DNA of 64,000 bases from Patescibacteria group bacterium (GTDB taxonomy: Bacteria; Patescibacteriota; Patescibacteriia; Buchananbacterales; UBA6539), in assembly GCA_028688055.1 (NCBI GenBank), contig JAQTYZ010000003.1, positions 1,191 through 65,190 on the forward strand. Direction: 5' to 3'. Shown here piece by piece: positions 1 through 64,000 of the stretch; within the stretch, counting starts at the first letter, position 1, and every line of letters begins with the position of its first letter. Made by a program: the position numbers and the translations under genes. The notes under the pieces were generated by a model. It saw only the letters and a list, made by a program, of their open reading frames with translations. It was not told the origin of the DNA and did no database searches.

Positions 1-325
1 CCGGTACCGCGGCCAAGATTTGGCGATATAGTCCCTGGGCCTGTTTCTCACCCCGTTCCATTAATTTGATGCCGAAGGTGATGCCTAGCAGTTTGGCAAT
101 CCAATAGTACCTCCAAATTTTAAATTGGCTTGGTTTTATATCAACGCCGGTATATTTTTTCCAAAGGTTATAATGACGCAACTCATCCTCGGCGATTTGA
201 TGCAAAATATCATCGTTAAAGTCGCGCTTGGTATGGTGAGCCAGTTTATGATAAATTTTATTTTCGGTAATTTCGTTTTTTTGCGCTTGCAAGATCTTTT
301 TTTTGATTTTAGGATCAATTTCCAT
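1..325 (-). CDS. VIT1/CCC1-family protein with ferritin-like N-terminal domain. Start codon is in the window and the 3' end runs off the window edge.
   Basis: Unbroken minus-strand frame from ATG (325-323) to position 1, absent from the ORF track only because it has no stop in the window. Translation MEIDPKIKKKILQAQKNEITENKIYHKLAHHTKRDFNDDILHQIAEDELRHYNLWKKYTGVDIKPSQFKIWRYYWIAKLLG... resembles the ferritin-like N-domain of VIT/CCC1 (DUF125) proteins. The start lies 1 nt after the folD stop. Confidence 0.5.
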   Translation of the reverse strand, partial: MEIDPKIKKKILQAQKNEITENKIYHKLAHHTKRDFNDDILHQIAEDELRHYNLWKKYTGVDIKPSQFKIWRYYWIAKLLGITFGIKLMERGEKQAQGLYRQILAAVP

Positions 326-326
326 A

Positions 327-1172
327 TTAATGCTTTAAGGATAATTCATAAGTGCCTTTAAGTAGCATGGCCACTGTCAGCGGTCCGATACCGCCGGGAA
401 CGGGCGTGATAAAACCGGCCACATCGGTCACGTCGTCGGCCACGTCACCAACCCATTCACCGTCACCAAGATAGTTGGTTCCAATATCGATGACAATGGC
501 ACCGGGTTTAACCATGGATTTTTGAATTAGGTTTTTTTTGCCAACCACGGCAATTAGCACATCGGCTGATTTAGTCTTGTCTCCTAACTTGGCATCTGGC
601 GTAATGATTGAAACAGTCAGTCCAAGTTTGGCCAGCGATTTTTTAAGCGGTTCGCTAAAGATTGGATTTTTTGCAACAATGACGGCGGTTTTAGCTGTCA
701 ATTTCTCGCGTGTTGATTTTAAGGCTAACATTACAGCGGCAATGAGCGGCGGAGTAATAACCGCTTGATCTAATTCGGCTAATCTTTTGTTGTGCGGATG
801 GAAGCCGTCAACATCCTTGTCGGGGTTAATCCGGCCGATAATTTCGGAAGTATTATATTGCTTAGGAATTGGCAGTTGAACAATAATACCGTCAATCGCG
901 GGGTCTTGATTTAGCCAGTCAATAATTTCGAGAATTTTTTCTTGGGTTAATTTATCATTAACCCCACAGTAATAGCCATAAAAATCCAGGCCAATTTTTT
1001 CAGCAGCTTTTTGCTTATTTCGCACGTAGAGTTTGGAGGCCGGATCAGCGCCGATTAGTACCGTAGCCAAGCCCGGTCGTTTTTGAGCAACGGCAATTTT
1101 ATCTTTTAAGTCTAGCAGCAATTTGTCCGCCAGTTTTTTGCCGTCAATTATCTTAGCTGATTTTTTTTGCAT
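327..1172 (-). CDS. folD: bifunctional methylenetetrahydrofolate dehydrogenase/cyclohydrolase
   Basis: 281 aa with a typical FolD sequence (KKLADKLL...ATVLIGADPASKLYVRNK...GFITPVPGGIGPLTVAMLL). Its ATG overlaps the glyA stop (TAATG). Confidence 0.93.
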   Translation of the reverse strand: MQKKSAKIIDGKKLADKLLLDLKDKIAVAQKRPGLATVLIGADPASKLYVRNKQKAAEKIGLDFYGYYCGVNDKLTQEKILEIIDWLNQDPAIDGIIVQLPIPKQYNTSEIIGRINPDKDVDGFHPHNKRLAELDQAVITPPLIAAVMLALKSTREKLTAKTAVIVAKNPIFSEPLKKSLAKLGLTVSIITPDAKLGDKTKSADVLIAVVGKKNLIQKSMVKPGAIVIDIGTNYLGDGEWVGDVADDVTDVAGFITPVPGGIGPLTVAMLLKGTYELSLKH

Positions 1173-2470
1173 TATTTTGAGCTAGGAATAGGAAATTTGA
1201 GACATAACTCTTGGACCGCCTGTCTGATTTCTTCGATTTTGTTTTCATTTTCTCGATTTTTTACGGCTTCAACAATCCAGTTGGCAATTTGTTCCATTTC
1301 TTGTTCTTGCATTCCGCGAGTCGTAATCGCTGGTGTTCCAAGCCTAACGCCTGACGGTGTGTAATAGGCATTCTGGTCGTCGGGAATGGCATTTTTGTTG
1401 AGGGTGATATTGATTTGATCAAGGGTTTTTTCTACGATGTCGCCGGTAAGGCCAAAAGAAGTGACGGTATCAATTAGCATCAAATGATTATCAGTGCCAT
1501 TGGTGACTAATTTACAGCCGAGACTCATTAATTTTTCGGAAAGCGTCTTGGCATTTTTAAGAATTTGTTTGGCATAATCCTTAAAATTCGGATTCAACGC
1601 TTCGCCAAAGGCGACCGCTTTGGCGGCAATATTATTCATATGAGGGCCACCTTGAAAACCTGGGAAAACCGCCCGATCAATCAGGGTTGGTAAATTTTCC
1701 ATGGTTTTTTCCACCTCTTTTAACGGGTTGCCGACTTTGCCTTGAGTAAGAATCATACCGCCGCGTGGTCCGCGTAAAGTTTTGTGCGTCGTGGTTGTGA
1801 CAATTTGAAAACCATAATCAAAAGGATTTTTTAGTTCGCCAGCGGCAATCAAACCGGCAATATGAGCAATATCAGCCATGGCGACGGCTCCAACTTCTTG
1901 GGCAATGGCGGCGAATTTGGCGTAGTCATATTCACGCGGGTAAGCCGAGAATCCGGCCAGAATAATTTTTGGTTTATGTTTTAAAGCCAAGTCTCTTAAT
2001 TGATCATAATCAATTTCGCCAGTCTCCAAATTTTTAATTTTATAGCGCACAAAATTATAAATTTTTGCCATATAGGTGACTGGATGGCCATGGGTCAAAT
2101 GACCGCCGTGAGACAAATCCATACCAATTACCGTATCGCCCGGATTGAGCCAAGCCGAGTAAACCGCAATGTTAGCTGGTGCACCGGAAAGTGGTTGGAC
2201 ATTGGCGTGGGCGCAGCCAAATAATTTTTTGGCGCGTTCAATGGCTATTGATTCGACCTGGTCGGTAAATTCTTGGCCGCCATAGTAGCGTCGGTTCGGG
2301 TACCCCTCGCTATATTTATTGGTAAACTCCGAGCCTAGGGCATCCAAAACAGCCTGCGATACATAGTTTTCGGACGGAATTAATTCCATGCCATGTTGCT
2401 GGCGTTTAATTTCTTTTTCGATGAGATCCGCGATGGGGGGATCGGACTTTTTTAGTTCGTCGTATTTCAT
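1172..2470 (-). CDS. glyA: serine hydroxymethyltransferase
   Basis: 432 aa with SHMT hallmarks (IPSENYVSQAVLDALGSEFTNKYSEGYP, TTTTHKTLRGPRGG PLP-lysine region). Confidence 0.95.
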   Translation of the reverse strand: MKYDELKKSDPPIADLIEKEIKRQQHGMELIPSENYVSQAVLDALGSEFTNKYSEGYPNRRYYGGQEFTDQVESIAIERAKKLFGCAHANVQPLSGAPANIAVYSAWLNPGDTVIGMDLSHGGHLTHGHPVTYMAKIYNFVRYKIKNLETGEIDYDQLRDLALKHKPKIILAGFSAYPREYDYAKFAAIAQEVGAVAMADIAHIAGLIAAGELKNPFDYGFQIVTTTTHKTLRGPRGGMILTQGKVGNPLKEVEKTMENLPTLIDRAVFPGFQGGPHMNNIAAKAVAFGEALNPNFKDYAKQILKNAKTLSEKLMSLGCKLVTNGTDNHLMLIDTVTSFGLTGDIVEKTLDQINITLNKNAIPDDQNAYYTPSGVRLGTPAITTRGMQEQEMEQIANWIVEAVKNRENENKIEEIRQAVQELCLKFPIPSSK

Positions 2471-2495
2471 TGGATTAAATTAATGATTAGAGATT

Positions 2496-2529
2496 AAAAA
2501 ACCGCGATCTAAAAAACAAGCGGTTTTTC
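2496..2529 (-). terminator. GC hairpin followed by a U tract in the 5' UTR of glyA (attenuator-like), in the divergent intergenic region
   Basis: aaaaaccgc...gcggttttt stem (9 bp) with a 14-nt loop. On the minus strand it is followed by UUUUUU, about 25 nt before the glyA ATG. Confidence 0.3.
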
Positions 2530-2580
2530 AGCTTAGTTTATTGTTTATTTAAACTCTAATGCTTCGAAAATCATAGCTAT

Positions 2581-2609
2581 ATTATACTAGCCGGCAGTGT
2601 TTTTGACAA
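2581..2609 (-). promoter_or_regulatory. sigma70-like promoter for glyA (TTGTCA, 17-nt spacer, TATAAT)
   Basis: On the minus strand the -35 TTGTCA is the complement of 2604-2609 and the -10 TATAAT is the complement of 2581-2586, with an exact 17-nt spacer. Confidence 0.45.
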
Positions 2610-2619
2610 ATAAGCCGAC

Positions 2620-2648
2620 TTGAAAAATGGTTGGTTTTATGATAAAAT
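2620..2648 (+). promoter_or_regulatory. sigma70-like promoter (TTGAAA, 17-nt spacer, extended -10 TGaTAAAAT) for the 2676 gene
   Basis: TTGAAA at 2620-2625, TG at 2640-2641 and TAAAAT at 2643-2648. It is about 28 nt upstream of the ATG. Confidence 0.4.
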
Positions 2649-2675
2649 AATTATAACTTATAAATAATTTTAGCT

Positions 2676-3839
2676 ATGGAAAAACCCACAAAAATAATTT
2701 TTACCTTAGTCCTGGGCGTTTTTTTATTGGGTTTGCCGCTGTTGGTTTTGGCCGCTGATAATCAGAGTAATATCACAGTCGCCGCCGGCGATATTATTGA
2801 TGGTAATTTTATTAGATTTGGTTCTAATATCCAGATTGATGGTGCGATTAACGGCGATGTTTTGGTCGCTGGTAGTAATATTGATATTAACGGACCAGTG
2901 GCCGGAGACATTATTGCTTTTGGCAGCAATATTAAAATAAATAGTTCAGTCGGCGGTAGTGTTCGAGCGATTGCTCCTAACATTGAAATTAACGGCGAGG
3001 TTCAAAGAAATATTTGGCTGTTGTCGACGAATGTAAAATATGGTGAGCAAGCGACAACGGGGTGGGATTTTGATGCGATAACATCAGCGGCTGAATTGAA
3101 GGGCAAAATTATAGGTAGTGCCAAAATTAAGGCTGATAACGTTGTCTTGGCCGGAGCAATTGCCAAAAATGCCGATGTGTCTTTGGGTCGCAGTGGAAAA
3201 TTATTGATTGAGTCAACGGGCCTGGTCGACGGTAATTTAATTTATCGGGCGAAAGATCAGACGCAATTAGAGCTTAAAGACGGCGGCAAGGTAACGGGAA
3301 CGACTGAACGCCAAGATCTAGAATTAAGTTCTGCTATTGATTGGAAAAAAACATTTAATGTAGCTAATTTATTTTTACAAACTATTTTATTTTTTGGCCT
3401 CTTGGTCATCGGCGTAATTATTATTTCGCTCGTCCCCAAAATTATGTTGAATTTCAGCGAGGTGTTTGAGCAAACACCAGCCAAAGCGCTTGGTTGGGGC
3501 CTGGTTTATCTGATGGTGACGCCGCTAGTTTCGTTGTTATTATTTTTCACCATCATTGGCATCCCCTTGGCGATAATTTTGTTGATTGGATTTACTATTA
3601 GTCTTTATCTGGCCAAGATTTTAGCTGGCTTTGGCATCGGACTTTGGCTGTTTAATAAAATTAAAGGCGAAAATAAATATCAGGGTTCTTTAATTTGGCC
3701 GATGGTGGTTGGATTGTTAGTTGTAACCATTATTGGTATGATTCCCATCATCGGTTGGGCCGTGAAGTTTTTATTAATATTATGGTCGCTGGGCGCGCTT
3801 CTAATTGTTAAAAAAGATATTTTGCGCGAATATCGCTAA
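2676..3839 (+). CDS. signal-anchored membrane protein with bactofilin-like (polymer-forming beta-helical) repeats and a C-terminal multi-TM domain
   Basis: N-terminal signal/TM, then repeated GD(I/V)xxG(S/N)NIxI(N/D)G units (DUF583/bactofilin-like), then about 4 hydrophobic helices in the C-terminal third. Confidence 0.6.
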   Translation: MEKPTKIIFTLVLGVFLLGLPLLVLAADNQSNITVAAGDIIDGNFIRFGSNIQIDGAINGDVLVAGSNIDINGPVAGDIIAFGSNIKINSSVGGSVRAIAPNIEINGEVQRNIWLLSTNVKYGEQATTGWDFDAITSAAELKGKIIGSAKIKADNVVLAGAIAKNADVSLGRSGKLLIESTGLVDGNLIYRAKDQTQLELKDGGKVTGTTERQDLELSSAIDWKKTFNVANLFLQTILFFGLLVIGVIIISLVPKIMLNFSEVFEQTPAKALGWGLVYLMVTPLVSLLLFFTIIGIPLAIILLIGFTISLYLAKILAGFGIGLWLFNKIKGENKYQGSLIWPMVVGLLVVTIIGMIPIIGWAVKFLLILWSLGALLIVKKDILREYR

Positions 3840-3845
3840 ATAAAT

Positions 3846-5183
3846 ATGACATCAATCAACAGTAAAATTTTTAAGTCTTATGATATTCGCGGAATTTATC
3901 CGGATGAATTAAATGAAGAGGCGGCTTACAATATTGGGCGCGCGCTAGCGCGGAAGGCTAACGCCGAGTATATTGTGGTCGGGCGTGATATGCGTCTTTC
4001 GGGCGCGGCGTTGAAAGAAAAATTAATTGCCGGCATCACGGATGAGGGAACGGGTGTGCTGGATATTGGCTTAGTGCCGATTGATGCAGTTTATTTTGCG
4101 GTTGGCATTTTAGGGCATGGGGCCGGAGTGATGATAACGGCTTCTCATAATCCCAAAGAATATAACGGTTTTAAAATGGTGCTCAAGGGGATGAATTTTG
4201 TGCGCGTTGAGGAACTAAAAAATGAGTTGTTAAACTTACCGGAATTAAGTAGTAACAAAAAAGGCGAAGTTAGAGAACAGGACCTGATGGATGGATACCT
4301 CAATCACGTTTTGTCTTTTGTTGAACTAAAAAAATTAAAGCCGTTTAAAGTAGTCGTTGATGCCGGTAATGGCATGGCGGGCAAAGTGATGCCCTTGTTA
4401 GCACCGCATTTGCCAATTGAAATGATTCCTTTAAATTTTGAACTTGATGGAAATTTTCCGGCGCACCCGTCAAATCCGCTCCTGCCAGAAAGTCAGGTGC
4501 AAATTACCAAGGCCGTGGTTGAAAATAAGGCTGACTTTGGGGTGATTATTGATGGTGATACTGACCGTTTATTTTTTGTTGACGAAACTGGTCAATTTGT
4601 TCGCGCTGATTTTGCCTTGTTAATTTTAGCTCGTGAGTTTCTTAATCGCGAACCGGGCAAGGGTATTGTTTATAACGTCGTTTGTTCAAAAATCGTGCCG
4701 GAAAAAATCAGCGAGTGGGGCGGCGTGCCATTACGATCGAAAGTTGGGTATATTTATATTAGTGCAATGATGCGGGAAAATGATGGGATTATGGGTGGTG
4801 AGTTTTCGGCTCATTATTCTTTCCGTGATAATGCTTTTGCCGATTCGGGTTTTATTGCGTTACTGATTTTACTGCAACTTATCTCTCAAGATGGCCGCCG
4901 ACTGTCGGAAATTATTGGTGAATTCAATAAGTATTTTAAGACTGATGAAATAAATTTGCCAATTAATGATCGGGAGACGATTATTAATAAAATCAAAGAT
5001 AAATACCGCACTGGTAAACAAGATGAGTTGGATGGCTTGACTGTTGAATATGAAAACTGGTGGTTTAATGTGCGAGGTTCAAATACCGAACCGTTGTTGC
5101 GCGTGACGGTTGAAGCGGCAACTGAAGAATTATTAAATAGCCAGACCGCCGAGTTGGTTGATTTTGTGAAGGCTAATATTTAA
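3846..5183 (+). CDS. phosphomannomutase/phosphoglucomutase (alpha-D-phosphohexomutase family)
   Basis: 445 aa with the active-site loop TASHNPKEYNGFKMV, a Mg-binding DGDTDR motif and GEFSAHY. Confidence 0.88.
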   Translation: MTSINSKIFKSYDIRGIYPDELNEEAAYNIGRALARKANAEYIVVGRDMRLSGAALKEKLIAGITDEGTGVLDIGLVPIDAVYFAVGILGHGAGVMITASHNPKEYNGFKMVLKGMNFVRVEELKNELLNLPELSSNKKGEVREQDLMDGYLNHVLSFVELKKLKPFKVVVDAGNGMAGKVMPLLAPHLPIEMIPLNFELDGNFPAHPSNPLLPESQVQITKAVVENKADFGVIIDGDTDRLFFVDETGQFVRADFALLILAREFLNREPGKGIVYNVVCSKIVPEKISEWGGVPLRSKVGYIYISAMMRENDGIMGGEFSAHYSFRDNAFADSGFIALLILLQLISQDGRRLSEIIGEFNKYFKTDEINLPINDRETIINKIKDKYRTGKQDELDGLTVEYENWWFNVRGSNTEPLLRVTVEAATEELLNSQTAELVDFVKANI

Positions 5184-5206
5184 TTAATAAAATTAAATTT
5201 AACGAT

Positions 5207-5974
5207 ATGGATATAATTTTATGGGGAATATTAGTAGCTGTGATTTTTGTAGTTTTGAGTGGCTTAAGAGTCGTTAATCAGTACGAGCGAGGGGTTATTT
5301 TAACCTTGGGAAAATATACTGGAACGCGTCAGCCAGGTTTAAATTGGATTTTATCCGTTTTTGGCATTCAAAAAATGATTAAAGTAGATTTGCGGGTTAG
5401 AACCGTGGACGTGCCTCAACAAGAGGCAATCACTAAGGATAATGTCCCTGTTGGCATAAATGCGGTTGTTTATTTTCAGATTGAGAAGGCCGAAGATGCG
5501 GTTTTAAAAATCCAGGATTATACTTTTGCCGTCGCCCAATATGCTCAGGCATCATTACGTGATGTTATTGGTGGTGTTGAATTAGATAGTTTATTGGCTG
5601 AGCGTGATAAATTAGCTGACGAGATAAAAAAGATTTTGGATGGTCAAACTGACGGTTGGGGTATCAATGTGACGGCCGTCAAAATGCAGGATATTGAGTT
5701 ACCAGCTGATATGAAAAGAGCCATGGCTAAACAGGCCGAAGCCGAGAGAGAGCGGCGTGCAACTATTATCCGCGCCGAAGGAGAATTAAAAGCATCAGAA
5801 AATTTACGTTTAGCGGCGACTAACTTGGCTATTCCCGGAGCAATTTCGTTGCGAACCTTGCAGACCATTGAGGGCAGCACTGCTAATCCAGCTAGTACGG
5901 TCATCTTTGCGGTGCCGGTTGAAATATTTGAAGGGATAAAAAAAGTTTCCGATCTGGTCAAGGGAAACAAATAG
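5207..5974 (+). CDS. SPFH/band-7 (stomatin/prohibitin-like) membrane protein
   Basis: N-terminal TM, then an SPFH core (RVRTVDVPQQEAITKDNVPVGINAVVYFQI...) and a coiled-coil EAERERRA region. Confidence 0.85.
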   Translation: MDIILWGILVAVIFVVLSGLRVVNQYERGVILTLGKYTGTRQPGLNWILSVFGIQKMIKVDLRVRTVDVPQQEAITKDNVPVGINAVVYFQIEKAEDAVLKIQDYTFAVAQYAQASLRDVIGGVELDSLLAERDKLADEIKKILDGQTDGWGINVTAVKMQDIELPADMKRAMAKQAEAERERRATIIRAEGELKASENLRLAATNLAIPGAISLRTLQTIEGSTANPASTVIFAVPVEIFEGIKKVSDLVKGNK

Positions 5975-5987
5975 TAGCTTTGATTTT

Positions 5988-6854
5988 TTATCTAATATTG
6001 GCTAGAAAATTTTTAGCAATTTCCGCCGTTGGTTGATCGCTGTTGTAAAAATCTTTCCAGACCACCACGATATCAGCACCATTAAAAATTGAACTTTGAA
6101 TTTCGCGAGCGGTATCGCCGCCGGCGATCGAAATCATCACATTAAAGCTACCTTTAAGCTTGGCAATTTGATTGATTGGTAAAGATTTGGTTTTATTATC
6201 AGAAGTTTCGTCGACGCCACGATGTAAAATAACCGCGGTTGGTAAATATTTTAGTCGGCGTAAAACTTTTACTGGTGAATCAATCGCCATCATATCGACC
6301 ATTGAATCAATGCCCACGTCTTTACAAGTTGTGATAAAGTGGTTTATAGTTTCAGTCGGTGCTGATCCCATAACGACCGCGGCTGAGGCGCCAGCTTGGG
6401 CCGCTAAAGACGCTTCGGTGTCACCGCGATCAATACATTTTAAATCGGCAACGATGTAGGGAATGTTTTTGGACTCATTTGGTTGGGGTGGCGAAAAGGT
6501 TAAGCTGTTCCTTTGGTTAGTATAAGTCTTCGCCATTTTATTTAGGAGGTCGAGGAGCGTAATTTTTTTAGCTTCGGTCGTATGAATTTTATTAGCGGAA
6601 GTTAAATTTAAAAAAGTTTTTTCTTGCCACCAATCGTAAAGTTCTTTAATGACGCCAACCCCATAGTGTTTGATCAGCGGGGTGCCAGCTTCAAGAATAA
6701 TCCGGTCAGAATTAGGCAGAGCAAAGATGATTTTTTTGGCTTCTTCCAGGGTGTTATTAAAGGCAATTTGCAAGTAATGTTTTTTTCGATCAAGCTTCAT
6801 ATCAGTTATTATAGGTTTTTTATAATTAAAATTCAACAAACCAATGATTGGCAT
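5988..6854 (-). CDS. 3-hexulose-6-phosphate synthase / KGPDC-family (OMP-decarboxylase fold) enzyme with an internal insertion
   Basis: Blocks LQIAFN..LEEAKKII, IILEAGTPLIKHYGVGVIKEL, IVADLKCIDRGDTEASLAAQAGASAAVVMG, VILHRGVDE and ISIAGGDTAREI align with HPS (HxlA) motifs. An extra segment of about 60 aa lies between the first two blocks. Confidence 0.65.
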   Translation of the reverse strand: MPIIGLLNFNYKKPIITDMKLDRKKHYLQIAFNNTLEEAKKIIFALPNSDRIILEAGTPLIKHYGVGVIKELYDWWQEKTFLNLTSANKIHTTEAKKITLLDLLNKMAKTYTNQRNSLTFSPPQPNESKNIPYIVADLKCIDRGDTEASLAAQAGASAAVVMGSAPTETINHFITTCKDVGIDSMVDMMAIDSPVKVLRRLKYLPTAVILHRGVDETSDNKTKSLPINQIAKLKGSFNVMISIAGGDTAREIQSSIFNGADIVVVWKDFYNSDQPTAEIAKNFLANIR

Positions 6855-7650
6855 TTTTGATTCAGGGCTGGGCGGATTAACAATAATGAAAGAACTGTTA
6901 GCAACGTTACCAAGCTATCAGCTTTTATATTTGGGCGATACCGCGCGAACACCTTACGGTAATCGCTCGCAGGCGGTAATTTATGATTTTACCGTCCAAG
7001 CCGTTGATTATTTGTTCAAGCAGAATTGCCGTTTAGTTATTGTGGCCTGTAATACAGCCTCGGCTCAAGCTTTGAAAAAATTGCAACAAGAATGGCTACC
7101 GCAAAATTATCCCGACCGAACAGTGTTAGGAGTCGTCAGGCCGTTAGCCGAAGTGGCAGCAAGACAAAGCAAACTCGGCCGAGTCGGGGTTGTTGGAACG
7201 AGAAGTACGGTTGATAGTAACACTTACGTCCGGGAATTAACGACCCAAAAAGCGTCGCTAAAAGTCTATCAGCAAGCGTGCCCGTTGCTAGTGCCGTTGA
7301 TTGAGGAGGGCTGGTTAAAGCGACCTGAAACCATGAAAATTTTGCGAACCTATTTGCGTCCGCTCAAGCGACAAAACATTGATACTTTGATTTTAGGGTG
7401 TACCCACTACCCGATCATTTATGCTTCGTTTGTAAAAGTGATGGGAAAAAATGTTAGCGTTTTGGATTCGGGGAAAATCGTGGCGGAAAAATTGACTGAT
7501 TATTTAAAGCGTCATCCGGAAGTCGAGGCAAACATCGTTAAAGGAGACAATCATCGATTTTTAGTGACGGATATTAACGAAAATTTTCACGCGGTGGCTA
7601 AGCCATTTTTAAATCGGGAAATTAAATTGGAAAAAGTAATTCTAAGTTAA
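6844..7650 (+). CDS. murI: glutamate racemase
   Basis: MIGIFDSGLGGLTIMKEL...YLGDTARTPYG...VVACNTAS...GCTHYP are canonical MurI motifs. Confidence 0.93.
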   Translation: MIGIFDSGLGGLTIMKELLATLPSYQLLYLGDTARTPYGNRSQAVIYDFTVQAVDYLFKQNCRLVIVACNTASAQALKKLQQEWLPQNYPDRTVLGVVRPLAEVAARQSKLGRVGVVGTRSTVDSNTYVRELTTQKASLKVYQQACPLLVPLIEEGWLKRPETMKILRTYLRPLKRQNIDTLILGCTHYPIIYASFVKVMGKNVSVLDSGKIVAEKLTDYLKRHPEVEANIVKGDNHRFLVTDINENFHAVAKPFLNREIKLEKVILS

Positions 7651-7968
7651 ATGAATAATTTTTATACTCTAGTTGCCATTATTTCACTGCTTGATTTGGC
7701 GGCCATCGTCTCGGCTAAATTTTGGGTAATTTCAAAGAATAACTTATATTTGACTTTAACGGTTTTGCTATGTGCCACGGCGGGATTTTTTTTCGCCCGG
7801 TCATTGCAGTTTGAAGGGATTGCGATTACTAATATTATCTGGGGTGCACTGTCGTCAATTTTAGTGACAGCGGCGGGCTACTTTATTTTCCGGGAAATTA
7901 TTACGCCATGGCAGTTTGTGGCGATGGCGATTATTCTCGTGGGCCTAGTGATGATTAATTGGCGCTAA
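7651..7968 (+). CDS. small multidrug resistance (SMR/EmrE-like) 4-TM transporter
   Basis: 105 aa with four hydrophobic helices. The C-terminal half is EmrE-like (GIAITNIIWGALSSILVTAAGYFIFRE...AMAIILVGLVMIN). Confidence 0.6.
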   Translation: MNNFYTLVAIISLLDLAAIVSAKFWVISKNNLYLTLTVLLCATAGFFFARSLQFEGIAITNIIWGALSSILVTAAGYFIFREIITPWQFVAMAIILVGLVMINWR

Positions 7969-8522
7969 ATTTTGGTATAAAAATATATTTTACTCGACCC
8001 AATTCGATTTGGGTGGGGGTTTATTATTTCGTCGGGCTGCCAGTTGGGAAAAGCGAAACAGTAGCTGACGACTTTAACGCCAGATTTTAATTCAGCGGTT
8101 AATTTTTTTTCGACTTTGGCCATGACGCGATCAATTAAAAAACAAATGACGTAGTCGGCATCAGCAATATTGACTGAATAAAAATTTTTTAGTTTAACTT
8201 TGGCTGGGCTGTGATGAAGCAAAATATTTAGCTGAGCTTTAAGATAGGTTAACGGTGAAATTTCATAGCCCGTGGCCGTGAGGCCTAATTTAGCCGCGGC
8301 AATCAAAAAACGGCCGTCACCACAGCCGAGATCATATAAAATTTTATTTGGTTTTAGATTAAGTTGGTTAATAATCAATTTAACATTTTCGTCTGGGGTC
8401 GGTGCGAACGGGACGCCAACGATGATGATGGCAATAAGGCTTGAAATAATTGTGAGCACAGTGACAATGGCGATGGCGAAAACTAAAATCGTAACGGTAA
8501 AAATTAAAGCGAGGGCTATCAT
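7965..8522 (-). CDS. class I SAM-dependent methyltransferase with an N-terminal TM anchor
   Basis: Motif I LYDLGCGDGRFLIAAAKLG. The ATGA overlap with the trpS stop suggests translational coupling. Confidence 0.7.
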   Translation of the reverse strand: MIALALIFTVTILVFAIAIVTVLTIISSLIAIIIVGVPFAPTPDENVKLIINQLNLKPNKILYDLGCGDGRFLIAAAKLGLTATGYEISPLTYLKAQLNILLHHSPAKVKLKNFYSVNIADADYVICFLIDRVMAKVEKKLTAELKSGVKVVSYCFAFPNWQPDEIINPHPNRIGSSKIYFYTKI

Positions 8523-9487
8523 CTAATGCCGATTTTAGCTCTGACTTCCGCCATGGTTTTTTGGGCCACTTTTTGGGCACGCCGCGCGCCGTCGGCTAAG
8601 ATTTGATCAAGGTCGGATTTTTTTATTTTTTTCTTGGCGGTGCGAAAATCGGCAAAGTAATTACCGATATCATTGGCTAATTGTTTTTTGAGTTCAGAAT
8701 ATTTTAGCGTACCTTTTTCGCTATCAGCACTGAATTTTTTATAAACGTCAGCGCTACTGAAATTGTTTAATAAATCTAACAGATTTTTGGCGCCGGAGCT
8801 TTTGCCATCACCAGTATCGGTTACGGCGCGGCTGATTTTTTTGGCAATGACTTCAGGTTCATCATCTAAGTAGATGCAATGATTGTCGCCCAGACTCTTA
8901 GACATCTTTTTGTCCGGTTCAAGCAAACTCATTACCTTTGGCGTTTCCGTGTGTAAGGTTTTTGGTTCGGCAAAAGTTTGACCGAAGCGGTTATTAAAAA
9001 ATTTGGCAATTTGTCTGGTCAATTCGACGTGCTGGTCTTGGTCAACGCCCACGGGAACAGCGGTGGCGTGATAAATTAAAATATCGGCGGCCTGTAAAAC
9101 CGGATAAGTAAATAAGCCAGTATTAATATTTTCTTGTTGGCGCAAGGCCTTGTCTTTGTATTGGGTCATTCGTTCAAGGTAAGAGATTGGCGTAACACAA
9201 TCAAAAATCCAAGCCAACTCAGTATGTTCGGCTATTTGTGATTGAATAAAGATGGTACATTTTTTTGGATCAAGTCCAGCGGCAATAAAGTTGGCGGCTA
9301 AATCATTAATTTGTTGTTGCTTTAATTTTGGATTGTAGTTTTCCGTGATTGAATGATAATCAGCAATCATAAAAAAACAATCGTGGTTTGATTGGAGATC
9401 AATAAAATTTTTGAGCGAACCTAAATAATTGCCGATGTGTAAGCGGCCGGTTGGTTGGATGCCGGATAAAATTATTTCTTTTGACAT
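8519..9487 (-). CDS. trpS: tryptophan--tRNA ligase
   Basis: HIGH-type motif GRLHIGNYLGSL and KMSKS. 322 aa. Ends with TGA. Confidence 0.93.
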   Translation of the reverse strand: MSKEIILSGIQPTGRLHIGNYLGSLKNFIDLQSNHDCFFMIADYHSITENYNPKLKQQQINDLAANFIAAGLDPKKCTIFIQSQIAEHTELAWIFDCVTPISYLERMTQYKDKALRQQENINTGLFTYPVLQAADILIYHATAVPVGVDQDQHVELTRQIAKFFNNRFGQTFAEPKTLHTETPKVMSLLEPDKKMSKSLGDNHCIYLDDEPEVIAKKISRAVTDTGDGKSSGAKNLLDLLNNFSSADVYKKFSADSEKGTLKYSELKKQLANDIGNYFADFRTAKKKIKKSDLDQILADGARRAQKVAQKTMAEVRAKIGIR

Positions 9488-9530
9488 ATGATTAGTTTAA
9501 TATTTTATGGTTGATAAGTAAAGAAACCTT

Positions 9531-9570
9531 TGAAAAAAATGGGAGAACCGAAGCGAAGTTCGGTTCTCCC
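9531..9570 (-). terminator. rho-independent terminator (perfect palindrome plus U7 on the minus strand) between the small ORFs and trpS
   Basis: gggagaaccgaag cgaagttcggttctccc forms a 13-bp perfect stem. The minus strand then reads AUUUUUUUC. Confidence 0.65.
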
Positions 9571-9612
9571 TGGCAGCGAGTGAGGTGTGGACTAAAGAGC
9601 GATTGGAATTGG

Positions 9613-9798
9613 CTATTGTGCTGGCGGCAGGTTTTTTTTGCCGACTTCACACGCAGGATTAATGCAACAGGCGATTTCTTCGGTTCGAGGACTATTCCCC
9701 CAGCCATAACTACCAACGGTAGCGCTGGCAGTACCGTCCATTGGTTCTTTGCAGGCGTAACAATATTCAGCTGGTTTGATTTCTTTACCCCAGGCCAT
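9613..9798 (-). CDS. small cysteine-rich protein (61 aa) with Cys-x2-Cys and Cys-Cys-x4-Cys
   Basis: Strong RBS AAGGAG 6 nt before GTG-ATG. Translation MAWGKEIKPAEYCYACKEPMDG...EEIACCINPACEVGKK. It sits downstream of the T-box-controlled terminator. Confidence 0.45.
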   Translation of the reverse strand: MAWGKEIKPAEYCYACKEPMDGTASATVGSYGWGNSPRTEEIACCINPACEVGKKNLPPAQ

Positions 9799-9813
9799 CA
9801 CAGTTTCTCCTTG

Positions 9814-10020
9814 TTAGTCTTCGTTGCGACTTAGTTCGACTCCACATAATCTGCAAGAGGTGACATCAGCGCTTGACCAGGCGCCGTTAGCCTTCCTAAT
9901 GGTGATTTGCTTGCGGTGGCGGCAATGTTGCTGCTGCCAATGGTGAATCCGATATTTAAGGTGCAATAGGGATGCCGCGAGATCTTCCAGCAATCTGATA
10001 ATAATCGAAACGGCTTTCAT
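9814..10020 (-). CDS. small His/Cys-containing protein (68 aa)
   Basis: AAGGAG RBS 6 nt upstream of the ATG at 10020. Translation MKAVSIIIRLLEDLAASLLHLKYRIHHWQQQHCRHRK...CRLCGVELSRNED. It is the first gene after the T-box terminator. Confidence 0.45.
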   Translation of the reverse strand: MKAVSIIIRLLEDLAASLLHLKYRIHHWQQQHCRHRKQITIRKANGAWSSADVTSCRLCGVELSRNED

Positions 10021-10047
10021 ACTTTTCTCCTTGATTGAGTTATCCAA

Positions 10048-10400
10048 ACAAAAAATCCCGTCCTTTAGGCATAACGAAATTATGCGCAAAGGACGGGATA
10101 ATACCCGCGGTACCACCTTTGTTACTAAAAAAATCCGTGTCAGTACGGATCTCTAGTCTCTTACTGACTCTGCCTCCCAACTGGGACGACATCAGTTGCT
10201 CGTGATTACGGCGAGCGGACCCGGACTTCCACTAATGCAGAAGTCACCTCAGCGTGCCCAACCCCCGAACGCTTTTGGCTAACGGGGACACGCTTCAACG
10301 GTTTTGTAATTTTTAAGGTGTTTCCAGTTTAGCCCAAGACAAATTTTCTGTCAAGCAAAGATTTAGCCTTGGGGGCATAACTGGTTTGGCCATCCCAGCA
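10048..10400 (-). promoter_or_regulatory. T-box riboswitch leader (tRNA-sensing antiterminator) with an intrinsic terminator at 10048-10095
   Basis: The minus-strand RNA contains ...UAGUAACAAAGGUGGUACCGCGGGUAUUAUCCCGUCC..., which matches the T-box consensus AANNNGGGUGGNACCGCGG. It is immediately followed by a 20-bp terminator hairpin (AUCCCGUCCUUUGCGCAUAA/UUAUGCCUAAAGGACGGGAU) and U6. GCGGG in the T-box can pair with CCCGU in the terminator 5' strand to form the antiterminator. A Stem III-like hairpin GAUCCGU-ACUGAC-ACGGAUU lies just 5' of it. Confidence 0.75.
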
Positions 10401-10460
10401 CCAAAACTCGTGAACAATCTTCATTATTTTTTGAGGTAGTTTGGTGCTGGGCTAATTATT

Positions 10461-12245
10461 TTAGACTTGAATGATAACTGGCAAAACCATTGGTCGACGC
10501 TCAGTTTTTTGATAAAGAAATTGGCCGATTTCATTTCTAATTTTATCCTTGTAGTAATTTTCATCAATGCCTTCTTTCAGATCGGCTTTGAATATTTTTT
10601 TGGCCCGCGCCCTAGTCTCCTCAATCAGTTTTTTATTTTCTTTCATGTAGATAAAACCGCGGGAAATTAGATCAGGGTTTTGAACTAGCTGACCTTTCTT
10701 TTTATCAATTGTAACGATAACAACAATCATACCGTCGCCGGCCATTAATTGGCGGTCACGTAAGACGATGTGTGAAACGTCGCCAACGCCTAAACCATCG
10801 ACAAAGACATAATCAGTCGGTACTCGATAGTCGGTTAGTTTGGCGTTCGTGGCGGTAAATTCCATTATTTGTCCATTATCGGCCACGAAGATGTTTTCTT
10901 TAGGAAAGCCAATGCTTTCGGCGACTTTTGCCGCTTCGCGTAACAAGTAGTGATTAGCGTAAACCGGAATCAAGTATTTTGGTTTTATTTCTCTTAGGAT
11001 CAATTTAATATCTTCAATTTTGCCATGACCGCCAGCGTGAACGTCCATAATTTCTTTGTGAATAACGTTGGCACCTTGTCGGTAGAGGCTGTCTTTAAGA
11101 TATTGAATTGTTCGTTCGTTGCCGGGAATAACTGATGATGAAAACACCACCGTGTCATCTTTTTCAATTTTGATGTAGCGATGTTCACCGCTGGCAATCC
11201 GGCTTAAAACCGCGCGACCCTCGCCTTGCGAACCGGTACAAACAATAACTACTTTGTTATTGGGATAATCGCTGACTTTGGAGACGTCAATAAACGTATT
11301 TTTTCCGGCTTTAATAAAACCGAATTTTTGTCCAATTTCAATATTTGATTTCATGGAGAAACCGTCCACGGCAACTTTTTTGCCATTTTCCTCAGCAATC
11401 TTGATAATCTGGCCGACTCGTTCAAGCATACTTGAAAAAGTTCCAAAAATTATCCGGCCCCTGGCGTCTTTGATAATTTTTTCCATGTTTTTGTAAACTT
11501 CCATTTCCGAACCCTGATGGCCTTCTTGAGTTGAGCCCAGACTTTCCATCATTAAAACTGACGGAATATTTTTAGTATTCCATTGAGCTAAATGGGACAG
11601 GTCGGTTTTCGGACCTTCAACGGGATCAAGGTCGTAGCGCCAATCGCCGGGATGAATAATATTAACAGTTGGCGTTTCAATAATTAGGCCCAGCGCGTCT
11701 TTGATGCTATGGGTGACATTAAAGAAATTAACCTTAAAGACGCCAAGTTTAACGGTCTCTTTGAGCGATTTAATTTCTAAAACTTTAGGGGTAAATTTGT
11801 CGTGATGGTTTTCAATTTGCTTTTTGAGTAAAGCAACGGTCATCGGTGCGCCGATAATTAAAGGATTGCCGAGTTTAGGCAACAAGATCGGCGCGGCACC
11901 AATATGGTCAAGGTGGCCGTGAGTTAAAATCACGCCCCTGATATTTTTTTCTTTGCCTTTCAAACAAGTAATGTTGGGAATGATATAATCAATGCCGTGC
12001 ATATCTTCCTCCGGAAACTGATGTCCCATGTCAATAATAACAATATCGGAACCGTATTCCAAAATGGTCATATTTCGGCCGACTTCTTCTAAACCGCCTA
12101 GCGCGTAAATTCGAAGTCGGTCTTCGGCTTTGTCTGAAGGTTTTTTGCCTTGAGATTTTCCTCTTGAGTCTTTAATATTTTTTCCATCTTTCGCTGATTT
12201 TGCGCCTGGTTTTCTGGTCCAAGAACCCTGTTTTTTTCTAATCAT
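10461..12245 (-). CDS. rnj: ribonuclease J (beta-CASP metallo-beta-lactamase RNase) with a Lys/Gly-rich N-terminal extension
   Basis: LRIYALGGLEEVGRNMT...ILTHGHLDHIGAAP, beta-CASP and a C-terminal domain. 594 aa. Confidence 0.9.
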   Translation of the reverse strand: MIRKKQGSWTRKPGAKSAKDGKNIKDSRGKSQGKKPSDKAEDRLRIYALGGLEEVGRNMTILEYGSDIVIIDMGHQFPEEDMHGIDYIIPNITCLKGKEKNIRGVILTHGHLDHIGAAPILLPKLGNPLIIGAPMTVALLKKQIENHHDKFTPKVLEIKSLKETVKLGVFKVNFFNVTHSIKDALGLIIETPTVNIIHPGDWRYDLDPVEGPKTDLSHLAQWNTKNIPSVLMMESLGSTQEGHQGSEMEVYKNMEKIIKDARGRIIFGTFSSMLERVGQIIKIAEENGKKVAVDGFSMKSNIEIGQKFGFIKAGKNTFIDVSKVSDYPNNKVVIVCTGSQGEGRAVLSRIASGEHRYIKIEKDDTVVFSSSVIPGNERTIQYLKDSLYRQGANVIHKEIMDVHAGGHGKIEDIKLILREIKPKYLIPVYANHYLLREAAKVAESIGFPKENIFVADNGQIMEFTATNAKLTDYRVPTDYVFVDGLGVGDVSHIVLRDRQLMAGDGMIVVIVTIDKKKGQLVQNPDLISRGFIYMKENKKLIEETRARAKKIFKADLKEGIDENYYKDKIRNEIGQFLYQKTERRPMVLPVIIQV

Positions 12246-12261
12246 ATATTATTTAATTTTA

Positions 12262-12348
12262 TGGTGCCGATGGAGGGATTTGAACCCTCACGAGCGTAAG
12301 CTCACAGCGACCTGAACGCTGCGTGTATACCAATTTCACCACATCGGC
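12262..12348 (-). tRNA. tRNA-Leu (anticodon CAG), class II with a long variable arm, CCA encoded
   Basis: Minus-strand sequence GCCGATG...GTG-AAATTGGTATA-CAC..CAGCG-TTCAGGT-CGCTG-(variable hairpin GAGCTTACGCTC)-GAGGG-TTCAAAT-CCCTC-CATCGGC-A-CCA. Acceptor, D, anticodon and T arms all pair. Confidence 0.9.
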
Positions 12349-12358
12349 TAGTGATGAT

Positions 12359-14338
12359 TTATTTGAGTTGACCGTGCCAAGTTCGAACGGTTTTGATGTA
12401 CCAATCTTGAATGTTGTTAAAGCGGTCGGCGGGAATGATAATTCGATCAATGTTAACTCCTTTAACATCTTTATCCATGACGTAGGTATAGGTTGGTTTA
12501 TACAGGAAGATGGCTGGAATATCAGTGTTTAGCAGGGTCTGAAAGCTAGTATAGTCTTTAGCTTTTTTGTTATTGTCGGTGGTGGCCCGGGCGTCTTCTA
12601 AGAGTTTGTCCGCTTCCCGATTAGCATACATTGAAAGATTTAAACCTGGGTCGTCAACTTGTGAAGAATGCCAAAAGGGAAAAGGATCGGAATTAGAACC
12701 AACAATTATGCCAAACAACAAAACGTCATAATTTCGCGGTCTAATGATATCGCGGCTAATTTTATTTGGTTCGACAATTTGAACCGTCACTTTAACGCCG
12801 ATTTTTTCCCAGGCTTTTTTAATATCATCAGCCGCCTGCGTATTTTCCGGCTGGTTAATCGTTGTCAGAGTCAGTTCTAAGATGGCCTCACCATTTTGGC
12901 GATAGAAATCAGGCTGATTCTGGGAAGCGGTACTGTCACTAGCCACCGGCTCAGTTGCCGTCGTCGTGGCAGTGCTCGGCTCGGCATTAGCTTGATCGTC
13001 CGCGGAAGCTTTTTCCGTCTTCGCGGTCAGCCAAGCTTGGTACGCTTGAACCGAAATTTTTTTCCAGCCGGCGGTTTCGAGTAACTGATTAGCATCGTCA
13101 ATATTGTAACTGATTGGTTTAGTGTCATCGGAGGTTAACGGCACTGGAAAGATTGGCCCATCAATGGCCGCGCCTTCAAGTTGTAGGGCCCCAGCAACGA
13201 TTTTATTTTTATCAATACTTTCCGCCAGCGCTGTTCTGACGTTTTTACTTTTTAAAGCTTCATTTTTTTTCTGATTGATAAAGACGGCTGTGTATTGTGG
13301 TAAATCAAAATAATAATACTTAAGATTCTTTTGACCCGTTAAATCCGATTTCAATTCTTTCGGTAAAAAACTGATGCCTTGAATGGAATGACTTTTTAAG
13401 GCGGCGACAGCGGTCTGAAAATCGGGATAAAATTTGAAAGTGATTTGCTGGAGATAGGATTTTTGTCCGTAATAATCAGTATTAGGAACAATCGTATAAG
13501 ATTTAATATTGCCTAATTTATCTTTAGTCAGTGATTTAAATTCCCATGGTCCGGTGCCGACTGGTTTTAAATTATATTCAGTTAAGTTGGCATTAACAGC
13601 TGGTACTTCACTCCAAATATGTTCCGGTAAAATACCGGCCGTTAAGACATCAAGGAATGAAGGATAAGGTTGCGGTAAAGTAAATTTGACCGTTAAATCA
13701 TCTACCTTTTCGACGTCCACGCCTCTAATGCTGATTAATAAAGGACTTTTAAAGTCGGTGTCTTCAATGCTTTGATAAGTGAAAACGACGTCGTCGGCCG
13801 TAAATGGTTCACCATCTTGCCATTTGACATGGTCACGAAGATGAAAGGTATAAGTTTTTTGATCTTCACTAATGTCCCAGCTAGTTGCCAAGTCTGGCTC
13901 TAATTCTAAATCCTGGTTATACCTTAGTAACCCTGAAAATACGAGACGAGAAATATCTGAATCAACATCATTGGTTTGCGACAGAATTGGGTTGATGTAT
14001 TGGGGAGCGCCAACTAAGCCAGTGGTTACTTCGCCGCCGACACTCGGGGTCGGAGTAAAATTGATAAAATAAAAATTTAAAAGAATAGTTAGCGTCGAAA
14101 CTAGAATTAACACAATTGCTAGGCCCGCAATTTTTTTATCCTTGGGCGGTAAGGCCTGATGGATATATTTAAATTGTTTAAAGCTTGGCAACCTTTGGTT
14201 GGAAAGGTTGTAGATAAGTTTTTTATCTAATTCAATTCGGTTAGTTTGGCTGGCGGTATCATTATTGATACCAGGACTTATTTCACCGGCCGCCGAATTT
14301 CTTTTTATTTTATTTAGCAACGGGATTTTTCTAAACAC
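12359..14338 (-). CDS. ABC-transporter substrate-binding protein, family 5 (OppA/DppA-like), N-terminal membrane anchor
   Basis: 659 aa with an N-terminal TM and SBP_bac_5-like blocks (..PVGTGPWEF.., ..DFQTAVAALKSH..). No permease or ATPase genes adjacent. Confidence 0.75.
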   Translation of the reverse strand: MFRKIPLLNKIKRNSAAGEISPGINNDTASQTNRIELDKKLIYNLSNQRLPSFKQFKYIHQALPPKDKKIAGLAIVLILVSTLTILLNFYFINFTPTPSVGGEVTTGLVGAPQYINPILSQTNDVDSDISRLVFSGLLRYNQDLELEPDLATSWDISEDQKTYTFHLRDHVKWQDGEPFTADDVVFTYQSIEDTDFKSPLLISIRGVDVEKVDDLTVKFTLPQPYPSFLDVLTAGILPEHIWSEVPAVNANLTEYNLKPVGTGPWEFKSLTKDKLGNIKSYTIVPNTDYYGQKSYLQQITFKFYPDFQTAVAALKSHSIQGISFLPKELKSDLTGQKNLKYYYFDLPQYTAVFINQKKNEALKSKNVRTALAESIDKNKIVAGALQLEGAAIDGPIFPVPLTSDDTKPISYNIDDANQLLETAGWKKISVQAYQAWLTAKTEKASADDQANAEPSTATTTATEPVASDSTASQNQPDFYRQNGEAILELTLTTINQPENTQAADDIKKAWEKIGVKVTVQIVEPNKISRDIIRPRNYDVLLFGIIVGSNSDPFPFWHSSQVDDPGLNLSMYANREADKLLEDARATTDNNKKAKDYTSFQTLLNTDIPAIFLYKPTYTYVMDKDVKGVNIDRIIIPADRFNNIQDWYIKTVRTWHGQLK

Positions 14339-14385
14339 AAAAAAGCGTGTTATTTAATCTTGCCGACAGCTTGTTGGGCGACCCT

Positions 14386-14595
14386 TCAAAGGAGGATATT
14401 GGCAAAGGCGGTCGCTAAAAAAACTATTGCCACAATAATGGTGCCATTAAAAATCCATTTTTCAACCCCGCGCTTGGTTCGGTAAACGCTATTGTCACCA
14501 CCGAAAGCGGAGCCCAGGCCGGTTCCCTTATTTTGTAGAAGTATTAAAGCAATGAGAATTATCGCTGAAACTATTTGAATGATGTCGATATACAT
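14386..14595 (-). CDS. secG: preprotein translocase subunit SecG
   Basis: 69 aa with two TM helices and the SecG signature ILLQNKGTGLGSAFGG. Confidence 0.85.
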   Translation of the reverse strand: MYIDIIQIVSAIILIALILLQNKGTGLGSAFGGDNSVYRTKRGVEKWIFNGTIIVAIVFLATAFANILL

Positions 14596-14640
14596 AGGTT
14601 AATCAAATCGTAGCAGAAAAACGTTAATATGTCAATTGGC

Positions 14641-14787
14641 TTATTTGCCCTTAGCCAAACGAGCAGTAATAATTTTTTTTAATTTAATAACCTGCTGGCC
14701 GGAGACTTTCATCTTTGGGCCGGTTTTTTTTAGCCGCCGAAGAGTTCTTTTCTCTAACGCTTCGATTTGGCGGTCGGCATTTGACAT
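14641..14787 (-). CDS. small basic protein (48 aa), possible nucleic-acid-binding or ribosome-associated
   Basis: Found by manual translation and missing from the >=60-aa track. Sequence MSNADRQIEALEKRTLRRLKKTGPKMKVSGQQVIKLKKIITARLAKGK, K/R-rich, directly upstream of secG on the same strand. Confidence 0.3.
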   Translation of the reverse strand: MSNADRQIEALEKRTLRRLKKTGPKMKVSGQQVIKLKKIITARLAKGK

Positions 14788-14838
14788 AATCACAATTTTT
14801 AATTGTTTCTACTTTTATGATATAATATTAAGTAAAGT

Positions 14839-15594
14839 ATGTATAGTGACGACGAAATATTTATTAAGCCCGAGCCGCCTAAAATTAAGTCGACTCATCA
14901 GCGCTGGTACCAGAAATGGTGGGGCGTCGTGATTTTGCTGTTGCTATTTGTTGTCTCAATTACCGTGGCGGCCGGCGGCATATATGTTTTTAAATTAGTG
15001 TCATTATTGCGCAGTGGTCAGCTGACGCCGCAGGAGCTTTTTGTGGCTAGTCCAAGTGATTCGCAACTAAGCTTAGCTACAAGCTTAGTCACCAGCGATG
15101 ACCCCTCCCATGGTCCCAAGGATTCCAAGGTGGTCGTCGTGGAGTTTTTAGATTTCCAGTGCTCTTATTGTTTGGAGGCCGAGCCGGTTATCAGACAAAT
15201 TCTGAAAGATTATGGGGATAAGATTCTTTTTCAATATCGGGATTTTCCCATTACTGATATTCATCCGCAAGCCTTAATGGCTGCTGAAGCGGCTGAATGC
15301 GCTCATGAACAGGGAAAATTTTGGGAAATGCGCGATAAAATTTTTGAGGATCAGGCCAATATCAATGAGGCGGTACTAAAAACTTATGCGGTTCAAATCG
15401 GCTTAAATAGTGTTCAGTTTGGTAATTGTTTAGCGACTGAGAAATACCGCAGTGAAATCGAGCAGGACCTAACCGACGGTTACGCCGCTGGGGTCAAGGC
15501 GACCCCGACGTTTTTTATCAACGGCGCGCGATTGGATGGGGCAGTTCCGCTCAACACCTTTGAAAAAATAATAACCGCGGCGCTAAGTCGCTAA
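14839..15594 (+). CDS. DsbA-family thiol:disulfide oxidoreductase (thioredoxin fold), membrane-anchored
   Basis: N-terminal TM. CxxC active site (FQCSYCLEAEP) in a DsbA-like domain. Confidence 0.8.
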   Translation: MYSDDEIFIKPEPPKIKSTHQRWYQKWWGVVILLLLFVVSITVAAGGIYVFKLVSLLRSGQLTPQELFVASPSDSQLSLATSLVTSDDPSHGPKDSKVVVVEFLDFQCSYCLEAEPVIRQILKDYGDKILFQYRDFPITDIHPQALMAAEAAECAHEQGKFWEMRDKIFEDQANINEAVLKTYAVQIGLNSVQFGNCLATEKYRSEIEQDLTDGYAAGVKATPTFFINGARLDGAVPLNTFEKIITAALSR

Positions 15595-15596
15595 GT

Positions 15597-16412
15597 ATGA
15601 AAAAAGATTTATTTACTCTCAAAGTAGTTTCACTATTTTTTGTTTTATGTCAGCTTGTATTTTTTATTTTGCCGTTGCCGGTTGCGGCTCAAGATACGCC
15701 GGTGGTTAAAGTTCATTTGGGAAGTTTTACCGGTAGCGAGTTTACTACTCAGCCGTGTAACGAGGGCAAGTGTCCGGTTGATTGGATTGGGCAGTATATT
15801 TCGGCTTTATACCAGTATGGTATTATTGCGGCCGCGATTTTGGCAACGGTGATGATAATGATCGGCGGTTTTTTGTGGCTGACCTCAGGCGGTAGCCCCA
15901 ATCGAATTAGCCGCGGTAAAGAGTTTATTATGAGCTCCATCAGCGGTTTGTTGTTAGCTTTATTTTCTTTTATTATGTTGTTTTCAATCAATCCAGCGTT
16001 GATTAACCTAAAGTCGGTTGATATTAGTCAGCCCGGTGCGCTGGCAACACCGGAGCAAACATCTGGAAGTGGGGTTGATCCAAGTTCAGCAGCTGGTAAG
16101 TTTTTAAGCGAGCTTGATGCTAATAGTAATGATTTTACTCCATACTCGTTTAATTACCGAGTTTTAAATTATAAACCCAATGGTGATGGATTTTATCTTG
16201 AGCTTAGTGGTAGTGAAGGTTTAGCGCGGTTCCTTTTTGCTGAAGGTACTGGCGTAGAATTAACTGATCAGGATCGAGCTGGCGGCGCTGTAGCCAGGGT
16301 TGTATATAATGATGCTTTGTGGACGTTGCGTGGCAGTGAGGTTGGAAATCGGTATTGGGAGGTATTAAGATTGCCAAGTGATATTGGTGGCGTTAGGTTT
16401 GGCGAATTGTAA
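15597..16412 (+). CDS. secreted protein with a two-helix hydrophobic hairpin module (paralog A, pilin-like topology)
   Basis: Signal peptide, CxxGxC-PxDWIGxY, then ILATVMIMIGGFLWLTSGGSPNRISRGKEFIMSSISGLLLALFSFIMLF (two helices separated by a basic loop). The core is shared with the next gene. Confidence 0.55.
   Translation: MKKDLFTLKVVSLFFVLCQLVFFILPLPVAAQDTPVVKVHLGSFTGSEFTTQPCNEGKCPVDWIGQYISALYQYGIIAAAILATVMIMIGGFLWLTSGGSPNRISRGKEFIMSSISGLLLALFSFIMLFSINPALINLKSVDISQPGALATPEQTSGSGVDPSSAAGKFLSELDANSNDFTPYSFNYRVLNYKPNGDGFYLELSGSEGLARFLFAEGTGVELTDQDRAGGAVARVVYNDALWTLRGSEVGNRYWEVLRLPSDIGGVRFGEL
15831..15967 (+). repeat. about 137-nt near-identical segment shared with 16965-17100 (paralog core, copy A)
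   Basis: The first roughly 62 nt differ at only 2 positions from copy B. The remainder is more diverged. Confidence 0.8.
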
Positions 16413-16469
16413 CAATTTTTATTCTGGCAGTTATTTTAACTGTTTATTAAGGTTTAAATGTAATAGAAA

Positions 16470-17696
16470 ATGAAGTGGAATAAAGTTTTAATTTTATTAA
16501 TGTTGGCGGTTGTTCTATCCACCCCAGCAATTAGCCTAGCCGCCAATGAGTATCAAGTAACTGACCCTGGTGGTAGCGTGCTGAATGTTAGGTTTAATAA
16601 TGATACCGGTCATTGGGAGGTGCAGCATCAGCCTTACTATGGGACTAATTCTAATTGGACTGACGTAAACTCCAGCTGGGAATTGAGCCGTTTTACCCGA
16701 GACGAATGGCCAATACTTAAAGCTCTCAAGGGGCGCAATTTTGATTGGGGAAACCGATATTTTAGCGCTTTATTCTCAAATGACACAGGTTATAGTGTGC
16801 CTAAGTCCGTAGATAAGTCCGCCGCCACTGCCCCGCAGCTAAAAGTTGAAATTGGCGGCAGTATTGTTAGTTTGTCGGCGGTCAATTGTACTTCGGGCCA
16901 AGATTGTTCAATTCCTTGGATCGGTGAATATATGAAGCAAGTTTATATCTATTTAGTCGCCGTTGCCGCGATTTTGGCAACGGTGATGATAATGATCGGT
17001 GGTTTTTTGTGGTTGACCTCAGGCGGCAGTCCGGACCGAATTAGTCGCGGTAAAGAGTTTATCGTCAGCTCAATCAGCGGTATGCTGTTAGCATTATTTT
17101 CCTACATTATTTTGTATTCCATCAATCCTAACCTAATAAATCTTAAACCAATTGTTATTAAAGTGTCCGGTGATTTAGCAGTGCAGGCCCAAAATCGATC
17201 TAATGCGCAAGCGGCGACACAGTCAGGCCCTACGGCGCTCGGGGCTGGTTGTCCCGATGCCACTGAATCGGCTCAAGGCTATACGGCCGTGCTTACTTCT
17301 TATGCTCGTCCAACCCCTCAAAATTTTACCTCGGATGACGCTTTTCTTTGTGCGGTTGGTTTAAATTGTTCTTGTCCTAGCGGTACTGGACGTGACAATG
17401 GTCGTTCGTGTTCTTTCGGTAGTTTGACGTGGCATCCGTGTGTATCCTTTGATGCTAATACAACGCCATATTGTAATCAGACCGCCAGTGGTCAAGCGCC
17501 AAGAGTGGGTACGGTGGCGGCCGATCCCTGTTTCCCGTTTGGCACGCAGCTTTGTATTAATGGCGAGACTTACACCGTAACTGATCGCGGCAGTGCTATT
17601 ACTGGCCGTCATTTTGATTTATGGTCTGATGATTATTCGGCTGCTACTCGTGCTTATAGCAATAGCGCTCAGGTTACTGGCGGCCCTTGTCCTTAA
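16470..17696 (+). CDS. secreted protein carrying a hairpin module (paralog B) plus a C-terminal RlpA/3D-like (double-psi beta-barrel) putative cell-wall lytic domain
   Basis: Same CxxGxxC-PWIGEY and AILATVMIMIGGFLWLTSGGSPDRISRGKEFIVSSISGMLLALFSYII core. C-terminal Cys-rich region with GETYTVTDRGSAITGRHFDLWSDDYSAA, which resembles the RlpA/MltA 3D-domain motif (..NDRGP...IDLS.AA). Confidence 0.6.
   Translation: MKWNKVLILLMLAVVLSTPAISLAANEYQVTDPGGSVLNVRFNNDTGHWEVQHQPYYGTNSNWTDVNSSWELSRFTRDEWPILKALKGRNFDWGNRYFSALFSNDTGYSVPKSVDKSAATAPQLKVEIGGSIVSLSAVNCTSGQDCSIPWIGEYMKQVYIYLVAVAAILATVMIMIGGFLWLTSGGSPDRISRGKEFIVSSISGMLLALFSYIILYSINPNLINLKPIVIKVSGDLAVQAQNRSNAQAATQSGPTALGAGCPDATESAQGYTAVLTSYARPTPQNFTSDDAFLCAVGLNCSCPSGTGRDNGRSCSFGSLTWHPCVSFDANTTPYCNQTASGQAPRVGTVAADPCFPFGTQLCINGETYTVTDRGSAITGRHFDLWSDDYSAATRAYSNSAQVTGGPCP
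16965..17100 (+). repeat. copy B of the roughly 137-nt paralog core repeat
   Basis: See copy A at 15831-15967. Confidence 0.8.
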
Positions 17697-17735
17697 ATAA
17701 TTTTAATATTTTTTTATAAAATTCAGGTGAGAGAT

Positions 17736-17764
17736 TTGACATATGAGGCAATCCGGCGTAAAAT
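17736..17764 (+). promoter_or_regulatory. consensus sigma70 promoter for uvrA (TTGACA, 17-nt spacer, TAAAAT)
   Basis: TTGACA at 17736-17741, a 17-nt spacer, TAAAAT at 17759-17764. About 30 nt upstream of the uvrA ATG. Confidence 0.55.
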
Positions 17765-17794
17765 GTACTTCTAGTTTAGCTACGTCCTCAACAT

Positions 17795-20626
17795 ATGTTC
17801 AAAAAAATCATTGTCCGGGGTGCGCGAGTTCACAATTTAAAAAATGTTAGTGTTGAAATTCCCAGAGAAAAATTAGTTGTTTTGACTGGTATTTCTGGTT
17901 CCGGTAAATCATCTTTAGCTTTTGATACAATTTATGCCGAAGGGCAACGGCGCTACGTTGAGTCACTTTCAACTTACGCCCGACAATTTTTGGGTTTGAT
18001 GGATAAGCCGGAAGTTGATTCAATCGAAGGTTTGTCACCAGCCATCTCAATTGATCAGCGTTCAGCCTCGTCAAACCCTCGCTCAACGGTCGGCACGGTA
18101 ACGGAGATTTATGATTATCTCCGTTTATTATTTTCCCGCATTGGCCACGTTCATTGTCCAATTTGCAACCGCGAACTGACCCAGAAAAATTCCAGTCAAA
18201 TAATTGCCGACGTTTTTTCTCGAATCAAAGGCAAGGGTGAAGTTCTGATTTTAGCCCCAATCAATAATGATAAAAGTGAAGGCAAAAGTGTTTCGGAAAT
18301 AAAAAAATCAGGTTTTAAACAAATTAGAATCAACGGTCGTTTGCGGGACTTGAATGCCGAACTTATCACCGACCCCGAATTAAATTCGGCCCAAAAGGCC
18401 GAAATTGTTGTTGGCAAATTTACTTTTACGCCAGATAATAAAGAACAGCTAAAAGATGAATTTGGGCGCATTATTGAGTTAGCACTTGATTTAGGAAATG
18501 GGCGGATTGTCATTTTAACCGACGGCCATGAAAGTTTTTTTTCGCAACATTATATTTGTGCGGACTGCGATTATACCTTGACTGAATTAGAGCCCCGAAA
18601 CTTTTCTTTTAACAGTCCGGCTGGCGCTTGCGCCAAATGTTTGGGTTTGGGTACCAGGCTGGAAGTTGACGCCGATCTAGTAATTCCCAATAAGCGTTTA
18701 ACTTTAGCAGAGGGGGCGATTAAGCCGTGGGCAAGAAATTTTTCAAATCAAAATAGTTATTGGAAATTACTTCAGCTGGTTGCCAAGGAAAATACGTTTG
18801 ACGTAAATGTTCCAGTGGCCGAGCTGTCTCCCAAAGCCCTGGAATTAATTTTGCGCGGCACGGGTGGTAAAGAATATTTGGTGGAGTCCGAATCATTGAA
18901 GTTCGCCGGAGTTTTGGCAACGTTAGAAGAAAAATATCAGCAGACAACTTCCGATTATTTGCGACAAGAGATTGAACAATATATGCGAGTTTCAATCTGC
19001 CCTTATTGTCAGGGCAAAAGATTGAAGCCAGCTTTTTTGGCCATTACCGTCGGTGACTTTAATATTTCTGAGATTACCGCCAAAACCATTGAACATAGCC
19101 TGCCTTTTTTTAAAGATTTATTGAGTGACAAAAAAGGCCAAGGTAGCTTGACGACGCGCGACCATAAAATCGCCGATCAAGCGCTTAAGGAAATTATTAA
19201 TCATTTGAAATTTTTAGATGACGTCGGTTTAAGCTATCTGACTTTAGACCGGCCGGCGGCAACCTTGTCGGGTGGTGAAGCGCAACGAATTAGGTTGGCG
19301 ACCCAATTGGGGCTTTCGCTAACTGGCGTTATTTATATTTTAGACGAGCCATCAATTGGCCTTCATCAAAAAGACAACCAGCGCTTGATTGATACGCTAA
19401 AAAATTTACGGGATTTAGGCAATACGGTTTTAGTTGTTGAGCATGATGAAATGACGATGGAAGCCGCTGACGAAATTATTGATATTGGTCCTGGCGCTGG
19501 TGAAAATGGCGGTAAAATTGTCGCCCAAGGCACACCGGCGGAAATTAAAAAAAATAAAAATTCGTTGACCGGTCGTTATTTATCCGGCGCGTCAAAAATT
19601 GCGGAGCCCAAGAATCATCACCAGGGGAACGGAAAATTTATTGAAATTATTGGCGCCACTGAATTTAATTTGAAAAATATTGACGTTAAAATTCCGTTAG
19701 GCAAATTCATTTGTTTGACTGGCGTGTCCGGTTCCGGTAAGTCGACGTTGATGCTGGAAATTTTAGTCAAGGCTTTGGCGCGAAGATTTTATCGCGCCAA
19801 GGATTTACCAGGCCAACATAAAGAAATTAAGGGCATTGAAAATATTGATAAGGTGATCGCGATTGATCAATCGCCAATTGGCCGAACGCCTAGGTCAAAC
19901 CCCGCAACTTACACCGGCGTTTTTACCTATATCCGAGATTTATTTACGGAAACACAGGAAGCGAAATTGCGCGGCTATAAGGCCGGCCGATTTAGCTTTA
20001 ACGCTAAAGCCGGACGCTGTGAATCTTGCGCCGGCGAAGGCTTGGTTAAAATTGAAATGCAATTTTTGCCAGACGTTTATGTCCAATGTGAGGAATGCCA
20101 CGGCCATCGTTATAAAGCGGAGTCGCTGGAAGTTCATTATCAGGGCCGTAATATCGCTGATATTTTAGATATGTCCGTTGAACAAGCGATGAAATTTTTT
20201 CGCCAGCAGCCCATTATTTATAATAAATTAAAAACTTTATTTGAAGTCGGTTTAGGCTATGTGAAGTTGGGACAGCCGGCCACGACTTTGTCGGGCGGTG
20301 AAGCACAACGAGTTAAGTTGGCCACGGAGTTGTCACGGCGGTCGACTGGAAAGACTTTATATATTTTGGATGAGCCGACCACTGGTTTGCATTTTGAAGA
20401 CATTAAACAATTGCTGGAAGTTTTAAACAAGTTGGTTGATAAAGGCAATACGGTTTTGATTATTGAACATAATTTAGATGTTATTAAGTGTGCCGACTGG
20501 GTGATTGATTTAGGTCCGGAAGGTGGCGAAAAGGGCGGTGAAATTGTCGCGCAAGGTACGCCGCGTGATATTGCTAAGGTCAAAAAATCATATACCGCCC
20601 ACTATTTGAAAGATGTTTTAAAATAG
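17795..20626 (+). CDS. uvrA: excinuclease ABC subunit A
   Basis: 943 aa. Two ABC modules ([38 protein letters not shown]), zinc-finger CxxC pairs and LSGGEAQR signatures. Confidence 0.95.
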
Positions 20627-20635
20627 AATTTTGCT

Positions 20636-20672
20636 TTAAAACAGATTCGCGTTATGTTGAATCTGTTTTAAA
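20636..20672 (+). terminator. intrinsic terminator after uvrA
   Basis: Hairpin aaaacagattc-gcgttatgtt-gaatctgtttt followed by UUUUAAAUU. A second smaller hairpin cccttgaattaaggg follows. Confidence 0.5.
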
Positions 20673-20730
20673 TTACCCTTGAATTAAGGGTGGTTTTGTG
20701 GTAATTTGTATTCATCATTGACTGATATTT

Positions 20731-23193
20731 ATGGCCAAAAAATACGAGCCTAGTAAAATTGAAGCGAAGTGGCAAAAATTTTGGGAAAAAAATAAAACTT
20801 TTGCGGCGTCAGATAAACAGCGTAAGCCTAAATTTTATTGTTTAATTGAATTTCCTTATCCCTCCGGTGAGGGACTCCACGTCGGCCATCCGCGCCCTTA
20901 TACCGCTTTAGATATTTTAGCGCGCAAGCGTCGGATGCAAGGTTATAATGTTTTATACCCAATCGGTTTTGACGCTTTTGGTTTGCCATCAGAAAATTAC
21001 GCGATTAAAACTGGCATCCACCCGTCTGTTATCACCAAAAAAAATATTGCCACTTTTACTAAGCAACTCAAATCACTTGGTTTTTCTTTCGATTGGGATC
21101 GTGTGATAACTACCACTGACCCGGCCTATTACAAGTGGACGCAATGGATATTTTTGCAAATGTTTAAAAATGGCCTAGCCTATAAGGCTAAGATGACCAT
21201 TAATTGGTGTCCCTCGTGTAAAATCGGCTTAGCCAACGAAGAGGTAATTGACGGCAAGTGCGAACGGTGTGGCACGTCAGTTGAAAAAAAAGAGAAAGAG
21301 CAATGGATGTTAAAAATTACCAAGTATGCCGACCGCTTGATTAATGATTTGGCCGACGTTGATTATTCGGAAAAAATTAAAATTCAGCAAATTAATTGGA
21401 TTGGTCGGAGCGAAGGTATTAACTTTAAAGAAAAAGTTAAGGATTTAGACCTTGAATTTGAAGTTTATGATTCAATTCCGCAAACTTTTTTAGCTCAAAC
21501 GTTTACCGTGATAGCCCCGGAACATCCACTGGTCCAAAAATTAATTGCCGGGACTAAATATGAAACGCCGGTTAAGGAATTTGTCGCAAGAATTAAGAGC
21601 CGTAAGGCAGCCAATCGATTTGTAATCGAAAAAGAGCTGGAGGGTATTTTTACCGGAAGATACGTTGCTAATCCGTTTGGTACTGGTGATTTGCCGATTT
21701 GGGTTGCCAGTTATGTTTTGGCTGACTATGGTACCGGCATCGTTAATTGCAGTGCTCATGATGAGCGTGATTTTGCCTTTGCTAAAAAATATGACCTGCC
21801 TTTAAAAATTGCCTTATTACCAACTGATAAAGATCATGCGGAAAAAGTTAAAAGTCTAGCAGAATTTTATCGAGCGCCTGATGGTGTTATCCAAGAACCG
21901 CTAGAATTTAAGGGGTTACGTTGGGATGAAGCTCGTGAACCGATAATTAAATACATTGAGAGTAAGGGCTATGGTCGGCGGGCGGTTAACTATAAAATTC
22001 GTGACTGGGTTTTTTCGCGCCAGCGTTATTGGGGTGAACCAATCCCGATGGTTTATTGTGAAAATTGTAAAGCCACCGGTGCGTCGGCCACAGGCTGGAT
22101 TCCAGTACCGGAAAATGATTTACCGGTCCAGTTGCCGAACGTCGAAAAATATGAGCCCTCTGACAGCGGCGAATCGCCTTTGGCGGCGATCAGCGCTTGG
22201 GTCAATATTAAGTGTCCGGTTTGTAACGCCAAGGCCAGACGCGAAACTGATACGATGCCAAATTGGGCCGGCTCTAACTGGTATTTTTTGCGTTATATTG
22301 ATCCAAAAAATCGGAAGCATTTAGCGGATCCAAAAAAACTTGGCTATTGGCTAACGGTTGATTGGTATAATGGCGGTATGGAACACACCACTCTTCATTT
22401 ATTATATTCACGCTTTGTTTACAAATTTTTGTATGATATTAAGGCCGTGCCTAAAGCCAAGGGTCCAGAGCCTTATGCCAAGCGAACGTCACACGGTTTA
22501 ATTTTAGGCGCTGGTGGTGAAAAAATGTCTAAATCAAGAGGCAATGTCGTTAATCCTGATGAGGTTGTTAAAGCCCAGGGCGCCGATACTTTACGTTTGT
22601 ATGAGATGTTTATGGGGCCATTTGAACAGGCTATTCCTTGGGATGCTCAAGGGGTTATGGGGGTCAGGCGTTTTATCGAAAAAGTTTGGAATATTTATCA
22701 GGGCCAAGTCAAAATTGAAAAAAAATGTTCGGAAGCATTGATAACCTTGACGCATCAAACAATTAAAAAAGTCACTGATGATATTGAATCGCAAGACTAC
22801 AACACGGCCGTTTCGGCTCTGATGATTTTAACCAATAAAATTAGCGACGAAAAAATAATGAATAAATTTGTCGCTGTCGCGTTGGTAAAATTATTAGCCG
22901 TTTTTGCGCCTCACGTTGGCGAAGAGCTTTGGCAAATGCTGGGCAATAAAAAATCAATTTTAGCCGCGGCTTGGCCGGAGTACGATGAGGCTAAGTTGCT
23001 AAATAAAAACACTAATTTGGTAATACAGGTCAATGGTAAAGTGCGGGATATGATCTTGGTTAGGGCCGACCTTACTGAGCAGGAAGCGGAAAAACTGGCC
23101 AAGCAAAGTGAAAAAGTTTTAAAGTTTATTGAGAACAAAAAAATTGTTAATACCATCTTTGTTCCGGGGAAATTAATTAATTTGGTTATCTAG
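20731..23193 (+). CDS. leuS: leucine--tRNA ligase
   Basis: 820 aa with HVGHPRPYTALDILARKRRMQGYNVLYPIGFDAFGLP (HIGH region), a CP1 editing domain and KMSKS. Confidence 0.95.
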   Translation: MAKKYEPSKIEAKWQKFWEKNKTFAASDKQRKPKFYCLIEFPYPSGEGLHVGHPRPYTALDILARKRRMQGYNVLYPIGFDAFGLPSENYAIKTGIHPSVITKKNIATFTKQLKSLGFSFDWDRVITTTDPAYYKWTQWIFLQMFKNGLAYKAKMTINWCPSCKIGLANEEVIDGKCERCGTSVEKKEKEQWMLKITKYADRLINDLADVDYSEKIKIQQINWIGRSEGINFKEKVKDLDLEFEVYDSIPQTFLAQTFTVIAPEHPLVQKLIAGTKYETPVKEFVARIKSRKAANRFVIEKELEGIFTGRYVANPFGTGDLPIWVASYVLADYGTGIVNCSAHDERDFAFAKKYDLPLKIALLPTDKDHAEKVKSLAEFYRAPDGVIQEPLEFKGLRWDEAREPIIKYIESKGYGRRAVNYKIRDWVFSRQRYWGEPIPMVYCENCKATGASATGWIPVPENDLPVQLPNVEKYEPSDSGESPLAAISAWVNIKCPVCNAKARRETDTMPNWAGSNWYFLRYIDPKNRKHLADPKKLGYWLTVDWYNGGMEHTTLHLLYSRFVYKFLYDIKAVPKAKGPEPYAKRTSHGLILGAGGEKMSKSRGNVVNPDEVVKAQGADTLRLYEMFMGPFEQAIPWDAQGVMGVRRFIEKVWNIYQGQVKIEKKCSEALITLTHQTIKKVTDDIESQDYNTAVSALMILTNKISDEKIMNKFVAVALVKLLAVFAPHVGEELWQMLGNKKSILAAAWPEYDEAKLLNKNTNLVIQVNGKVRDMILVRADLTEQEAEKLAKQSEKVLKFIENKKIVNTIFVPGKLINLVI

Positions 23194-23197
23194 ATTT

Positions 23198-24214
23198 ATG
23201 CAAATTGTCCACGCGACTGACGAACTTAAAGATCATTGGGATAATTTTGTCAAAAATACCTCCCCTGATGGCGGTCTCTTACAATCGTGGGGGTGGGGTG
23301 ATTTTCAAAAATCTTTGGATAACAAAATTTATCGCTTGGCGGCGCTTGATGGTCTGGGTCAGCTGCAAGCGGTGACGTTGCTGATCAAACACGATTTACA
23401 TTTTGAATATAATTATTTATATTGTCCGCGGGGTCCGTTGGTTAATACCTTGAAAGTTGACGACTTAACCGCCCTGTTTAACGAAATTAGAAAAGTTGCT
23501 AAAGACGAAAAAAGTTTTTCGTTGCGGGTTGACCCGCCCTGGTTAATTGGCAATGAGGCGCGACTAACCGATTACGGTTTTCGCAAGGCGGAAAATGAGG
23601 TTCAGCCAAAGTGTTCTTTGGTTCTTGATATCAGTAAAAGTGAAGCTGAAATATTAGCTTCGATGAAGCAAAAAACCCGCTATAATATTGGGTTGGCGCA
23701 GCGGCACGGGGTGAAGGTTAAGGTTAGTAGTGAAATATCTGATATTGAAACTTTTTGGCAATTGATCAAACAAACTTCCGGGCGTGATGGTTTTAAACCT
23801 CATGCTAAAGAGCACTACAAAAAAATGCTTGAGGCCTTTGCCAAGACTGGGACGATTAAATTATTTATGGCTGAATATCAGAATAAAATTATTGCCGTTA
23901 ATATGGTGTCATATTTTGGCAATGTGGCAACTTATCTTCACGGATCTTCATCGGATATTTATCGCGAAGTGATGTCGCCTTATCTATTGCAATGGCAGGC
24001 AATTATTGAAGCCAAAAAAGTTGGCTGTCAGCTTTATGATTTTGGGGGCGTGAACGGCCGGTCGTTTCATAATAAAATGTGGCAAGGAATCACCCGCTTT
24101 AAATTAGGTTTTGCCGACGAAGCTTCGGTTCGGGAATATATTGGCAGTTATGATCTAGTTATTAACCCGGTCATTTTTTCCGTTTATAAGTTTGTCAAAC
24201 AAATTAGGGGCTAA
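23198..24214 (+). CDS. FemAB-family peptidoglycan interpeptide-bridge aminoacyltransferase (lipid II:amino acid transferase)
   Basis: FemAB-family N-terminus (LLQSWGWGDFQKS) and a GNAT-like duplicated fold. 338 aa. Confidence 0.8.
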   Translation: MQIVHATDELKDHWDNFVKNTSPDGGLLQSWGWGDFQKSLDNKIYRLAALDGLGQLQAVTLLIKHDLHFEYNYLYCPRGPLVNTLKVDDLTALFNEIRKVAKDEKSFSLRVDPPWLIGNEARLTDYGFRKAENEVQPKCSLVLDISKSEAEILASMKQKTRYNIGLAQRHGVKVKVSSEISDIETFWQLIKQTSGRDGFKPHAKEHYKKMLEAFAKTGTIKLFMAEYQNKIIAVNMVSYFGNVATYLHGSSSDIYREVMSPYLLQWQAIIEAKKVGCQLYDFGGVNGRSFHNKMWQGITRFKLGFADEASVREYIGSYDLVINPVIFSVYKFVKQIRG

Positions 24215-24226
24215 GAAATCCAAGCT

Positions 24227-24793
24227 ATGGAAATTGTTAAGACGTCAGCTAGTGATATCAGACAAGCGGTTAAAATTTTAAAAACGGGGGGCGTTATTAT
24301 TTTTCCAACCGATACGGCTTACGCCATTGGCGGTATTTTTAATTCACCAAACGTTATTAAGCAAGTTTTAGAAATAAAAAAAAGGACTGATCAAAAATTT
24401 ACCGTTGTGGCGTCTGATCTTAGTCAAGTTAAGAAATTTTTCAAGCTTAATCAGCAAGCCTTGGAGCTCGGTGGGAAATATTGGCCCGGCCCTTTATCAA
24501 TCGCCGTGGGAAATAAATACGCTGTGCGAGTGCCAGCTAATAAGGTAGCGCGCCGGCTAGCCAAACTGGCCGCGACGCCATTAATTGCCAGTTCCGCTAA
24601 TATTTCCGGTAGTAAAACTTTGTATGACCCGCGGAAGGTGCTTGATTGGTTTAAGGACAAAAAAAATCAGCCTGAGCTGATGATTGACGCGGGTCAGTTA
24701 AAGGCCAATCCAGTTTCGACCATTATCGCGGTTAAAAAAGATAAAATTTTAGTTTTAAGATCGGGCCAAATAAAATTATCGGCCAAAACCTAA
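24227..24793 (+). CDS. tsaC: L-threonylcarbamoyladenylate synthase (YrdC/Sua5 family)
   Basis: IIFPTDTAYAIGG...SANISG, the YrdC fold. 188 aa. Confidence 0.85.
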   Translation: MEIVKTSASDIRQAVKILKTGGVIIFPTDTAYAIGGIFNSPNVIKQVLEIKKRTDQKFTVVASDLSQVKKFFKLNQQALELGGKYWPGPLSIAVGNKYAVRVPANKVARRLAKLAATPLIASSANISGSKTLYDPRKVLDWFKDKKNQPELMIDAGQLKANPVSTIIAVKKDKILVLRSGQIKLSAKT

Positions 24794-25180
24794 GCCAACT
24801 TTGAACGGTGAGTACATACTGGTGCCGTTGCCCAGCAGTAAGCGTCCGGGGCTGGGGATGCCGGTCATAAAGGGAAATCCGACCGGGGCGCAGAGGACCG
24901 ATTCTCGATGTGATCCATAAGGCGTAATGATTGTTTGTGACCAAGCTGGCGCTGGCGGAGTGCAGGGAGCGGAAACACAGCCACAACTTCCACAGGGACA
25001 GGCGACGCCAGTACAAACATCGGGTACGGGAGTGGCCATGGTGCAGCCAGGTATATAACTGGTGATTCGGCCGCCGAGATAATAAGGTGAGTAGGCTTGA
25101 ACGGATATTGCCAAAGCAAAAATTGACGCCACAATCGCCAAAATTATCAATGCTAAGCCAAGATGAATTTTTCGATGCAT
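24776..25180 (-). CDS. small secreted cysteine-rich protein (about 134 aa)
   Basis: RBS GAAGGA 5 nt before ATG (MHRKIHLGLALIILAIVASIFALA... signal/TM). Cys cluster CTGVACPCGSCGCVSAPC. The ORF track start at 25201 is probably upstream of the true start. Confidence 0.5.
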   Translation of the reverse strand: MHRKIHLGLALIILAIVASIFALAISVQAYSPYYLGGRITSYIPGCTMATPVPDVCTGVACPCGSCGCVSAPCTPPAPAWSQTIITPYGSHRESVLCAPVGFPFMTGIPSPGRLLLGNGTSMYSPFKVGLGFGR

Positions 25181-25240
25181 AATTCCTTCAAGGTAGATCA
25201 TAATAAAATTATAACACTTTTTACCTTTTTAGACATCAAG

Positions 25241-26095
25241 ATGGAAGAAATATTAAAAAAAATTAAAATAATCCTGCAAACATATGATCTTAAGCCCGAC
25301 CATAGCAAGGGCCAAAATTTTTTAATAAACTCAGCCATTATTAATGACATTATAGCGGCGGCTAATTTAAAAAAAACGGATTTAGTTTTAGAAGTCGGTC
25401 CGGGCTTAGGAATTTTGACTGAAGCGCTAATAACCAATGCTAAAAAAGTTGTCAGTGTCGAATTAGACAAGAAATTAATCGCTTTTTTAAAGTTGAAATT
25501 CAGCGGAGCGGATAATTTTACGTTGGTTGAAAATGATATCTTGCAATATGATCCGACTGGCGACTTTAAAACCAGTGACTACCGGATTGTTGCTAATTTA
25601 CCATATAATATTACCTCAATTTTTTTGCGCCGTTATTTATCAATTGAAGCTAGACCAACGGCAATGGTTTTGATGTTGCAAAAAGAAGTCGCCCAAAGAA
25701 TTTGTGCCGTGTTGGGCAAGACAAGTTTACTGTCGTTGTCCGTTCAATTGTATGCCGAGCCAAAAATTTATCAGCTAATTGAAAAAAATAATTTTTGGCC
25801 GAAGCCAGCGGTTGACTCAGCGATCTTAGTTATTGACAAAATTAAAAAAAAGTTGGAAGTGGATAAGTTTTTAGGTGATGTTAGTGAAGAATTTTTTTGG
25901 CGGGTGGCCAAAATTGGTTTCTCGGCGAGACGAAAACAACTACATAATAATTTAGCAAATGGTTTTAGAATTTCGCCCGATGATGCAAAAAAAATGCTTA
26001 TTAAAGCCAATTTATCAGAACAAATTAGAGCCCAAGATTTGTCGATACTTGATTGGTTAGCAATTGCTAAACAGTTGGCTGTTTTTATTAAATAA
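25241..26095 (+). CDS. rsmA: 16S rRNA (adenine1518/1519-N6)-dimethyltransferase
   Basis: KGQNFLINSAIINDIIAAANL...LEVGPGLGILTE...NLPYNITS are KsgA motifs. Start assigned to the MEEILKK Met rather than the 25163 ORF-track start. Confidence 0.88.
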   Translation: MEEILKKIKIILQTYDLKPDHSKGQNFLINSAIINDIIAAANLKKTDLVLEVGPGLGILTEALITNAKKVVSVELDKKLIAFLKLKFSGADNFTLVENDILQYDPTGDFKTSDYRIVANLPYNITSIFLRRYLSIEARPTAMVLMLQKEVAQRICAVLGKTSLLSLSVQLYAEPKIYQLIEKNNFWPKPAVDSAILVIDKIKKKLEVDKFLGDVSEEFFWRVAKIGFSARRKQLHNNLANGFRISPDDAKKMLIKANLSEQIRAQDLSILDWLAIAKQLAVFIK

Positions 26096-26110
26096 AAGTG
26101 ATTTTTTTCC

Positions 26111-26140
26111 TTGCACCACGTGACCATTTTCTGCTATAAT
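26111..26140 (+). promoter_or_regulatory. sigma70-like promoter (TTGCAC, 18-nt spacer, TATAAT) heading the large accessory gene block
   Basis: TTGCAC at 26111-26116, an 18-nt spacer, TATAAT at 26135-26140. About 60 nt upstream of the 26203 gene. Confidence 0.5.
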
Positions 26141-26202
26141 ATTGATAACTTCCGGCAAATGGAGGTAGTAATCTATCAGCCTAATTTTTAGGAAAATAAA
26201 TA

Positions 26203-27030
26203 ATGGCCTCCCCGGTCAAACAACCTGATAATCTTAATGTTTTAGAAGAGATTTATCATGAGGTCGACTCAAAAAATGCGCCAAAAAAATCCGTTCATGA
26301 CAGCATTATTGGCTATCTTAAAGAGAATCCGAAACGAGTCGATGGTTTTTTGTCACTGGTGGTTATTTTTTTTGGCTTAGTGGCGATTATTTGGGGTTGG
26401 AGTCGATTCCAATATGGTCTGATCAGTTATCGATTGCCAAAGCCGGGGGATGCGGTAAAACTTTTGACCGCAAGCCAGCCGCCACCCCAAGATTTATTGG
26501 GTTTGAAAGGAAAAGATACGGATAATGATGGGCTGTCAGACTATGATGAAATTTATATTTATGGTACTAGTCCCTACCTGCCCGATAGCGACTCCGATGG
26601 CATTCCGGATAAGACGGAAATTGCTAATCACACTGATCCAACCTGCGCGTTAAATAATAACTGTTTTTCCCTGACAGCCCTAAACGCTGTTAATCCGGCT
26701 GACCGTAGTGACGCAACTAGTTTAACTTTTGACGCCAAAACCGAGACGATCAAGCTGCGCCAAGCCTTGTTAAATTCAGGTATGAGTCAATCAGACTTGG
26801 ACCAATTGAATGACGCTGATTTATTGGCGGCTTACAATGAAGTTATTGCCGGACAGGCTGGTTCGACGACGGCAACAATCCCTAGTAATGTTGAAGATTT
26901 AACACCAGATCAAATTAGAGCCGTGTTAAAAACGGCCGGCGTTAGCGATAGTGTTTTAAAAAATATTTCGGACAGCGATTTAATGAGTTTAGTTAAACAG
27001 CTGCCAACGTCAACACCGCCCACTAACTAG
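26203..27030 (+). CDS. single-pass membrane protein with thrombospondin-type-3-like Ca-binding Asp motifs
   Basis: TM (LSLVVIFFGLVAIIWGW), then DTDNDGLSDYDEIYIYGTSPYLPDSDSDGIPDKTE (DxDxDG repeats). It lies directly upstream of the giant gene, with a 5-nt gap. Confidence 0.6.
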   Translation: MASPVKQPDNLNVLEEIYHEVDSKNAPKKSVHDSIIGYLKENPKRVDGFLSLVVIFFGLVAIIWGWSRFQYGLISYRLPKPGDAVKLLTASQPPPQDLLGLKGKDTDNDGLSDYDEIYIYGTSPYLPDSDSDGIPDKTEIANHTDPTCALNNNCFSLTALNAVNPADRSDATSLTFDAKTETIKLRQALLNSGMSQSDLDQLNDADLLAAYNEVIAGQAGSTTATIPSNVEDLTPDQIRAVLKTAGVSDSVLKNISDSDLMSLVKQLPTSTPPTN

Positions 27031-27035
27031 CTTCA

Positions 27036-30000
27036 ATGCCAAAAATTAATATTTTTTCAAAAATAATTTCAGTCGGCCAAAAGTTATTTTTTGTTTGGTC
27101 ACAAAAAACTTTGACGGTTTTGGTCATTTTTAATATGTTGGCGACATCATTGGCACCAGCCTTGGCTTATCCGGTAACAGTTGATACCTCAAGTCTACAG
27201 CCGTTAGCTAGTGCGGTTGGTAATGCCTTTTTAAAATTGACCTTGACCGACGTTGCCCACGCTCAGCCATACGCCAGTGGGTATGTTATGCCGGCTAACC
27301 CGATGTCGATAATAGTCAGTGATGATTTTACTCATACTAACCTAATTTATAATGAAACAGCGGCTGAGGCTCGCAGTGCGGCCCAGATCGCTTTAGACAA
27401 AGCAACTCAAGGCTTGAAGGAATCAGCTTTTTTGGCGGCCAATCAGACTTTGAATGCGATGATTAATAGTTTTGCCTATGATGTTGCGACTTGGTTAGCT
27501 AGTGGCGGCAAGGGCCAGCAGCCAATGTTTTTTAACCAAGGCTGGGGTGAATATATGAAATCGTTGGTTGATGACGCGGCGGGAAATTTTATTGAGTCAT
27601 TGGCTGGTAATTGGTTAGACTTTAATGTTTGTGAGCCGATTAATCCTTCGTTAAAAATCAGTATCGGTCTAGGCTTGTCCGATCTGCAGCGGCCGCGGAA
27701 GCCCCAATGTAGTTTAAGTGATATGGTTCATAACTGGAGCTCATTGATTAACGATAAGAATTTTTTGAATCGCTTTGATGTTATCTATGATCCTGATCAA
27801 AATGATATCGGCATCGCTTTTAGTATTTTTAATAAATATAACCAGGAAATTTCCGACGAGCTTGACCAGGGCATAAAAGATCGAACTGAAGGCGGTGGTT
27901 TTAAGGCGGTGGTGGCAAAAATTTCCAAAGCGATTAAAACGCCGTCGTCGTTGGTTTTTTCGCAGGCGACTCGATTGACATCAGAACAGATTGACCAATC
28001 AGACAAAAAGGTTCAGTTTGGACCAATCGTCCTCAACGCGGTTGATACTTTTGTTAGCACGTTAATCGGCAAGCTGTTCCAGCGTTTGTTTAAAGAAGGT
28101 TTAGCCGGTGACTCAACGTCAAATAATCCGTCGGCCAGCGGTTATGGTGCTAACTTATTAAGCAGTTTGCTAGGTAAGTTGGGCCAGAATAATAATGATT
28201 TATATAGTGCCAACCAGACTAGTCTCCAGGGGCAGTCCTCGGCCCAAGTGCGTTTCCTTGATTTATTGACGACTGGCAATAATGATAGTAAGCCGATGGA
28301 TGTTTTGACTAAATTGACTTTTTGTCCTGATCCAAAAAATCCGGGACCGGACGAATGTGTTATTTTGCCGTCTTTTGCGCAAGCCGTTCAACAGGGGATG
28401 ACCTTAGCCGAAGCGATTAATCGCGGTTTAATTGACGGCAATGCGCCTTTTGGTCGACAAAGCAATGATCCAACCGCCCTTTATAGTGGCTTGCCGTACC
28501 GGAGTGTTGTTATTTTAAGAACTTATCGAATTGTGCCGGTAAGCTGGGAAGTCGCCGCTAAGGCAATCAATAAATTCGATGGCGGTAAAAATATTAGCTT
28601 GAATGATTTAATTGCTCAATATCAAGATCCGACGGCTGAATATTATGATTTGGTTAACCCGAATTGGGTGCTGGTGGCGCCGGATCATTTGTGTAAGGAA
28701 ACCGGTTTTGGTCCAAAAATTTTATATAACGAAAGTGTTAATGGTTTTGACGCCAATCAAAATGGAAGTTTTAATGATACCGGTGATATTCAGCCTAATC
28801 GCTTAATCGGTCGGGCTGAATATTGTGCTGACTATCAGTCCTGCATTCAAAAAAATGATGATGGTTCCTGCCAGTATTATGGTTATTGTGCTGAAGAGCG
28901 GCCGGTTTGGGATTTTAGTGGTGGTAGTTGCAAGCCTTATTATAATACTTGTCAAACTTTTCAGGCGCCAGCAGGCGATACCGTTAGTTATTTAAAGAAT
29001 AGCTTAAACTATAACGGGTGTAGCGCTGATAATGCCGGTTGTCAGTGGTACTGTCAGATTTTAAATCCAATTAATAATGTTTGGACTTGCCAGAATCAGA
29101 CGGAGCGGGTGCTGAAGGCCTGTTCTCAGAATGGCGGCTGTAGTGTTGCGGCAACTTGTACTTTAAGTCAAGGTGAGACAGCTTGTACCGATGCTAACTC
29201 GTCAGTTAATCTAACGATCGCTTCAGCTTGTGACTCTGGTTCGCGGTGGTGGAACGATGCCACTAGCAAGTGTGATGTTGATAGTGCTTGTACTATTGAA
29301 AAAGGGGCGGTCAGTTGTTCAACGGACAGTTGCTTTGAACAAGCCAATCTGTTAGCTAATGGCAGTTTCGAAACCCCGGCGGCCAACCCCGGCGGCTTGG
29401 CTAGCGGCTGGACCACCGACAGTGGAACTTTGGATTTTTTTGATCGGGTTAGTGGGGCCACGGAAAAAATTTACGATGGAAAGAGCAGTATTAGGTTTTA
29501 TACCGCCGGTCAGTTAATCGGCGCTGGCGACGTTAAATCAATTACCTCAAGTTCGTTAGCTTTAGCGACTTCTGGAACCTACACTTTTTCCGCTCGCGTT
29601 TACAGCAAGTTAAATGCCGGCAACATTACTTTGTCAGTTTATGACAGTAGCGGTCAGATTGCCTCGCGGGTGATTAGCGATAAAAATCGTTGGCAAATTG
29701 TTAGTTTTGATTTTACTACCAGCCAAGGTTCAGTTTGGGTCGTCGCTAGCATTGCCAGTCAAGGAACATTTTTAAGCGGCACGGCTTGGTTTGACGATTT
29801 CCGAATTACGCCCAGCTGTGTGATTAATCCGGTCACGCTGAATTTAGTTGGAACAGTTGAGCAAAATGAAAGCAAAATTCATTTGGATCGCGATGCTTCA
29901 GATTGTCCGTCGGAGGCGGCCGGCTGTTCGCAATTTATTAGAACCATTCCAAATTCGGGGACCAATATTGTTGATAATTCCAGCTTTGAGGATTGGCCAA

Positions 30001-33000
30001 ACCCAACCAGTCTGCCAACGGGTTGGAATCTTGGCGAAAATAATTCGGCGATAACAACCGAAAAGGTAAACGACAGTCCAATTGATAACTATAGTTTGAA
30101 AATAAATAACGATGGCGTTAATGGCACTTGTCGTGATTTTGATAGTGGCGTTTTGTCAGCGATGAAACCTAATACGACTTATCGGGTTTCCTTCTGGGCC
30201 AAGAGTGATTCCGATTTAGCCGAAGCCGACGGCCAGTGGTACGCTGAAATATTATCCAATCACGTGCCTAATGATTATTATTGTAGTCTGGATAATACGG
30301 CTAATTGTGATCCGTTTAATGAAGCAACTTGTAGTGCTGTTGGTAAGGGTGTTTGTGTTGGTGACTGGCAATTGCTACAAATTTCGTCAAATCAATATTT
30401 ATCATTGACCGCCAACTGGCAGCGATTTGTTTTAAATCCAATTACCACCCGAGCGGCTGGGGTTGATTTTAAATTTGCAATTGATAATTGTTCAACCGAT
30501 ACTGCTAATCCGATCTATCTTGACGGTGTTCAGATTGAAGAAGTTTCGACCAACAATCCCGTGCTGACTGATTATAAAGATTACGGTCAGACTAATTTAA
30601 CTTATCTCAAAAAACCGCCGGTTTATTTAAATTGTACCGGGGACTCAACTGATTCTGACGCTTGCGCCAACTATGCGCCATATTGTAAACCCGAAGAAGT
30701 CGGCTGTCAGGCGTTCGCGCCGCTGAGTGGCGGAGCGAAGGTCCCTGCCGTGATCAGACCAACTGATTTTTGTCCGGCCGAATGTGTTGGCTACCAAGCC
30801 TACAAGCAATCGGCGACGCCATTCGAAACGCAGCAAACTTTAGAATACTTTATTTCGTCAACCGCTAAACAATGCAACGCGTCAGCCGCCGGTTGCGATG
30901 AATTTACCAACTTAGATGAAGTGACTCAAGGTGGTGAAGGACGGGAATATTACAGTTACTTAAGGTTGTGTCAGAAGCCAGCTGATGTAGGCGCGAGCTG
31001 CCAGAGTTTTTACACTTGGCAGGGTTCCGATGAAACTGGTTTTCAGTTAAAAACTTACAGTTTGACCGGTGTGGCCGATGCCGCTGGACATCCAATTCCG
31101 ACACCAGCCATTAGTAATATTGATAGTTGGCCTGATCGGTGGTGCAGTGATAAGACGCTGGACGCGAATGGTTTGCCAAATTGTTGCGATGCTGCTGACG
31201 ACTTGGTTGACAATCCTTTTTGCAAACAGTTTTTTGCCGGCGATGGCTCCGTTTCTTATCAAATTTATGATAATACAATTAGTTGCTCGGACGACTGTCA
31301 TCCGTATCGAAAAACCTCATTAGGCGAAGATCCAACGGTGGCCGAGACGAATTGTAATGAGAGTCATGGGGTGTGGGACAACGGCGCTTGCGTTTATCAA
31401 GCGATTCCGGGGCAGGGCTTAAGTTGTTCCGCCAATTTTGCCGGCTGTCGTGAATATCGTGGCAACCAGAGCGGTAACATTTACACCGCCTTGACCGATA
31501 ATTTAGAATCGGGCGAAACCGCTAATTGGATTGACGGCGTTATTAGTAGTGAGGCTTTGAGTGTTGGCGGTCATTCCTTAAAGAGTACTGACAACGGCCT
31601 TGGCGGTCAGCAGGCGGCAACCTTTGTTGGTGATTTAGGAACTGTTTGTAGTGATAATTTACCGGCCTGTTCAGCCACGGTGACCACAAATTGTTATGAT
31701 CAAAGTACTATTAGGTGCTGGGTAAATACCGGTGGTCGATCGTGCCGCGTTAATGTTGGCGATCGTTATTGTGGTGTGGCGGGAAATACCGTTAAGAAAA
31801 GCAAGTCTTATATTCTAAATTTTTGGGCCAAAGCCAGCTCCGCTGTCCAAAACTTCACCGTGGAAATTGGTGATCGAGCAATACCAGTTAATAATATTAC
31901 GATTGGCCAAAGTAATCTCAATGCTGATTGGGGTTATTATTCAATGGGTCCATTTACCGTTGATGATAAGCCGGCTTTTGATCTGACCTCGGCTCAGCTT
32001 AGATTTAAATTGGGTACCGCTGTTACTTTTTATCTTGATAATATCCAGCTCAAAGAAGTTACTGGCCACACGTATGTTATAAAAAATTCATGGCAGACGC
32101 CGATGAGCTGCGACACTAATCCCTATCTTAATCCGCCGATCGCCGCGCCGCAGTATATGTTAAATTGTCAGCAGTATCGCAGTTCCACTGGGGCGATTTA
32201 TAATTTGAAATCATTTGATTCATTGTGTCGCGAGACGGCGGTTGGTTGCGAGGCGATGATCGATACTTATAATTCAGCTTCGCCGGTTGAACAGAAATTT
32301 AATCCCAACGACACCTTATCTGATGTTACTATCCCAGCTGATAAATTGGTTTACCTGGTTAATCGTCCGGAATTTCAATGTGCTTCAACGGTCAAGGGTT
32401 GTGAGGCCGTTGGGTTACCATCATTAAATACTTCTAATAATGTTACCGCGTATAGTACAGCCTATAAAATAAATGATCCTGACAAGTACGACACTATCCT
32501 TTGTAAAAATGAAGAAGTTGGTTGTCAGGAGTATGTTTCGGAAACTGGGTCCGATTACTTTAAGGCTCCGGGCGATAAGGTTTGCGAATATCGAACCATC
32601 CCGGGAACGACCAATTTAGGTTGGTTTATCAGAGGCTCAGTTAGTAATAATCCAGATTGTCCCGTTACTCAGCCGAGCGTTGGGGCGCTTCATCCTGATG
32701 GCAAAAAAGGTTTTGCCGGCTTATGTCCCAGTGAATATAACACGTGCACCCAATTTATCGATCCGATCAATAACGTTGGTAAAAATTTGCTTTATAACGG
32801 TAACCTCTCGGACATCAATAATGACGGCACGCCTGAAGGCTGGGATATTTTAGCAAGCCAGGATGGTCTGGTACAGTCTTTTAAATTAAAAGCGAACACG
32901 TCATATACCCTTAATTTTGTCGCCGACATTAATAACATCAGAGGCAGTTCAGCTGATTTGACGTTCACCGTCAATCATTGTCCCGGCATTTTTTCGTATG

Positions 33001-36000
33001 ATCATTCTTTGATTTATGATCAGGCTGATAATACCTTAATGAAAATGCCGGAGGATACCTATAACCAAGATAACCGCACCAGCGATAATACCAGTCCGGA
33101 TTATATTGAAGGTCTGTCTAACTTTCGTCAATATTCGGCCCGATTCTCGGTACCGGAAGACCAGGATTGTCAGGTTCAGGTTAAGTTGGCCGGTGCCACG
33201 GTTGCGGCTCTAAAAGCAAAGATTAAACAAGTTGGTTTAAGGGAAACCGGTGTTTACTATGCCCTGGGCAATTCGGTTGATAAAATCGGTTGTAACGGAA
33301 TCGTCAATCCGGAAAAGGGTTGCGTTTTATTCAATGATCGCAGTGGTGTCAATTATAAATTAGGTGAAGACGATATCAGCTATTTAGCGTTTGACGCCGA
33401 TGTCAGTGGCCCGGGAGTAAACGGTGGCGTTGGGGTGACCGACTGTGCTGGTAATTGCGATGCCAATGCGGTGATTAATGTTCGTCCGGATCGAACTTGT
33501 GAATCATGGTTAAATTGTAGTGTCGAAGGAACTTACCTCGATAACAAAGGTATTGCCAGAAAATATTGTGCACAAATTGGTTTGTGCGATCGGATGGATG
33601 CCAGCGGCCAATGCACCAATCAGGTCATTGGTAATAAGCAGTCATTGTTTGGTGATCCGGAACAAATTAAAAATTTGAGCGGTTATAGCAGCCCTGGCCT
33701 CATCTTTACCCGAGGAATTTGTGTTGCCCCGGCGGACAATAAGGGTATGACTTGTAACCAAAATTCGGATTGTGCTACTGACGCCAGCGGGGTTTGTGAT
33801 AAAAGTGTTTCGGGGGTGATGTCGTTTGAACAGATGATTCAACAAGGGCAGTCGTTCCGAGTCCCAAATGGTAATTTTGAATTAGCTTTTGGCGCCACCA
33901 CCGAACCAATCGGTTGGTCAACGATTATTGAAGGAACCAATACTGAACCGGTTGAATGGTATGACTATAAATTTAGAGTTGACCGGGATGTTAATAATGT
34001 GATTGAAGGTACCGGTTACCTGCGACTAAATTCTTTCTGGGAAACACAGTCTGAAGAAATTGATGTGGCGGAAGGCGAATTAACAACTATCTCGGCGATG
34101 ATTAATACGCAATTTCTCGAGAATCCGGCTAGTCAGTTAAATCCGACCGGTCAAGCTAAGGCTCAGATTTTAGTTAAAGCTTTGGATAGCAACGGTGCGG
34201 CGGTCGCCATTAAAGATGCCAGTGATGTTGCTTATCCGATGAAATATAATGGTTGGCAGTTGTTACAAAATGCCAACACGGCCTTAGAGGCTCAGGCCGG
34301 TTTGGATTGGCAACAGAAATCATTTACTTTTAAGATGCCAATTGGCGCGGTTAAATTTAAAATCAAGTTGAGTAATTATATTGATGAAGCCAAGTGCATT
34401 GATGCGGAAAGGTATAATCGTAAAGCCAGTAATTGTTCACTTGGTGGCTACTCTTTATTTGATTCAATTTCGTTAAAGCCGATTTTGAAAGTCAGAAATG
34501 AATTACCCGATGATTCGGTTGCGCGCAGTTGCCGTTTGTACCCGACGTCCGATGCGCTGGCCTGCGTGAATATGAAGGATAACGCTGTTTACTTTGGCCA
34601 GTACGGATACTGTGTTACGACGGATCCGCAAAATCCCAGCCAGTGTTTGCAATGGTGGCCGGTTGATCAAATTCAAGGTGAAACCTTGGATGAAGTAACG
34701 TCGGGTTATAACGATCGCGTGCCGCTGGATTATTGCACGCAAAAAAAAGATGTCGTCATTCGCGTTGGGGCCAATGCAACGTTGACGACGCTTGATTTGG
34801 GTAACTCAAATTTGTCAGGCAATTATACTTCAATGGTTAATTCTAGCGGTCAGCAAATGAAATTTTCTCAATTTAATATCAATGATGATTATCGAGCCCT
34901 GTTCCGCTATCCGTATGTTCAGTATTTACAAGTTCATGGTTCAATATCGGGAGGATCATTATTAAGTGGTGCGGGACTTGTCCCGACCATTTTTATCCCC
35001 ATCCCTTATGGTGCGAGGTTGTACAAAGATCATACCTGTTGGAAATTTATTAGTATTTTAGATAATCCAGGTTTTTCGGATATTGCCAACGGGGCGCTTT
35101 CCGGTACAAATGATTTTATTACTAATGGTTTATTCAGTAACCCTCTTTTGAGTGGCATTTTGGGTGATGTAACTTTTTGGCGACCAGGTGACCCAGGACA
35201 CGAAAGTGATGATTATGGTTCTTATTGTTGGAGTACTTCGCCGGGTGAAGACTGGGGTGGTTTTGCCGCTCTGGGCCTTGGCATATCAATTCCGCTTGGC
35301 GATTTTGGTATTGGGGCAGTTGTGTCACTCGGGTTCCCTTATAAGATGGCGCAAGCAACATCAATCTTGACGAGTTTTAATACCGAGCTAAGTAAATTGG
35401 TTGGAACCATGGTTGGTTTGGCCGGACCGGTGGCTGCCAAAATTATTACGGATCAAGATGAGTCAACTGGTAATACCACCAGCGATCCGGTGCCGGACTT
35501 AGAGGGTGATATTCTCGGCATTTCGGCGCAAATGCTGGGTCAAACAAATGGCGCGACCGCTCTCTTAGCGCCGGTTAGAGTTAACGGCGACGTGCCGGTG
35601 AAATATTGTTCCGAACTTGTTAGAGTCGTGACGTCAGCCGGCTCAAACCGAGGTTTTGCTAATCGCTTAACGGCCGGTAGTGGCTTTTTACTTAACGATA
35701 CGATTGACGGCCAACCGCGGCAATATCAATATTATAAACCGTTTGATTTTAGAGAATTGTTAGCCTATCCTAATCCAATGGATTATTATTCTTCCGATTT
35801 TCAGCCCTTTGGCGGTCTCGTGGCACCGACTAACAGTCAGTATCCGACCGCGTGGGACAGTAAATCAAGTCAGTATCGCCAGCCGTTATTTTTTGAGCCG
35901 CCGATGATGACCAGTTACAAAGCACCTTATCAGGCCCGAATGGGTGAAACACATACGGCCGGAAGCATTGAGCAAATTTTTGGCAAAAGCTATGGTATTT

Positions 36001-36644
36001 GGCATTGGGTCTGGAGTTCCGACAGTCTTGGTCAGCCGTTTGACGCTAATCACGGCGGACAATATGAAATTGGACCGATGGGTTATTGCGCTAGCGATAT
36101 AAACATAGCTTGTGCCGTCGATGCCGATTGCGGGTCAGGGTCGTGCTCGTTTACCCTAGATAAAGTGACCGCACCTTGGGATGTAATCGTGACGGCAGGA
36201 GATTGCCCTGGCAACATTAGACCGACTGACGGCACGCTTTGTCGCGTTTTACCGATAATCAGTAATATTAAAGTTAATGATAAGCCGCAAGTTGATATTC
36301 GACAATCAGGGTTGGTGAAGTTGACTTTCACGGTTAAAGTCGACCCGGATCAGTTGCCAATTACCGGTTATTCGGTTGATTGGGGCGATGGCAATACGAC
36401 TATTGTCAACGGTGTTGTTTTGCGAAATCGGGTGAATCCGGATAATCCTTTTGCCCTGTATCATCTTTACACCTATTGGTCGGCGTTTCAGGCCATCGGT
36501 CCTTATAATCTACCGGTTTGTGTTGGTGATAATTGTGTGGCGAAAATAAGAATTCGCGCTAAAGATAATTGGGGTGCGGAAAGCGGGACTGCCAGTAATC
36601 CGTGGATAACAATGAGTGGTAACATAACTATTTATAAAAAATAA
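27036..36644 (+). CDS. giant (3202 aa) signal-anchored surface protein with cysteine-motif repeats, multiple CBM4_9-like beta-sandwich modules and a C-terminal PKD-like domain
   Basis: A single 9.6-kb ORF with an N-terminal hydrophobic anchor (TLTVLVIFNMLATSLAPALA). At least 9 copies of a (A/V)GC(Q/E/D)x(F/Y/M)-type Cys motif (NAGCQWY, EVGCQAF, AAGCDEF, FAGCREY, AVGCEAM, VKGCEAV, EVGCQEY, YNTCQTF, YNTCTQF). Several NG(S/N)FE...GW... starts typical of CBM_4_9 modules. A PKD-like YSVDWGDGNTT near the C-terminus. Confidence 0.85.
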   Translation: MPKINIFSKIISVGQKLFFVWSQKTLTVLVIFNMLATSLAPALAYPVTVDTSSLQPLASAVGNAFLKLTLTDVAHAQPYASGYVMPANPMSIIVSDDFTHTNLIYNETAAEARSAAQIALDKATQGLKESAFLAANQTLNAMINSFAYDVATWLASGGKGQQPMFFNQGWGEYMKSLVDDAAGNFIESLAGNWLDFNVCEPINPSLKISIGLGLSDLQRPRKPQCSLSDMVHNWSSLINDKNFLNRFDVIYDPDQNDIGIAFSIFNKYNQEISDELDQGIKDRTEGGGFKAVVAKISKAIKTPSSLVFSQATRLTSEQIDQSDKKVQFGPIVLNAVDTFVSTLIGKLFQRLFKEGLAGDSTSNNPSASGYGANLLSSLLGKLGQNNNDLYSANQTSLQGQSSAQVRFLDLLTTGNNDSKPMDVLTKLTFCPDPKNPGPDECVILPSFAQAVQQGMTLAEAINRGLIDGNAPFGRQSNDPTALYSGLPYRSVVILRTYRIVPVSWEVAAKAINKFDGGKNISLNDLIAQYQDPTAEYYDLVNPNWVLVAPDHLCKETGFGPKILYNESVNGFDANQNGSFNDTGDIQPNRLIGRAEYCADYQSCIQKNDDGSCQYYGYCAEERPVWDFSGGSCKPYYNTCQTFQAPAGDTVSYLKNSLNYNGCSADNAGCQWYCQILNPINNVWTCQNQTERVLKACSQNGGCSVAATCTLSQGETACTDANSSVNLTIASACDSGSRWWNDATSKCDVDSACTIEKGAVSCSTDSCFEQANLLANGSFETPAANPGGLASGWTTDSGTLDFFDRVSGATEKIYDGKSSIRFYTAGQLIGAGDVKSITSSSLALATSGTYTFSARVYSKLNAGNITLSVYDSSGQIASRVISDKNRWQIVSFDFTTSQGSVWVVASIASQGTFLSGTAWFDDFRITPSCVINPVTLNLVGTVEQNESKIHLDRDASDCPSEAAGCSQFIRTIPNSGTNIVDNSSFEDWPNPTSLPTGWNLGENNSAITTEKVNDSPIDNYSLKINNDGVNGTCRDFDSGVLSAMKPNTTYRVSFWAKSDSDLAEADGQWYAEILSNHVPNDYYCSLDNTANCDPFNEATCSAVGKGVCVGDWQLLQISSNQYLSLTANWQRFVLNPITTRAAGVDFKFAIDNCSTDTANPIYLDGVQIEEVSTNNPVLTDYKDYGQTNLTYLKKPPVYLNCTGDSTDSDACANYAPYCKPEEVGCQAFAPLSGGAKVPAVIRPTDFCPAECVGYQAYKQSATPFETQQTLEYFISSTAKQCNASAAGCDEFTNLDEVTQGGEGREYYSYLRLCQKPADVGASCQSFYTWQGSDETGFQLKTYSLTGVADAAGHPIPTPAISNIDSWPDRWCSDKTLDANGLPNCCDAADDLVDNPFCKQFFAGDGSVSYQIYDNTISCSDDCHPYRKTSLGEDPTVAETNCNESHGVWDNGACVYQAIPGQGLSCSANFAGCREYRGNQSGNIYTALTDNLESGETANWIDGVISSEALSVGGHSLKSTDNGLGGQQAATFVGDLGTVCSDNLPACSATVTTNCYDQSTIRCWVNTGGRSCRVNVGDRYCGVAGNTVKKSKSYILNFWAKASSAVQNFTVEIGDRAIPVNNITIGQSNLNADWGYYSMGPFTVDDKPAFDLTSAQLRFKLGTAVTFYLDNIQLKEVTGHTYVIKNSWQTPMSCDTNPYLNPPIAAPQYMLNCQQYRSSTGAIYNLKSFDSLCRETAVGCEAMIDTYNSASPVEQKFNPNDTLSDVTIPADKLVYLVNRPEFQCASTVKGCEAVGLPSLNTSNNVTAYSTAYKINDPDKYDTILCKNEEVGCQEYVSETGSDYFKAPGDKVCEYRTIPGTTNLGWFIRGSVSNNPDCPVTQPSVGALHPDGKKGFAGLCPSEYNTCTQFIDPINNVGKNLLYNGNLSDINNDGTPEGWDILASQDGLVQSFKLKANTSYTLNFVADINNIRGSSADLTFTVNHCPGIFSYDHSLIYDQADNTLMKMPEDTYNQDNRTSDNTSPDYIEGLSNFRQYSARFSVPEDQDCQVQVKLAGATVAALKAKIKQVGLRETGVYYALGNSVDKIGCNGIVNPEKGCVLFNDRSGVNYKLGEDDISYLAFDADVSGPGVNGGVGVTDCAGNCDANAVINVRPDRTCESWLNCSVEGTYLDNKGIARKYCAQIGLCDRMDASGQCTNQVIGNKQSLFGDPEQIKNLSGYSSPGLIFTRGICVAPADNKGMTCNQNSDCATDASGVCDKSVSGVMSFEQMIQQGQSFRVPNGNFELAFGATTEPIGWSTIIEGTNTEPVEWYDYKFRVDRDVNNVIEGTGYLRLNSFWETQSEEIDVAEGELTTISAMINTQFLENPASQLNPTGQAKAQILVKALDSNGAAVAIKDASDVAYPMKYNGWQLLQNANTALEAQAGLDWQQKSFTFKMPIGAVKFKIKLSNYIDEAKCIDAERYNRKASNCSLGGYSLFDSISLKPILKVRNELPDDSVARSCRLYPTSDALACVNMKDNAVYFGQYGYCVTTDPQNPSQCLQWWPVDQIQGETLDEVTSGYNDRVPLDYCTQKKDVVIRVGANATLTTLDLGNSNLSGNYTSMVNSSGQQMKFSQFNINDDYRALFRYPYVQYLQVHGSISGGSLLSGAGLVPTIFIPIPYGARLYKDHTCWKFISILDNPGFSDIANGALSGTNDFITNGLFSNPLLSGILGDVTFWRPGDPGHESDDYGSYCWSTSPGEDWGGFAALGLGISIPLGDFGIGAVVSLGFPYKMAQATSILTSFNTELSKLVGTMVGLAGPVAAKIITDQDESTGNTTSDPVPDLEGDILGISAQMLGQTNGATALLAPVRVNGDVPVKYCSELVRVVTSAGSNRGFANRLTAGSGFLLNDTIDGQPRQYQYYKPFDFRELLAYPNPMDYYSSDFQPFGGLVAPTNSQYPTAWDSKSSQYRQPLFFEPPMMTSYKAPYQARMGETHTAGSIEQIFGKSYGIWHWVWSSDSLGQPFDANHGGQYEIGPMGYCASDINIACAVDADCGSGSCSFTLDKVTAPWDVIVTAGDCPGNIRPTDGTLCRVLPIISNIKVNDKPQVDIRQSGLVKLTFTVKVDPDQLPITGYSVDWGDGNTTIVNGVVLRNRVNPDNPFALYHLYTYWSAFQAIGPYNLPVCVGDNCVAKIRIRAKDNWGAESGTASNPWITMSGNITIYKK

Positions 36645-36704
36645 AACGAGGAGTTTGTCAGTCTTAAGCGTCAAGTCCGTAAGCAGGGTAACTAAAACGA
36701 AGCA

Positions 36705-39700
36705 ATGCTAAACATCAAAAATAAAAAAATTACAGTCGGAATTATTCTAGTGTTAGTGATGTTTGGTTTTTTGAGTTTTGGAATAAAGGCGGTGAGGGCG
36801 ACCGATCCGCCGCCTGGTATGACGGAAGTTCCGGGTCCAATCATTCGTCCCGCCACTCCGGTCGTTGCGCCAGTTGTGCCAATTACCGGCTCTAAGAATA
36901 AATCTTCAGACAGTCAAAGCAGCGGTTTTATGGTTTGGCTGGTGAGCTGGACTGTGCTGCCAATTATTAGGCTTGAAGGTGTAATTATTTCATTGGAAGC
37001 CTACGTGTTAAACACGTTTATGGGCTATAACGGCTTTGTTGATTCTCAGGCGGTGGTTTTGGGTTGGACGCAAGTTCGCGACGTTGCCAACTTATTTTTT
37101 GTGCTGATCTTGTTGGCTATTTCGTTGGGGACAATTTTAAGAATCGAATCGTACAATTTTAAAAAAATGCTGCCCAAGGTTTTGATTATGGCCGTGCTGG
37201 TCAATTTTAGCCGAACCATTTCCGGGTTGATCATTGATTTTTCGCAAGTGATAATGATGACTTTTGCCGCCTCTTTTGCCGGTCGTGATGGTGACGGTCA
37301 TTTAGTGGCAATATTAAACATCCGCAGTATTTTACTTAGTGGCAGCCAAGTTGGCACAAATCAAGTTGCTTTATCGCCGACTGATTTAATTGCTAGCGGA
37401 ATTCTCGCAGTCGTGATGCTTTTAATCGCTATGATTGTTTTGTTGGTAATGTTGGTGGTAATTATAATGCGAATTGTGATGCTGTGGCTGTTGGTAGTTT
37501 TGTCACCTTTGCCATTTATTCTGTCCGCTTTTCCGCAGGGTCAGAAGTATGCCCAGCAGTGGTGGCAGGAATTTACCAAATATATCATTGTCGGTCCGGC
37601 GCTCGCCTTTTTCATTTGGTTAGCTTTTGCCGTGGCTGGGTCATCGGCTGGTAATCAGTCTGGCAAAATTTCCGTTGACGCGATGGGTGATACGACGATT
37701 ACAGCCGCTTCGTTGGGTGGTGAACTTAAGCCAAATAGCCAATTAGCTGGTGTAACAATTAGCCAGCCAGCTGATAAACCGGGTGCGGCGGCGGGGCCAG
37801 CGACTGGCTTAGACACTAAAGTAATTAATGAAGTGGCGCAGCCGGACCAATTTATTTCTTTTATCATCGCCATTGGAATGTTAATGGGCGGTTTAATGTT
37901 GACCCAGCAACTCGGCGTGGCCGGCGGATCATTTGCCGGCAGTATGGCTAATAAGATTAGACAGGGGCGACCACTTATTGCACCTCTAAAGTTATTTGGT
38001 AAAGGTTTGGGTAAAGCGGAAAAAATGTTATATGGTGGAACTGGTATTGGACTTGATCCGCGTCGCGTTTTCCGTGGACTAAGTGAACATATGACGGCTT
38101 GGAATGATCGAATGGAGCGGCAAGGTGCGACCAAAGGCTTTGGTAAGGCTAAAGAAATGGTGGCCGGCCAAAGAGTGGGCCCGAATGGTGAGATTATTAA
38201 TTTGGAAAAAGGTAGAAGTTATCCCAGAAATTTGGCGCGTCGATTTTTCGGTCTGGGTGGAATGATGATGTCGTCACCGGCTGATTTTATGGATAATTAT
38301 GGTACCTTCCGTGGTGCCTGGAAGGGAGCAAAAACTTTATTTAAAGGAACTAGTATTACTGAATTAGAAGACTGGGAGCATGAAAAGCGTGAAAAAAATG
38401 ATAAATTAAGCAGACAGGAAAAATTAGTACACGTGGGCAATGTTTCTGAAAAGGGGCGTGAGCAGTTAATCACCGAAGCAATAGACAAAAATGCTGAAAG
38501 TTATGAAGCCGGATCTCATTTTTTTGCAACGGAAGAGGTTGGAGGCAAGACAACTGTCATCTCAATGTCGCCTGCCGAATTGGATGCTGAAATGGGTAAA
38601 GTTAAAAAAGCTGATTTAAAGAAGTACGGTTTGGATCCTGAAATATTGTCAGACCCCAAAGCAGGCGGGATTGACGTAAATGATCCTGAGTCGGTTGATA
38701 AATTTAAAAAAGCTTTCTTTGGTTATCATGCCGGTAAAATGATTAATGATACCGGTACCTATGTTGATTCAGCCAATACAATTCAAAAGCTTACTGATAC
38801 CGAATTAGAACTTGCGGGTGAAAGATATTATGATGATCAGGTTAAAATAAAGGATGATGAAATCTCTCGCGTTGCTACTGGTGGGCCGACTGATCAACAG
38901 GTTCAAGTTAGACAAAATGAATTGGAGTCCATTAATCAACAGATGTTGAAAGTTTTAAAAAGTATTGAGTCTAGCAATCGCACCGCCACAAAAGAAGAAA
39001 AGTTTGTACTGAGTGAACTGGCCGATAAGGGTGAACGACTTGGCGGCAAGGCGGTCACTGATGCTGTCACGGGTTTACAACATTTTGGTTTGTCATCAAC
39101 TGATCGAGATAATATTCAGCAAATTACCCCCGCTGATTTTGTCGGACGTGCTGCCTTAACGCCAGAAGAATTTAAGCAGTTAGGCGAAAAAGACGATTTG
39201 GGTCGATCAAAACTTGAGCAACTAAAGGAGAATAGGCATGATCTATCGGATGAAATCACTTTGGCAAAAATGAAGCCTGAGGACAGAAGGATCCAGCAAA
39301 ATAAAATTAATGATGGTATAAAAGTGGCTCGAGAAAAGTTGCAGAAGGATGACATGGAAAAGAAGAAGCGAGCTATTGATGTGCCAATTGGTTATGAAGC
39401 GTTGTCTCATGCGCGAGCGGCTGAACGTGAAGAATTGTCAAAGCTGCCCGACAGTATGGAGTGGACGGAAATTGAAAGCGAATTATTTTCAGCAATGCAA
39501 ATGAAGAATACCGCCAGAGTGAGGGCGTTGATGAAAAAAGCGGCGGTTGACTACAATGACAATGAGATTTGGCGTTCATTTGGCTATTCGCAGGATAATA
39601 AAGGGATGAAGGAATTTGGCGATAAAGAATTAGTTGGCGGTCTGGGAATGAACCGGCAAGAAATGTTAAAGTTTATGGACGATGTGGCTTATATCAATGA

Positions 39701-40136
39701 AGATAAGGGTCACTATGATACCGCTCGAATGGTTACCTTGGAAAATGGTATGGCGCGCTGGTCAACGGAGGCGGAACACGCTGCCGCGGTCGCTAATGAG
39801 AATTTGAAGAAAGCCAGTCGTAACTTTTTGCAGAATACTAACCGCTTAGGGTTTGGTGGTGACGATGCGGCTGGTAATTATAAATTGGCAATGTCTGGAA
39901 AATTAACCTTAGCTGGTTTAGGGGATAAAGAACTACAGTTTAGACTTGACCGAGGTGAGTTTAATCCAAGCACGTTGTCAAAAATTGGTTCGGATATTGA
40001 AGGCTTAGAAGATATGGTTAGGCGTGGTTGGCTGACAAGAAAGACGATTGATACCATTAAACAATTTGCGCAAAGAAAAACGGTTGACGCGGCTTACAGT
40101 GAACTTTATAAGCAGGCTAAAAGCGCAACAAAATAA
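36705..40136 (+). CDS. VirB6/TrbL-like polytopic membrane protein with a roughly 700-aa hydrophilic coiled-coil C-terminal extension
   Basis: Signal peptide plus at least 6 hydrophobic helices in the first 330 aa (VirB6-like topology). The remainder is charged and helical. It sits in a block with the VirB3/VirB4 homologs. Confidence 0.5.
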   Translation: MLNIKNKKITVGIILVLVMFGFLSFGIKAVRATDPPPGMTEVPGPIIRPATPVVAPVVPITGSKNKSSDSQSSGFMVWLVSWTVLPIIRLEGVIISLEAYVLNTFMGYNGFVDSQAVVLGWTQVRDVANLFFVLILLAISLGTILRIESYNFKKMLPKVLIMAVLVNFSRTISGLIIDFSQVIMMTFAASFAGRDGDGHLVAILNIRSILLSGSQVGTNQVALSPTDLIASGILAVVMLLIAMIVLLVMLVVIIMRIVMLWLLVVLSPLPFILSAFPQGQKYAQQWWQEFTKYIIVGPALAFFIWLAFAVAGSSAGNQSGKISVDAMGDTTITAASLGGELKPNSQLAGVTISQPADKPGAAAGPATGLDTKVINEVAQPDQFISFIIAIGMLMGGLMLTQQLGVAGGSFAGSMANKIRQGRPLIAPLKLFGKGLGKAEKMLYGGTGIGLDPRRVFRGLSEHMTAWNDRMERQGATKGFGKAKEMVAGQRVGPNGEIINLEKGRSYPRNLARRFFGLGGMMMSSPADFMDNYGTFRGAWKGAKTLFKGTSITELEDWEHEKREKNDKLSRQEKLVHVGNVSEKGREQLITEAIDKNAESYEAGSHFFATEEVGGKTTVISMSPAELDAEMGKVKKADLKKYGLDPEILSDPKAGGIDVNDPESVDKFKKAFFGYHAGKMINDTGTYVDSANTIQKLTDTELELAGERYYDDQVKIKDDEISRVATGGPTDQQVQVRQNELESINQQMLKVLKSIESSNRTATKEEKFVLSELADKGERLGGKAVTDAVTGLQHFGLSSTDRDNIQQITPADFVGRAALTPEEFKQLGEKDDLGRSKLEQLKENRHDLSDEITLAKMKPEDRRIQQNKINDGIKVAREKLQKDDMEKKKRAIDVPIGYEALSHARAAEREELSKLPDSMEWTEIESELFSAMQMKNTARVRALMKKAAVDYNDNEIWRSFGYSQDNKGMKEFGDKELVGGLGMNRQEMLKFMDDVAYINEDKGHYDTARMVTLENGMARWSTEAEHAAAVANENLKKASRNFLQNTNRLGFGGDDAAGNYKLAMSGKLTLAGLGDKELQFRLDRGEFNPSTLSKIGSDIEGLEDMVRRGWLTRKTIDTIKQFAQRKTVDAAYSELYKQAKSATK

Positions 40137-40142
40137 AACCAA

Positions 40143-41480
40143 ATGATTATTACCGAACAACTTCTGAACGAATTTGAGCTGCATTCCCGCGATGTGGTCA
40201 GATTTAATAATGTCGCTGAGGCCAAGACGTTTGTCAAAGAAATTTGGCCGGATATTTCGTCCGATCAAGATTGGGCCCGGGAGCATCCGAAGCTCTACGA
40301 CCGACTTAAAAAGCTTAATAATATTAACAATATTTTGTTAATATCAACAATGAATGATGAAGGTTTTTTGGAAATATGTGAGGCTGGTTTGGAGGTGTAC
40401 TTTACCGATATGATTGAAGACATAGATTTGTGGGAGTTAATTCGGGCGAAGTTGGTGGCGATGGTTGATTTTGAAGCCCGGGATAAGTTTAAAGAAAAAA
40501 TTAGAAAATCGCTGTTGCGCAACAAGGGGGTTATTTCATCAAGAAAAATTTTAAGAAATAATCAAGAGTATACGCCGTCAATTGCCGAATGGCTGGTCGA
40601 CTATACGAGCGCGGTTGGAGTCAGTGAAGCTGGTACGGTAAAAATGAATGAGTATTTTATCGCCAGTAAAAACTACCAGCAATTAAACGGCAAAGAAAAA
40701 GATGCGGTCCGACAGCTGATCAGTATTTATGAAAGATTGAAAAAATCTTCCGCCAAACCGGACGGATTGGAGGAGCGAGTTTTGGTTTCTGAAAATGGTC
40801 GATTTGCCATTTTTCGCGACGGCAGTTTTGAAAGCATTGATCCTAAATTGCAGGCCTTATTAAAGGCAGCTAATATCAGTATTAGTGGTTCGTCAGATGA
40901 AGACCAGCCGCCGGTTATCATTAGTCAGACAGCCGCGGCGGTTGAAAAAACTGAAGGGCTTGAAAAAGATCAAGCGCGAACAATGACCGTGTCGGAACAG
41001 GAAATTTATAATGCTTATCAAGGTGATCCAAGGCAAAAAAGTGCCATTGCCAAAGAGGAAGAAAATTTAACCAAGAAATTTGGCACGGATGAGGTAAAAT
41101 TAAGGGCCGAGTTTTATCAGGCCGTTCAGAAAAAAAATATTAACTTAACCATCGCTATTATTCGGCGCCTGGCCGCGCTTGGTGAATTGGTTAAATTTTT
41201 GCAAACGGATGTAAAATTAAATAATTTTTTGACAAAAACTTGGGACAAGCGATATGGACAAGCTTTTGCTGATGAATTTGTTAAAAATCCCGACCAACCT
41301 AAGTTCATCAAATTATTTTTGCGTTATATTTTAGAGGAACGTTTGGGGATGAATTCTAGCGATGCCGCGCGCGTGGGACTACACGTGGCCAATGTTTTTG
41401 TAAATTCCGGTAAAAAAAGTTATAATAAAGTGGCTTATTTCGATATTAAGACTAAAACGTTTAATTGGTTTGAGGGGTAG
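40143..41480 (+). CDS. hypothetical cytoplasmic protein (445 aa)
   Basis: Long ORF with coherent composition and no recognisable motifs. It lies within the T4SS-like block. Confidence 0.6.
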   Translation: MIITEQLLNEFELHSRDVVRFNNVAEAKTFVKEIWPDISSDQDWAREHPKLYDRLKKLNNINNILLISTMNDEGFLEICEAGLEVYFTDMIEDIDLWELIRAKLVAMVDFEARDKFKEKIRKSLLRNKGVISSRKILRNNQEYTPSIAEWLVDYTSAVGVSEAGTVKMNEYFIASKNYQQLNGKEKDAVRQLISIYERLKKSSAKPDGLEERVLVSENGRFAIFRDGSFESIDPKLQALLKAANISISGSSDEDQPPVIISQTAAAVEKTEGLEKDQARTMTVSEQEIYNAYQGDPRQKSAIAKEEENLTKKFGTDEVKLRAEFYQAVQKKNINLTIAIIRRLAALGELVKFLQTDVKLNNFLTKTWDKRYGQAFADEFVKNPDQPKFIKLFLRYILEERLGMNSSDAARVGLHVANVFVNSGKKSYNKVAYFDIKTKTFNWFEG

Positions 41481-41817
41481 GGTTTAGGATGGTGGGAAGT
41501 AGGAGAGTAGGTGTTAGCCTTAACAGTCACGTCATACAAGGCATGCTAAATTCTCTGAGAATGACAAATAAAGTAGTGTCATCCTGTCCGCCGGCTGGCG
41601 GATCAGGATCTAGGAGATAAAGAACCCTGTCATTGCGAGCCACGACGTTAAGCCATGGGCGAAGCAATCCCCCTCTAATGAATTAACTAGGCAGATCGCC
41701 ACGTCGTCCTAGTTGACGCAGGTGAGATGGACTCCTCGCGATGACGCAGAGCTAATTATTACTAATAACTAACAGTTACTCCTGGTTTTGGGGACAGGTG
41801 AGGAAAGGAATAATAAA
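41481..41817 (+). ncRNA. structured 5' leader of metK (candidate riboswitch or cis-regulatory RNA, possibly SAM-responsive)
   Basis: 337-nt ORF-free gap containing nested helices: an outer GUCAUUGCGAG/CUCGCGAUGAC, inner CGACG/CGUCG and GGCGA/UCGCC, and a separate AUCCUG-(CCGCC GGCU GGCGG)-CAGGAU element. An anti-SD-like ACUCCUGG lies about 20 nt before the GAGGAAAGGA SD. No SAM-I consensus is present. Confidence 0.3.
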
Positions 41818-42990
41818 GTGTTGACCAAAGAAAATCATAAAAGCTACGTGTTTACTTCAGAGTCCGTCACGGAAGGACATCCTGATAAAATTTGTGATCA
41901 AATTTCTGACGGTATTTTGGATGCGGCCCTGACCGATGATCCAATGTCGCGCGTGGCCATTGAAACCCTGGTAACCACCGGCTTAGTCGTCGTGGCCGGC
42001 GAGATGACTACTTCGACCTACATTGATGTCCCAAAAGTTGTTCGTAAAATCATTAAAGATATCGGTTATACTGATCCGACCATTGGGTTTGATGCCGAAA
42101 ATTGCGCTGTCGTTACGTCAATTGATGCCCAGAGTCAGGATATTTCTCAAGGTGTCGATGAATTGGCCAATAAAGAGCAGGGTGCCGGCGATCAAGGAAT
42201 GATGTTTGGCTATGCCACTGATGAGACGCCGGAATTTATGCCTTTGCCAATTGTTTTAGCGCATAAATTAACTCAGAAATTGGCGGAAGTAAGAAAGAAT
42301 GGGACGCTGCCATGGTTGCGTCCTGACGGCAAAGCGCAGGTGAGCGTCGAATATGAAGGCGGTAAGCCAAAACGACTGACGGCCGTTGTTGTTTCAACCC
42401 AGCACACCGCCGAGACATCGCTTGAGACAGTTGAAAAAGAAGTGAAGGAAAAAATAATTGTCCCAATTTGTGGTGAATTTATTGATGGTGAAACAAAATA
42501 TTTTATTAATCCGACCGGCCGGTTTGTCATTGGCGGACCGCACGGTGACAGTGGCGTGACCGGTAGAAAAATAATTGTGGACACTTATGGCGGACACGGC
42601 AGTCATGGTGGTGGGGCATTCTCGGGTAAAGATCCCTCAAAAGTTGATCGCTCAGCTTCTTATGCTGCTAGGTATATTGCCAAAAATATTGTCGCGGCGG
42701 GAATTGCTAAGCAGTGTGAAGTCCAAATTGCCTACGCGATTGGCGTCGCCGAACCGGTTTCATTGCTCGTTAATACCGGCGGTAGCGGCATAGTGGACGA
42801 GGAAAAAATTGCTCAAGCCGTCCGAAAAATTTTTCCGCTAAAACCGGCCGACATCATTAAACAATTGAATTTGCGTCGACCCATCTACATCAAAACAACT
42901 TGTTATGGCCATTTTGGCCGGACGGATCAAGATTTTACCTGGGAAAAGACTGATAAAGTAGACGAATTGAAAAAAGAGCTGGGACTTTAA
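41818..42990 (+). CDS. metK: S-adenosylmethionine synthetase
   Basis: [52 protein letters not shown]. Start assigned to the GTG after the GAGGAAAGGA RBS; the ORF track extends to the TTG at 41788. Confidence 0.92.
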
Positions 42991-43016
42991 TAAAAATTAA
43001 AAATAAATGTTAACCA

Positions 43017-44123
43017 ATGATTCTGGAAGATAAAAATAATGCTGATGATTTTTTTCGGGCTTTGGGACAAAATCTAAGCGCGGCTAACCCTCCAGATGAT
43101 GAAATTGTTTTCCGAGATGATGATGGTAAATTGAAAATATTAAAAGGAGGGGCAATTTTGGATTATAGTCAAGATGCCGTTGGGGCCGAAGAAAAATCCG
43201 GGGTTAAGCTAGAAGCGGTTAGCGAGTCAAATGCTGTCTTAACTAACGTTTTGCCCCAGCCAGATTCAAAATTGGATAATATTGCGGAACAGATTATTAA
43301 GGACTCAGGTGTTACCTCAAAGGATGATGATTATCGTAAAAGATTTAAAAGTATTATTTTATCTAGGCTTAAGGATGTCAGAGATCAAGTACAGACTCGA
43401 GAAGCGCTGCTTAGTTCGTCAATGGTGGGCGGTGTTGACTTAAATAATCAACAGGTAGATAAAATACTTGGTTTAATCAGCGCTAGCCTTGATCAGGTTC
43501 ACAGTGATATTAGAACAGCCATAAATAACGAACCATTTTCTGATTTAAGAGCTGAGGCGCAGCAGATATTGTCGGAACCTGAATTAGCGCAGAAGCCTGA
43601 ATTTAAGCCTGTTATCCTGGTACCAGAAAAAAAAGTTGAAGTTGAGCCGCCAGCCAAGCCAGTAGCAATACCAGCCCCGATGGGCTTTAGCACTAATCCC
43701 GTGACGGCCAGACTAGGAGCAAACCCGCCTAAAATAACGCCCATTGTTGAAAAATCAATTGGCAAGCCAAAAGTTGAAGATGTTCGGTTCAAACCGCGCT
43801 TAACCGGTCCGGTGGAAGAGATTAAAAGTATGAAGTTAGTTGATTTCAGACGATTAGCCCAATCGCCAGCACAGGCCATTGAAAAGATTATTGGAAAAAT
43901 TGATTTACTTGAAGCGGAAGCTTTTACCAAAAAAACGGAAGCCATCAAAGCTTGGAAGCAAAATGAGATCAATCAAATGTATATTGAATTGGGTGATCAA
44001 AGTATGGAAGAGCGTAAGTCAATTTCGGACATTATTGCCGAGCGCCAGTCGGGGGGGCAACCGACTTTAACCGAAGAAGAAGTTGATGCGATTATCGAAT
44101 TAAATAAAAGGCTAAGATATTAG
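43017..44123 (+). CDS. hypothetical acidic protein (368 aa)
   Basis: ORF with a 2-nt gap to the next gene. Charged, with no TM. Confidence 0.55.
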   Translation: MILEDKNNADDFFRALGQNLSAANPPDDEIVFRDDDGKLKILKGGAILDYSQDAVGAEEKSGVKLEAVSESNAVLTNVLPQPDSKLDNIAEQIIKDSGVTSKDDDYRKRFKSIILSRLKDVRDQVQTREALLSSSMVGGVDLNNQQVDKILGLISASLDQVHSDIRTAINNEPFSDLRAEAQQILSEPELAQKPEFKPVILVPEKKVEVEPPAKPVAIPAPMGFSTNPVTARLGANPPKITPIVEKSIGKPKVEDVRFKPRLTGPVEEIKSMKLVDFRRLAQSPAQAIEKIIGKIDLLEAEAFTKKTEAIKAWKQNEINQMYIELGDQSMEERKSISDIIAERQSGGQPTLTEEEVDAIIELNKRLRY

Positions 44124-44124
44124 G

Positions 44125-44583
44125 ATGCAGCAATTTGTGGTGCCACAATTCATTGATGTCGAAGATAAAATTTTGGGACCAATTACCGTTCGCCAATTTA
44201 TTATTATTTTAGTCGGCGGTGGGATTGACTTTGTCGCTTATAAGCTGTCTGATTTTACCTTATTTTTATTGCAGTTCGTTATTGTGTCGTTGATAAGTTT
44301 TATTGTTGCTTTTATCAAAATAAACGGACGACCCATTCACTATTTTTTGCTTAATGTTTTTCAAACCGTTAAAAGACCGAAACGCCGGGTCTGGCAAAAA
44401 ATATTTTCGACCGCACTTTTGAAAAGCTATTTGAATATTAAGGAAATCAGATTGCCACCAACCATCACCACCAAGAATAAAGTGAGGGCATCGCGTTTAG
44501 CCGAGATGTCTTTGATTGTTGATACCGGTGGGGTTTATCAGGGTGAAAAAGAACCGCCAAATTCGACTAATGAATTAGTATAA
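44125..44583 (+). CDS. VirB3-like small membrane protein (two TM helices)
   Basis: 152 aa. A hydrophobic hairpin (FIIILVGGGIDFVAY...FLLQFVIVSLISFIVAFI). Its position immediately upstream of VirB4 is typical of VirB3/PrgI/TcpD. Confidence 0.45.
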   Translation: MQQFVVPQFIDVEDKILGPITVRQFIIILVGGGIDFVAYKLSDFTLFLLQFVIVSLISFIVAFIKINGRPIHYFLLNVFQTVKRPKRRVWQKIFSTALLKSYLNIKEIRLPPTITTKNKVRASRLAEMSLIVDTGGVYQGEKEPPNSTNELV

Positions 44584-44605
44584 GCCCGCTAATTTTTAAC
44601 TGGGT

Positions 44606-45286
44606 ATGAAGTCAAATAAACTAGCAAACAAAAAGATTAAGGCATCAACGCAACACTTTTTGGATGTGGCCGAGATTAAAGAAGACTGTGTGCTATTAAA
44701 AGATGGGACGTTGCGCGCTGTTTTACTGGTTTCAAGTATTAATTTTTCGTTAAAATCTGAAGATGAGCAAAATGCTATTATTGCGGCTTATATTGGATTT
44801 TTAAATTTTTTGGAATTTCCGCTCCAAATTGTCATTCAGTCGCGTCAGCTCGACATCGATGGTTATCTTGATCGGTTGAAAAAGATTGAAAAAGAGCAAA
44901 CCAATGAATTATTACGAATTCAGACCGCTGAGTATCGCCAGTATGTCAGTGAGTTAGTTGACTTGGGTGAAATTATGAATAAGCGATTTTATGTTGTCAT
45001 TCCTTACGATCCATTATCTGACAAACAAAAATCATGGTTTAAGCGTTTACTTGGCTTGTTTACCGCCGCCAAGGAAGTTAAATTGAATCAAGACGCTTTC
45101 AGCAAAAGACGACACGAATTATTTCAACGAGTCGACCATATCTTATCCGGACTTGCTAGTATGAGTCTAAAATCAGTGGTTTTGGATACCCAGAGTTTGA
45201 TTGAACTTTATTATAATACTTATAATCCCGATGTTTACAGTAAGGAAAAATTGGTGGAGATTAATAAGCTTAGGATTGAAGAATAA
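44606..45286 (+). CDS. VirB4/TrbE N-terminal domain protein (split VirB4, part 1)
   Basis: HFLDVAEIKEDCVLLKDGTLRAVLLVSSINFSLKSEDEQNAII fits the CagE/TrbE/VirB N-terminal pattern (..tkdGsl.a...l.g.d..s.see..). It ends 2 nt before the ATPase ORF, in another frame. Confidence 0.55.
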   Translation: MKSNKLANKKIKASTQHFLDVAEIKEDCVLLKDGTLRAVLLVSSINFSLKSEDEQNAIIAAYIGFLNFLEFPLQIVIQSRQLDIDGYLDRLKKIEKEQTNELLRIQTAEYRQYVSELVDLGEIMNKRFYVVIPYDPLSDKQKSWFKRLLGLFTAAKEVKLNQDAFSKRRHELFQRVDHILSGLASMSLKSVVLDTQSLIELYYNTYNPDVYSKEKLVEINKLRIEE

Positions 45287-45288
45287 TT

Positions 45289-47217
45289 ATGGCTATAAGA
45301 CCAAGCGACATTTTGCGTGAAGAAAAAATGGCGGCCATGGAGCCGTCGGATAATTCCACCCCCGAAGAAAAAAGAGCGAAAGAAAAGCAGGAACTTGAGA
45401 GTCAGAAGATAGTTTTGGAAGAAGAAAAGATTTATCGTGAGGGGGTAGTATCCATTAAGGATTTAATTGCTCCGGCGGCAATGGAAGTGACGCCGACGTT
45501 TATTAAGTTGGGTAATAAATTTGTTCGAACTTTGTTTGCGATTGGTTATCCGCGCTACATTGCTGTTGGCTGGTTCGCGCCGATTATTAATATGAGTGTG
45601 ACTTTGGATATTGCGATGTTTTTTTATCCGGTTAAGTCCGATATTATTTTGAAACAGCTTCGAAATAAAGTTGGTGCTTTGGAAGCGCAGATTTTGGCCG
45701 ACCGAGAAAAAGGTGCCCCGCGTGATCCAATTAGAGAAACCGCTCTGCGCGATATTGAAAAATTGCGGGACGATTTAACACAAGGGGTTGAACATTTTTT
45801 TCAATTTGGTTTGTATGTTACCATTTACGCTGATTCTAAAGAAAAATTAGACAGTATGACTGGCGACATTGAGTCGTTATTCGGTTCTCGTTTAGTTTTT
45901 TCAAAAAAAGTTTTGTATCAGGCCGAACAAGGTTTTAACTCTACTCTGCCGTTAGGTAACGATGAATTGATGATTGGTTTTAATATGAATTCATCGCCGG
46001 TGGCTTCGTCATTTCCATTTATTTCCTCGGAGCTTACATCCGATGAAGGAATTCTATATGGTATTAATCGGCACAATAATAGTTTGATTTTATTTGATCG
46101 ATTTTCGTTGCAGAATGCCAATACGGTTGTTTTTGCCACCTCCGGGGCTGGAAAAAGTTATGCTATTAAACTTGAAGTTTTACGAACGATGATGTTTGGG
46201 ACGGATGTTATTGTTATTGACCCTGAGCGGGAATATAAACATTTAAGCGACGCCGTCGGCGGAACTTATGTCAATATTTCTTTAAGTTCAGACAGTAAAA
46301 TTAATCCATTTGATTTGCCCCGAGCCGTTGGGGAGCAGCGAACGTCAGACGTTATTCGCGGTTCAGTTATTACCATTAAAGGTTTAATCAGATTAATGCT
46401 TGGCAAATTAACTCATCAAGAAGATTCAATTATTGATCGCGCCCTTTTGGAAACTTACGCTAAAAAAGATATCACCTCAGAATCAGATTTATCAAAAGTT
46501 GAAGCGCCGATTATGCAGGATTTTCAGGATGTTTTGGAAGGAATGGAAGGTGGTGCTGATTTAGCCCTTAGATTAAAAAAATATACTCAGGGTACTTTTT
46601 CGGGACTATTTAATAGCCCAACAAATGTGGATATGAAAAACCAGCTGGTTATTTTTTCTGTTCGAGATTTAGAAGATGAATTAAGAGCGATGGCGATTTA
46701 TACCATTGTTAATTACATTTGGAATGTGGTGAGATCGGAATTAAAAAGACGGATCTTAATTATCGACGAGGCCTGGTGGTTAATGCAAAACGAAGATTCG
46801 GCCAAGTTTATTTACGCCTTAGTCAAACGCTGCCGAAAATATTATTTAGGGGTTACCAATATTACTCAAGATGTTAACGACTTTTTGTTGTCACCTTATG
46901 GGCAGGCCATTGTTAATAATTCGGCGATGCAATTATTAATGAGGCAGTCACCGGCTTCGATCGAATTAGTCCAAAAAACATTTCTTTTGACGGAAGGAGA
47001 AAAATATTTGTTATTGGAATGTGGTGTTGGTGAAGGAATATTTTTTGCCGGTGATAAACACGCGGCGATCAAAGTTGTTGCTTCTTATACTGAGGATCAG
47101 CTCATTACTTCCGACCCGAGACAGATTTTGGAAATTGAAGAGGCAAAAAAAGAATTTGAGAAATCGCAGGGAGACAGTGGCCTTGGCGAAGAGGCGCTAA
47201 ACAACCCGAATAATTAA
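45289..47217 (+). CDS. virB4: VirB4/TraC/TrbE-family type IV secretion ATPase (part 2, with Walker A and B)
   Basis: TPTFIKLGNKFVRTLFAIGYPRYIAVGW (VirB4 central block), Walker A VVFATSGAGKSYAIK, Walker B RILIIDEAWWLM. 642 aa. Confidence 0.85.
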   Translation: MAIRPSDILREEKMAAMEPSDNSTPEEKRAKEKQELESQKIVLEEEKIYREGVVSIKDLIAPAAMEVTPTFIKLGNKFVRTLFAIGYPRYIAVGWFAPIINMSVTLDIAMFFYPVKSDIILKQLRNKVGALEAQILADREKGAPRDPIRETALRDIEKLRDDLTQGVEHFFQFGLYVTIYADSKEKLDSMTGDIESLFGSRLVFSKKVLYQAEQGFNSTLPLGNDELMIGFNMNSSPVASSFPFISSELTSDEGILYGINRHNNSLILFDRFSLQNANTVVFATSGAGKSYAIKLEVLRTMMFGTDVIVIDPEREYKHLSDAVGGTYVNISLSSDSKINPFDLPRAVGEQRTSDVIRGSVITIKGLIRLMLGKLTHQEDSIIDRALLETYAKKDITSESDLSKVEAPIMQDFQDVLEGMEGGADLALRLKKYTQGTFSGLFNSPTNVDMKNQLVIFSVRDLEDELRAMAIYTIVNYIWNVVRSELKRRILIIDEAWWLMQNEDSAKFIYALVKRCRKYYLGVTNITQDVNDFLLSPYGQAIVNNSAMQLLMRQSPASIELVQKTFLLTEGEKYLLLECGVGEGIFFAGDKHAAIKVVASYTEDQLITSDPRQILEIEEAKKEFEKSQGDSGLGEEALNNPNN

Positions 47218-47223
47218 TTTTTT

Positions 47224-47823
47224 ATGAACATGAGCAGAAGAAACAAAATAATCATTGGCGTCGCAGTTTTGATTCTAATTGTTTTATTAATTTCATTTTT
47301 GGCGTGGTGGTGGTATGACCGAAAGCAGGCGGCCAATTCTTTAATAAATACCAATAGTACCGCTGGGCAGTTGCCTGGCGAATTGCCAACGGCTTCAAGT
47401 GGTTTACCGACAACGACGGTTGTCGTTAAACCGGATCAAGAAGCGATCATTAAGGCAGTGGCGATGACCTTTGCCGAGCGTTTTGGCAGCTATTCCAATG
47501 AAATTAATTTTTCTAATCTTGATGACTTGCAAAATATTATAACGGTAAAAATGAAAACGTGGGTTGATAATTATAAGGTTAGTGAAGTTGCCAAAATTAG
47601 CGGCAGCAACTATTATGGTATCACTACTAAGGCACTGTCCGTCAAGATTAATTCGATGGATGACATAGCGGGACGGGCGGAAGTTGTCGTTCAAACTCAG
47701 CGCGGAGAAGCTAAGGGAAGTTCAATTAATCCCAAGATTTTTTATCAGGCCATTAATCTGTCAATGATTAATGACGGCAGTGGTTGGAAAATTGATTCAG
47801 CCGATTGGCAAGCCATTAAATAA
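47224..47823 (+). CDS. bitopic membrane protein (N-terminal TM plus roughly 170-aa extracytoplasmic domain), possible VirB8-like component
   Basis: TM IIIGVAVLILIVLLISFLAWWWY. Its size and topology fit VirB8/TcpC-like proteins, but there is no motif-level support. Confidence 0.3.
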   Translation: MNMSRRNKIIIGVAVLILIVLLISFLAWWWYDRKQAANSLINTNSTAGQLPGELPTASSGLPTTTVVVKPDQEAIIKAVAMTFAERFGSYSNEINFSNLDDLQNIITVKMKTWVDNYKVSEVAKISGSNYYGITTKALSVKINSMDDIAGRAEVVVQTQRGEAKGSSINPKIFYQAINLSMINDGSGWKIDSADWQAIK

Positions 47824-47853
47824 TAATTTTTCAACATAGCGCAAACTTGAGCT

Positions 47854-48513
47854 ATGTTGAAGCTAGCCATAAATACTTTAGTAAATTTATTTTTTCCAGT
47901 TTACTGTTTAGCTTGCGGTAAAACTGGGGAATGGTTTTGTCAGAGCTGTGTCAGTAAATTGCATTTTTCAACAGAGTCGCTAGCGGTTAAAAATAATCGG
48001 CACGCAACTGATGGCATTTGGGTTGTTATGGCGCCCGGTCAAACCAGCGTCGAAAAGCTGATAAAATATTTTAAATATAGTGGTGTCAAAGACATTGGAG
48101 AAATTCTGGGGAGCCAAGCGGGCGATTTCCTTAAGGCAAAATTTAAGGAATTGCCGCAACTGAGGTTTGATGCGGTAACTTCCGTACCAACCTCAAAGCG
48201 ACGTTTTAAATGGCGAGGTTACAACCAATCGGAAATATTAGGCCAGGTAGTGGCAACAAAGATTGGTCTTGAATATATTGATGGTCTTCAACGTGTGAAA
48301 TATATTCGGCCACAGGTTGGATTAAATTCTAAAAATAGGGTAAATAATGTTAAGAATAATTTTGCTGTAGCGTTGGAATTCGAGCCGATTAATAAGAATA
48401 TCTTGATTATCGATGATGTCGTGACTACCGGTTCAACCATTAATGAATGTGCGGCAGTTTTAAAAAAAAGAGGCGCTAATTTAGTTTGGGGTGTGGCAAT
48501 CATCAAGGGTTAG
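47854..48513 (+). CDS. comFC: ComF-family (ComFC) phosphoribosyltransferase-domain competence protein
   Basis: N-terminal CxxC...CxxC zinc finger (CLACGKTGEWFCQSC) and PRTase motif ILIIDDVVTTGSTI. Confidence 0.8.
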   Translation: MLKLAINTLVNLFFPVYCLACGKTGEWFCQSCVSKLHFSTESLAVKNNRHATDGIWVVMAPGQTSVEKLIKYFKYSGVKDIGEILGSQAGDFLKAKFKELPQLRFDAVTSVPTSKRRFKWRGYNQSEILGQVVATKIGLEYIDGLQRVKYIRPQVGLNSKNRVNNVKNNFAVALEFEPINKNILIIDDVVTTGSTINECAAVLKKRGANLVWGVAIIKG

Positions 48514-48558
48514 AGGCTTTACAATGGTAAAAATTGATGTTATGATATCAGAGTTTCT

Positions 48559-48624
48559 GGAGAGGTGGTCAAGTGGCCGAAAGCGCGTACCCCGCTAGGG
48601 CGGGGCGAGCTGCTAACGAGGTAT
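48559..48624 (+). pseudogene. partial 5' copy of tRNA-Ser (acceptor, D-arm and anticodon-loop region) with an extra 23-nt hairpin insert
   Basis: ggagaggtggtcaagtggccgaaagcgc and ctgctaacgaggtat duplicate the 5' half of the intact tRNA-Ser at 48872, with a few substitutions. CCCCGC-TAGG-GCGGGG is inserted where the anticodon-stem 5' strand should be. Confidence 0.6.
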
Positions 48625-48871
48625 TGATCGATCTACGATGATAGCGGTTTATATTTTAAAGTCGGATCAGGGTAAGCATTATATCGGTTCCACCGTTGAT
48701 CTTGATGTAAGGTTGCGACGACATGCACTTCGAACGGCTGCTAAAACCACTCAGCAAGGGGTCTGGAAATTATGTTATTATCATCAATGTGACTCCATTG
48801 AAGACGCGCGTGCATTGGAAAAGAAGGTAAAATCGTTTAAGGGAGGAAATTCATTTAAAAAGATAATCAAT

Positions 48872-48964
<93 letters not shown>

Positions 48965-48982
48965 CGCAAAAAAAATAAAAAT

Positions 48983-49498
48983 ATGTCAGACAATAACGTT
49001 GAAAAAAATATTTCCGCTGATCAGCCAGACTACGGTGAAACTCTAATGGCGTGGGAATTTTATGAGTTCATCAAACATGATCGCTCGCGATTTTGGTATT
49101 TTGGCGCCGGCTTAATTGCAATGCTGTTAATATTGTTCGCTTTTTTAGCAAGCAATATATTATTTGGCTTTATCGTTATAATTGCGTCACTGATTATTTT
49201 AATGTTTCATCGCAGTGATAATAAAATAAAGTTTCAAATAATGGAAGATGGTATCTTGGTCAATACCAAGTTTTACGAATATAAATCCCTGAAGAATTTT
49301 TATCTTATTTATGAACCACCGGAAGTAAAAACCCTTTATTTTGAACCCAAGTCAATGTTTAGTCCTCGTATTCCAATTACGATTGAGGATCAAGATCCTA
49401 ATGAGATAAGAAAAATTTTAACTAAATATTTGTCTGAAGATTTGGACCGGGAAAATGAGCCAACCTCCGATCAGCTGTCGAGGATGCTTAAGTTGTAA
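48983..49498 (+). CDS. hypothetical membrane protein (171 aa, two TM)
   Basis: Hydrophobic hairpin (WYFGAGLIAMLLILFAFLASNILFGFIVIIASLIILMF) and a charged C-terminus. Confidence 0.55.
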   Translation: MSDNNVEKNISADQPDYGETLMAWEFYEFIKHDRSRFWYFGAGLIAMLLILFAFLASNILFGFIVIIASLIILMFHRSDNKIKFQIMEDGILVNTKFYEYKSLKNFYLIYEPPEVKTLYFEPKSMFSPRIPITIEDQDPNEIRKILTKYLSEDLDRENEPTSDQLSRMLKL

Positions 49499-49509
49499 TT
49501 CCTTTTTTT

Positions 49510-49586
49510 GTCCCTATAGCTCAGCTGGATAGAGCGCAAGCTTGCGGAGCTTGAGGTCGTAGGTTCGACTCCTACTGGGGACACCA
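49510..49586 (+). tRNA. tRNA-Arg (anticodon GCG), CCA encoded
   Basis: GTCCCTA-TA-GCTC-AGCTGGATA-GAGC-G-CAAGC-TTGCGGA-GCTTG-AGGTC-GTAGG-TTCGACT-CCTAC-TGGGGAC-A-CCA. All stems pair, with G at position 37. Confidence 0.85.
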
Positions 49587-49595
49587 TATTAAAAA

Positions 49596-49630
49596 TAAAA
49601 ACCGCCCCGTTGATTGGGGCGGTTTTAAGT
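49596..49630 (+). terminator. intrinsic terminator (bidirectional potential) after tRNA-Arg
   Basis: aaaccgcccc-gttgatt-ggggcggtttt forms a 10-bp GC-rich stem with U tracts on both sides. Confidence 0.6.
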
Positions 49631-49786
49631 AGTTAAATAATGTTTTACACCGGTGCTGCGGCCGGTCTTAATTTAATTGATTGAGCGCTAATACGGCTGA
49701 GGTTTTGTTGAGTAAATGAGACTGGACAGGATAGCTGAAAAAAACTAAAATTACCAGTATCGCGCATTAAATATATTAATTTAGAG

Positions 49787-51853
49787 ATGAAACTTGATTT
49801 AGATAATTCGGTTTCGGCCTTGGGTCGGGTCGGACAGGCCACCGCCAAGCGACTAAAAAAGCTAGGTATTGAAACGGTCAAGGACCTGATTTTTTATTAT
49901 CCGGTTCGCTGGGAAGATTGGAGTCAGATTTCCGTTATTAATGATTTAAAGCCAGATACCACCGTTACCATTAAAGCCAAACTTCAGCTGATTAATAATC
50001 GAAGAAGTTTTAAGGCGCGAAAAATTATTACGGAAGGGTTAATTGCCGACGAGACTGGTTTACTAAAAGTGATTTGGTTTAATCAGCCTTTTTTGACAAA
50101 AAATTTAAAACCCGGTGATGAAATTTATTTTTCTGGTAAAGTTGATTTTGATAAATATTCACTGCAACTAGTCAATCCAGCTTATGAAAAAGTCAGGGCA
50201 GAGACGATTCATACCGCTAGGTTAGTGCCAATGTATTCGCTAACTGATGGTCTTAGCCAAAAACAATTGCGATTTTTAATCAAGGCCGCGTTAGTGGCCG
50301 CCGACCAAATTAAAGACTATTTGCCAGCGGACATCAGGTCAACTAATAAATTCGTTGGCTTGAAAGACGCGATTTTATCAGTGCATTTTCCACAAAATCA
50401 GCAAATTTTAAATGAGGCGATTCGGCGCCTTAAATTTGATGATATTTTTTTATTTGAATTAAAAATTTTAAAGGCCAAAAATGAGCTGGAGCAAAGTTTG
50501 GCTGAACCGATAAAATTTAATGAAAATGAAACCAAAAGGTTTGTTGATAGTTTGCCCTTTGAGTTGACTAATGATCAGCGCCAATCGGCTTGGAAAATTA
50601 TTTCAGATTTAGCAAAGGACCGGCCAATGAATCGACTGCTGGAAGGTGATGTTGGATCTGGTAAGACTGTGGTGGCATCGATTGCCATGTTAAACGCGGC
50701 TTTCAGCCAAAAGCAATCGGTTTTAATGGCACCGACTGAAATTTTAGCTTACCAACATTATGAAACTATTGTTAATTTGTTTAAAAAATTTGACGTCAAA
50801 ACTTGTTTACTAACAAAGTCTTGGGCACTCCTAGATGGATTAAGATCCACTAAAAGTCAAATAATCGACGGAATTAGAAACGGTAAAATTTTGATTGTGG
50901 TTGGTACTCAAAGTTTAATTCAGGAAAGTATTTTATTTCATGATTTAGGCTTGGCCGTTATTGATGAACAGCACCGATTCGGAGTTAATCAACGTTTGGA
51001 GCTAAAGAATAAATCGGGAAATAAACAAACCGTTCCACATTTGTTGACTATGACGGCAACGCCAATTCCGCGATCATTAGCGCTGACGCTTTATGGTGAT
51101 TTGGATATCTCAATTATTAGACAATTGCCTAAAAATCGAAAGAAAATTGAAACTAAAATTGTCGAATCTGAAAAACGAGAAGAAGTCTATCAGTTTATTA
51201 AAAACCAAATCCAAAACGGCCGTCAAACTTTTGTCGTTTGTCCGTTAATTGATCCCTCAGATAAACTAGGAGTTAGGTCGGTCACTGAAGAATATGATAA
51301 ATTGGTCAAAAAAATATTTCCAACGTTAAAAATTTCGATGTTGCATGGTAAATTAAAATCTTCGGAAAAAGAAAAGGTGATGGCTGATTTTTCAATCGGG
51401 AAAAGTGATATTTTAGTCACAACCTCCGTGATTGAAGTCGGAGTTGACGTTCCTAACGCGACGGTGATGATGATTGAAGGCGCTGATCGATTCGGTTTAG
51501 CTCAATTGCATCAATTTCGGGGGCGTGTCGGCAGAGCCGAACATCAATCTTATTGCTTTCTGTTGACTGAAAGTCGAAGTGAAAAAACTAAAAGTAGATT
51601 AACTTCGTTGGTGACTGCCGCCGATGGTTTTGAATTAGCGGAATTAGATTTGCAAAGCCGGGGACCGGGTGAAATTTACGGTTTTGAACAATCGGGTTGG
51701 CCGGAGTTTAAAATGGCAAAATTAACTGATCTTGAAATTATCGAACTAGGTAAATATTGGGCCGAAGCGTTATTAAAAAAAGACCCAGAGCTGGTTAATT
51801 ATCCGGGGCTTTTTGATCTTATTTTTGAAAGCGTCAAACTTCATTTAGAATAG
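49787..51853 (+). CDS. recG: ATP-dependent DNA helicase RecG
   Basis: Wedge/OB N-terminus, helicase motifs GDVGSGKT, DEQHRFGV and HQFRGRVGR. 688 aa. Confidence 0.93.
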   Translation: MKLDLDNSVSALGRVGQATAKRLKKLGIETVKDLIFYYPVRWEDWSQISVINDLKPDTTVTIKAKLQLINNRRSFKARKIITEGLIADETGLLKVIWFNQPFLTKNLKPGDEIYFSGKVDFDKYSLQLVNPAYEKVRAETIHTARLVPMYSLTDGLSQKQLRFLIKAALVAADQIKDYLPADIRSTNKFVGLKDAILSVHFPQNQQILNEAIRRLKFDDIFLFELKILKAKNELEQSLAEPIKFNENETKRFVDSLPFELTNDQRQSAWKIISDLAKDRPMNRLLEGDVGSGKTVVASIAMLNAAFSQKQSVLMAPTEILAYQHYETIVNLFKKFDVKTCLLTKSWALLDGLRSTKSQIIDGIRNGKILIVVGTQSLIQESILFHDLGLAVIDEQHRFGVNQRLELKNKSGNKQTVPHLLTMTATPIPRSLALTLYGDLDISIIRQLPKNRKKIETKIVESEKREEVYQFIKNQIQNGRQTFVVCPLIDPSDKLGVRSVTEEYDKLVKKIFPTLKISMLHGKLKSSEKEKVMADFSIGKSDILVTTSVIEVGVDVPNATVMMIEGADRFGLAQLHQFRGRVGRAEHQSYCFLLTESRSEKTKSRLTSLVTAADGFELAELDLQSRGPGEIYGFEQSGWPEFKMAKLTDLEIIELGKYWAEALLKKDPELVNYPGLFDLIFESVKLHLE

Positions 51854-51855
51854 TA

Positions 51856-53199
51856 CTATTCAATCAATTTTAAAGCTTCAGTTAAATTAGCAACGGTTTG
51901 TAGCGTCATTTTAGGCGAATTTATTTTTTCTTTAATTTTAGGCATAATGACGGTTTTAAAGCCAAGCCGATGAAGTTCGGTTAAGCGTTTGCCAATTTGA
52001 GTAACGGGACGAATTTCACCGCCGAGACCAACTTCGCCAAACGCCGCCAGGTCGGAAGAAATGATTTTATTTTTTAGGGCCGACGCAACGGCTAAACAGA
52101 CTGGTAAATCAATGGCTGGTTCGGTAACTTTTAAGCCCCCGACCAAATTTAAATAGATATCTTGATTCATTAATTTAATATTTGAACGTTGTGACAGGGC
52201 GGCGACTAAGAGTTGCAGCCGATTTAAGTCAAAGCCGGACGAGCGGCGTTGTGGGTAGCCGAAGTTAGTTTGATTCACTAGGGCCTGAACTTCAAGCAAA
52301 AAAATTCTTGAACCTTCTAAAACTGGCGCAATAATTGAGCCGGCAGTTGACTGTTTGTCACCCAAAAAAATGGCGGCTGGGTCACTGACTTCAGTTAAGC
52401 CGTTGGAGCGCATTTCAAAAATACCAACTTCTGACGTTGAGCCAAAACGATTTTTGGCGCCGCGTAGAATTCTTAAGGTGTGGAATTGGTCACCCTCAAG
52501 ATAAAGAACAACATCAACAAGATGTTCAAGCGTTTTTGGTCCGCCCACATCACCGTCTTTAGTAACGTGGCCAATTATTAAAATTGTAATATCATTTTGC
52601 TTGGCGACTTCCAGGAGTTTGGTGGTGGAAATTCTGACTTGGTTGACACTGCCGGCACCTGATGGCGATTCAGCGGAGTGAATTGTTTGAATTGAGTCAA
52701 TAATGACAAACTTGGGTTTTTGTTCAACGATCGTTGAAACGATCGTTTCAACATTTGTTTCACCAAGAAATTTTAATTGATCAGATTTTATTTTTAGGCG
52801 ATCAAGCCTCGTTTTAATTTGACTACCAGATTCTTCGCCGGAAACATAGAGAATTGGAACATTGAGTGTTGAGCATATTTGTAAAACAATTGTTGATTTA
52901 CCAATGCCAGGCTCGCCGCCAAGCAATATTAAAGAGCCATTAACCAAGCCACCGCCTAAAACGCGGTCGATTTCATTGAGACCGGTTTTAAGGCGCTGAA
53001 AGTCGGCGGTTTTAATGTCGGTAAACGCGATAACTTTTCCGGGTGCAACTGAAATTTTATTTTTTGACTCAGTTGCTGGTTTAGCTTGAGTTTTTGCCAA
53101 AGTTCCCCACTGGCCGCATTCGCTGCAACGTCCTTGCCATTTTGGAAATTGACTATCGCAATTAGTGCAGCTAAAAATTTCGGAATGATTTTTTGCCAT
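51856..53199 (-). CDS. radA: DNA repair protein RadA/Sms
   Basis: Zinc finger CTNCDSQFPKWQGRCSECGQWGT, Walker A GGEPGIGKST, a KNRFG motif and a Lon-like C-terminus. Start placed at the Met of MAKNHS just after the upstream gene's stop. Confidence 0.92.
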   Translation of the reverse strand: MAKNHSEIFSCTNCDSQFPKWQGRCSECGQWGTLAKTQAKPATESKNKISVAPGKVIAFTDIKTADFQRLKTGLNEIDRVLGGGLVNGSLILLGGEPGIGKSTIVLQICSTLNVPILYVSGEESGSQIKTRLDRLKIKSDQLKFLGETNVETIVSTIVEQKPKFVIIDSIQTIHSAESPSGAGSVNQVRISTTKLLEVAKQNDITILIIGHVTKDGDVGGPKTLEHLVDVVLYLEGDQFHTLRILRGAKNRFGSTSEVGIFEMRSNGLTEVSDPAAIFLGDKQSTAGSIIAPVLEGSRIFLLEVQALVNQTNFGYPQRRSSGFDLNRLQLLVAALSQRSNIKLMNQDIYLNLVGGLKVTEPAIDLPVCLAVASALKNKIISSDLAAFGEVGLGGEIRPVTQIGKRLTELHRLGFKTVIMPKIKEKINSPKMTLQTVANLTEALKLIE

Positions 53200-53200
53200 G

Positions 53201-54475
53201 CTACTTGAGTGAAATAGTGTAAAGTCGGCCGTTAGTTTTGGAAGTAAAATAGAGACTGCCGCCATCTTTGGTAACCATTAATTTATCAATATTGATATCA
53301 CCCTGCGGTACCGCCACTTTAGTTTTAATGCCATTAGTCAAATCCACCTTATAGATGTCAGTCGGTGAAGTGTCTAAATCGTTGTTAAAAATGCCGGCCC
53401 CAGTTTGTAAGGTTCTGGGAACAGCACAATAGACTGTCGAGTTGTCTTGAAAGGTGCATTTGTCAGCCCAAGTCTCTAGGTTAATGCTTTTGCGATTTTG
53501 ACCGATGTTGTCACCTTGGGCATCAACGATCCAGAGGGTCGGTTTGTAGTCAGTGTTGCTGGAGTAAACGCTATAAAGCAGTTTATCGCCACTACTTGAC
53601 CATTGACTTTGAAAACCACGGCCTTCAATTATTGCTGACTTAAAGTTTTCACCATTGATACCAACAAAATAAAGATTTTGTCGATCAAAATCTAAGTCCT
53701 CAGTAAATGTAGCGATTATTTGATTGTTTGGTGACCAGCTTGAGTAGACAGTCGCATCTTGATCACCAAGTGGTTCAATTTTTTTAGCTTGTGATCCATC
53801 GGCATTCGAGATTGCCAGCCAGCGATTTTCGGGGTCGGTGCCCATACTTTTAAAAACGATTTGATCACCAGTTGGTGAGAAGCTGAAATTTTTCCAGTGT
53901 TCGGGCAAAGTTACCTGTCGGCCAGTATCAAAATTGTAAAGAATATTTGCGCCATCAGGATATTCTAAAACCGCTTGTTTTTTATCCGGTGACCAGGTGA
54001 CATTTTGAACTGAATAAAAAACTTTGTCACTTAAGGGAATAACTTTTCCATTTGATCCAATTTCATAAAATATTCCGGATGTTTTGTCATAGTAGGCCGC
54101 GCTGGTACCGTCGGCCGTGATGGAAATTGAGCTGGCTTGGCCGGTGGTTAGCGCAATGGTTTTAGTAAGTCCGCCATTGGCGATTACTGAGACTGTTGTT
54201 TGGCCGGTGGTTAGCGGCAAATCGATTGTTGGATTTAAATTTGTATCGGTTGTGGTGCTTGAGCCGGGTAAGGCACCGTTGATGTCGTTGGCAATCGGAA
54301 TGTTGACGTTGGTACCAGTTACGGGTAAGCCGCCTTCACCGGTCAGGGCATTGATATTTTGATTAGCAGTTGGAATCGTTGGTTTTAAAAATAGAAAATA
54401 GAGCAGATAGCCGATTAACAAAACGGCGACGACAAAGCCGACTAGTAAGGCAATTCTTTTCCAATTTATATTCAT
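53201..54475 (-). CDS. signal-anchored TolB-like beta-propeller (PD40/WD40-like repeat) protein
   Basis: N-terminal TM, then repeated WSP(D/N)xxxxxx units (WSPDKKQAVL, WSPNNQIIAT, FSPTGDQIVF). Confidence 0.65.
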   Translation of the reverse strand: MNINWKRIALLVGFVVAVLLIGYLLYFLFLKPTIPTANQNINALTGEGGLPVTGTNVNIPIANDINGALPGSSTTTDTNLNPTIDLPLTTGQTTVSVIANGGLTKTIALTTGQASSISITADGTSAAYYDKTSGIFYEIGSNGKVIPLSDKVFYSVQNVTWSPDKKQAVLEYPDGANILYNFDTGRQVTLPEHWKNFSFSPTGDQIVFKSMGTDPENRWLAISNADGSQAKKIEPLGDQDATVYSSWSPNNQIIATFTEDLDFDRQNLYFVGINGENFKSAIIEGRGFQSQWSSSGDKLLYSVYSSNTDYKPTLWIVDAQGDNIGQNRKSINLETWADKCTFQDNSTVYCAVPRTLQTGAGIFNNDLDTSPTDIYKVDLTNGIKTKVAVPQGDINIDKLMVTKDGGSLYFTSKTNGRLYTISLK

Positions 54476-54490
54476 ATATTTTTTTATTTT

Positions 54491-55567
54491 TTAATTTGTT
54501 GGTAGTGGCGGTGAAGATATAATGCCGCCGCAGGTACCAACACCAAAAACATGACCGCCAATGCACTTAATAAAGTCCCAGGAAAATCCAGTCACCTGAT
54601 ATAATGTATCAAGTGGGTGCAACCAAACGTAGGCAATAACTGCTACTAATAGTATAACGGCAAAAATAACAATTAGCCAAAGAAATCCGAGGAAGAAGCA
54701 GCCAATGACTTCTAATAGTTCAACAATTTTAGATAATTTTTCACCGGCTTTACCTCCGGCAGTCTTGGCTTTTTTGGGGATCCATTCTTCGCCAAATTTA
54801 CAAAAAAATATTGATAAGGGGGTGAAGTAAGCCAGTAGATAGTGAAGCGGGATATAAAAATATGATAAGCCAAAGGAGTCGGGAAGGTTTAGCCAGGCTT
54901 GCTTTAAAATTTCACCGGTGCCGGTCAGTGAGCTAACAGTTTGTTCAAGTTTTTGAATAGCCTGACTGGTTTTTTTTGTATCCTTTTCCGCCTGTCGTAA
55001 CTTCCGCCCCGTCAAATGGCGACGCCAGTTTTTTTCTTGAGTCTGTTGATTGTATTGTTTTTTAAGGTTATCTTTTTTGTCGGTTTTTTGCCCCAGCGCT
55101 TTTCGCTGTTGATCTAAATTTTGTTGGGCTTGTTGGGCTCTGGTTTGGGGTTGATTCTCGTCATTTTCGTCTTCGTCAGCTGGTGCATCATTTTGGTTGT
55201 CGGATGCTGCTTGATTAGCATTTTGATCGCCAGTCAAGCCCGCTGGATTAGTTTTTTCAGGAGTAGCCCCTTGGGTTCTAGGGAAATGTCGAGTTTCGGC
55301 GGCGGTGTTTTTAAGCGGTTGGCTTTTTTTGTTACTCAGGGAAGCGGTCGCCGGATGGTCCTCGTCATTTTCGGCTTCGTCAGCTGGGGCATCATTTTGC
55401 GCTAGTTGATCTTGGCGTCTGGCCGCTTGTAAATTTCGCTGGTGTTGCTTTTCTTGTTTGTATTTATTGAAGTCGACAATATTATCCCGCGGTACCAAAC
55501 GGTCGAGAGATTCCATTGAACCGTTTAGATCTTCAACGGAAATTTTTCTGGCTGGCTCGCCCATCAA
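54491..55567 (-). CDS. hypothetical protein with an acidic/Gln-rich low-complexity repeat region and a C-terminal membrane hairpin
   Basis: Repeats ..NDAPADE(A/D)ENDE(D/N).P.., a tandem nucleotide repeat of about 45 nt roughly 190 nt apart (around 55150 and 55340), and C-terminal TM helices (LWLIVIFAVILLVAVIAYVWL). Confidence 0.55.
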   Translation of the reverse strand: MMGEPARKISVEDLNGSMESLDRLVPRDNIVDFNKYKQEKQHQRNLQAARRQDQLAQNDAPADEAENDEDHPATASLSNKKSQPLKNTAAETRHFPRTQGATPEKTNPAGLTGDQNANQAASDNQNDAPADEDENDENQPQTRAQQAQQNLDQQRKALGQKTDKKDNLKKQYNQQTQEKNWRRHLTGRKLRQAEKDTKKTSQAIQKLEQTVSSLTGTGEILKQAWLNLPDSFGLSYFYIPLHYLLAYFTPLSIFFCKFGEEWIPKKAKTAGGKAGEKLSKIVELLEVIGCFFLGFLWLIVIFAVILLVAVIAYVWLHPLDTLYQVTGFSWDFIKCIGGHVFGVGTCGGIISSPPLPTN

Positions 55568-55569
55568 AT

Positions 55570-58062
55570 TTAAATAATTATTTGATTATTTTTAACCTTA
55601 ACAGTTAGCTGATGTTTTTTCTTATTAGTCGCTTGTAGAATCTTATTAGCCATCTGGCTTTCAATTAAATTTTGGATTGTTTGTCTAATGGCTCGGGCGC
55701 CAACGTCAGGACTAAAACTATTTTTGGCAATAAAATTAACAACCTCATCACTAATTTTCAGATTTATTCCTTGTTTAGCCAGTCTTTCCTGTAGTTCATT
55801 TAATTGGAGCGTGGTTATTTTTTCGATATCATTTATTTTAAGGGGTTTAAAAACGACGACCTTATCTAAGCGGCTCAAAAATTCAGGCGGAAATTTTTCT
55901 TTTAATTTATCCAGCACGGAGTTCTTTATTGTTTCCATTTTAGGTAAATCATCACCAGCGGCATTTTTGTCAGAATTCTGAAAACCAATGGCGGCTTGGC
56001 GGTTAAAACTTTCTGAGCCTAGGTTGGAAGTCATGATAATGATGGTATTTTTAAAGTTTATTTTTTTACCCGTCGCATCAGTTAGCTGACCATCTTCAAG
56101 AATTTGGAGCAAGAGGTTAAAAATCTGACGATGGGCTTTTTCAATTTCATCAAATAGGACAACGGAATAAGGCCGGTGCTTAACCGCGTCAGTTAGCTTG
56201 GTGCCCTCTTTGTAGCCAACATAGCCAGCCGGCGCGCCAATTAATTTGGAGATATTAAAGCTCTCGGCATATTCGGACATGTCGATTTTTATCAGACTTT
56301 GCGGATTGCCAAATACCGTTTTCGCAATGGTCCGGGCCAGCTCAGTTTTGCCGACGCCGGAGGGCCCAAGAAAAATAAATGAGCCGATGGGACGATTAGC
56401 ATCATTAATACCGGTTCGCGAACGTCTGATAAACTCGGCGACTGATTTTAAGGCCTCGGCCTGGCCGACAATTTTTTCGCCTAGGATTTTTTCTAAGTTT
56501 AGGAGTGAGTTTTTTTCTTCAACAATTAAATCAGACAGGGGAACGCTGGTTATTTTCGAAACAACGGCCGCAATGTCTTGCTCGGTAATTTGGTCGAGAA
56601 CTGTTTCCTGCTTTTTAATTAGCTGTTGTCTGGCTTCCCGGAGTTTGGCCATAATTTCCTGCTCTTGTTGGCGCAATTTGATTGCGGCGGAAAATTTTTC
56701 TTTTGATACATTGTCTCGTTTTTTTTGTTCAATATGCCGAAGTTGATTTTCAAGCTGGGAAATTTCGCGGGTCAAGGGGTTTACTGACCTTTTTATTTTG
56801 GCCGCCGCGGATGCTTCATCAATCAGGTCAATGGCTTTGTCCGGCAAGAATCGGTCTGAAATATAGCGGTCCGATAATTGGGCGGCGGCTGTAATGGCCG
56901 ATTTGGTTATTTTGACTTGATGGAATAATTCATAATTTTCTTTAATGCCTTCAAGAATAGCAATCGTTTTTTCAACCGACGGTTGACTAACAAAGATTGG
57001 TTGGAAGCGGCGATCAAGCGCCGGATCGCTTTCAATATATTTTTTGTATTCTTCGGTGGTGGTCGCGCCAATACAGCGAATTTCGCCGCGGGCTAGCGCC
57101 GGTTTTAAAATATTAGCCGCGTCCATTGAGCCGGTGGCCGAACCAATGCCGATAATATTATGAATTTCATCGATAAATAAGATAATATTTGGGTTGCGTT
57201 TAACTTCAGTAATAATTTGTTTGAGGCGATTTTCAAATTCACCGCGGAAACTTGTCCCGGCCACAACTAAACTTAAGTCCAGCGTATATATTTTTTTTCC
57301 GACTAAAACTTCAGGCACGTCGCCCTGAGTAATTTTTTTGGCCAAGCCTTCGACAATCGCCGTTTTACCAACACCCGGATCGCCCAACAGCAGCGGGTTA
57401 TTTTTATTGCGGCGTGATAATATTTGAATTAATCTTTCAATTTCAATTTCACGTCCAATCACCGGATCGATTTCTCTTTGAATATTTGGGTCGGTTAAAT
57501 TGGTGCCAAACACTTCCAGGGCTGATGATTGGCGTGTGGTAGTCTCACTAGCGCCGAATAATTCGTCGTTATTTTCTGAATTATTAAAGCTAGCCATTGA
57601 GTTAGTAATGTCCGGAAATTTTGAAGTGCTATTTAAAATCAGTTCAACTTGTTTTTTAATGTCCTTAATGTTGATGCCTTTGGCTTCAAGAAAAAGGGTA
57701 ATGTTCAAATCTTCCAGCGACAGTAACGAAGCTAAAATATGCTCGGTGCCGATGTAGTAGTGATGATTCAGATTGGCGAGGATAAAAGATTTTTCAATGA
57801 TTTTTTTGGTCGCTTGAGATAGGCCAATTTGTGTGATGGTTTCCGATGCTTTCGGTTCATTTTTGATCATTTTTTTAATTTCCGTTGACTCAACTTTCGC
57901 TTGGTGCAAAATTTGCGCCGCGATGCTACCCTTTTGTTGGCTTAAACCGTAAAGAATATGTTGGGGAGTAATATTTTTATTTCCGGCCGCTAACGCTAAA
58001 CTCAGCGCATTTTTCAAAGCGTTTTTGGAGTGGTCGCTAAATTTATTAAAAATTGAATCCAT
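55570..58062 (-). CDS. clpC: Clp-family AAA+ chaperone (ClpC-type ATP-binding subunit)
   Basis: Clp_N repeats, AAA-1 [15 protein letters not shown], a short M-domain, AAA-2 [15 protein letters not shown]. 830 aa. Confidence 0.85.
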
Positions 58063-58063
58063 C

Positions 58064-58957
58064 TTATGAAGCCATTTTTCTTAAGTTAATAATGCGATCT
58101 TCCAGCGGCGGGTGAGTCGAAAATAAACCCGACATCATGTGTTTGGTGCGACCAAACGGTGACGAGATATAAAGGTGGGCGGTGGCATTGTTGGCGTGTT
58201 GTAACGGCATATTTTCGGCGGCGATTTTTTCTAAGGCGCGAGCCAAACCTTCGGGGTAGCGCGTCAAGAGCGCCCCGGAGGCATCGGCTAAATATTCGCG
58301 TTTGCGCGAGACGGCCAGTTGAATTAATTTGCCGATTAGGGGGGACAGTACTAATAGGATGACGCCAAACGCCATAAGAATCAATTGCAGTCGTCCGTCT
58401 TCGCGGTCGTCGCGGCGGCCGCCCCAAAATCTAATTCTGATAAACCAGTCTGACAGTAAGGCCATTAATCCCACCAAGACCAGAACTAAGGTCATTAGTA
58501 AAATATCATAATTTTTGACGTGTGAAAGTTCGTGAGCCAGCACGCCTTCGAGCTCTTCATTCGCTAATTTTTCGATAGCACCGGTGGTTACCGCGACTGA
58601 GGCGTGTTGCGGATTACGTCCGGTGGCAAAAGCGTTAATGGCCGCGTCGGCGATAACATAAACTTTGGGCATCGGTAGACCAGCGGTAATCGCGAGATTC
58701 TCAACCATCCGATAAAGATAAGGATTGTCAGTTTGCGCAATGGGACCTTGAGCCCCGGCCGTCGCTAAAGCGAGTTTGTCACCCTGGAAATAACCTAGCA
58801 GGGAAGTGACAACGGCGATCAATAACGCCAAAATTACGCCGGCGTAACCGGAGTCGGTAGTGACTGAAAAAATCCAGCCAATCAATACCACAATGGCAAC
58901 GAATATTGCCACTAATAAAACAGTTTTTCTTTTATTACTATCAATTTGTTGATACAT
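58064..58957 (-). CDS. htpX: zinc metalloprotease HtpX (M48 family)
   Basis: HELSHVKNYD (HExxH) and an M48 topology with 4 TM. Confidence 0.88.
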   Translation of the reverse strand: MYQQIDSNKRKTVLLVAIFVAIVVLIGWIFSVTTDSGYAGVILALLIAVVTSLLGYFQGDKLALATAGAQGPIAQTDNPYLYRMVENLAITAGLPMPKVYVIADAAINAFATGRNPQHASVAVTTGAIEKLANEELEGVLAHELSHVKNYDILLMTLVLVLVGLMALLSDWFIRIRFWGGRRDDREDGRLQLILMAFGVILLVLSPLIGKLIQLAVSRKREYLADASGALLTRYPEGLARALEKIAAENMPLQHANNATAHLYISSPFGRTKHMMSGLFSTHPPLEDRIINLRKMAS

Positions 58958-58963
58958 CCTGGT

Positions 58964-59518
58964 TTAAAATTTTACGGAAACATTTTCCCGTTCCGCCGAT
59001 TCGGCCTGAAAGAATTCGAACGCTTTGAAGCTCATCATGCCGGCGATTAAATTTGTTGGGAAGACCTGGATTTGCGTATTGAAGTCTCTAACATTGCCGT
59101 TGTAGAACCGTCGGGCAGCTTGAATTTTATTTTCCGTGTCAGCTAGTTCATCTTGAAGTTTTAGGAAATTTTGTGACGCTTTTAAATCCGGATAATTTTC
59201 CGCGACGGCAAAAATTGATTTGAGTGATTCAGTTAACATATTTTCCGCTTGGCCTTTGGCGGCTGTACCCTGGGCGTTCACCGCCGCGGCGCGCGCCGCG
59301 GTAACTTTCTCAAACAATTCGCGTTCATGAGTGGCATAGCCCTTAACGGTTTCAATTAAGTTTGGGATTAAGTCATGTCGTCGCTTTAACTGAACGTCAA
59401 TATCGGCGAAGGCTTCGCTGACTCGATTTTTTTGACGAATTAAACCGTTAAAAACGACAATGAGCCAGATGGCAAGTATGGCCACGATGGCCAATATTAT
59501 AGATAACCAGGTATTCAT
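58964..59518 (-). CDS. lemA: LemA-family protein
   Basis: N-terminal TM and LemA core (LIRQKNRVSEAFADIDVQLKRRHDLIPNLIETVKGYA). Confidence 0.85.
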   Translation of the reverse strand: MNTWLSIILAIVAILAIWLIVVFNGLIRQKNRVSEAFADIDVQLKRRHDLIPNLIETVKGYATHERELFEKVTAARAAAVNAQGTAAKGQAENMLTESLKSIFAVAENYPDLKASQNFLKLQDELADTENKIQAARRFYNGNVRDFNTQIQVFPTNLIAGMMSFKAFEFFQAESAERENVSVKF

Positions 59519-59717
59519 ATTTTTTAATTAGGTTAATAAGCGATTGATTTGATTTTTTGTTGGCGTCAAACCTTTTTTTGTGTTAAAATATATTTGTGAT
59601 ATTGTTTTTCTTTGTGTATATTATATAATAAAAGAAGAGGTTTGGTCAAAGTGAATATTATTTTTAATAATTTTGAAAAATTCTTCCTGAAATAAAGGGG
59701 GATTAGTTGAAAAAATT

Positions 59718-62700
59718 ATGAAAAAGTCTCTCAATTTAGCGAAAATTGTTAGTTTAATTGCGATATCAGTGACTGTTGTTTCGGTCACTTTTTTTGTTAC
59801 TGGATTAGTTGTGGCAGCAACTAGTACCTGGGTTGGTCCGATCTTAGCGCCGCCAGGTGGCAATCCGCCGGGTTTTATTTTTAATGCCCTGTCCGGTGGT
59901 TCGGCGCAGAACGCTGACATTAACATCAGCGGCACTGGAACCTTTGGTGATATTAATGTTGTTGATAATGCCAATAGTACCGGTTCGATTATTGTTGGTA
60001 ATCAAATTTGTTTTCACGGCACAACAGATTGTACGGATACGTTTAAAGGTCTTAGCGGTAGTGATAACATTTGGGCTAAAACCGGTTCAGCACCACAACC
60101 CGTTACTTTAATTAATGCTGACGATCTTGTTCATATTGGTAATCCGGTTTCAGCCGACCCGAATGATAAATCGAATAAAATTAAGTTATATATTAACGGT
60201 AGCTTTGGTCATCCAGATGGCTCGACAATTTTGCACTTGTGGGGTTCTCAGATTGCTGACGCGGGCGGACTGCTCTCGTTAACTTCCGCTTCCGGGCCAT
60301 TAGTTCTTAATCCTGATAACAATGGTAATGTCGGGGTTGGGACAAATAAACCAGATTATAAGTTTCATGTTGTTGGCAACGTTGGTGCCGCGGGATTGCT
60401 GACGCCAACTTTGGAAAATCGTAATGTTAATGGCGGTGTGATGATGCAGCTAGTTAATGGCGCGGCCCCAGCTGGTTTTGGCCTTAATGGACCCAGTCGT
60501 AATGTAGCTGGTGCCAGTTATTTAAATAATTGGGCCTGGATGACTAATGATAATTCAAATGGCGGTTTAGCATTTTTGACCGGTTGCGGTGATCCTGGGT
60601 GTGTTAGAATGGTTCTTACCCCAACTGGAAAGCTTGGTATTGGTACTAATCAGCCCCAAGCCTGGTTGGACGTTAATGGAACTAGTTTTTGGAATTCAAA
60701 CCCGGCGACTGGCGGTGGTAATGTTGAAATGCAATCTTATTACAACTCGGACATCACTTGGCCAACAAGTAATCTAAGTAATCCATCGCGGTCAACTTAC
60801 GGTAGTATTTTTGGCGGCGGCTTAAGGGTAAATGAGTATTATGATGGGACAGCTAAAACAATCAAGAAAACCAGACAGGGTCCATCGGGTACCATTGAAA
60901 TGAAAGAGTGGGGCGATTGGAATTTTATCGTTTCATCGGACGCGGCCGCTGGTGCGGTTGCCCCAAATCGTAAAATGGCTTTAACCATAAAAAATGATGG
61001 TCGGGTCGGCATAATGACTTCCGGTAATGATTGGAATGATGGCACGCAAATGATTGATGGATCATTGAATGTCTTTAAGCAAGGTGGTGGTGGCGCAATT
61101 GATATTTATGGTACGCAAGGCCCTTGGTCATGGGATGGAATCAGGCTATGGAATGGTGGAATGAAATGGGATGCTGATGATGGCTCAATCAATGGTAATG
61201 GCAATAAATATTGGGGAATTTGGCATCAAACTGCTCTCGTTGACCCTACTGTTAGCGGACCGGATGATTTCCGAATAAATGAATACACTGGTACAGGTAG
61301 TAATCACGTTGAGGCATTAACGCTTCAGTCAATGACTGGAAAAATGGGTTTATTGGTGACCAAACCAACCACTCAGCTCGATATTGGTGGTGAAGGAACA
61401 GTAAAACTAGCTCAGCGAACGACCGCGCCAAATCCGACGACCAGTACTTTGTATAATTTAAACGGCAAGCTATATTGGGGTGCAACGCAGTTAAATAGTG
61501 GTAGCAGTACAAGTACTTGGACCCAAACTGGCAATAATTTATATCCGACGACGCTCGGTAGCAAAGTTGGTATCGGCACCGCTACGCCCGCTTCCATTTT
61601 TCATATTGTCGGCTATGAAGCGACTGGCGCAGGCCTTATGCAAACAATAGAAAACACTAATTCGGCCGCGACTAATGCTTTTGCTGGTTTATCACTAAAA
61701 ATAAATGGAGTTAAGTATGCTGATATTAGTGGCGGTAATGCCGGTGGAGCTGGCTGGGATATTGTAAATGGTTTAAATCTAGGGGCAGGAACCTCAAAAC
61801 AAGATATTGGTTTTAGAGTTGGACCATCAATTGATGGAACAGGAGGAAAAGGTCCGGCGATGATAATTAAATCTTCTGGCAAAGTCGGTATCGGTACTGC
61901 AACTCCAAAAACTAATTTGGAAGTTAATTCATGGTTATTGGTATCTGGCGCCGGCGCTAGGGTAAATCTCGGACACGGTACTGATGATCCTAATAGCAGT
62001 ATTGTTTGGGTGATGGACAACTACCAAGCCCCGGGGGCTAACGACAAATTGTTTAGAATTTTTCGGCAGGATAACTTAAATACGAATGCTCTGGATTGGC
62101 AGAATTACTTCTTTATTAATCCGGCTGGCAATGTGGGTATTGGTAATCCAGTGCCAGCGCAGAAACTTGATGTGGCTGGGAATATTAAGGCTAGCGGTAC
62201 CATTTGTGATGGCAGTGGTAATTGTTTGAATACTTCTGGTCCCAGCAATAGCGGTTGGACGGATGCTGGAGCGGTAGTCAACCTAACCACCGCGACTGAT
62301 AGTGTTAATATTGGTGGCACCAGTAATAATAATTTGAAGCTTTATGTTAATGGCGATTTTGGTAGAAATAATGGCGCCGCAACGATGTGGTTGTATGGCT
62401 CTAAAATTTCTGATATGGGAGGAGCTATCTTAAATATTATTCCTGGTGGCAATCCTGGTAACGTTAATATCCAAAGTGGGTCCGGTTCCTCGATGATATA
62501 TACTCAAGGTTCGACTCAAAGAGTTGGAATTGGGACCACTGAACCGGCCGAAAAACTTGATGTGGTTGGAAATATTAAAAGTTCTGGCGATATTAAGTCC
62601 GGTCGAGTTTTTGCTGGATCTATGCCTTTTGGATTAGGTATCGTGAATGTAAATTCAACGGGGCCAACACTGAATTTTTTCAGTGCTCTTAATGTCGGTG

Positions 62701-63170
62701 TTAACTCGAGTGTTAGTGGAACATCAGATAATGCTTATGGCGTTTATGCTTCTGCTTCAGGTGGGACGGCTGCTAACTATGGCGTCTATGGTTATGGTAG
62801 CGGTACCAATTCGTTTGGCGGTTACTTTCTTGGTGGCACCTATTCCGATCGGTTTTGTCTGGGTGGGGCAAGCAATTGTATAACGTCGTGGCCGGGCGAT
62901 GGCAGCGGACCATTAACGGCTAAGGATAATTTAACGGTTTCTAATGGATCAAATTTCAACGTCGGTATTAAATATAAGCAATGTAATAGTGTCACTACCT
63001 GTACTTGTGATGCGGGTCAATACTTGATAACGGGCGGAGTTGAATGTGCTAGCGGTCAAGCGGTTCGAGCTAGTTATCCAAAAAATGATCTAAAAACTTG
63101 GTATGGTACGTGCGATTCGACGCCGCTTAGTATCAGAATTTCGTGTGTCAAAGGAAATCCGGCGCCTTAA
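59718..63170 (+). CDS. large (1150 aa) signal-anchored Gly/Asn-rich surface protein with recurring (K/R)VGIGT..P fibre-like repeats and a C-terminal Cys-rich domain
   Basis: N-terminal anchor IVSLIAISVTVVSVTFFVTGLVVAA. Repeats GKLGIGTNQP, KVGIGTATPASIFHIVG, GKVGIGTATPKTNLEVN, GNVGIGNPVPAQKLDVAGNIKASG, QRVGIGTTEPAEKLDVVGNIKSSG. The C-terminus has 8 Cys. Confidence 0.8.
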   Translation: MKKSLNLAKIVSLIAISVTVVSVTFFVTGLVVAATSTWVGPILAPPGGNPPGFIFNALSGGSAQNADINISGTGTFGDINVVDNANSTGSIIVGNQICFHGTTDCTDTFKGLSGSDNIWAKTGSAPQPVTLINADDLVHIGNPVSADPNDKSNKIKLYINGSFGHPDGSTILHLWGSQIADAGGLLSLTSASGPLVLNPDNNGNVGVGTNKPDYKFHVVGNVGAAGLLTPTLENRNVNGGVMMQLVNGAAPAGFGLNGPSRNVAGASYLNNWAWMTNDNSNGGLAFLTGCGDPGCVRMVLTPTGKLGIGTNQPQAWLDVNGTSFWNSNPATGGGNVEMQSYYNSDITWPTSNLSNPSRSTYGSIFGGGLRVNEYYDGTAKTIKKTRQGPSGTIEMKEWGDWNFIVSSDAAAGAVAPNRKMALTIKNDGRVGIMTSGNDWNDGTQMIDGSLNVFKQGGGGAIDIYGTQGPWSWDGIRLWNGGMKWDADDGSINGNGNKYWGIWHQTALVDPTVSGPDDFRINEYTGTGSNHVEALTLQSMTGKMGLLVTKPTTQLDIGGEGTVKLAQRTTAPNPTTSTLYNLNGKLYWGATQLNSGSSTSTWTQTGNNLYPTTLGSKVGIGTATPASIFHIVGYEATGAGLMQTIENTNSAATNAFAGLSLKINGVKYADISGGNAGGAGWDIVNGLNLGAGTSKQDIGFRVGPSIDGTGGKGPAMIIKSSGKVGIGTATPKTNLEVNSWLLVSGAGARVNLGHGTDDPNSSIVWVMDNYQAPGANDKLFRIFRQDNLNTNALDWQNYFFINPAGNVGIGNPVPAQKLDVAGNIKASGTICDGSGNCLNTSGPSNSGWTDAGAVVNLTTATDSVNIGGTSNNNLKLYVNGDFGRNNGAATMWLYGSKISDMGGAILNIIPGGNPGNVNIQSGSGSSMIYTQGSTQRVGIGTTEPAEKLDVVGNIKSSGDIKSGRVFAGSMPFGLGIVNVNSTGPTLNFFSALNVGVNSSVSGTSDNAYGVYASASGGTAANYGVYGYGSGTNSFGGYFLGGTYSDRFCLGGASNCITSWPGDGSGPLTAKDNLTVSNGSNFNVGIKYKQCNSVTTCTCDAGQYLITGGVECASGQAVRASYPKNDLKTWYGTCDSTPLSIRISCVKGNPAP

Positions 63171-63199
63171 TTTAACAAGCTCGTCTAAATAAACCGATT

Positions 63200-64000
63200 G
63201 ATGAAAAATAAAATTTTAGCTTTAGTAGTTGCAATAATTTTCGTCTCTTCTTTAGTCGTGTTTTTAAATGTCCGGGCGCAAAGTACACCTACTTTTTGCG
63301 GTGATGGGGTTATCCAATCGCCCAACAAGGCCGGTCAGTACGAAAAATGCGATGATGGCAACGGTACTGTTCCCATTGAAACTGATAAATGCACCACAAC
63401 TTGCGGGGCCAAGTTAATGGGTTTTGCGTGGTCGGATAATGTCGGTTGGGTTTCGCTTAATGATAAAAATTGTGAGCCGCAATATTTGGATCCAAGTTTA
63501 CCGGCTGGTAGCTGCGGACCGCAAAGCATAACTTATTATACTCAGGCGACAAATAATAATGAGATCCAAGGCTATGGCTGGTCGGATAATGTCGGTTGGG
63601 TTTGTTTTGGTACGACTTGTCCAATGACGCCCCCACCGCCGGTGGGAAATTTAGCCGCTCAAATTACTTCCGATCATCCGGAAAATCCCGCGGTAACCGG
63701 CTGGGCTAAAATTTTAAGCTTAAATGATAATGGTTGGGTATCGTTAAGTTGTCTAAATGATATGTCGTGCAATAATTTAGATGCTAACGGACAGCCGATT
63801 ACTTATCAGGTTCGATTGGGGCTGGCAACTTTTGGAACCGAACAGCGTTTAACTTTGAGCGGGTTTAGTTGGAATAATTTAGTCGGTTGGTTGGAGTTTA
63901 ATGCCACTGCTTCCGGAATCCCGGCTTGGCTTCAAACAAAATATGGCGATATTTACGCACGTCGTGGATTACAGGGTTTGAAATCGCCTGGCTATAATGC
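63200..64000 (+). CDS. secreted Cys/Trp-repeat protein, 5'-partial view (runs off the window end)
   Basis: ATG at 63200 with a signal peptide (MKNKILALVVAIIFVSSLVVFLNVRAQ). Repeats G(F/Y)(A/G/S)WSDNVGWV(S/C) and GFSWNNLVGWLEF. No stop before the window end. Confidence 0.6.

Follow-up and report, generated by a model that had tools for sequence, protein, structure and literature searches.

A giant cysteine-rich protein family of Patescibacteria, probably a hitherto undescribed host-docking arm of the type IV secretion system

Background

CagY, a very large protein associated with the Helicobacter pylori type IV secretion system (T4SS) called Cag, is exposed to the host and carries regularly spaced cysteines in its repeat region. 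Much of uncultured bacterial diversity consists of Patescibacteria, which spend their lives attached to other cells. In one cultured Saccharibacterium the T4SS is essential, and what it does has been described as wholly unknown (PMC10633639, PMC11665869); in a survey of T4SSs from Patescibacteria no adhesin was reported, and the PrgB type was not detected (PMC12102498). Giant surface proteins of 1392-4163 aa have been described from Vampirococcus lugosii (PMC8080830), and giant genes of Omnitrophota adjoin secretion-system genes (bioRxiv 10.1101/2023.11.21.568195). Here, we analysed a giant gene within a 64,000-nt stretch (the window) of contig JAQTYZ010000003.1 from a Patescibacteria group bacterium, for which an earlier note had proposed a disulfide-stabilised, glycan-binding extracellular fibre.

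Results

The giant protein and its family

The open reading frame at 27036-36644, given in the earlier note as encoding 3202 residues, was confirmed (Table 1), and its product was 100% identical to the NCBI MAG protein 'carbohydrate binding domain-containing protein [Patescibacteria group bacterium]'. It belongs to a large Patescibacteria family, a context overlooked in that note: an exhaustive HMMER search, in which the family was recovered via the N-domain, gave 1338 clusters (50% identity), and at least 348 species genomes contained relatives. Note that the tiny family (about 35 proteins) obtained with word-indexed homologue searches was rejected as an index limit on the basis of the exhaustive search. 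The architecture of the family is fixed and collinear, and we found no published description of the family in the literature.

Table 1. Features of the giant protein and of its gene neighbourhood (nucleotide positions are those of the window).
Feature	Residues (aa)	Positions (nt)	Strand	Remarks
DsbA-like oxidoreductase and two T4SS_pilin genes		14839..17696	+	second pilin fused to 3D domain; Pfam
Upstream TSP3 protein		26203..27030	+	275 aa; single-pass membrane; two Ca-binding-type TSP3 repeats
Giant ORF		27036..36644	+	ATG start; 3202 aa; 104 Cys
N-terminal hydrophobic segment	17-47	27084..27176	+	ends APALA/YP; Sec signal peptide, probably cleaved
Conserved N-domain	~100-620	27333..28895	+	helical part, then alpha/beta part
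Cys-rich stretch 1	597-770	28824..29345	+	motif copies at aa 632, 662
B1, CBM_4_9-like jelly roll	770-945	29343..29870	+	starts NGSFE; Pfam
Motif copy 3, CPSEAAGCSQF	957-967	29904..29936	+	tenth copy; AAGCSQF at aa 961; overlooked in the earlier note
B2, CBM_4_9-like jelly roll	975-1190	29958..30605	+	starts NSSFE; Cys-containing insert aa 1083-1107
Cys-rich stretch 2	1195-1476	30618..31463	+	motif copies at aa 1217, 1280, 1464
B3, CBM_4_9-like module	1476-1692	31461..32111	+	Cys-rich insert aa 1538-1579
Cys-rich stretch 3	1690-1908	32103..32759	+	motif copies at aa 1731, 1782, 1823, 1897
B4, probable jelly roll	1908-2082	32757..33281	+	starts NLLYNGNLSD...PEGW
Cys-rich stretch 4	2082-2270	33279..33845	+	without C-x6-C motif
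B5, CBM-like jelly roll	2270-2485	33843..34490	+	starts NGNFE
Cys-containing beta region, conserved	2490-2600	34503..34835	+	
Gly-rich variable region, partly hydrophobic	2600-2850	34833..35585	+	alignment occupancy 0.36-0.63
Alpha/beta region, conserved	2850-3055	35583..36200	+	no known family; AF2 pLDDT 62-86
PKD-like beta-sandwich, C-terminal	3055-3202	36198..36641	+	WGDG at aa 3116-3119
Downstream extended VirB6/TrbL-like protein		36705..40136	+	1143 aa; polytopic membrane; long charged C-terminal part
Cytoplasmic protein, unknown family		40143..41480	+	445 aa; 6 nt after VirB6-like gene
Remaining T4SS block		43017..47823	+	368-aa unknown, PrgI (VirB3-like), TrsD/TraC-like, VirB4-type ATPase, 199-aa membrane protein

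N-terminal region

The N-terminal segment, whose hydropathy peak is 1.92, was at first read as a membrane anchor; in view of the N-termini of the family, a cleavable signal peptide is considered more likely. Of the 60 members inspected, the large majority have a hydrophobic signal, many of them with A-x-A after it (cleavage was judged by eye, without a prediction tool). The N-domain that follows is the best conserved region of the giant family and carries the invariant motif YRSxxILRxxRIxPVGWExAA. It gave no Pfam, NCBIfam or PDB-sequence match, and when N-domain and C-terminus were scanned with Pfam member by member, only scattered chance matches emerged. With a 35-sequence alignment, AF2 confidence in the N-domain was restricted to aa 416-615, the pLDDT of the helical part being below 60. 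The Foldseek queries were whole 1200-residue models in which jelly rolls dominate, so that the fold of the N-domain was not picked out.

Cysteine motif and Cys-rich scaffold

All nine short cysteine motifs quoted in the earlier note were located (aa 636, 666, 1221, 1284, 1468, 1735, 1786, 1827 and 1901), and a tenth was found (copy 3), of which C957 is invariant and C964 is present in 97% of the family. The full motif, C-x6-C-x2-[FYWMV], is longer than the version given there and starts at aa 632, 662, 957, 1217, 1280, 1464, 1731, 1782, 1823 and 1897. These 10 copies compare with 0.55 expected from composition-preserving shuffles, and each of the 33 homologues (33/33) has 4-12 copies. Each of the 20 motif cysteines occurs in at least 97% of the family, most of them being invariant; of the 104 cysteines of the giant, 59 are shared by at least 80% of homologues. 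The proposed repeat family thus stands as far as recurrence is concerned but not as a domain-sized unit: the information content drops to background level some 3 residues beyond a 12-residue core, and profile-profile alignments of the copies span just 13-30 columns, so that the C-x6-C unit is, as read from the alignments, a short recurring motif of putative disulfide loops. (An hhalign match between the motif windows 632 and 662 was discounted as an artefact of overlapping windows.) The AF2 pLDDT was below 60 at all five motif copies inside the modelled segments, and the geometry of the disulfide loops is therefore putative.

The Cys content of the giant is 3.25%, as against 0.70% in the other 38 proteins of the window (4.6-fold higher); together with the Sec-type signal and the conservation of the cysteines, this agrees with the extracellular, disulfide-rich character proposed earlier. 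Within Cys-rich stretch 1, aa 676-770 were modelled by AF2 as stacked beta-hairpins (pLDDT 75-92); stretch 2 is among the best conserved parts of the giant, and hhalign related it to stretch 3 at 74.6% probability over 70 columns. Searched alone, aa 1195-1480 retrieved only fragments of the giant family and none in other architectures. Comparison with known disulfide-rich modules failed to place the scaffold: the tiles aa 591-780, 1191-1480 and 1686-1915 had no Pfam family at E<=5, disulfide-rich ones such as EGF, TSP1, furin-like and GCC2_GCC3 included.

CBM-like modules

The modules opening with NG(S/N)FE-type motifs (NGSFE at aa 775, NSSFE at aa 981 and NGNFE at aa 2278) are CBM-like beta-sandwiches, as the earlier note had held: Pfam CBM_4_9 (PF02018) matched the whole giant in 3 stretches with 73.2 bits (cut-off, 25.9). 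In tiles, the matches were at aa ~775-910, 977-1060 (the best Pfam stretch of B2) and 1588-1665, with scores of 59.3 bits for B1 and B2 together and 24.7 bits for B3; B4 and B5 had no CBM_4_9 match in tiles. By Foldseek, the jelly-roll fold was superposable on CBM4-type modules, with TM 0.66-0.79 to CBM4-2, CBM61 and a porphyran CBM, and the AF2 model of B1 matched solved CBMs; B2 was modelled with pLDDT 80-90. B1, B2, B3 and B5 are interrelated at hhalign probabilities of 93-98% where a match was returned (B1-B2, 98.3%; B2-B3, 97.7%; B3-B5, none above 50%), and B4 is weaker, with 75-88% to B1 or B2 over 54-61 columns. On these predictions, the giant has five B modules.

Among 140 full-length members, the number of modules per protein is 1-6, and B1 fell within the BLAST alignments of just ~18 of 32 homologues. 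The consensus identity of B1 and B2 is 0.19-0.32, as against 0.5-0.64 for the Cys-rich stretches. Of the alternation of CBM modules with Cys-rich 'spacers' described previously, both elements are present but the emphasis was misplaced: the Cys-rich stretches form the conserved core, and it is the CBM-like modules that vary.

C-terminal third

In the beta region after B5, C2499, C2510, C2526, C2537 and C2567 are each conserved in at least 90% of the family. The Gly-rich region that follows had AF2 pLDDT below 40, and its hydrophobic peak is limited to the closest homologues. This region bears on a reading of the giant as a secreted attack factor, a toxin or breacher of the host envelope with CBM-like receptor binders as in Vip3 and Cry and a membrane-active hydrophobic Gly-rich segment (aa 2634-2800). 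Foldseek did match the toxins Vip3, Cry1 and Cry8 and phage baseplate and tail-fibre proteins via the CBM-like domains, and the signal peptide looks cleavable, with no anchor; however, the toxin matches had a whole-chain TM of only ~0.1 and came from the jelly rolls alone, a catalytic or pore-forming domain was not found with Pfam, and the hydrophobic segment is missing in most of the family and was modelled as disordered. We consider this reading very unlikely.

The C-terminal domain has a PKD-type beta-sandwich fold with a conserved turn of the WxxGDG type (W3116 and G3117 in at least 90% of the family), and to this extent the PKD-like domain of the earlier note holds, but Pfam PKD models gave no match at E<=1 (whole protein), E<=5 (C-terminal tile) or E<=1 (35 of 35 members). 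In sequence and profile searches of PDB, neither the whole protein nor the N-domain nor the C-terminal 350 aa gave anything significant. As for a sortase signal, the sole LP.[TSA]G match is LPITG at aa 3107, which falls within the PKD-like domain, and the protein ends in ...NITIYKK.

Gene neighbourhood

The strongest functional clue, missed in the earlier note, is the fixed adjacency of the giant to type IV secretion genes of Patescibacteria. The gene lies 7 genes upstream of that of the VirB4-type ATPase (45289-47217), inside a Patescibacteria (MPF-FATA-like) T4SS locus as defined by a distance within 20 genes of virB4 (PMC12102498); the block was recognised with Pfam (PrgI, TraG P-loop/AAA_10), NCBIfam (TrsD) and synteny. 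Upstream, the TSP3 gene (Pfam TSP3_bac, E 5.5e-10) has its stop 5 nt before the giant, directly precedes it in 56 of 65 loci and is separated from it by -4 to +27 nt in the loci examined. Downstream, the VirB6-like gene (Pfam TrbL, 26.6 bits; cut-off, 25.9) starts 60 nt past the stop codon of the giant and is its most constant neighbour, being found at <=3.5 kb in 52 of 55 loci (95%), with no recognisable VirB6-like gene downstream in the other 3. These short gaps suggest a single transcription unit; in a promoter and terminator scan, terminators were at chance level. VirB4 was downstream of the giant in 25 of the 33 loci having at least 9.5 kb of flank. In two distant loci (L084 and L085), where the giant is only 25-29% identical and the genes further upstream differ, the block of TSP3-like protein, giant, ~900-1030-aa protein, PrgI, TraC-like protein and VirB4 is kept.

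Housekeeping order is conserved as well (52 of 65 loci have ksgA upstream, and metK lies inside the T4SS block), and synteny alone is therefore weak evidence in such small genomes. Accordingly, the giant might be a general envelope or glycan-capturing surface protein, such as an S-layer-like coat or a polysaccharide scavenger, whose place beside the T4SS is a frozen gene order: the synteny of leuS, femAB, sua5 and ksgA comes close to that of the T4SS genes, metK interrupts the block, the sole named domains in the giant are carbohydrate-binding, and Pfam, NCBIfam and PDB-sequence searches linked it by homology to no known adhesin or T4SS subunit (only CBM_4_9 matched). Against this stand the survival of the order TSP3, giant, VirB6-like, PrgI and VirB4 in the distant loci while the upstream genes changed, the spacing suggestive of one transcription unit, and the constancy of the VirB6-like neighbour, so that we regard it as rather unlikely.

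Elsewhere in the window, the gene of a membrane-anchored DsbA with a CSYC site (14839-15594) is 2 nt upstream of the first T4SS-pilin gene. Its presence in the window is in keeping with an oxidised giant, which this DsbA might oxidise, as the earlier note suggested. The proximity of pilin genes and DsbA, the fixed position beside VirB6 and the high conservation of the N-domain and the Cys-rich scaffold would also suit a structural extracellular part of the T4SS rather than a mere adhesin, namely a stalk or conduit that spans the wall and S-layer and replaces the missing VirB7/9/10 or carries VirB2-like pilins, and the monoderm-type Patescibacteria T4SS is without known envelope-spanning parts and adhesins (PMC12102498). 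However, the AF2 models have no oligomerisation or channel-like feature, the CBM and PKD content is typical of adhesins, and a module number of 1-6 is unusual for a core machine part; a structural role of this kind seems distinctly improbable to us.

Discussion

The giant is probably a host-docking arm of the T4SS. That it is, in full, a Sec-exported, disulfide-stabilised surface protein docking the T4SS to host glycans is a proposal in which our confidence is about evenly divided. Under this proposal, the giant would be part of the locus that encodes the T4SS in ABY1-type Patescibacteria (Buchanan-, Falkow- and Magasanikbacteria) and would be exported from the cell by its cleavable signal peptide. 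Of its parts, the N-domain would be the likeliest to dock onto the membrane portion of the T4SS, the candidate partners being the co-translated upstream TSP3-repeat membrane protein and, downstream, the extended VirB6. A Cys-rich scaffold, pinned by C-x6-C-x2-[FY] disulfide loops and ending in the PKD-like domain, would bear one to six (here five) variable jelly rolls of the CBM4/16/22/61 type; these lectin-type modules may bind host surface glycans, keep the T4SS in contact with the envelope of the host and play a part in host specificity. Note that retention at the surface is an assumption, because a cleaved signal peptide leaves no membrane anchor and no sortase signal is present. Going further, the family may tentatively be seen as the missing extracellular arm of the Patescibacteria T4SS, a stalk seated via the N-domain on VirB6 and the TSP3 protein, with swappable lectin modules that choose the host and a disulfide-pinned scaffold that bridges to its envelope, a picture that we hold to be possible but doubtful.

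For the part of the Patescibacteria T4SS that touches the host, the giant is a concrete candidate. Its variable CBM-like modules offer a handle for host-range prediction and the protein itself one for structural work and pull-downs, and its N-domain and C-x6-C-x2-[FY] scaffold are now defined as two sequence features to which no family has been assigned.

Compared with known modules, the jelly rolls of the giant differ from CBM families 4/9, 16, 22 and 61 in that they are without any attached glycoside hydrolase and sit among disulfide-rich stretches, two of them having Cys-rich inserts; its terminal domain differs from the PKD domain (PF00801 / PF18911) by insertions and a Cys pair. Like the present protein, which is probably exported, the giants of Vampirococcus and Omnitrophota are exported proteins of great size from ultra-small cells that depend on a host, with adhesion-type and CBM-like modules and a presumed role in host recognition, whereas the present family has a fixed collinear architecture, the C-x6-C motif and a fixed VirB4/VirB6 locus; the likeness is one of description, none of those giants being among the matches in the searches made with ours. 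In contrast to the giant, CagY is homologous to VirB10 and comes from a diderm system; its module content is different, and no similarity was detected between them. PrgB, or aggregation substance (pCF10 type, MPF-FATA), shares with the giant a monoderm-type T4SS locus, Sec export and surface exposure (both predicted for the giant), a lectin-like, presumably ligand-binding part with Ig-like domains, and the presumed function of keeping two cells in contact for the T4SS. The two have no similarity in sequence or profile, and the giant, which is without an LPXTG anchor, is about three times larger than the PrgB type and has a Cys-rich scaffold and a novel N-domain.

Reading frame and cysteine motif

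The open reading frame of the giant protein is uninterrupted (Table), and an identical protein is recorded at NCBI for a MAG, named solely 'carbohydrate binding domain-containing protein [Patescibacteria group bacterium]'. The nine heptapeptides listed in the earlier note as a recurring Cys motif were all located (aa 636, 666, 1221, 1284, 1468, 1735, 1786, 1827, and 1901), together with a tenth copy that had been overlooked (AAGCSQF, aa 961). Since a second Cys lies exactly seven residues upstream of every motif copy, the repeat unit was defined as C-x6-C-x2-[FYWMV], which was observed 10 times, against an expectation of 0.55 in shuffled versions of the protein. The protein contains 104 Cys (3.25%; the mean of the other 38 proteins of the window is 0.70%).

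The claim that these motifs form a repeat family held for the short motif and failed beyond it. In a stack of 290 copies from 33 homologues, high information content was found in a core of ~12 residues (roughly C-[SP]-A-[DE]-[EA]-[VA]-G-C-x-E-[YF]-[TI]) and fell to the background level three residues outside it; in the profile-profile comparison of 56-residue windows around the copies, many pairs reached ~50-96% probability, with only 13-30 columns aligned. The best-scoring pair (632/662) was discounted as an artefact of overlapping windows. The second and third Cys-rich stretches (aa 1195-1476 and aa 1690-1908) were aligned by hhalign with 74.6% probability over 70 columns, which hints that a unit of two motifs was duplicated long ago. 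No Pfam family was found in the Cys-rich tiles at E<=5. The AF2 pLDDT was below 60 at all five copies within the modelled segments; thus, the disulfide-closed loop presumed at each copy is deduced from Cys residues that are invariant and lie at a fixed distance.

Table. Features of the window and of the giant protein (nucleotide positions in the window; aa, residues of the giant protein)
Feature	Position	Strand	Remarks
DsbA	14839-15594		Membrane-anchored, CSYC site
First T4SS_pilin	15597-16412
Second T4SS_pilin	16470-17696	+	408 aa; T4SS_pilin (PF18895) and C-terminal Cys-rich 3D domain (PF06725)
ksgA	25163-26095	+	rRNA adenine dimethylase; one gene upstream of the giant gene, also in L084 and L085
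TSP3 protein	26203-27030	+	275 aa, single-pass membrane protein, two TSP3 repeats; stop 5 nt before the giant start codon
Giant protein	27036-36644	+	3202 codons, ATG start
VirB6/TrbL-like protein	36705-40136	+	1143 aa; starts 60 nt past the giant stop; N-terminal polytopic part scores above the Pfam threshold for TrbL/VirB6
metK	41788-42990	+	S-adenosylmethionine synthetase
Second large exported protein	59718-63170	+	1150 aa, signal peptide, Asn/Gly-rich, 14 Cys
C-x6-C-x2-[FYWMV] starts	aa 632, 662, 957, 1217, 1280, 1464, 1731, 1782, 1823, 1897
Module B1	aa 770-945
Module B2	aa 975-1190
Module B3	aa 1476-1692
Module B4	aa 1908-2082
Module B5	aa 2270-2485
Gly-rich hydrophobic stretch (GGFAALGLGISIPLGDFGIGAVVSLGF)	~34935-35435 (aa 2634-2800)		AF2 pLDDT < 40

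Beta-sandwich modules and remaining regions

Pfam CBM_4_9 matched the whole protein with 73.2 bits and, in tiles, aa ~775-910, 977-1060, and 1588-1665; five modules (B1 to B5) were delimited from family sub-alignments. By hhalign, B1, B2, B3, and B5 were interrelated (93-98% probability among the pairs with a match; none above 50% for B3-B5), and B4 was related to the others more weakly (75-88%, N-terminal half only). Confident AF2 models were obtained for B1, B2, and B5, and the Foldseek TM values of the modelled modules were 0.66-0.70 for CBM4-2, 0.79 for CBM61, and 0.72-0.77 for a porphyran-binding CBM, so that the CBM-like folds proposed from the sequence are borne out by the models. Matches to Vip3, Cry, and phage tail-fibre proteins would suit a secreted attack factor, but they stem from the jelly rolls only, and we regard this explanation as improbable.

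The PKD-like C-terminus of the earlier note has support from its fold and motif; the family models gave none. The segment YSVDWGDGNTT was located at aa 3112-3122, and a PKD-type fold match, for which the matched query part was unreported, was attributed to the C-terminal domain by its size and the common WGDG / H-x-Y pattern. The Pfam PKD models matched neither the giant protein nor any of the 35 family members scanned, a profile search of the C-terminus against PDB sequences gave no match, and no C-terminal sortase signal was found.

A hydrophobic segment (aa 17-47) is present at the N-terminus, as in the large majority of the 60 family members inspected, in many of which it is followed by an A-x-A site; judged by eye, this points to a cleavable Sec signal peptide. 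The N-domain (aa ~100-620) is the best-conserved portion of the family. Its invariant residues include R495, R498, W504, E505, and W544, and four of its Cys pairs are conserved; searches of Pfam, NCBIfam, and PDB sequences gave no match. The region aa 2600-2850 is variable, Gly-rich, partly hydrophobic, and disordered in the AF2 model. A hydrophobic peak comparable to that of its Gly-rich stretch, which may be membrane-active, was seen only in the closest, Buchananbacteria-like homologues. The following region (aa 2850-3055) is conserved and has no family assignment.

Distribution and conservation of the family

An indexed search gave 32 homologues (2019-3841 aa), collinear with the giant protein from end to end. 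An exhaustive HMMER search with aa 96-700 gave 1338 clusters at 50% identity (913 at E<=1e-30); among the best 150 of them, most members were 2400-3800 aa and about a fifth shorter, with the matched domain near the N-terminus. The degenerate pattern GC[DSE][EQ]FTN[LV][DS], derived from motif copy 1280, was run on the species-representative genome set, and 348 of the 351 stretches matched were confirmed as relatives. The named records among them were Buchanan-, Falkow-, or Magasanikbacteria, which we take to be members of the GTDB class ABY1, or 'Parcubacteria/Patescibacteria group'. Many public MAG records with a clearly Patescibacteria locus (L007, L009, L013, and others) are titled 'uncultured Gammaproteobacteria bacterium', evidently a placeholder or wrong taxonomy.

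In 140 full-length members, the CBM-like modules numbered 1 to 6 (mode, 4) and the motif copies 4-13, the median Cys content was 3.7%, and the PKD-like end was present in 136. In the family alignment, the Cys-rich stretches had an occupancy near 1.0 and a consensus identity of 0.5-0.64; B1 and B2 were the most variable parts (0.19-0.32), and BLAST alignments covered the B1 region in about 18 of the 32 homologues. Therefore, what had been called spacers is the conserved scaffold, with the lectin-like modules as exchangeable parts.

Gene neighbourhood

Beyond the VirB6-like gene follow genes for a 445-aa unknown, metK, a 368-aa unknown, PrgI (VirB3-like), a TrsD/TraC-like protein, a VirB4-type ATPase, and a 199-aa membrane protein; of the 83 related loci, 12 had a detected metK at this position within the T4SS block. 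In the VirB6/TrbL-like protein, which belongs to the 'extended' type, a polytopic membrane domain of ~450 aa is followed by a highly charged, presumably cytoplasmic part of ~690 aa that had no family match; counterparts of the protein in related loci are about 760 to 1450 aa long. The genes for DsbA and two T4SS pilins lie 11 kb upstream of the giant gene. The 3D domain of the second pilin occurs in MltA/RlpA-type wall-cutting proteins, and the fusion could supply a VirB1-like wall-opening function, which is rarely found near virB4 in a survey of Patescibacteria T4SSs (PMC12102498). The T4SS is of the monoderm type described there for Patescibacteria. In the second large exported protein, neither a Pfam or NCBIfam match nor a C-x6-C motif was found.

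Synteny was counted in the 83 loci. The VirB6-like gene lay within 3.5 kb downstream in 52 of the 55 loci with enough flank, the TSP3 gene upstream in 56 of 65, and VirB4 downstream in 25 of 33 (at least 9.5 kb of flank). In seven loci, the small gene and the giant gene were separated by -4 to +27 nt, which suggests translational coupling. However, ksgA was also upstream in 52 of 65, and synteny extended to leuS and femAB, so that gene order is generally conserved. Even so, in two loci (L084, L085) whose giant proteins are only 25-29% identical, the further-upstream genes differ and the T4SS block is kept (small protein, giant, 900-1030-aa protein, PrgI, TraC-like protein, and VirB4). A third locus (L086) has only the TSP3 gene and the giant in common with the window, and its contig stops just downstream. 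A general surface or glycan-capturing protein, linked to the T4SS by frozen synteny alone, is a minority possibility. That the protein is a structural extracellular component of the T4SS machine itself, which would also fit its position, seems to us somewhat less likely still.

Proposed role and comparison with known systems

The link to T4SS function is only genomic. We give about an even chance to a surface protein serving the T4SS locus: it would be exported via Sec, folded oxidatively, and displayed at the surface, where the conserved N-domain and scaffold would serve the locus and the variable CBM-like and PKD-like modules would contact glycans on the host surface. The protein is a candidate, open to experimental test, for the part of the T4SS that contacts the host; this T4SS is essential in Southlakia epibionticum (PMC10633639).

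No mention of the family was found in the literature, the coverage of which was incomplete. The proposed role corresponds to that of the surface adhesins of Gram-positive conjugation systems, which were not detectable in Patescibacteria in the published survey (PMC12102498), and is paralleled by the essential polysaccharide-binding surface proteins of S. epibionticum (PMC10633639) and by the giant surface proteins through which Vampirococcus has been proposed to attach to its host (PMC8080830). Both giant adhesin-like proteins in episymbionts and adhesins linked to a T4SS are already known kinds; what sets this family apart as new is its fixed architecture, an N-domain without family assignment, the C-x6-C-x2-[FY] scaffold, and a constant position beside virB6.
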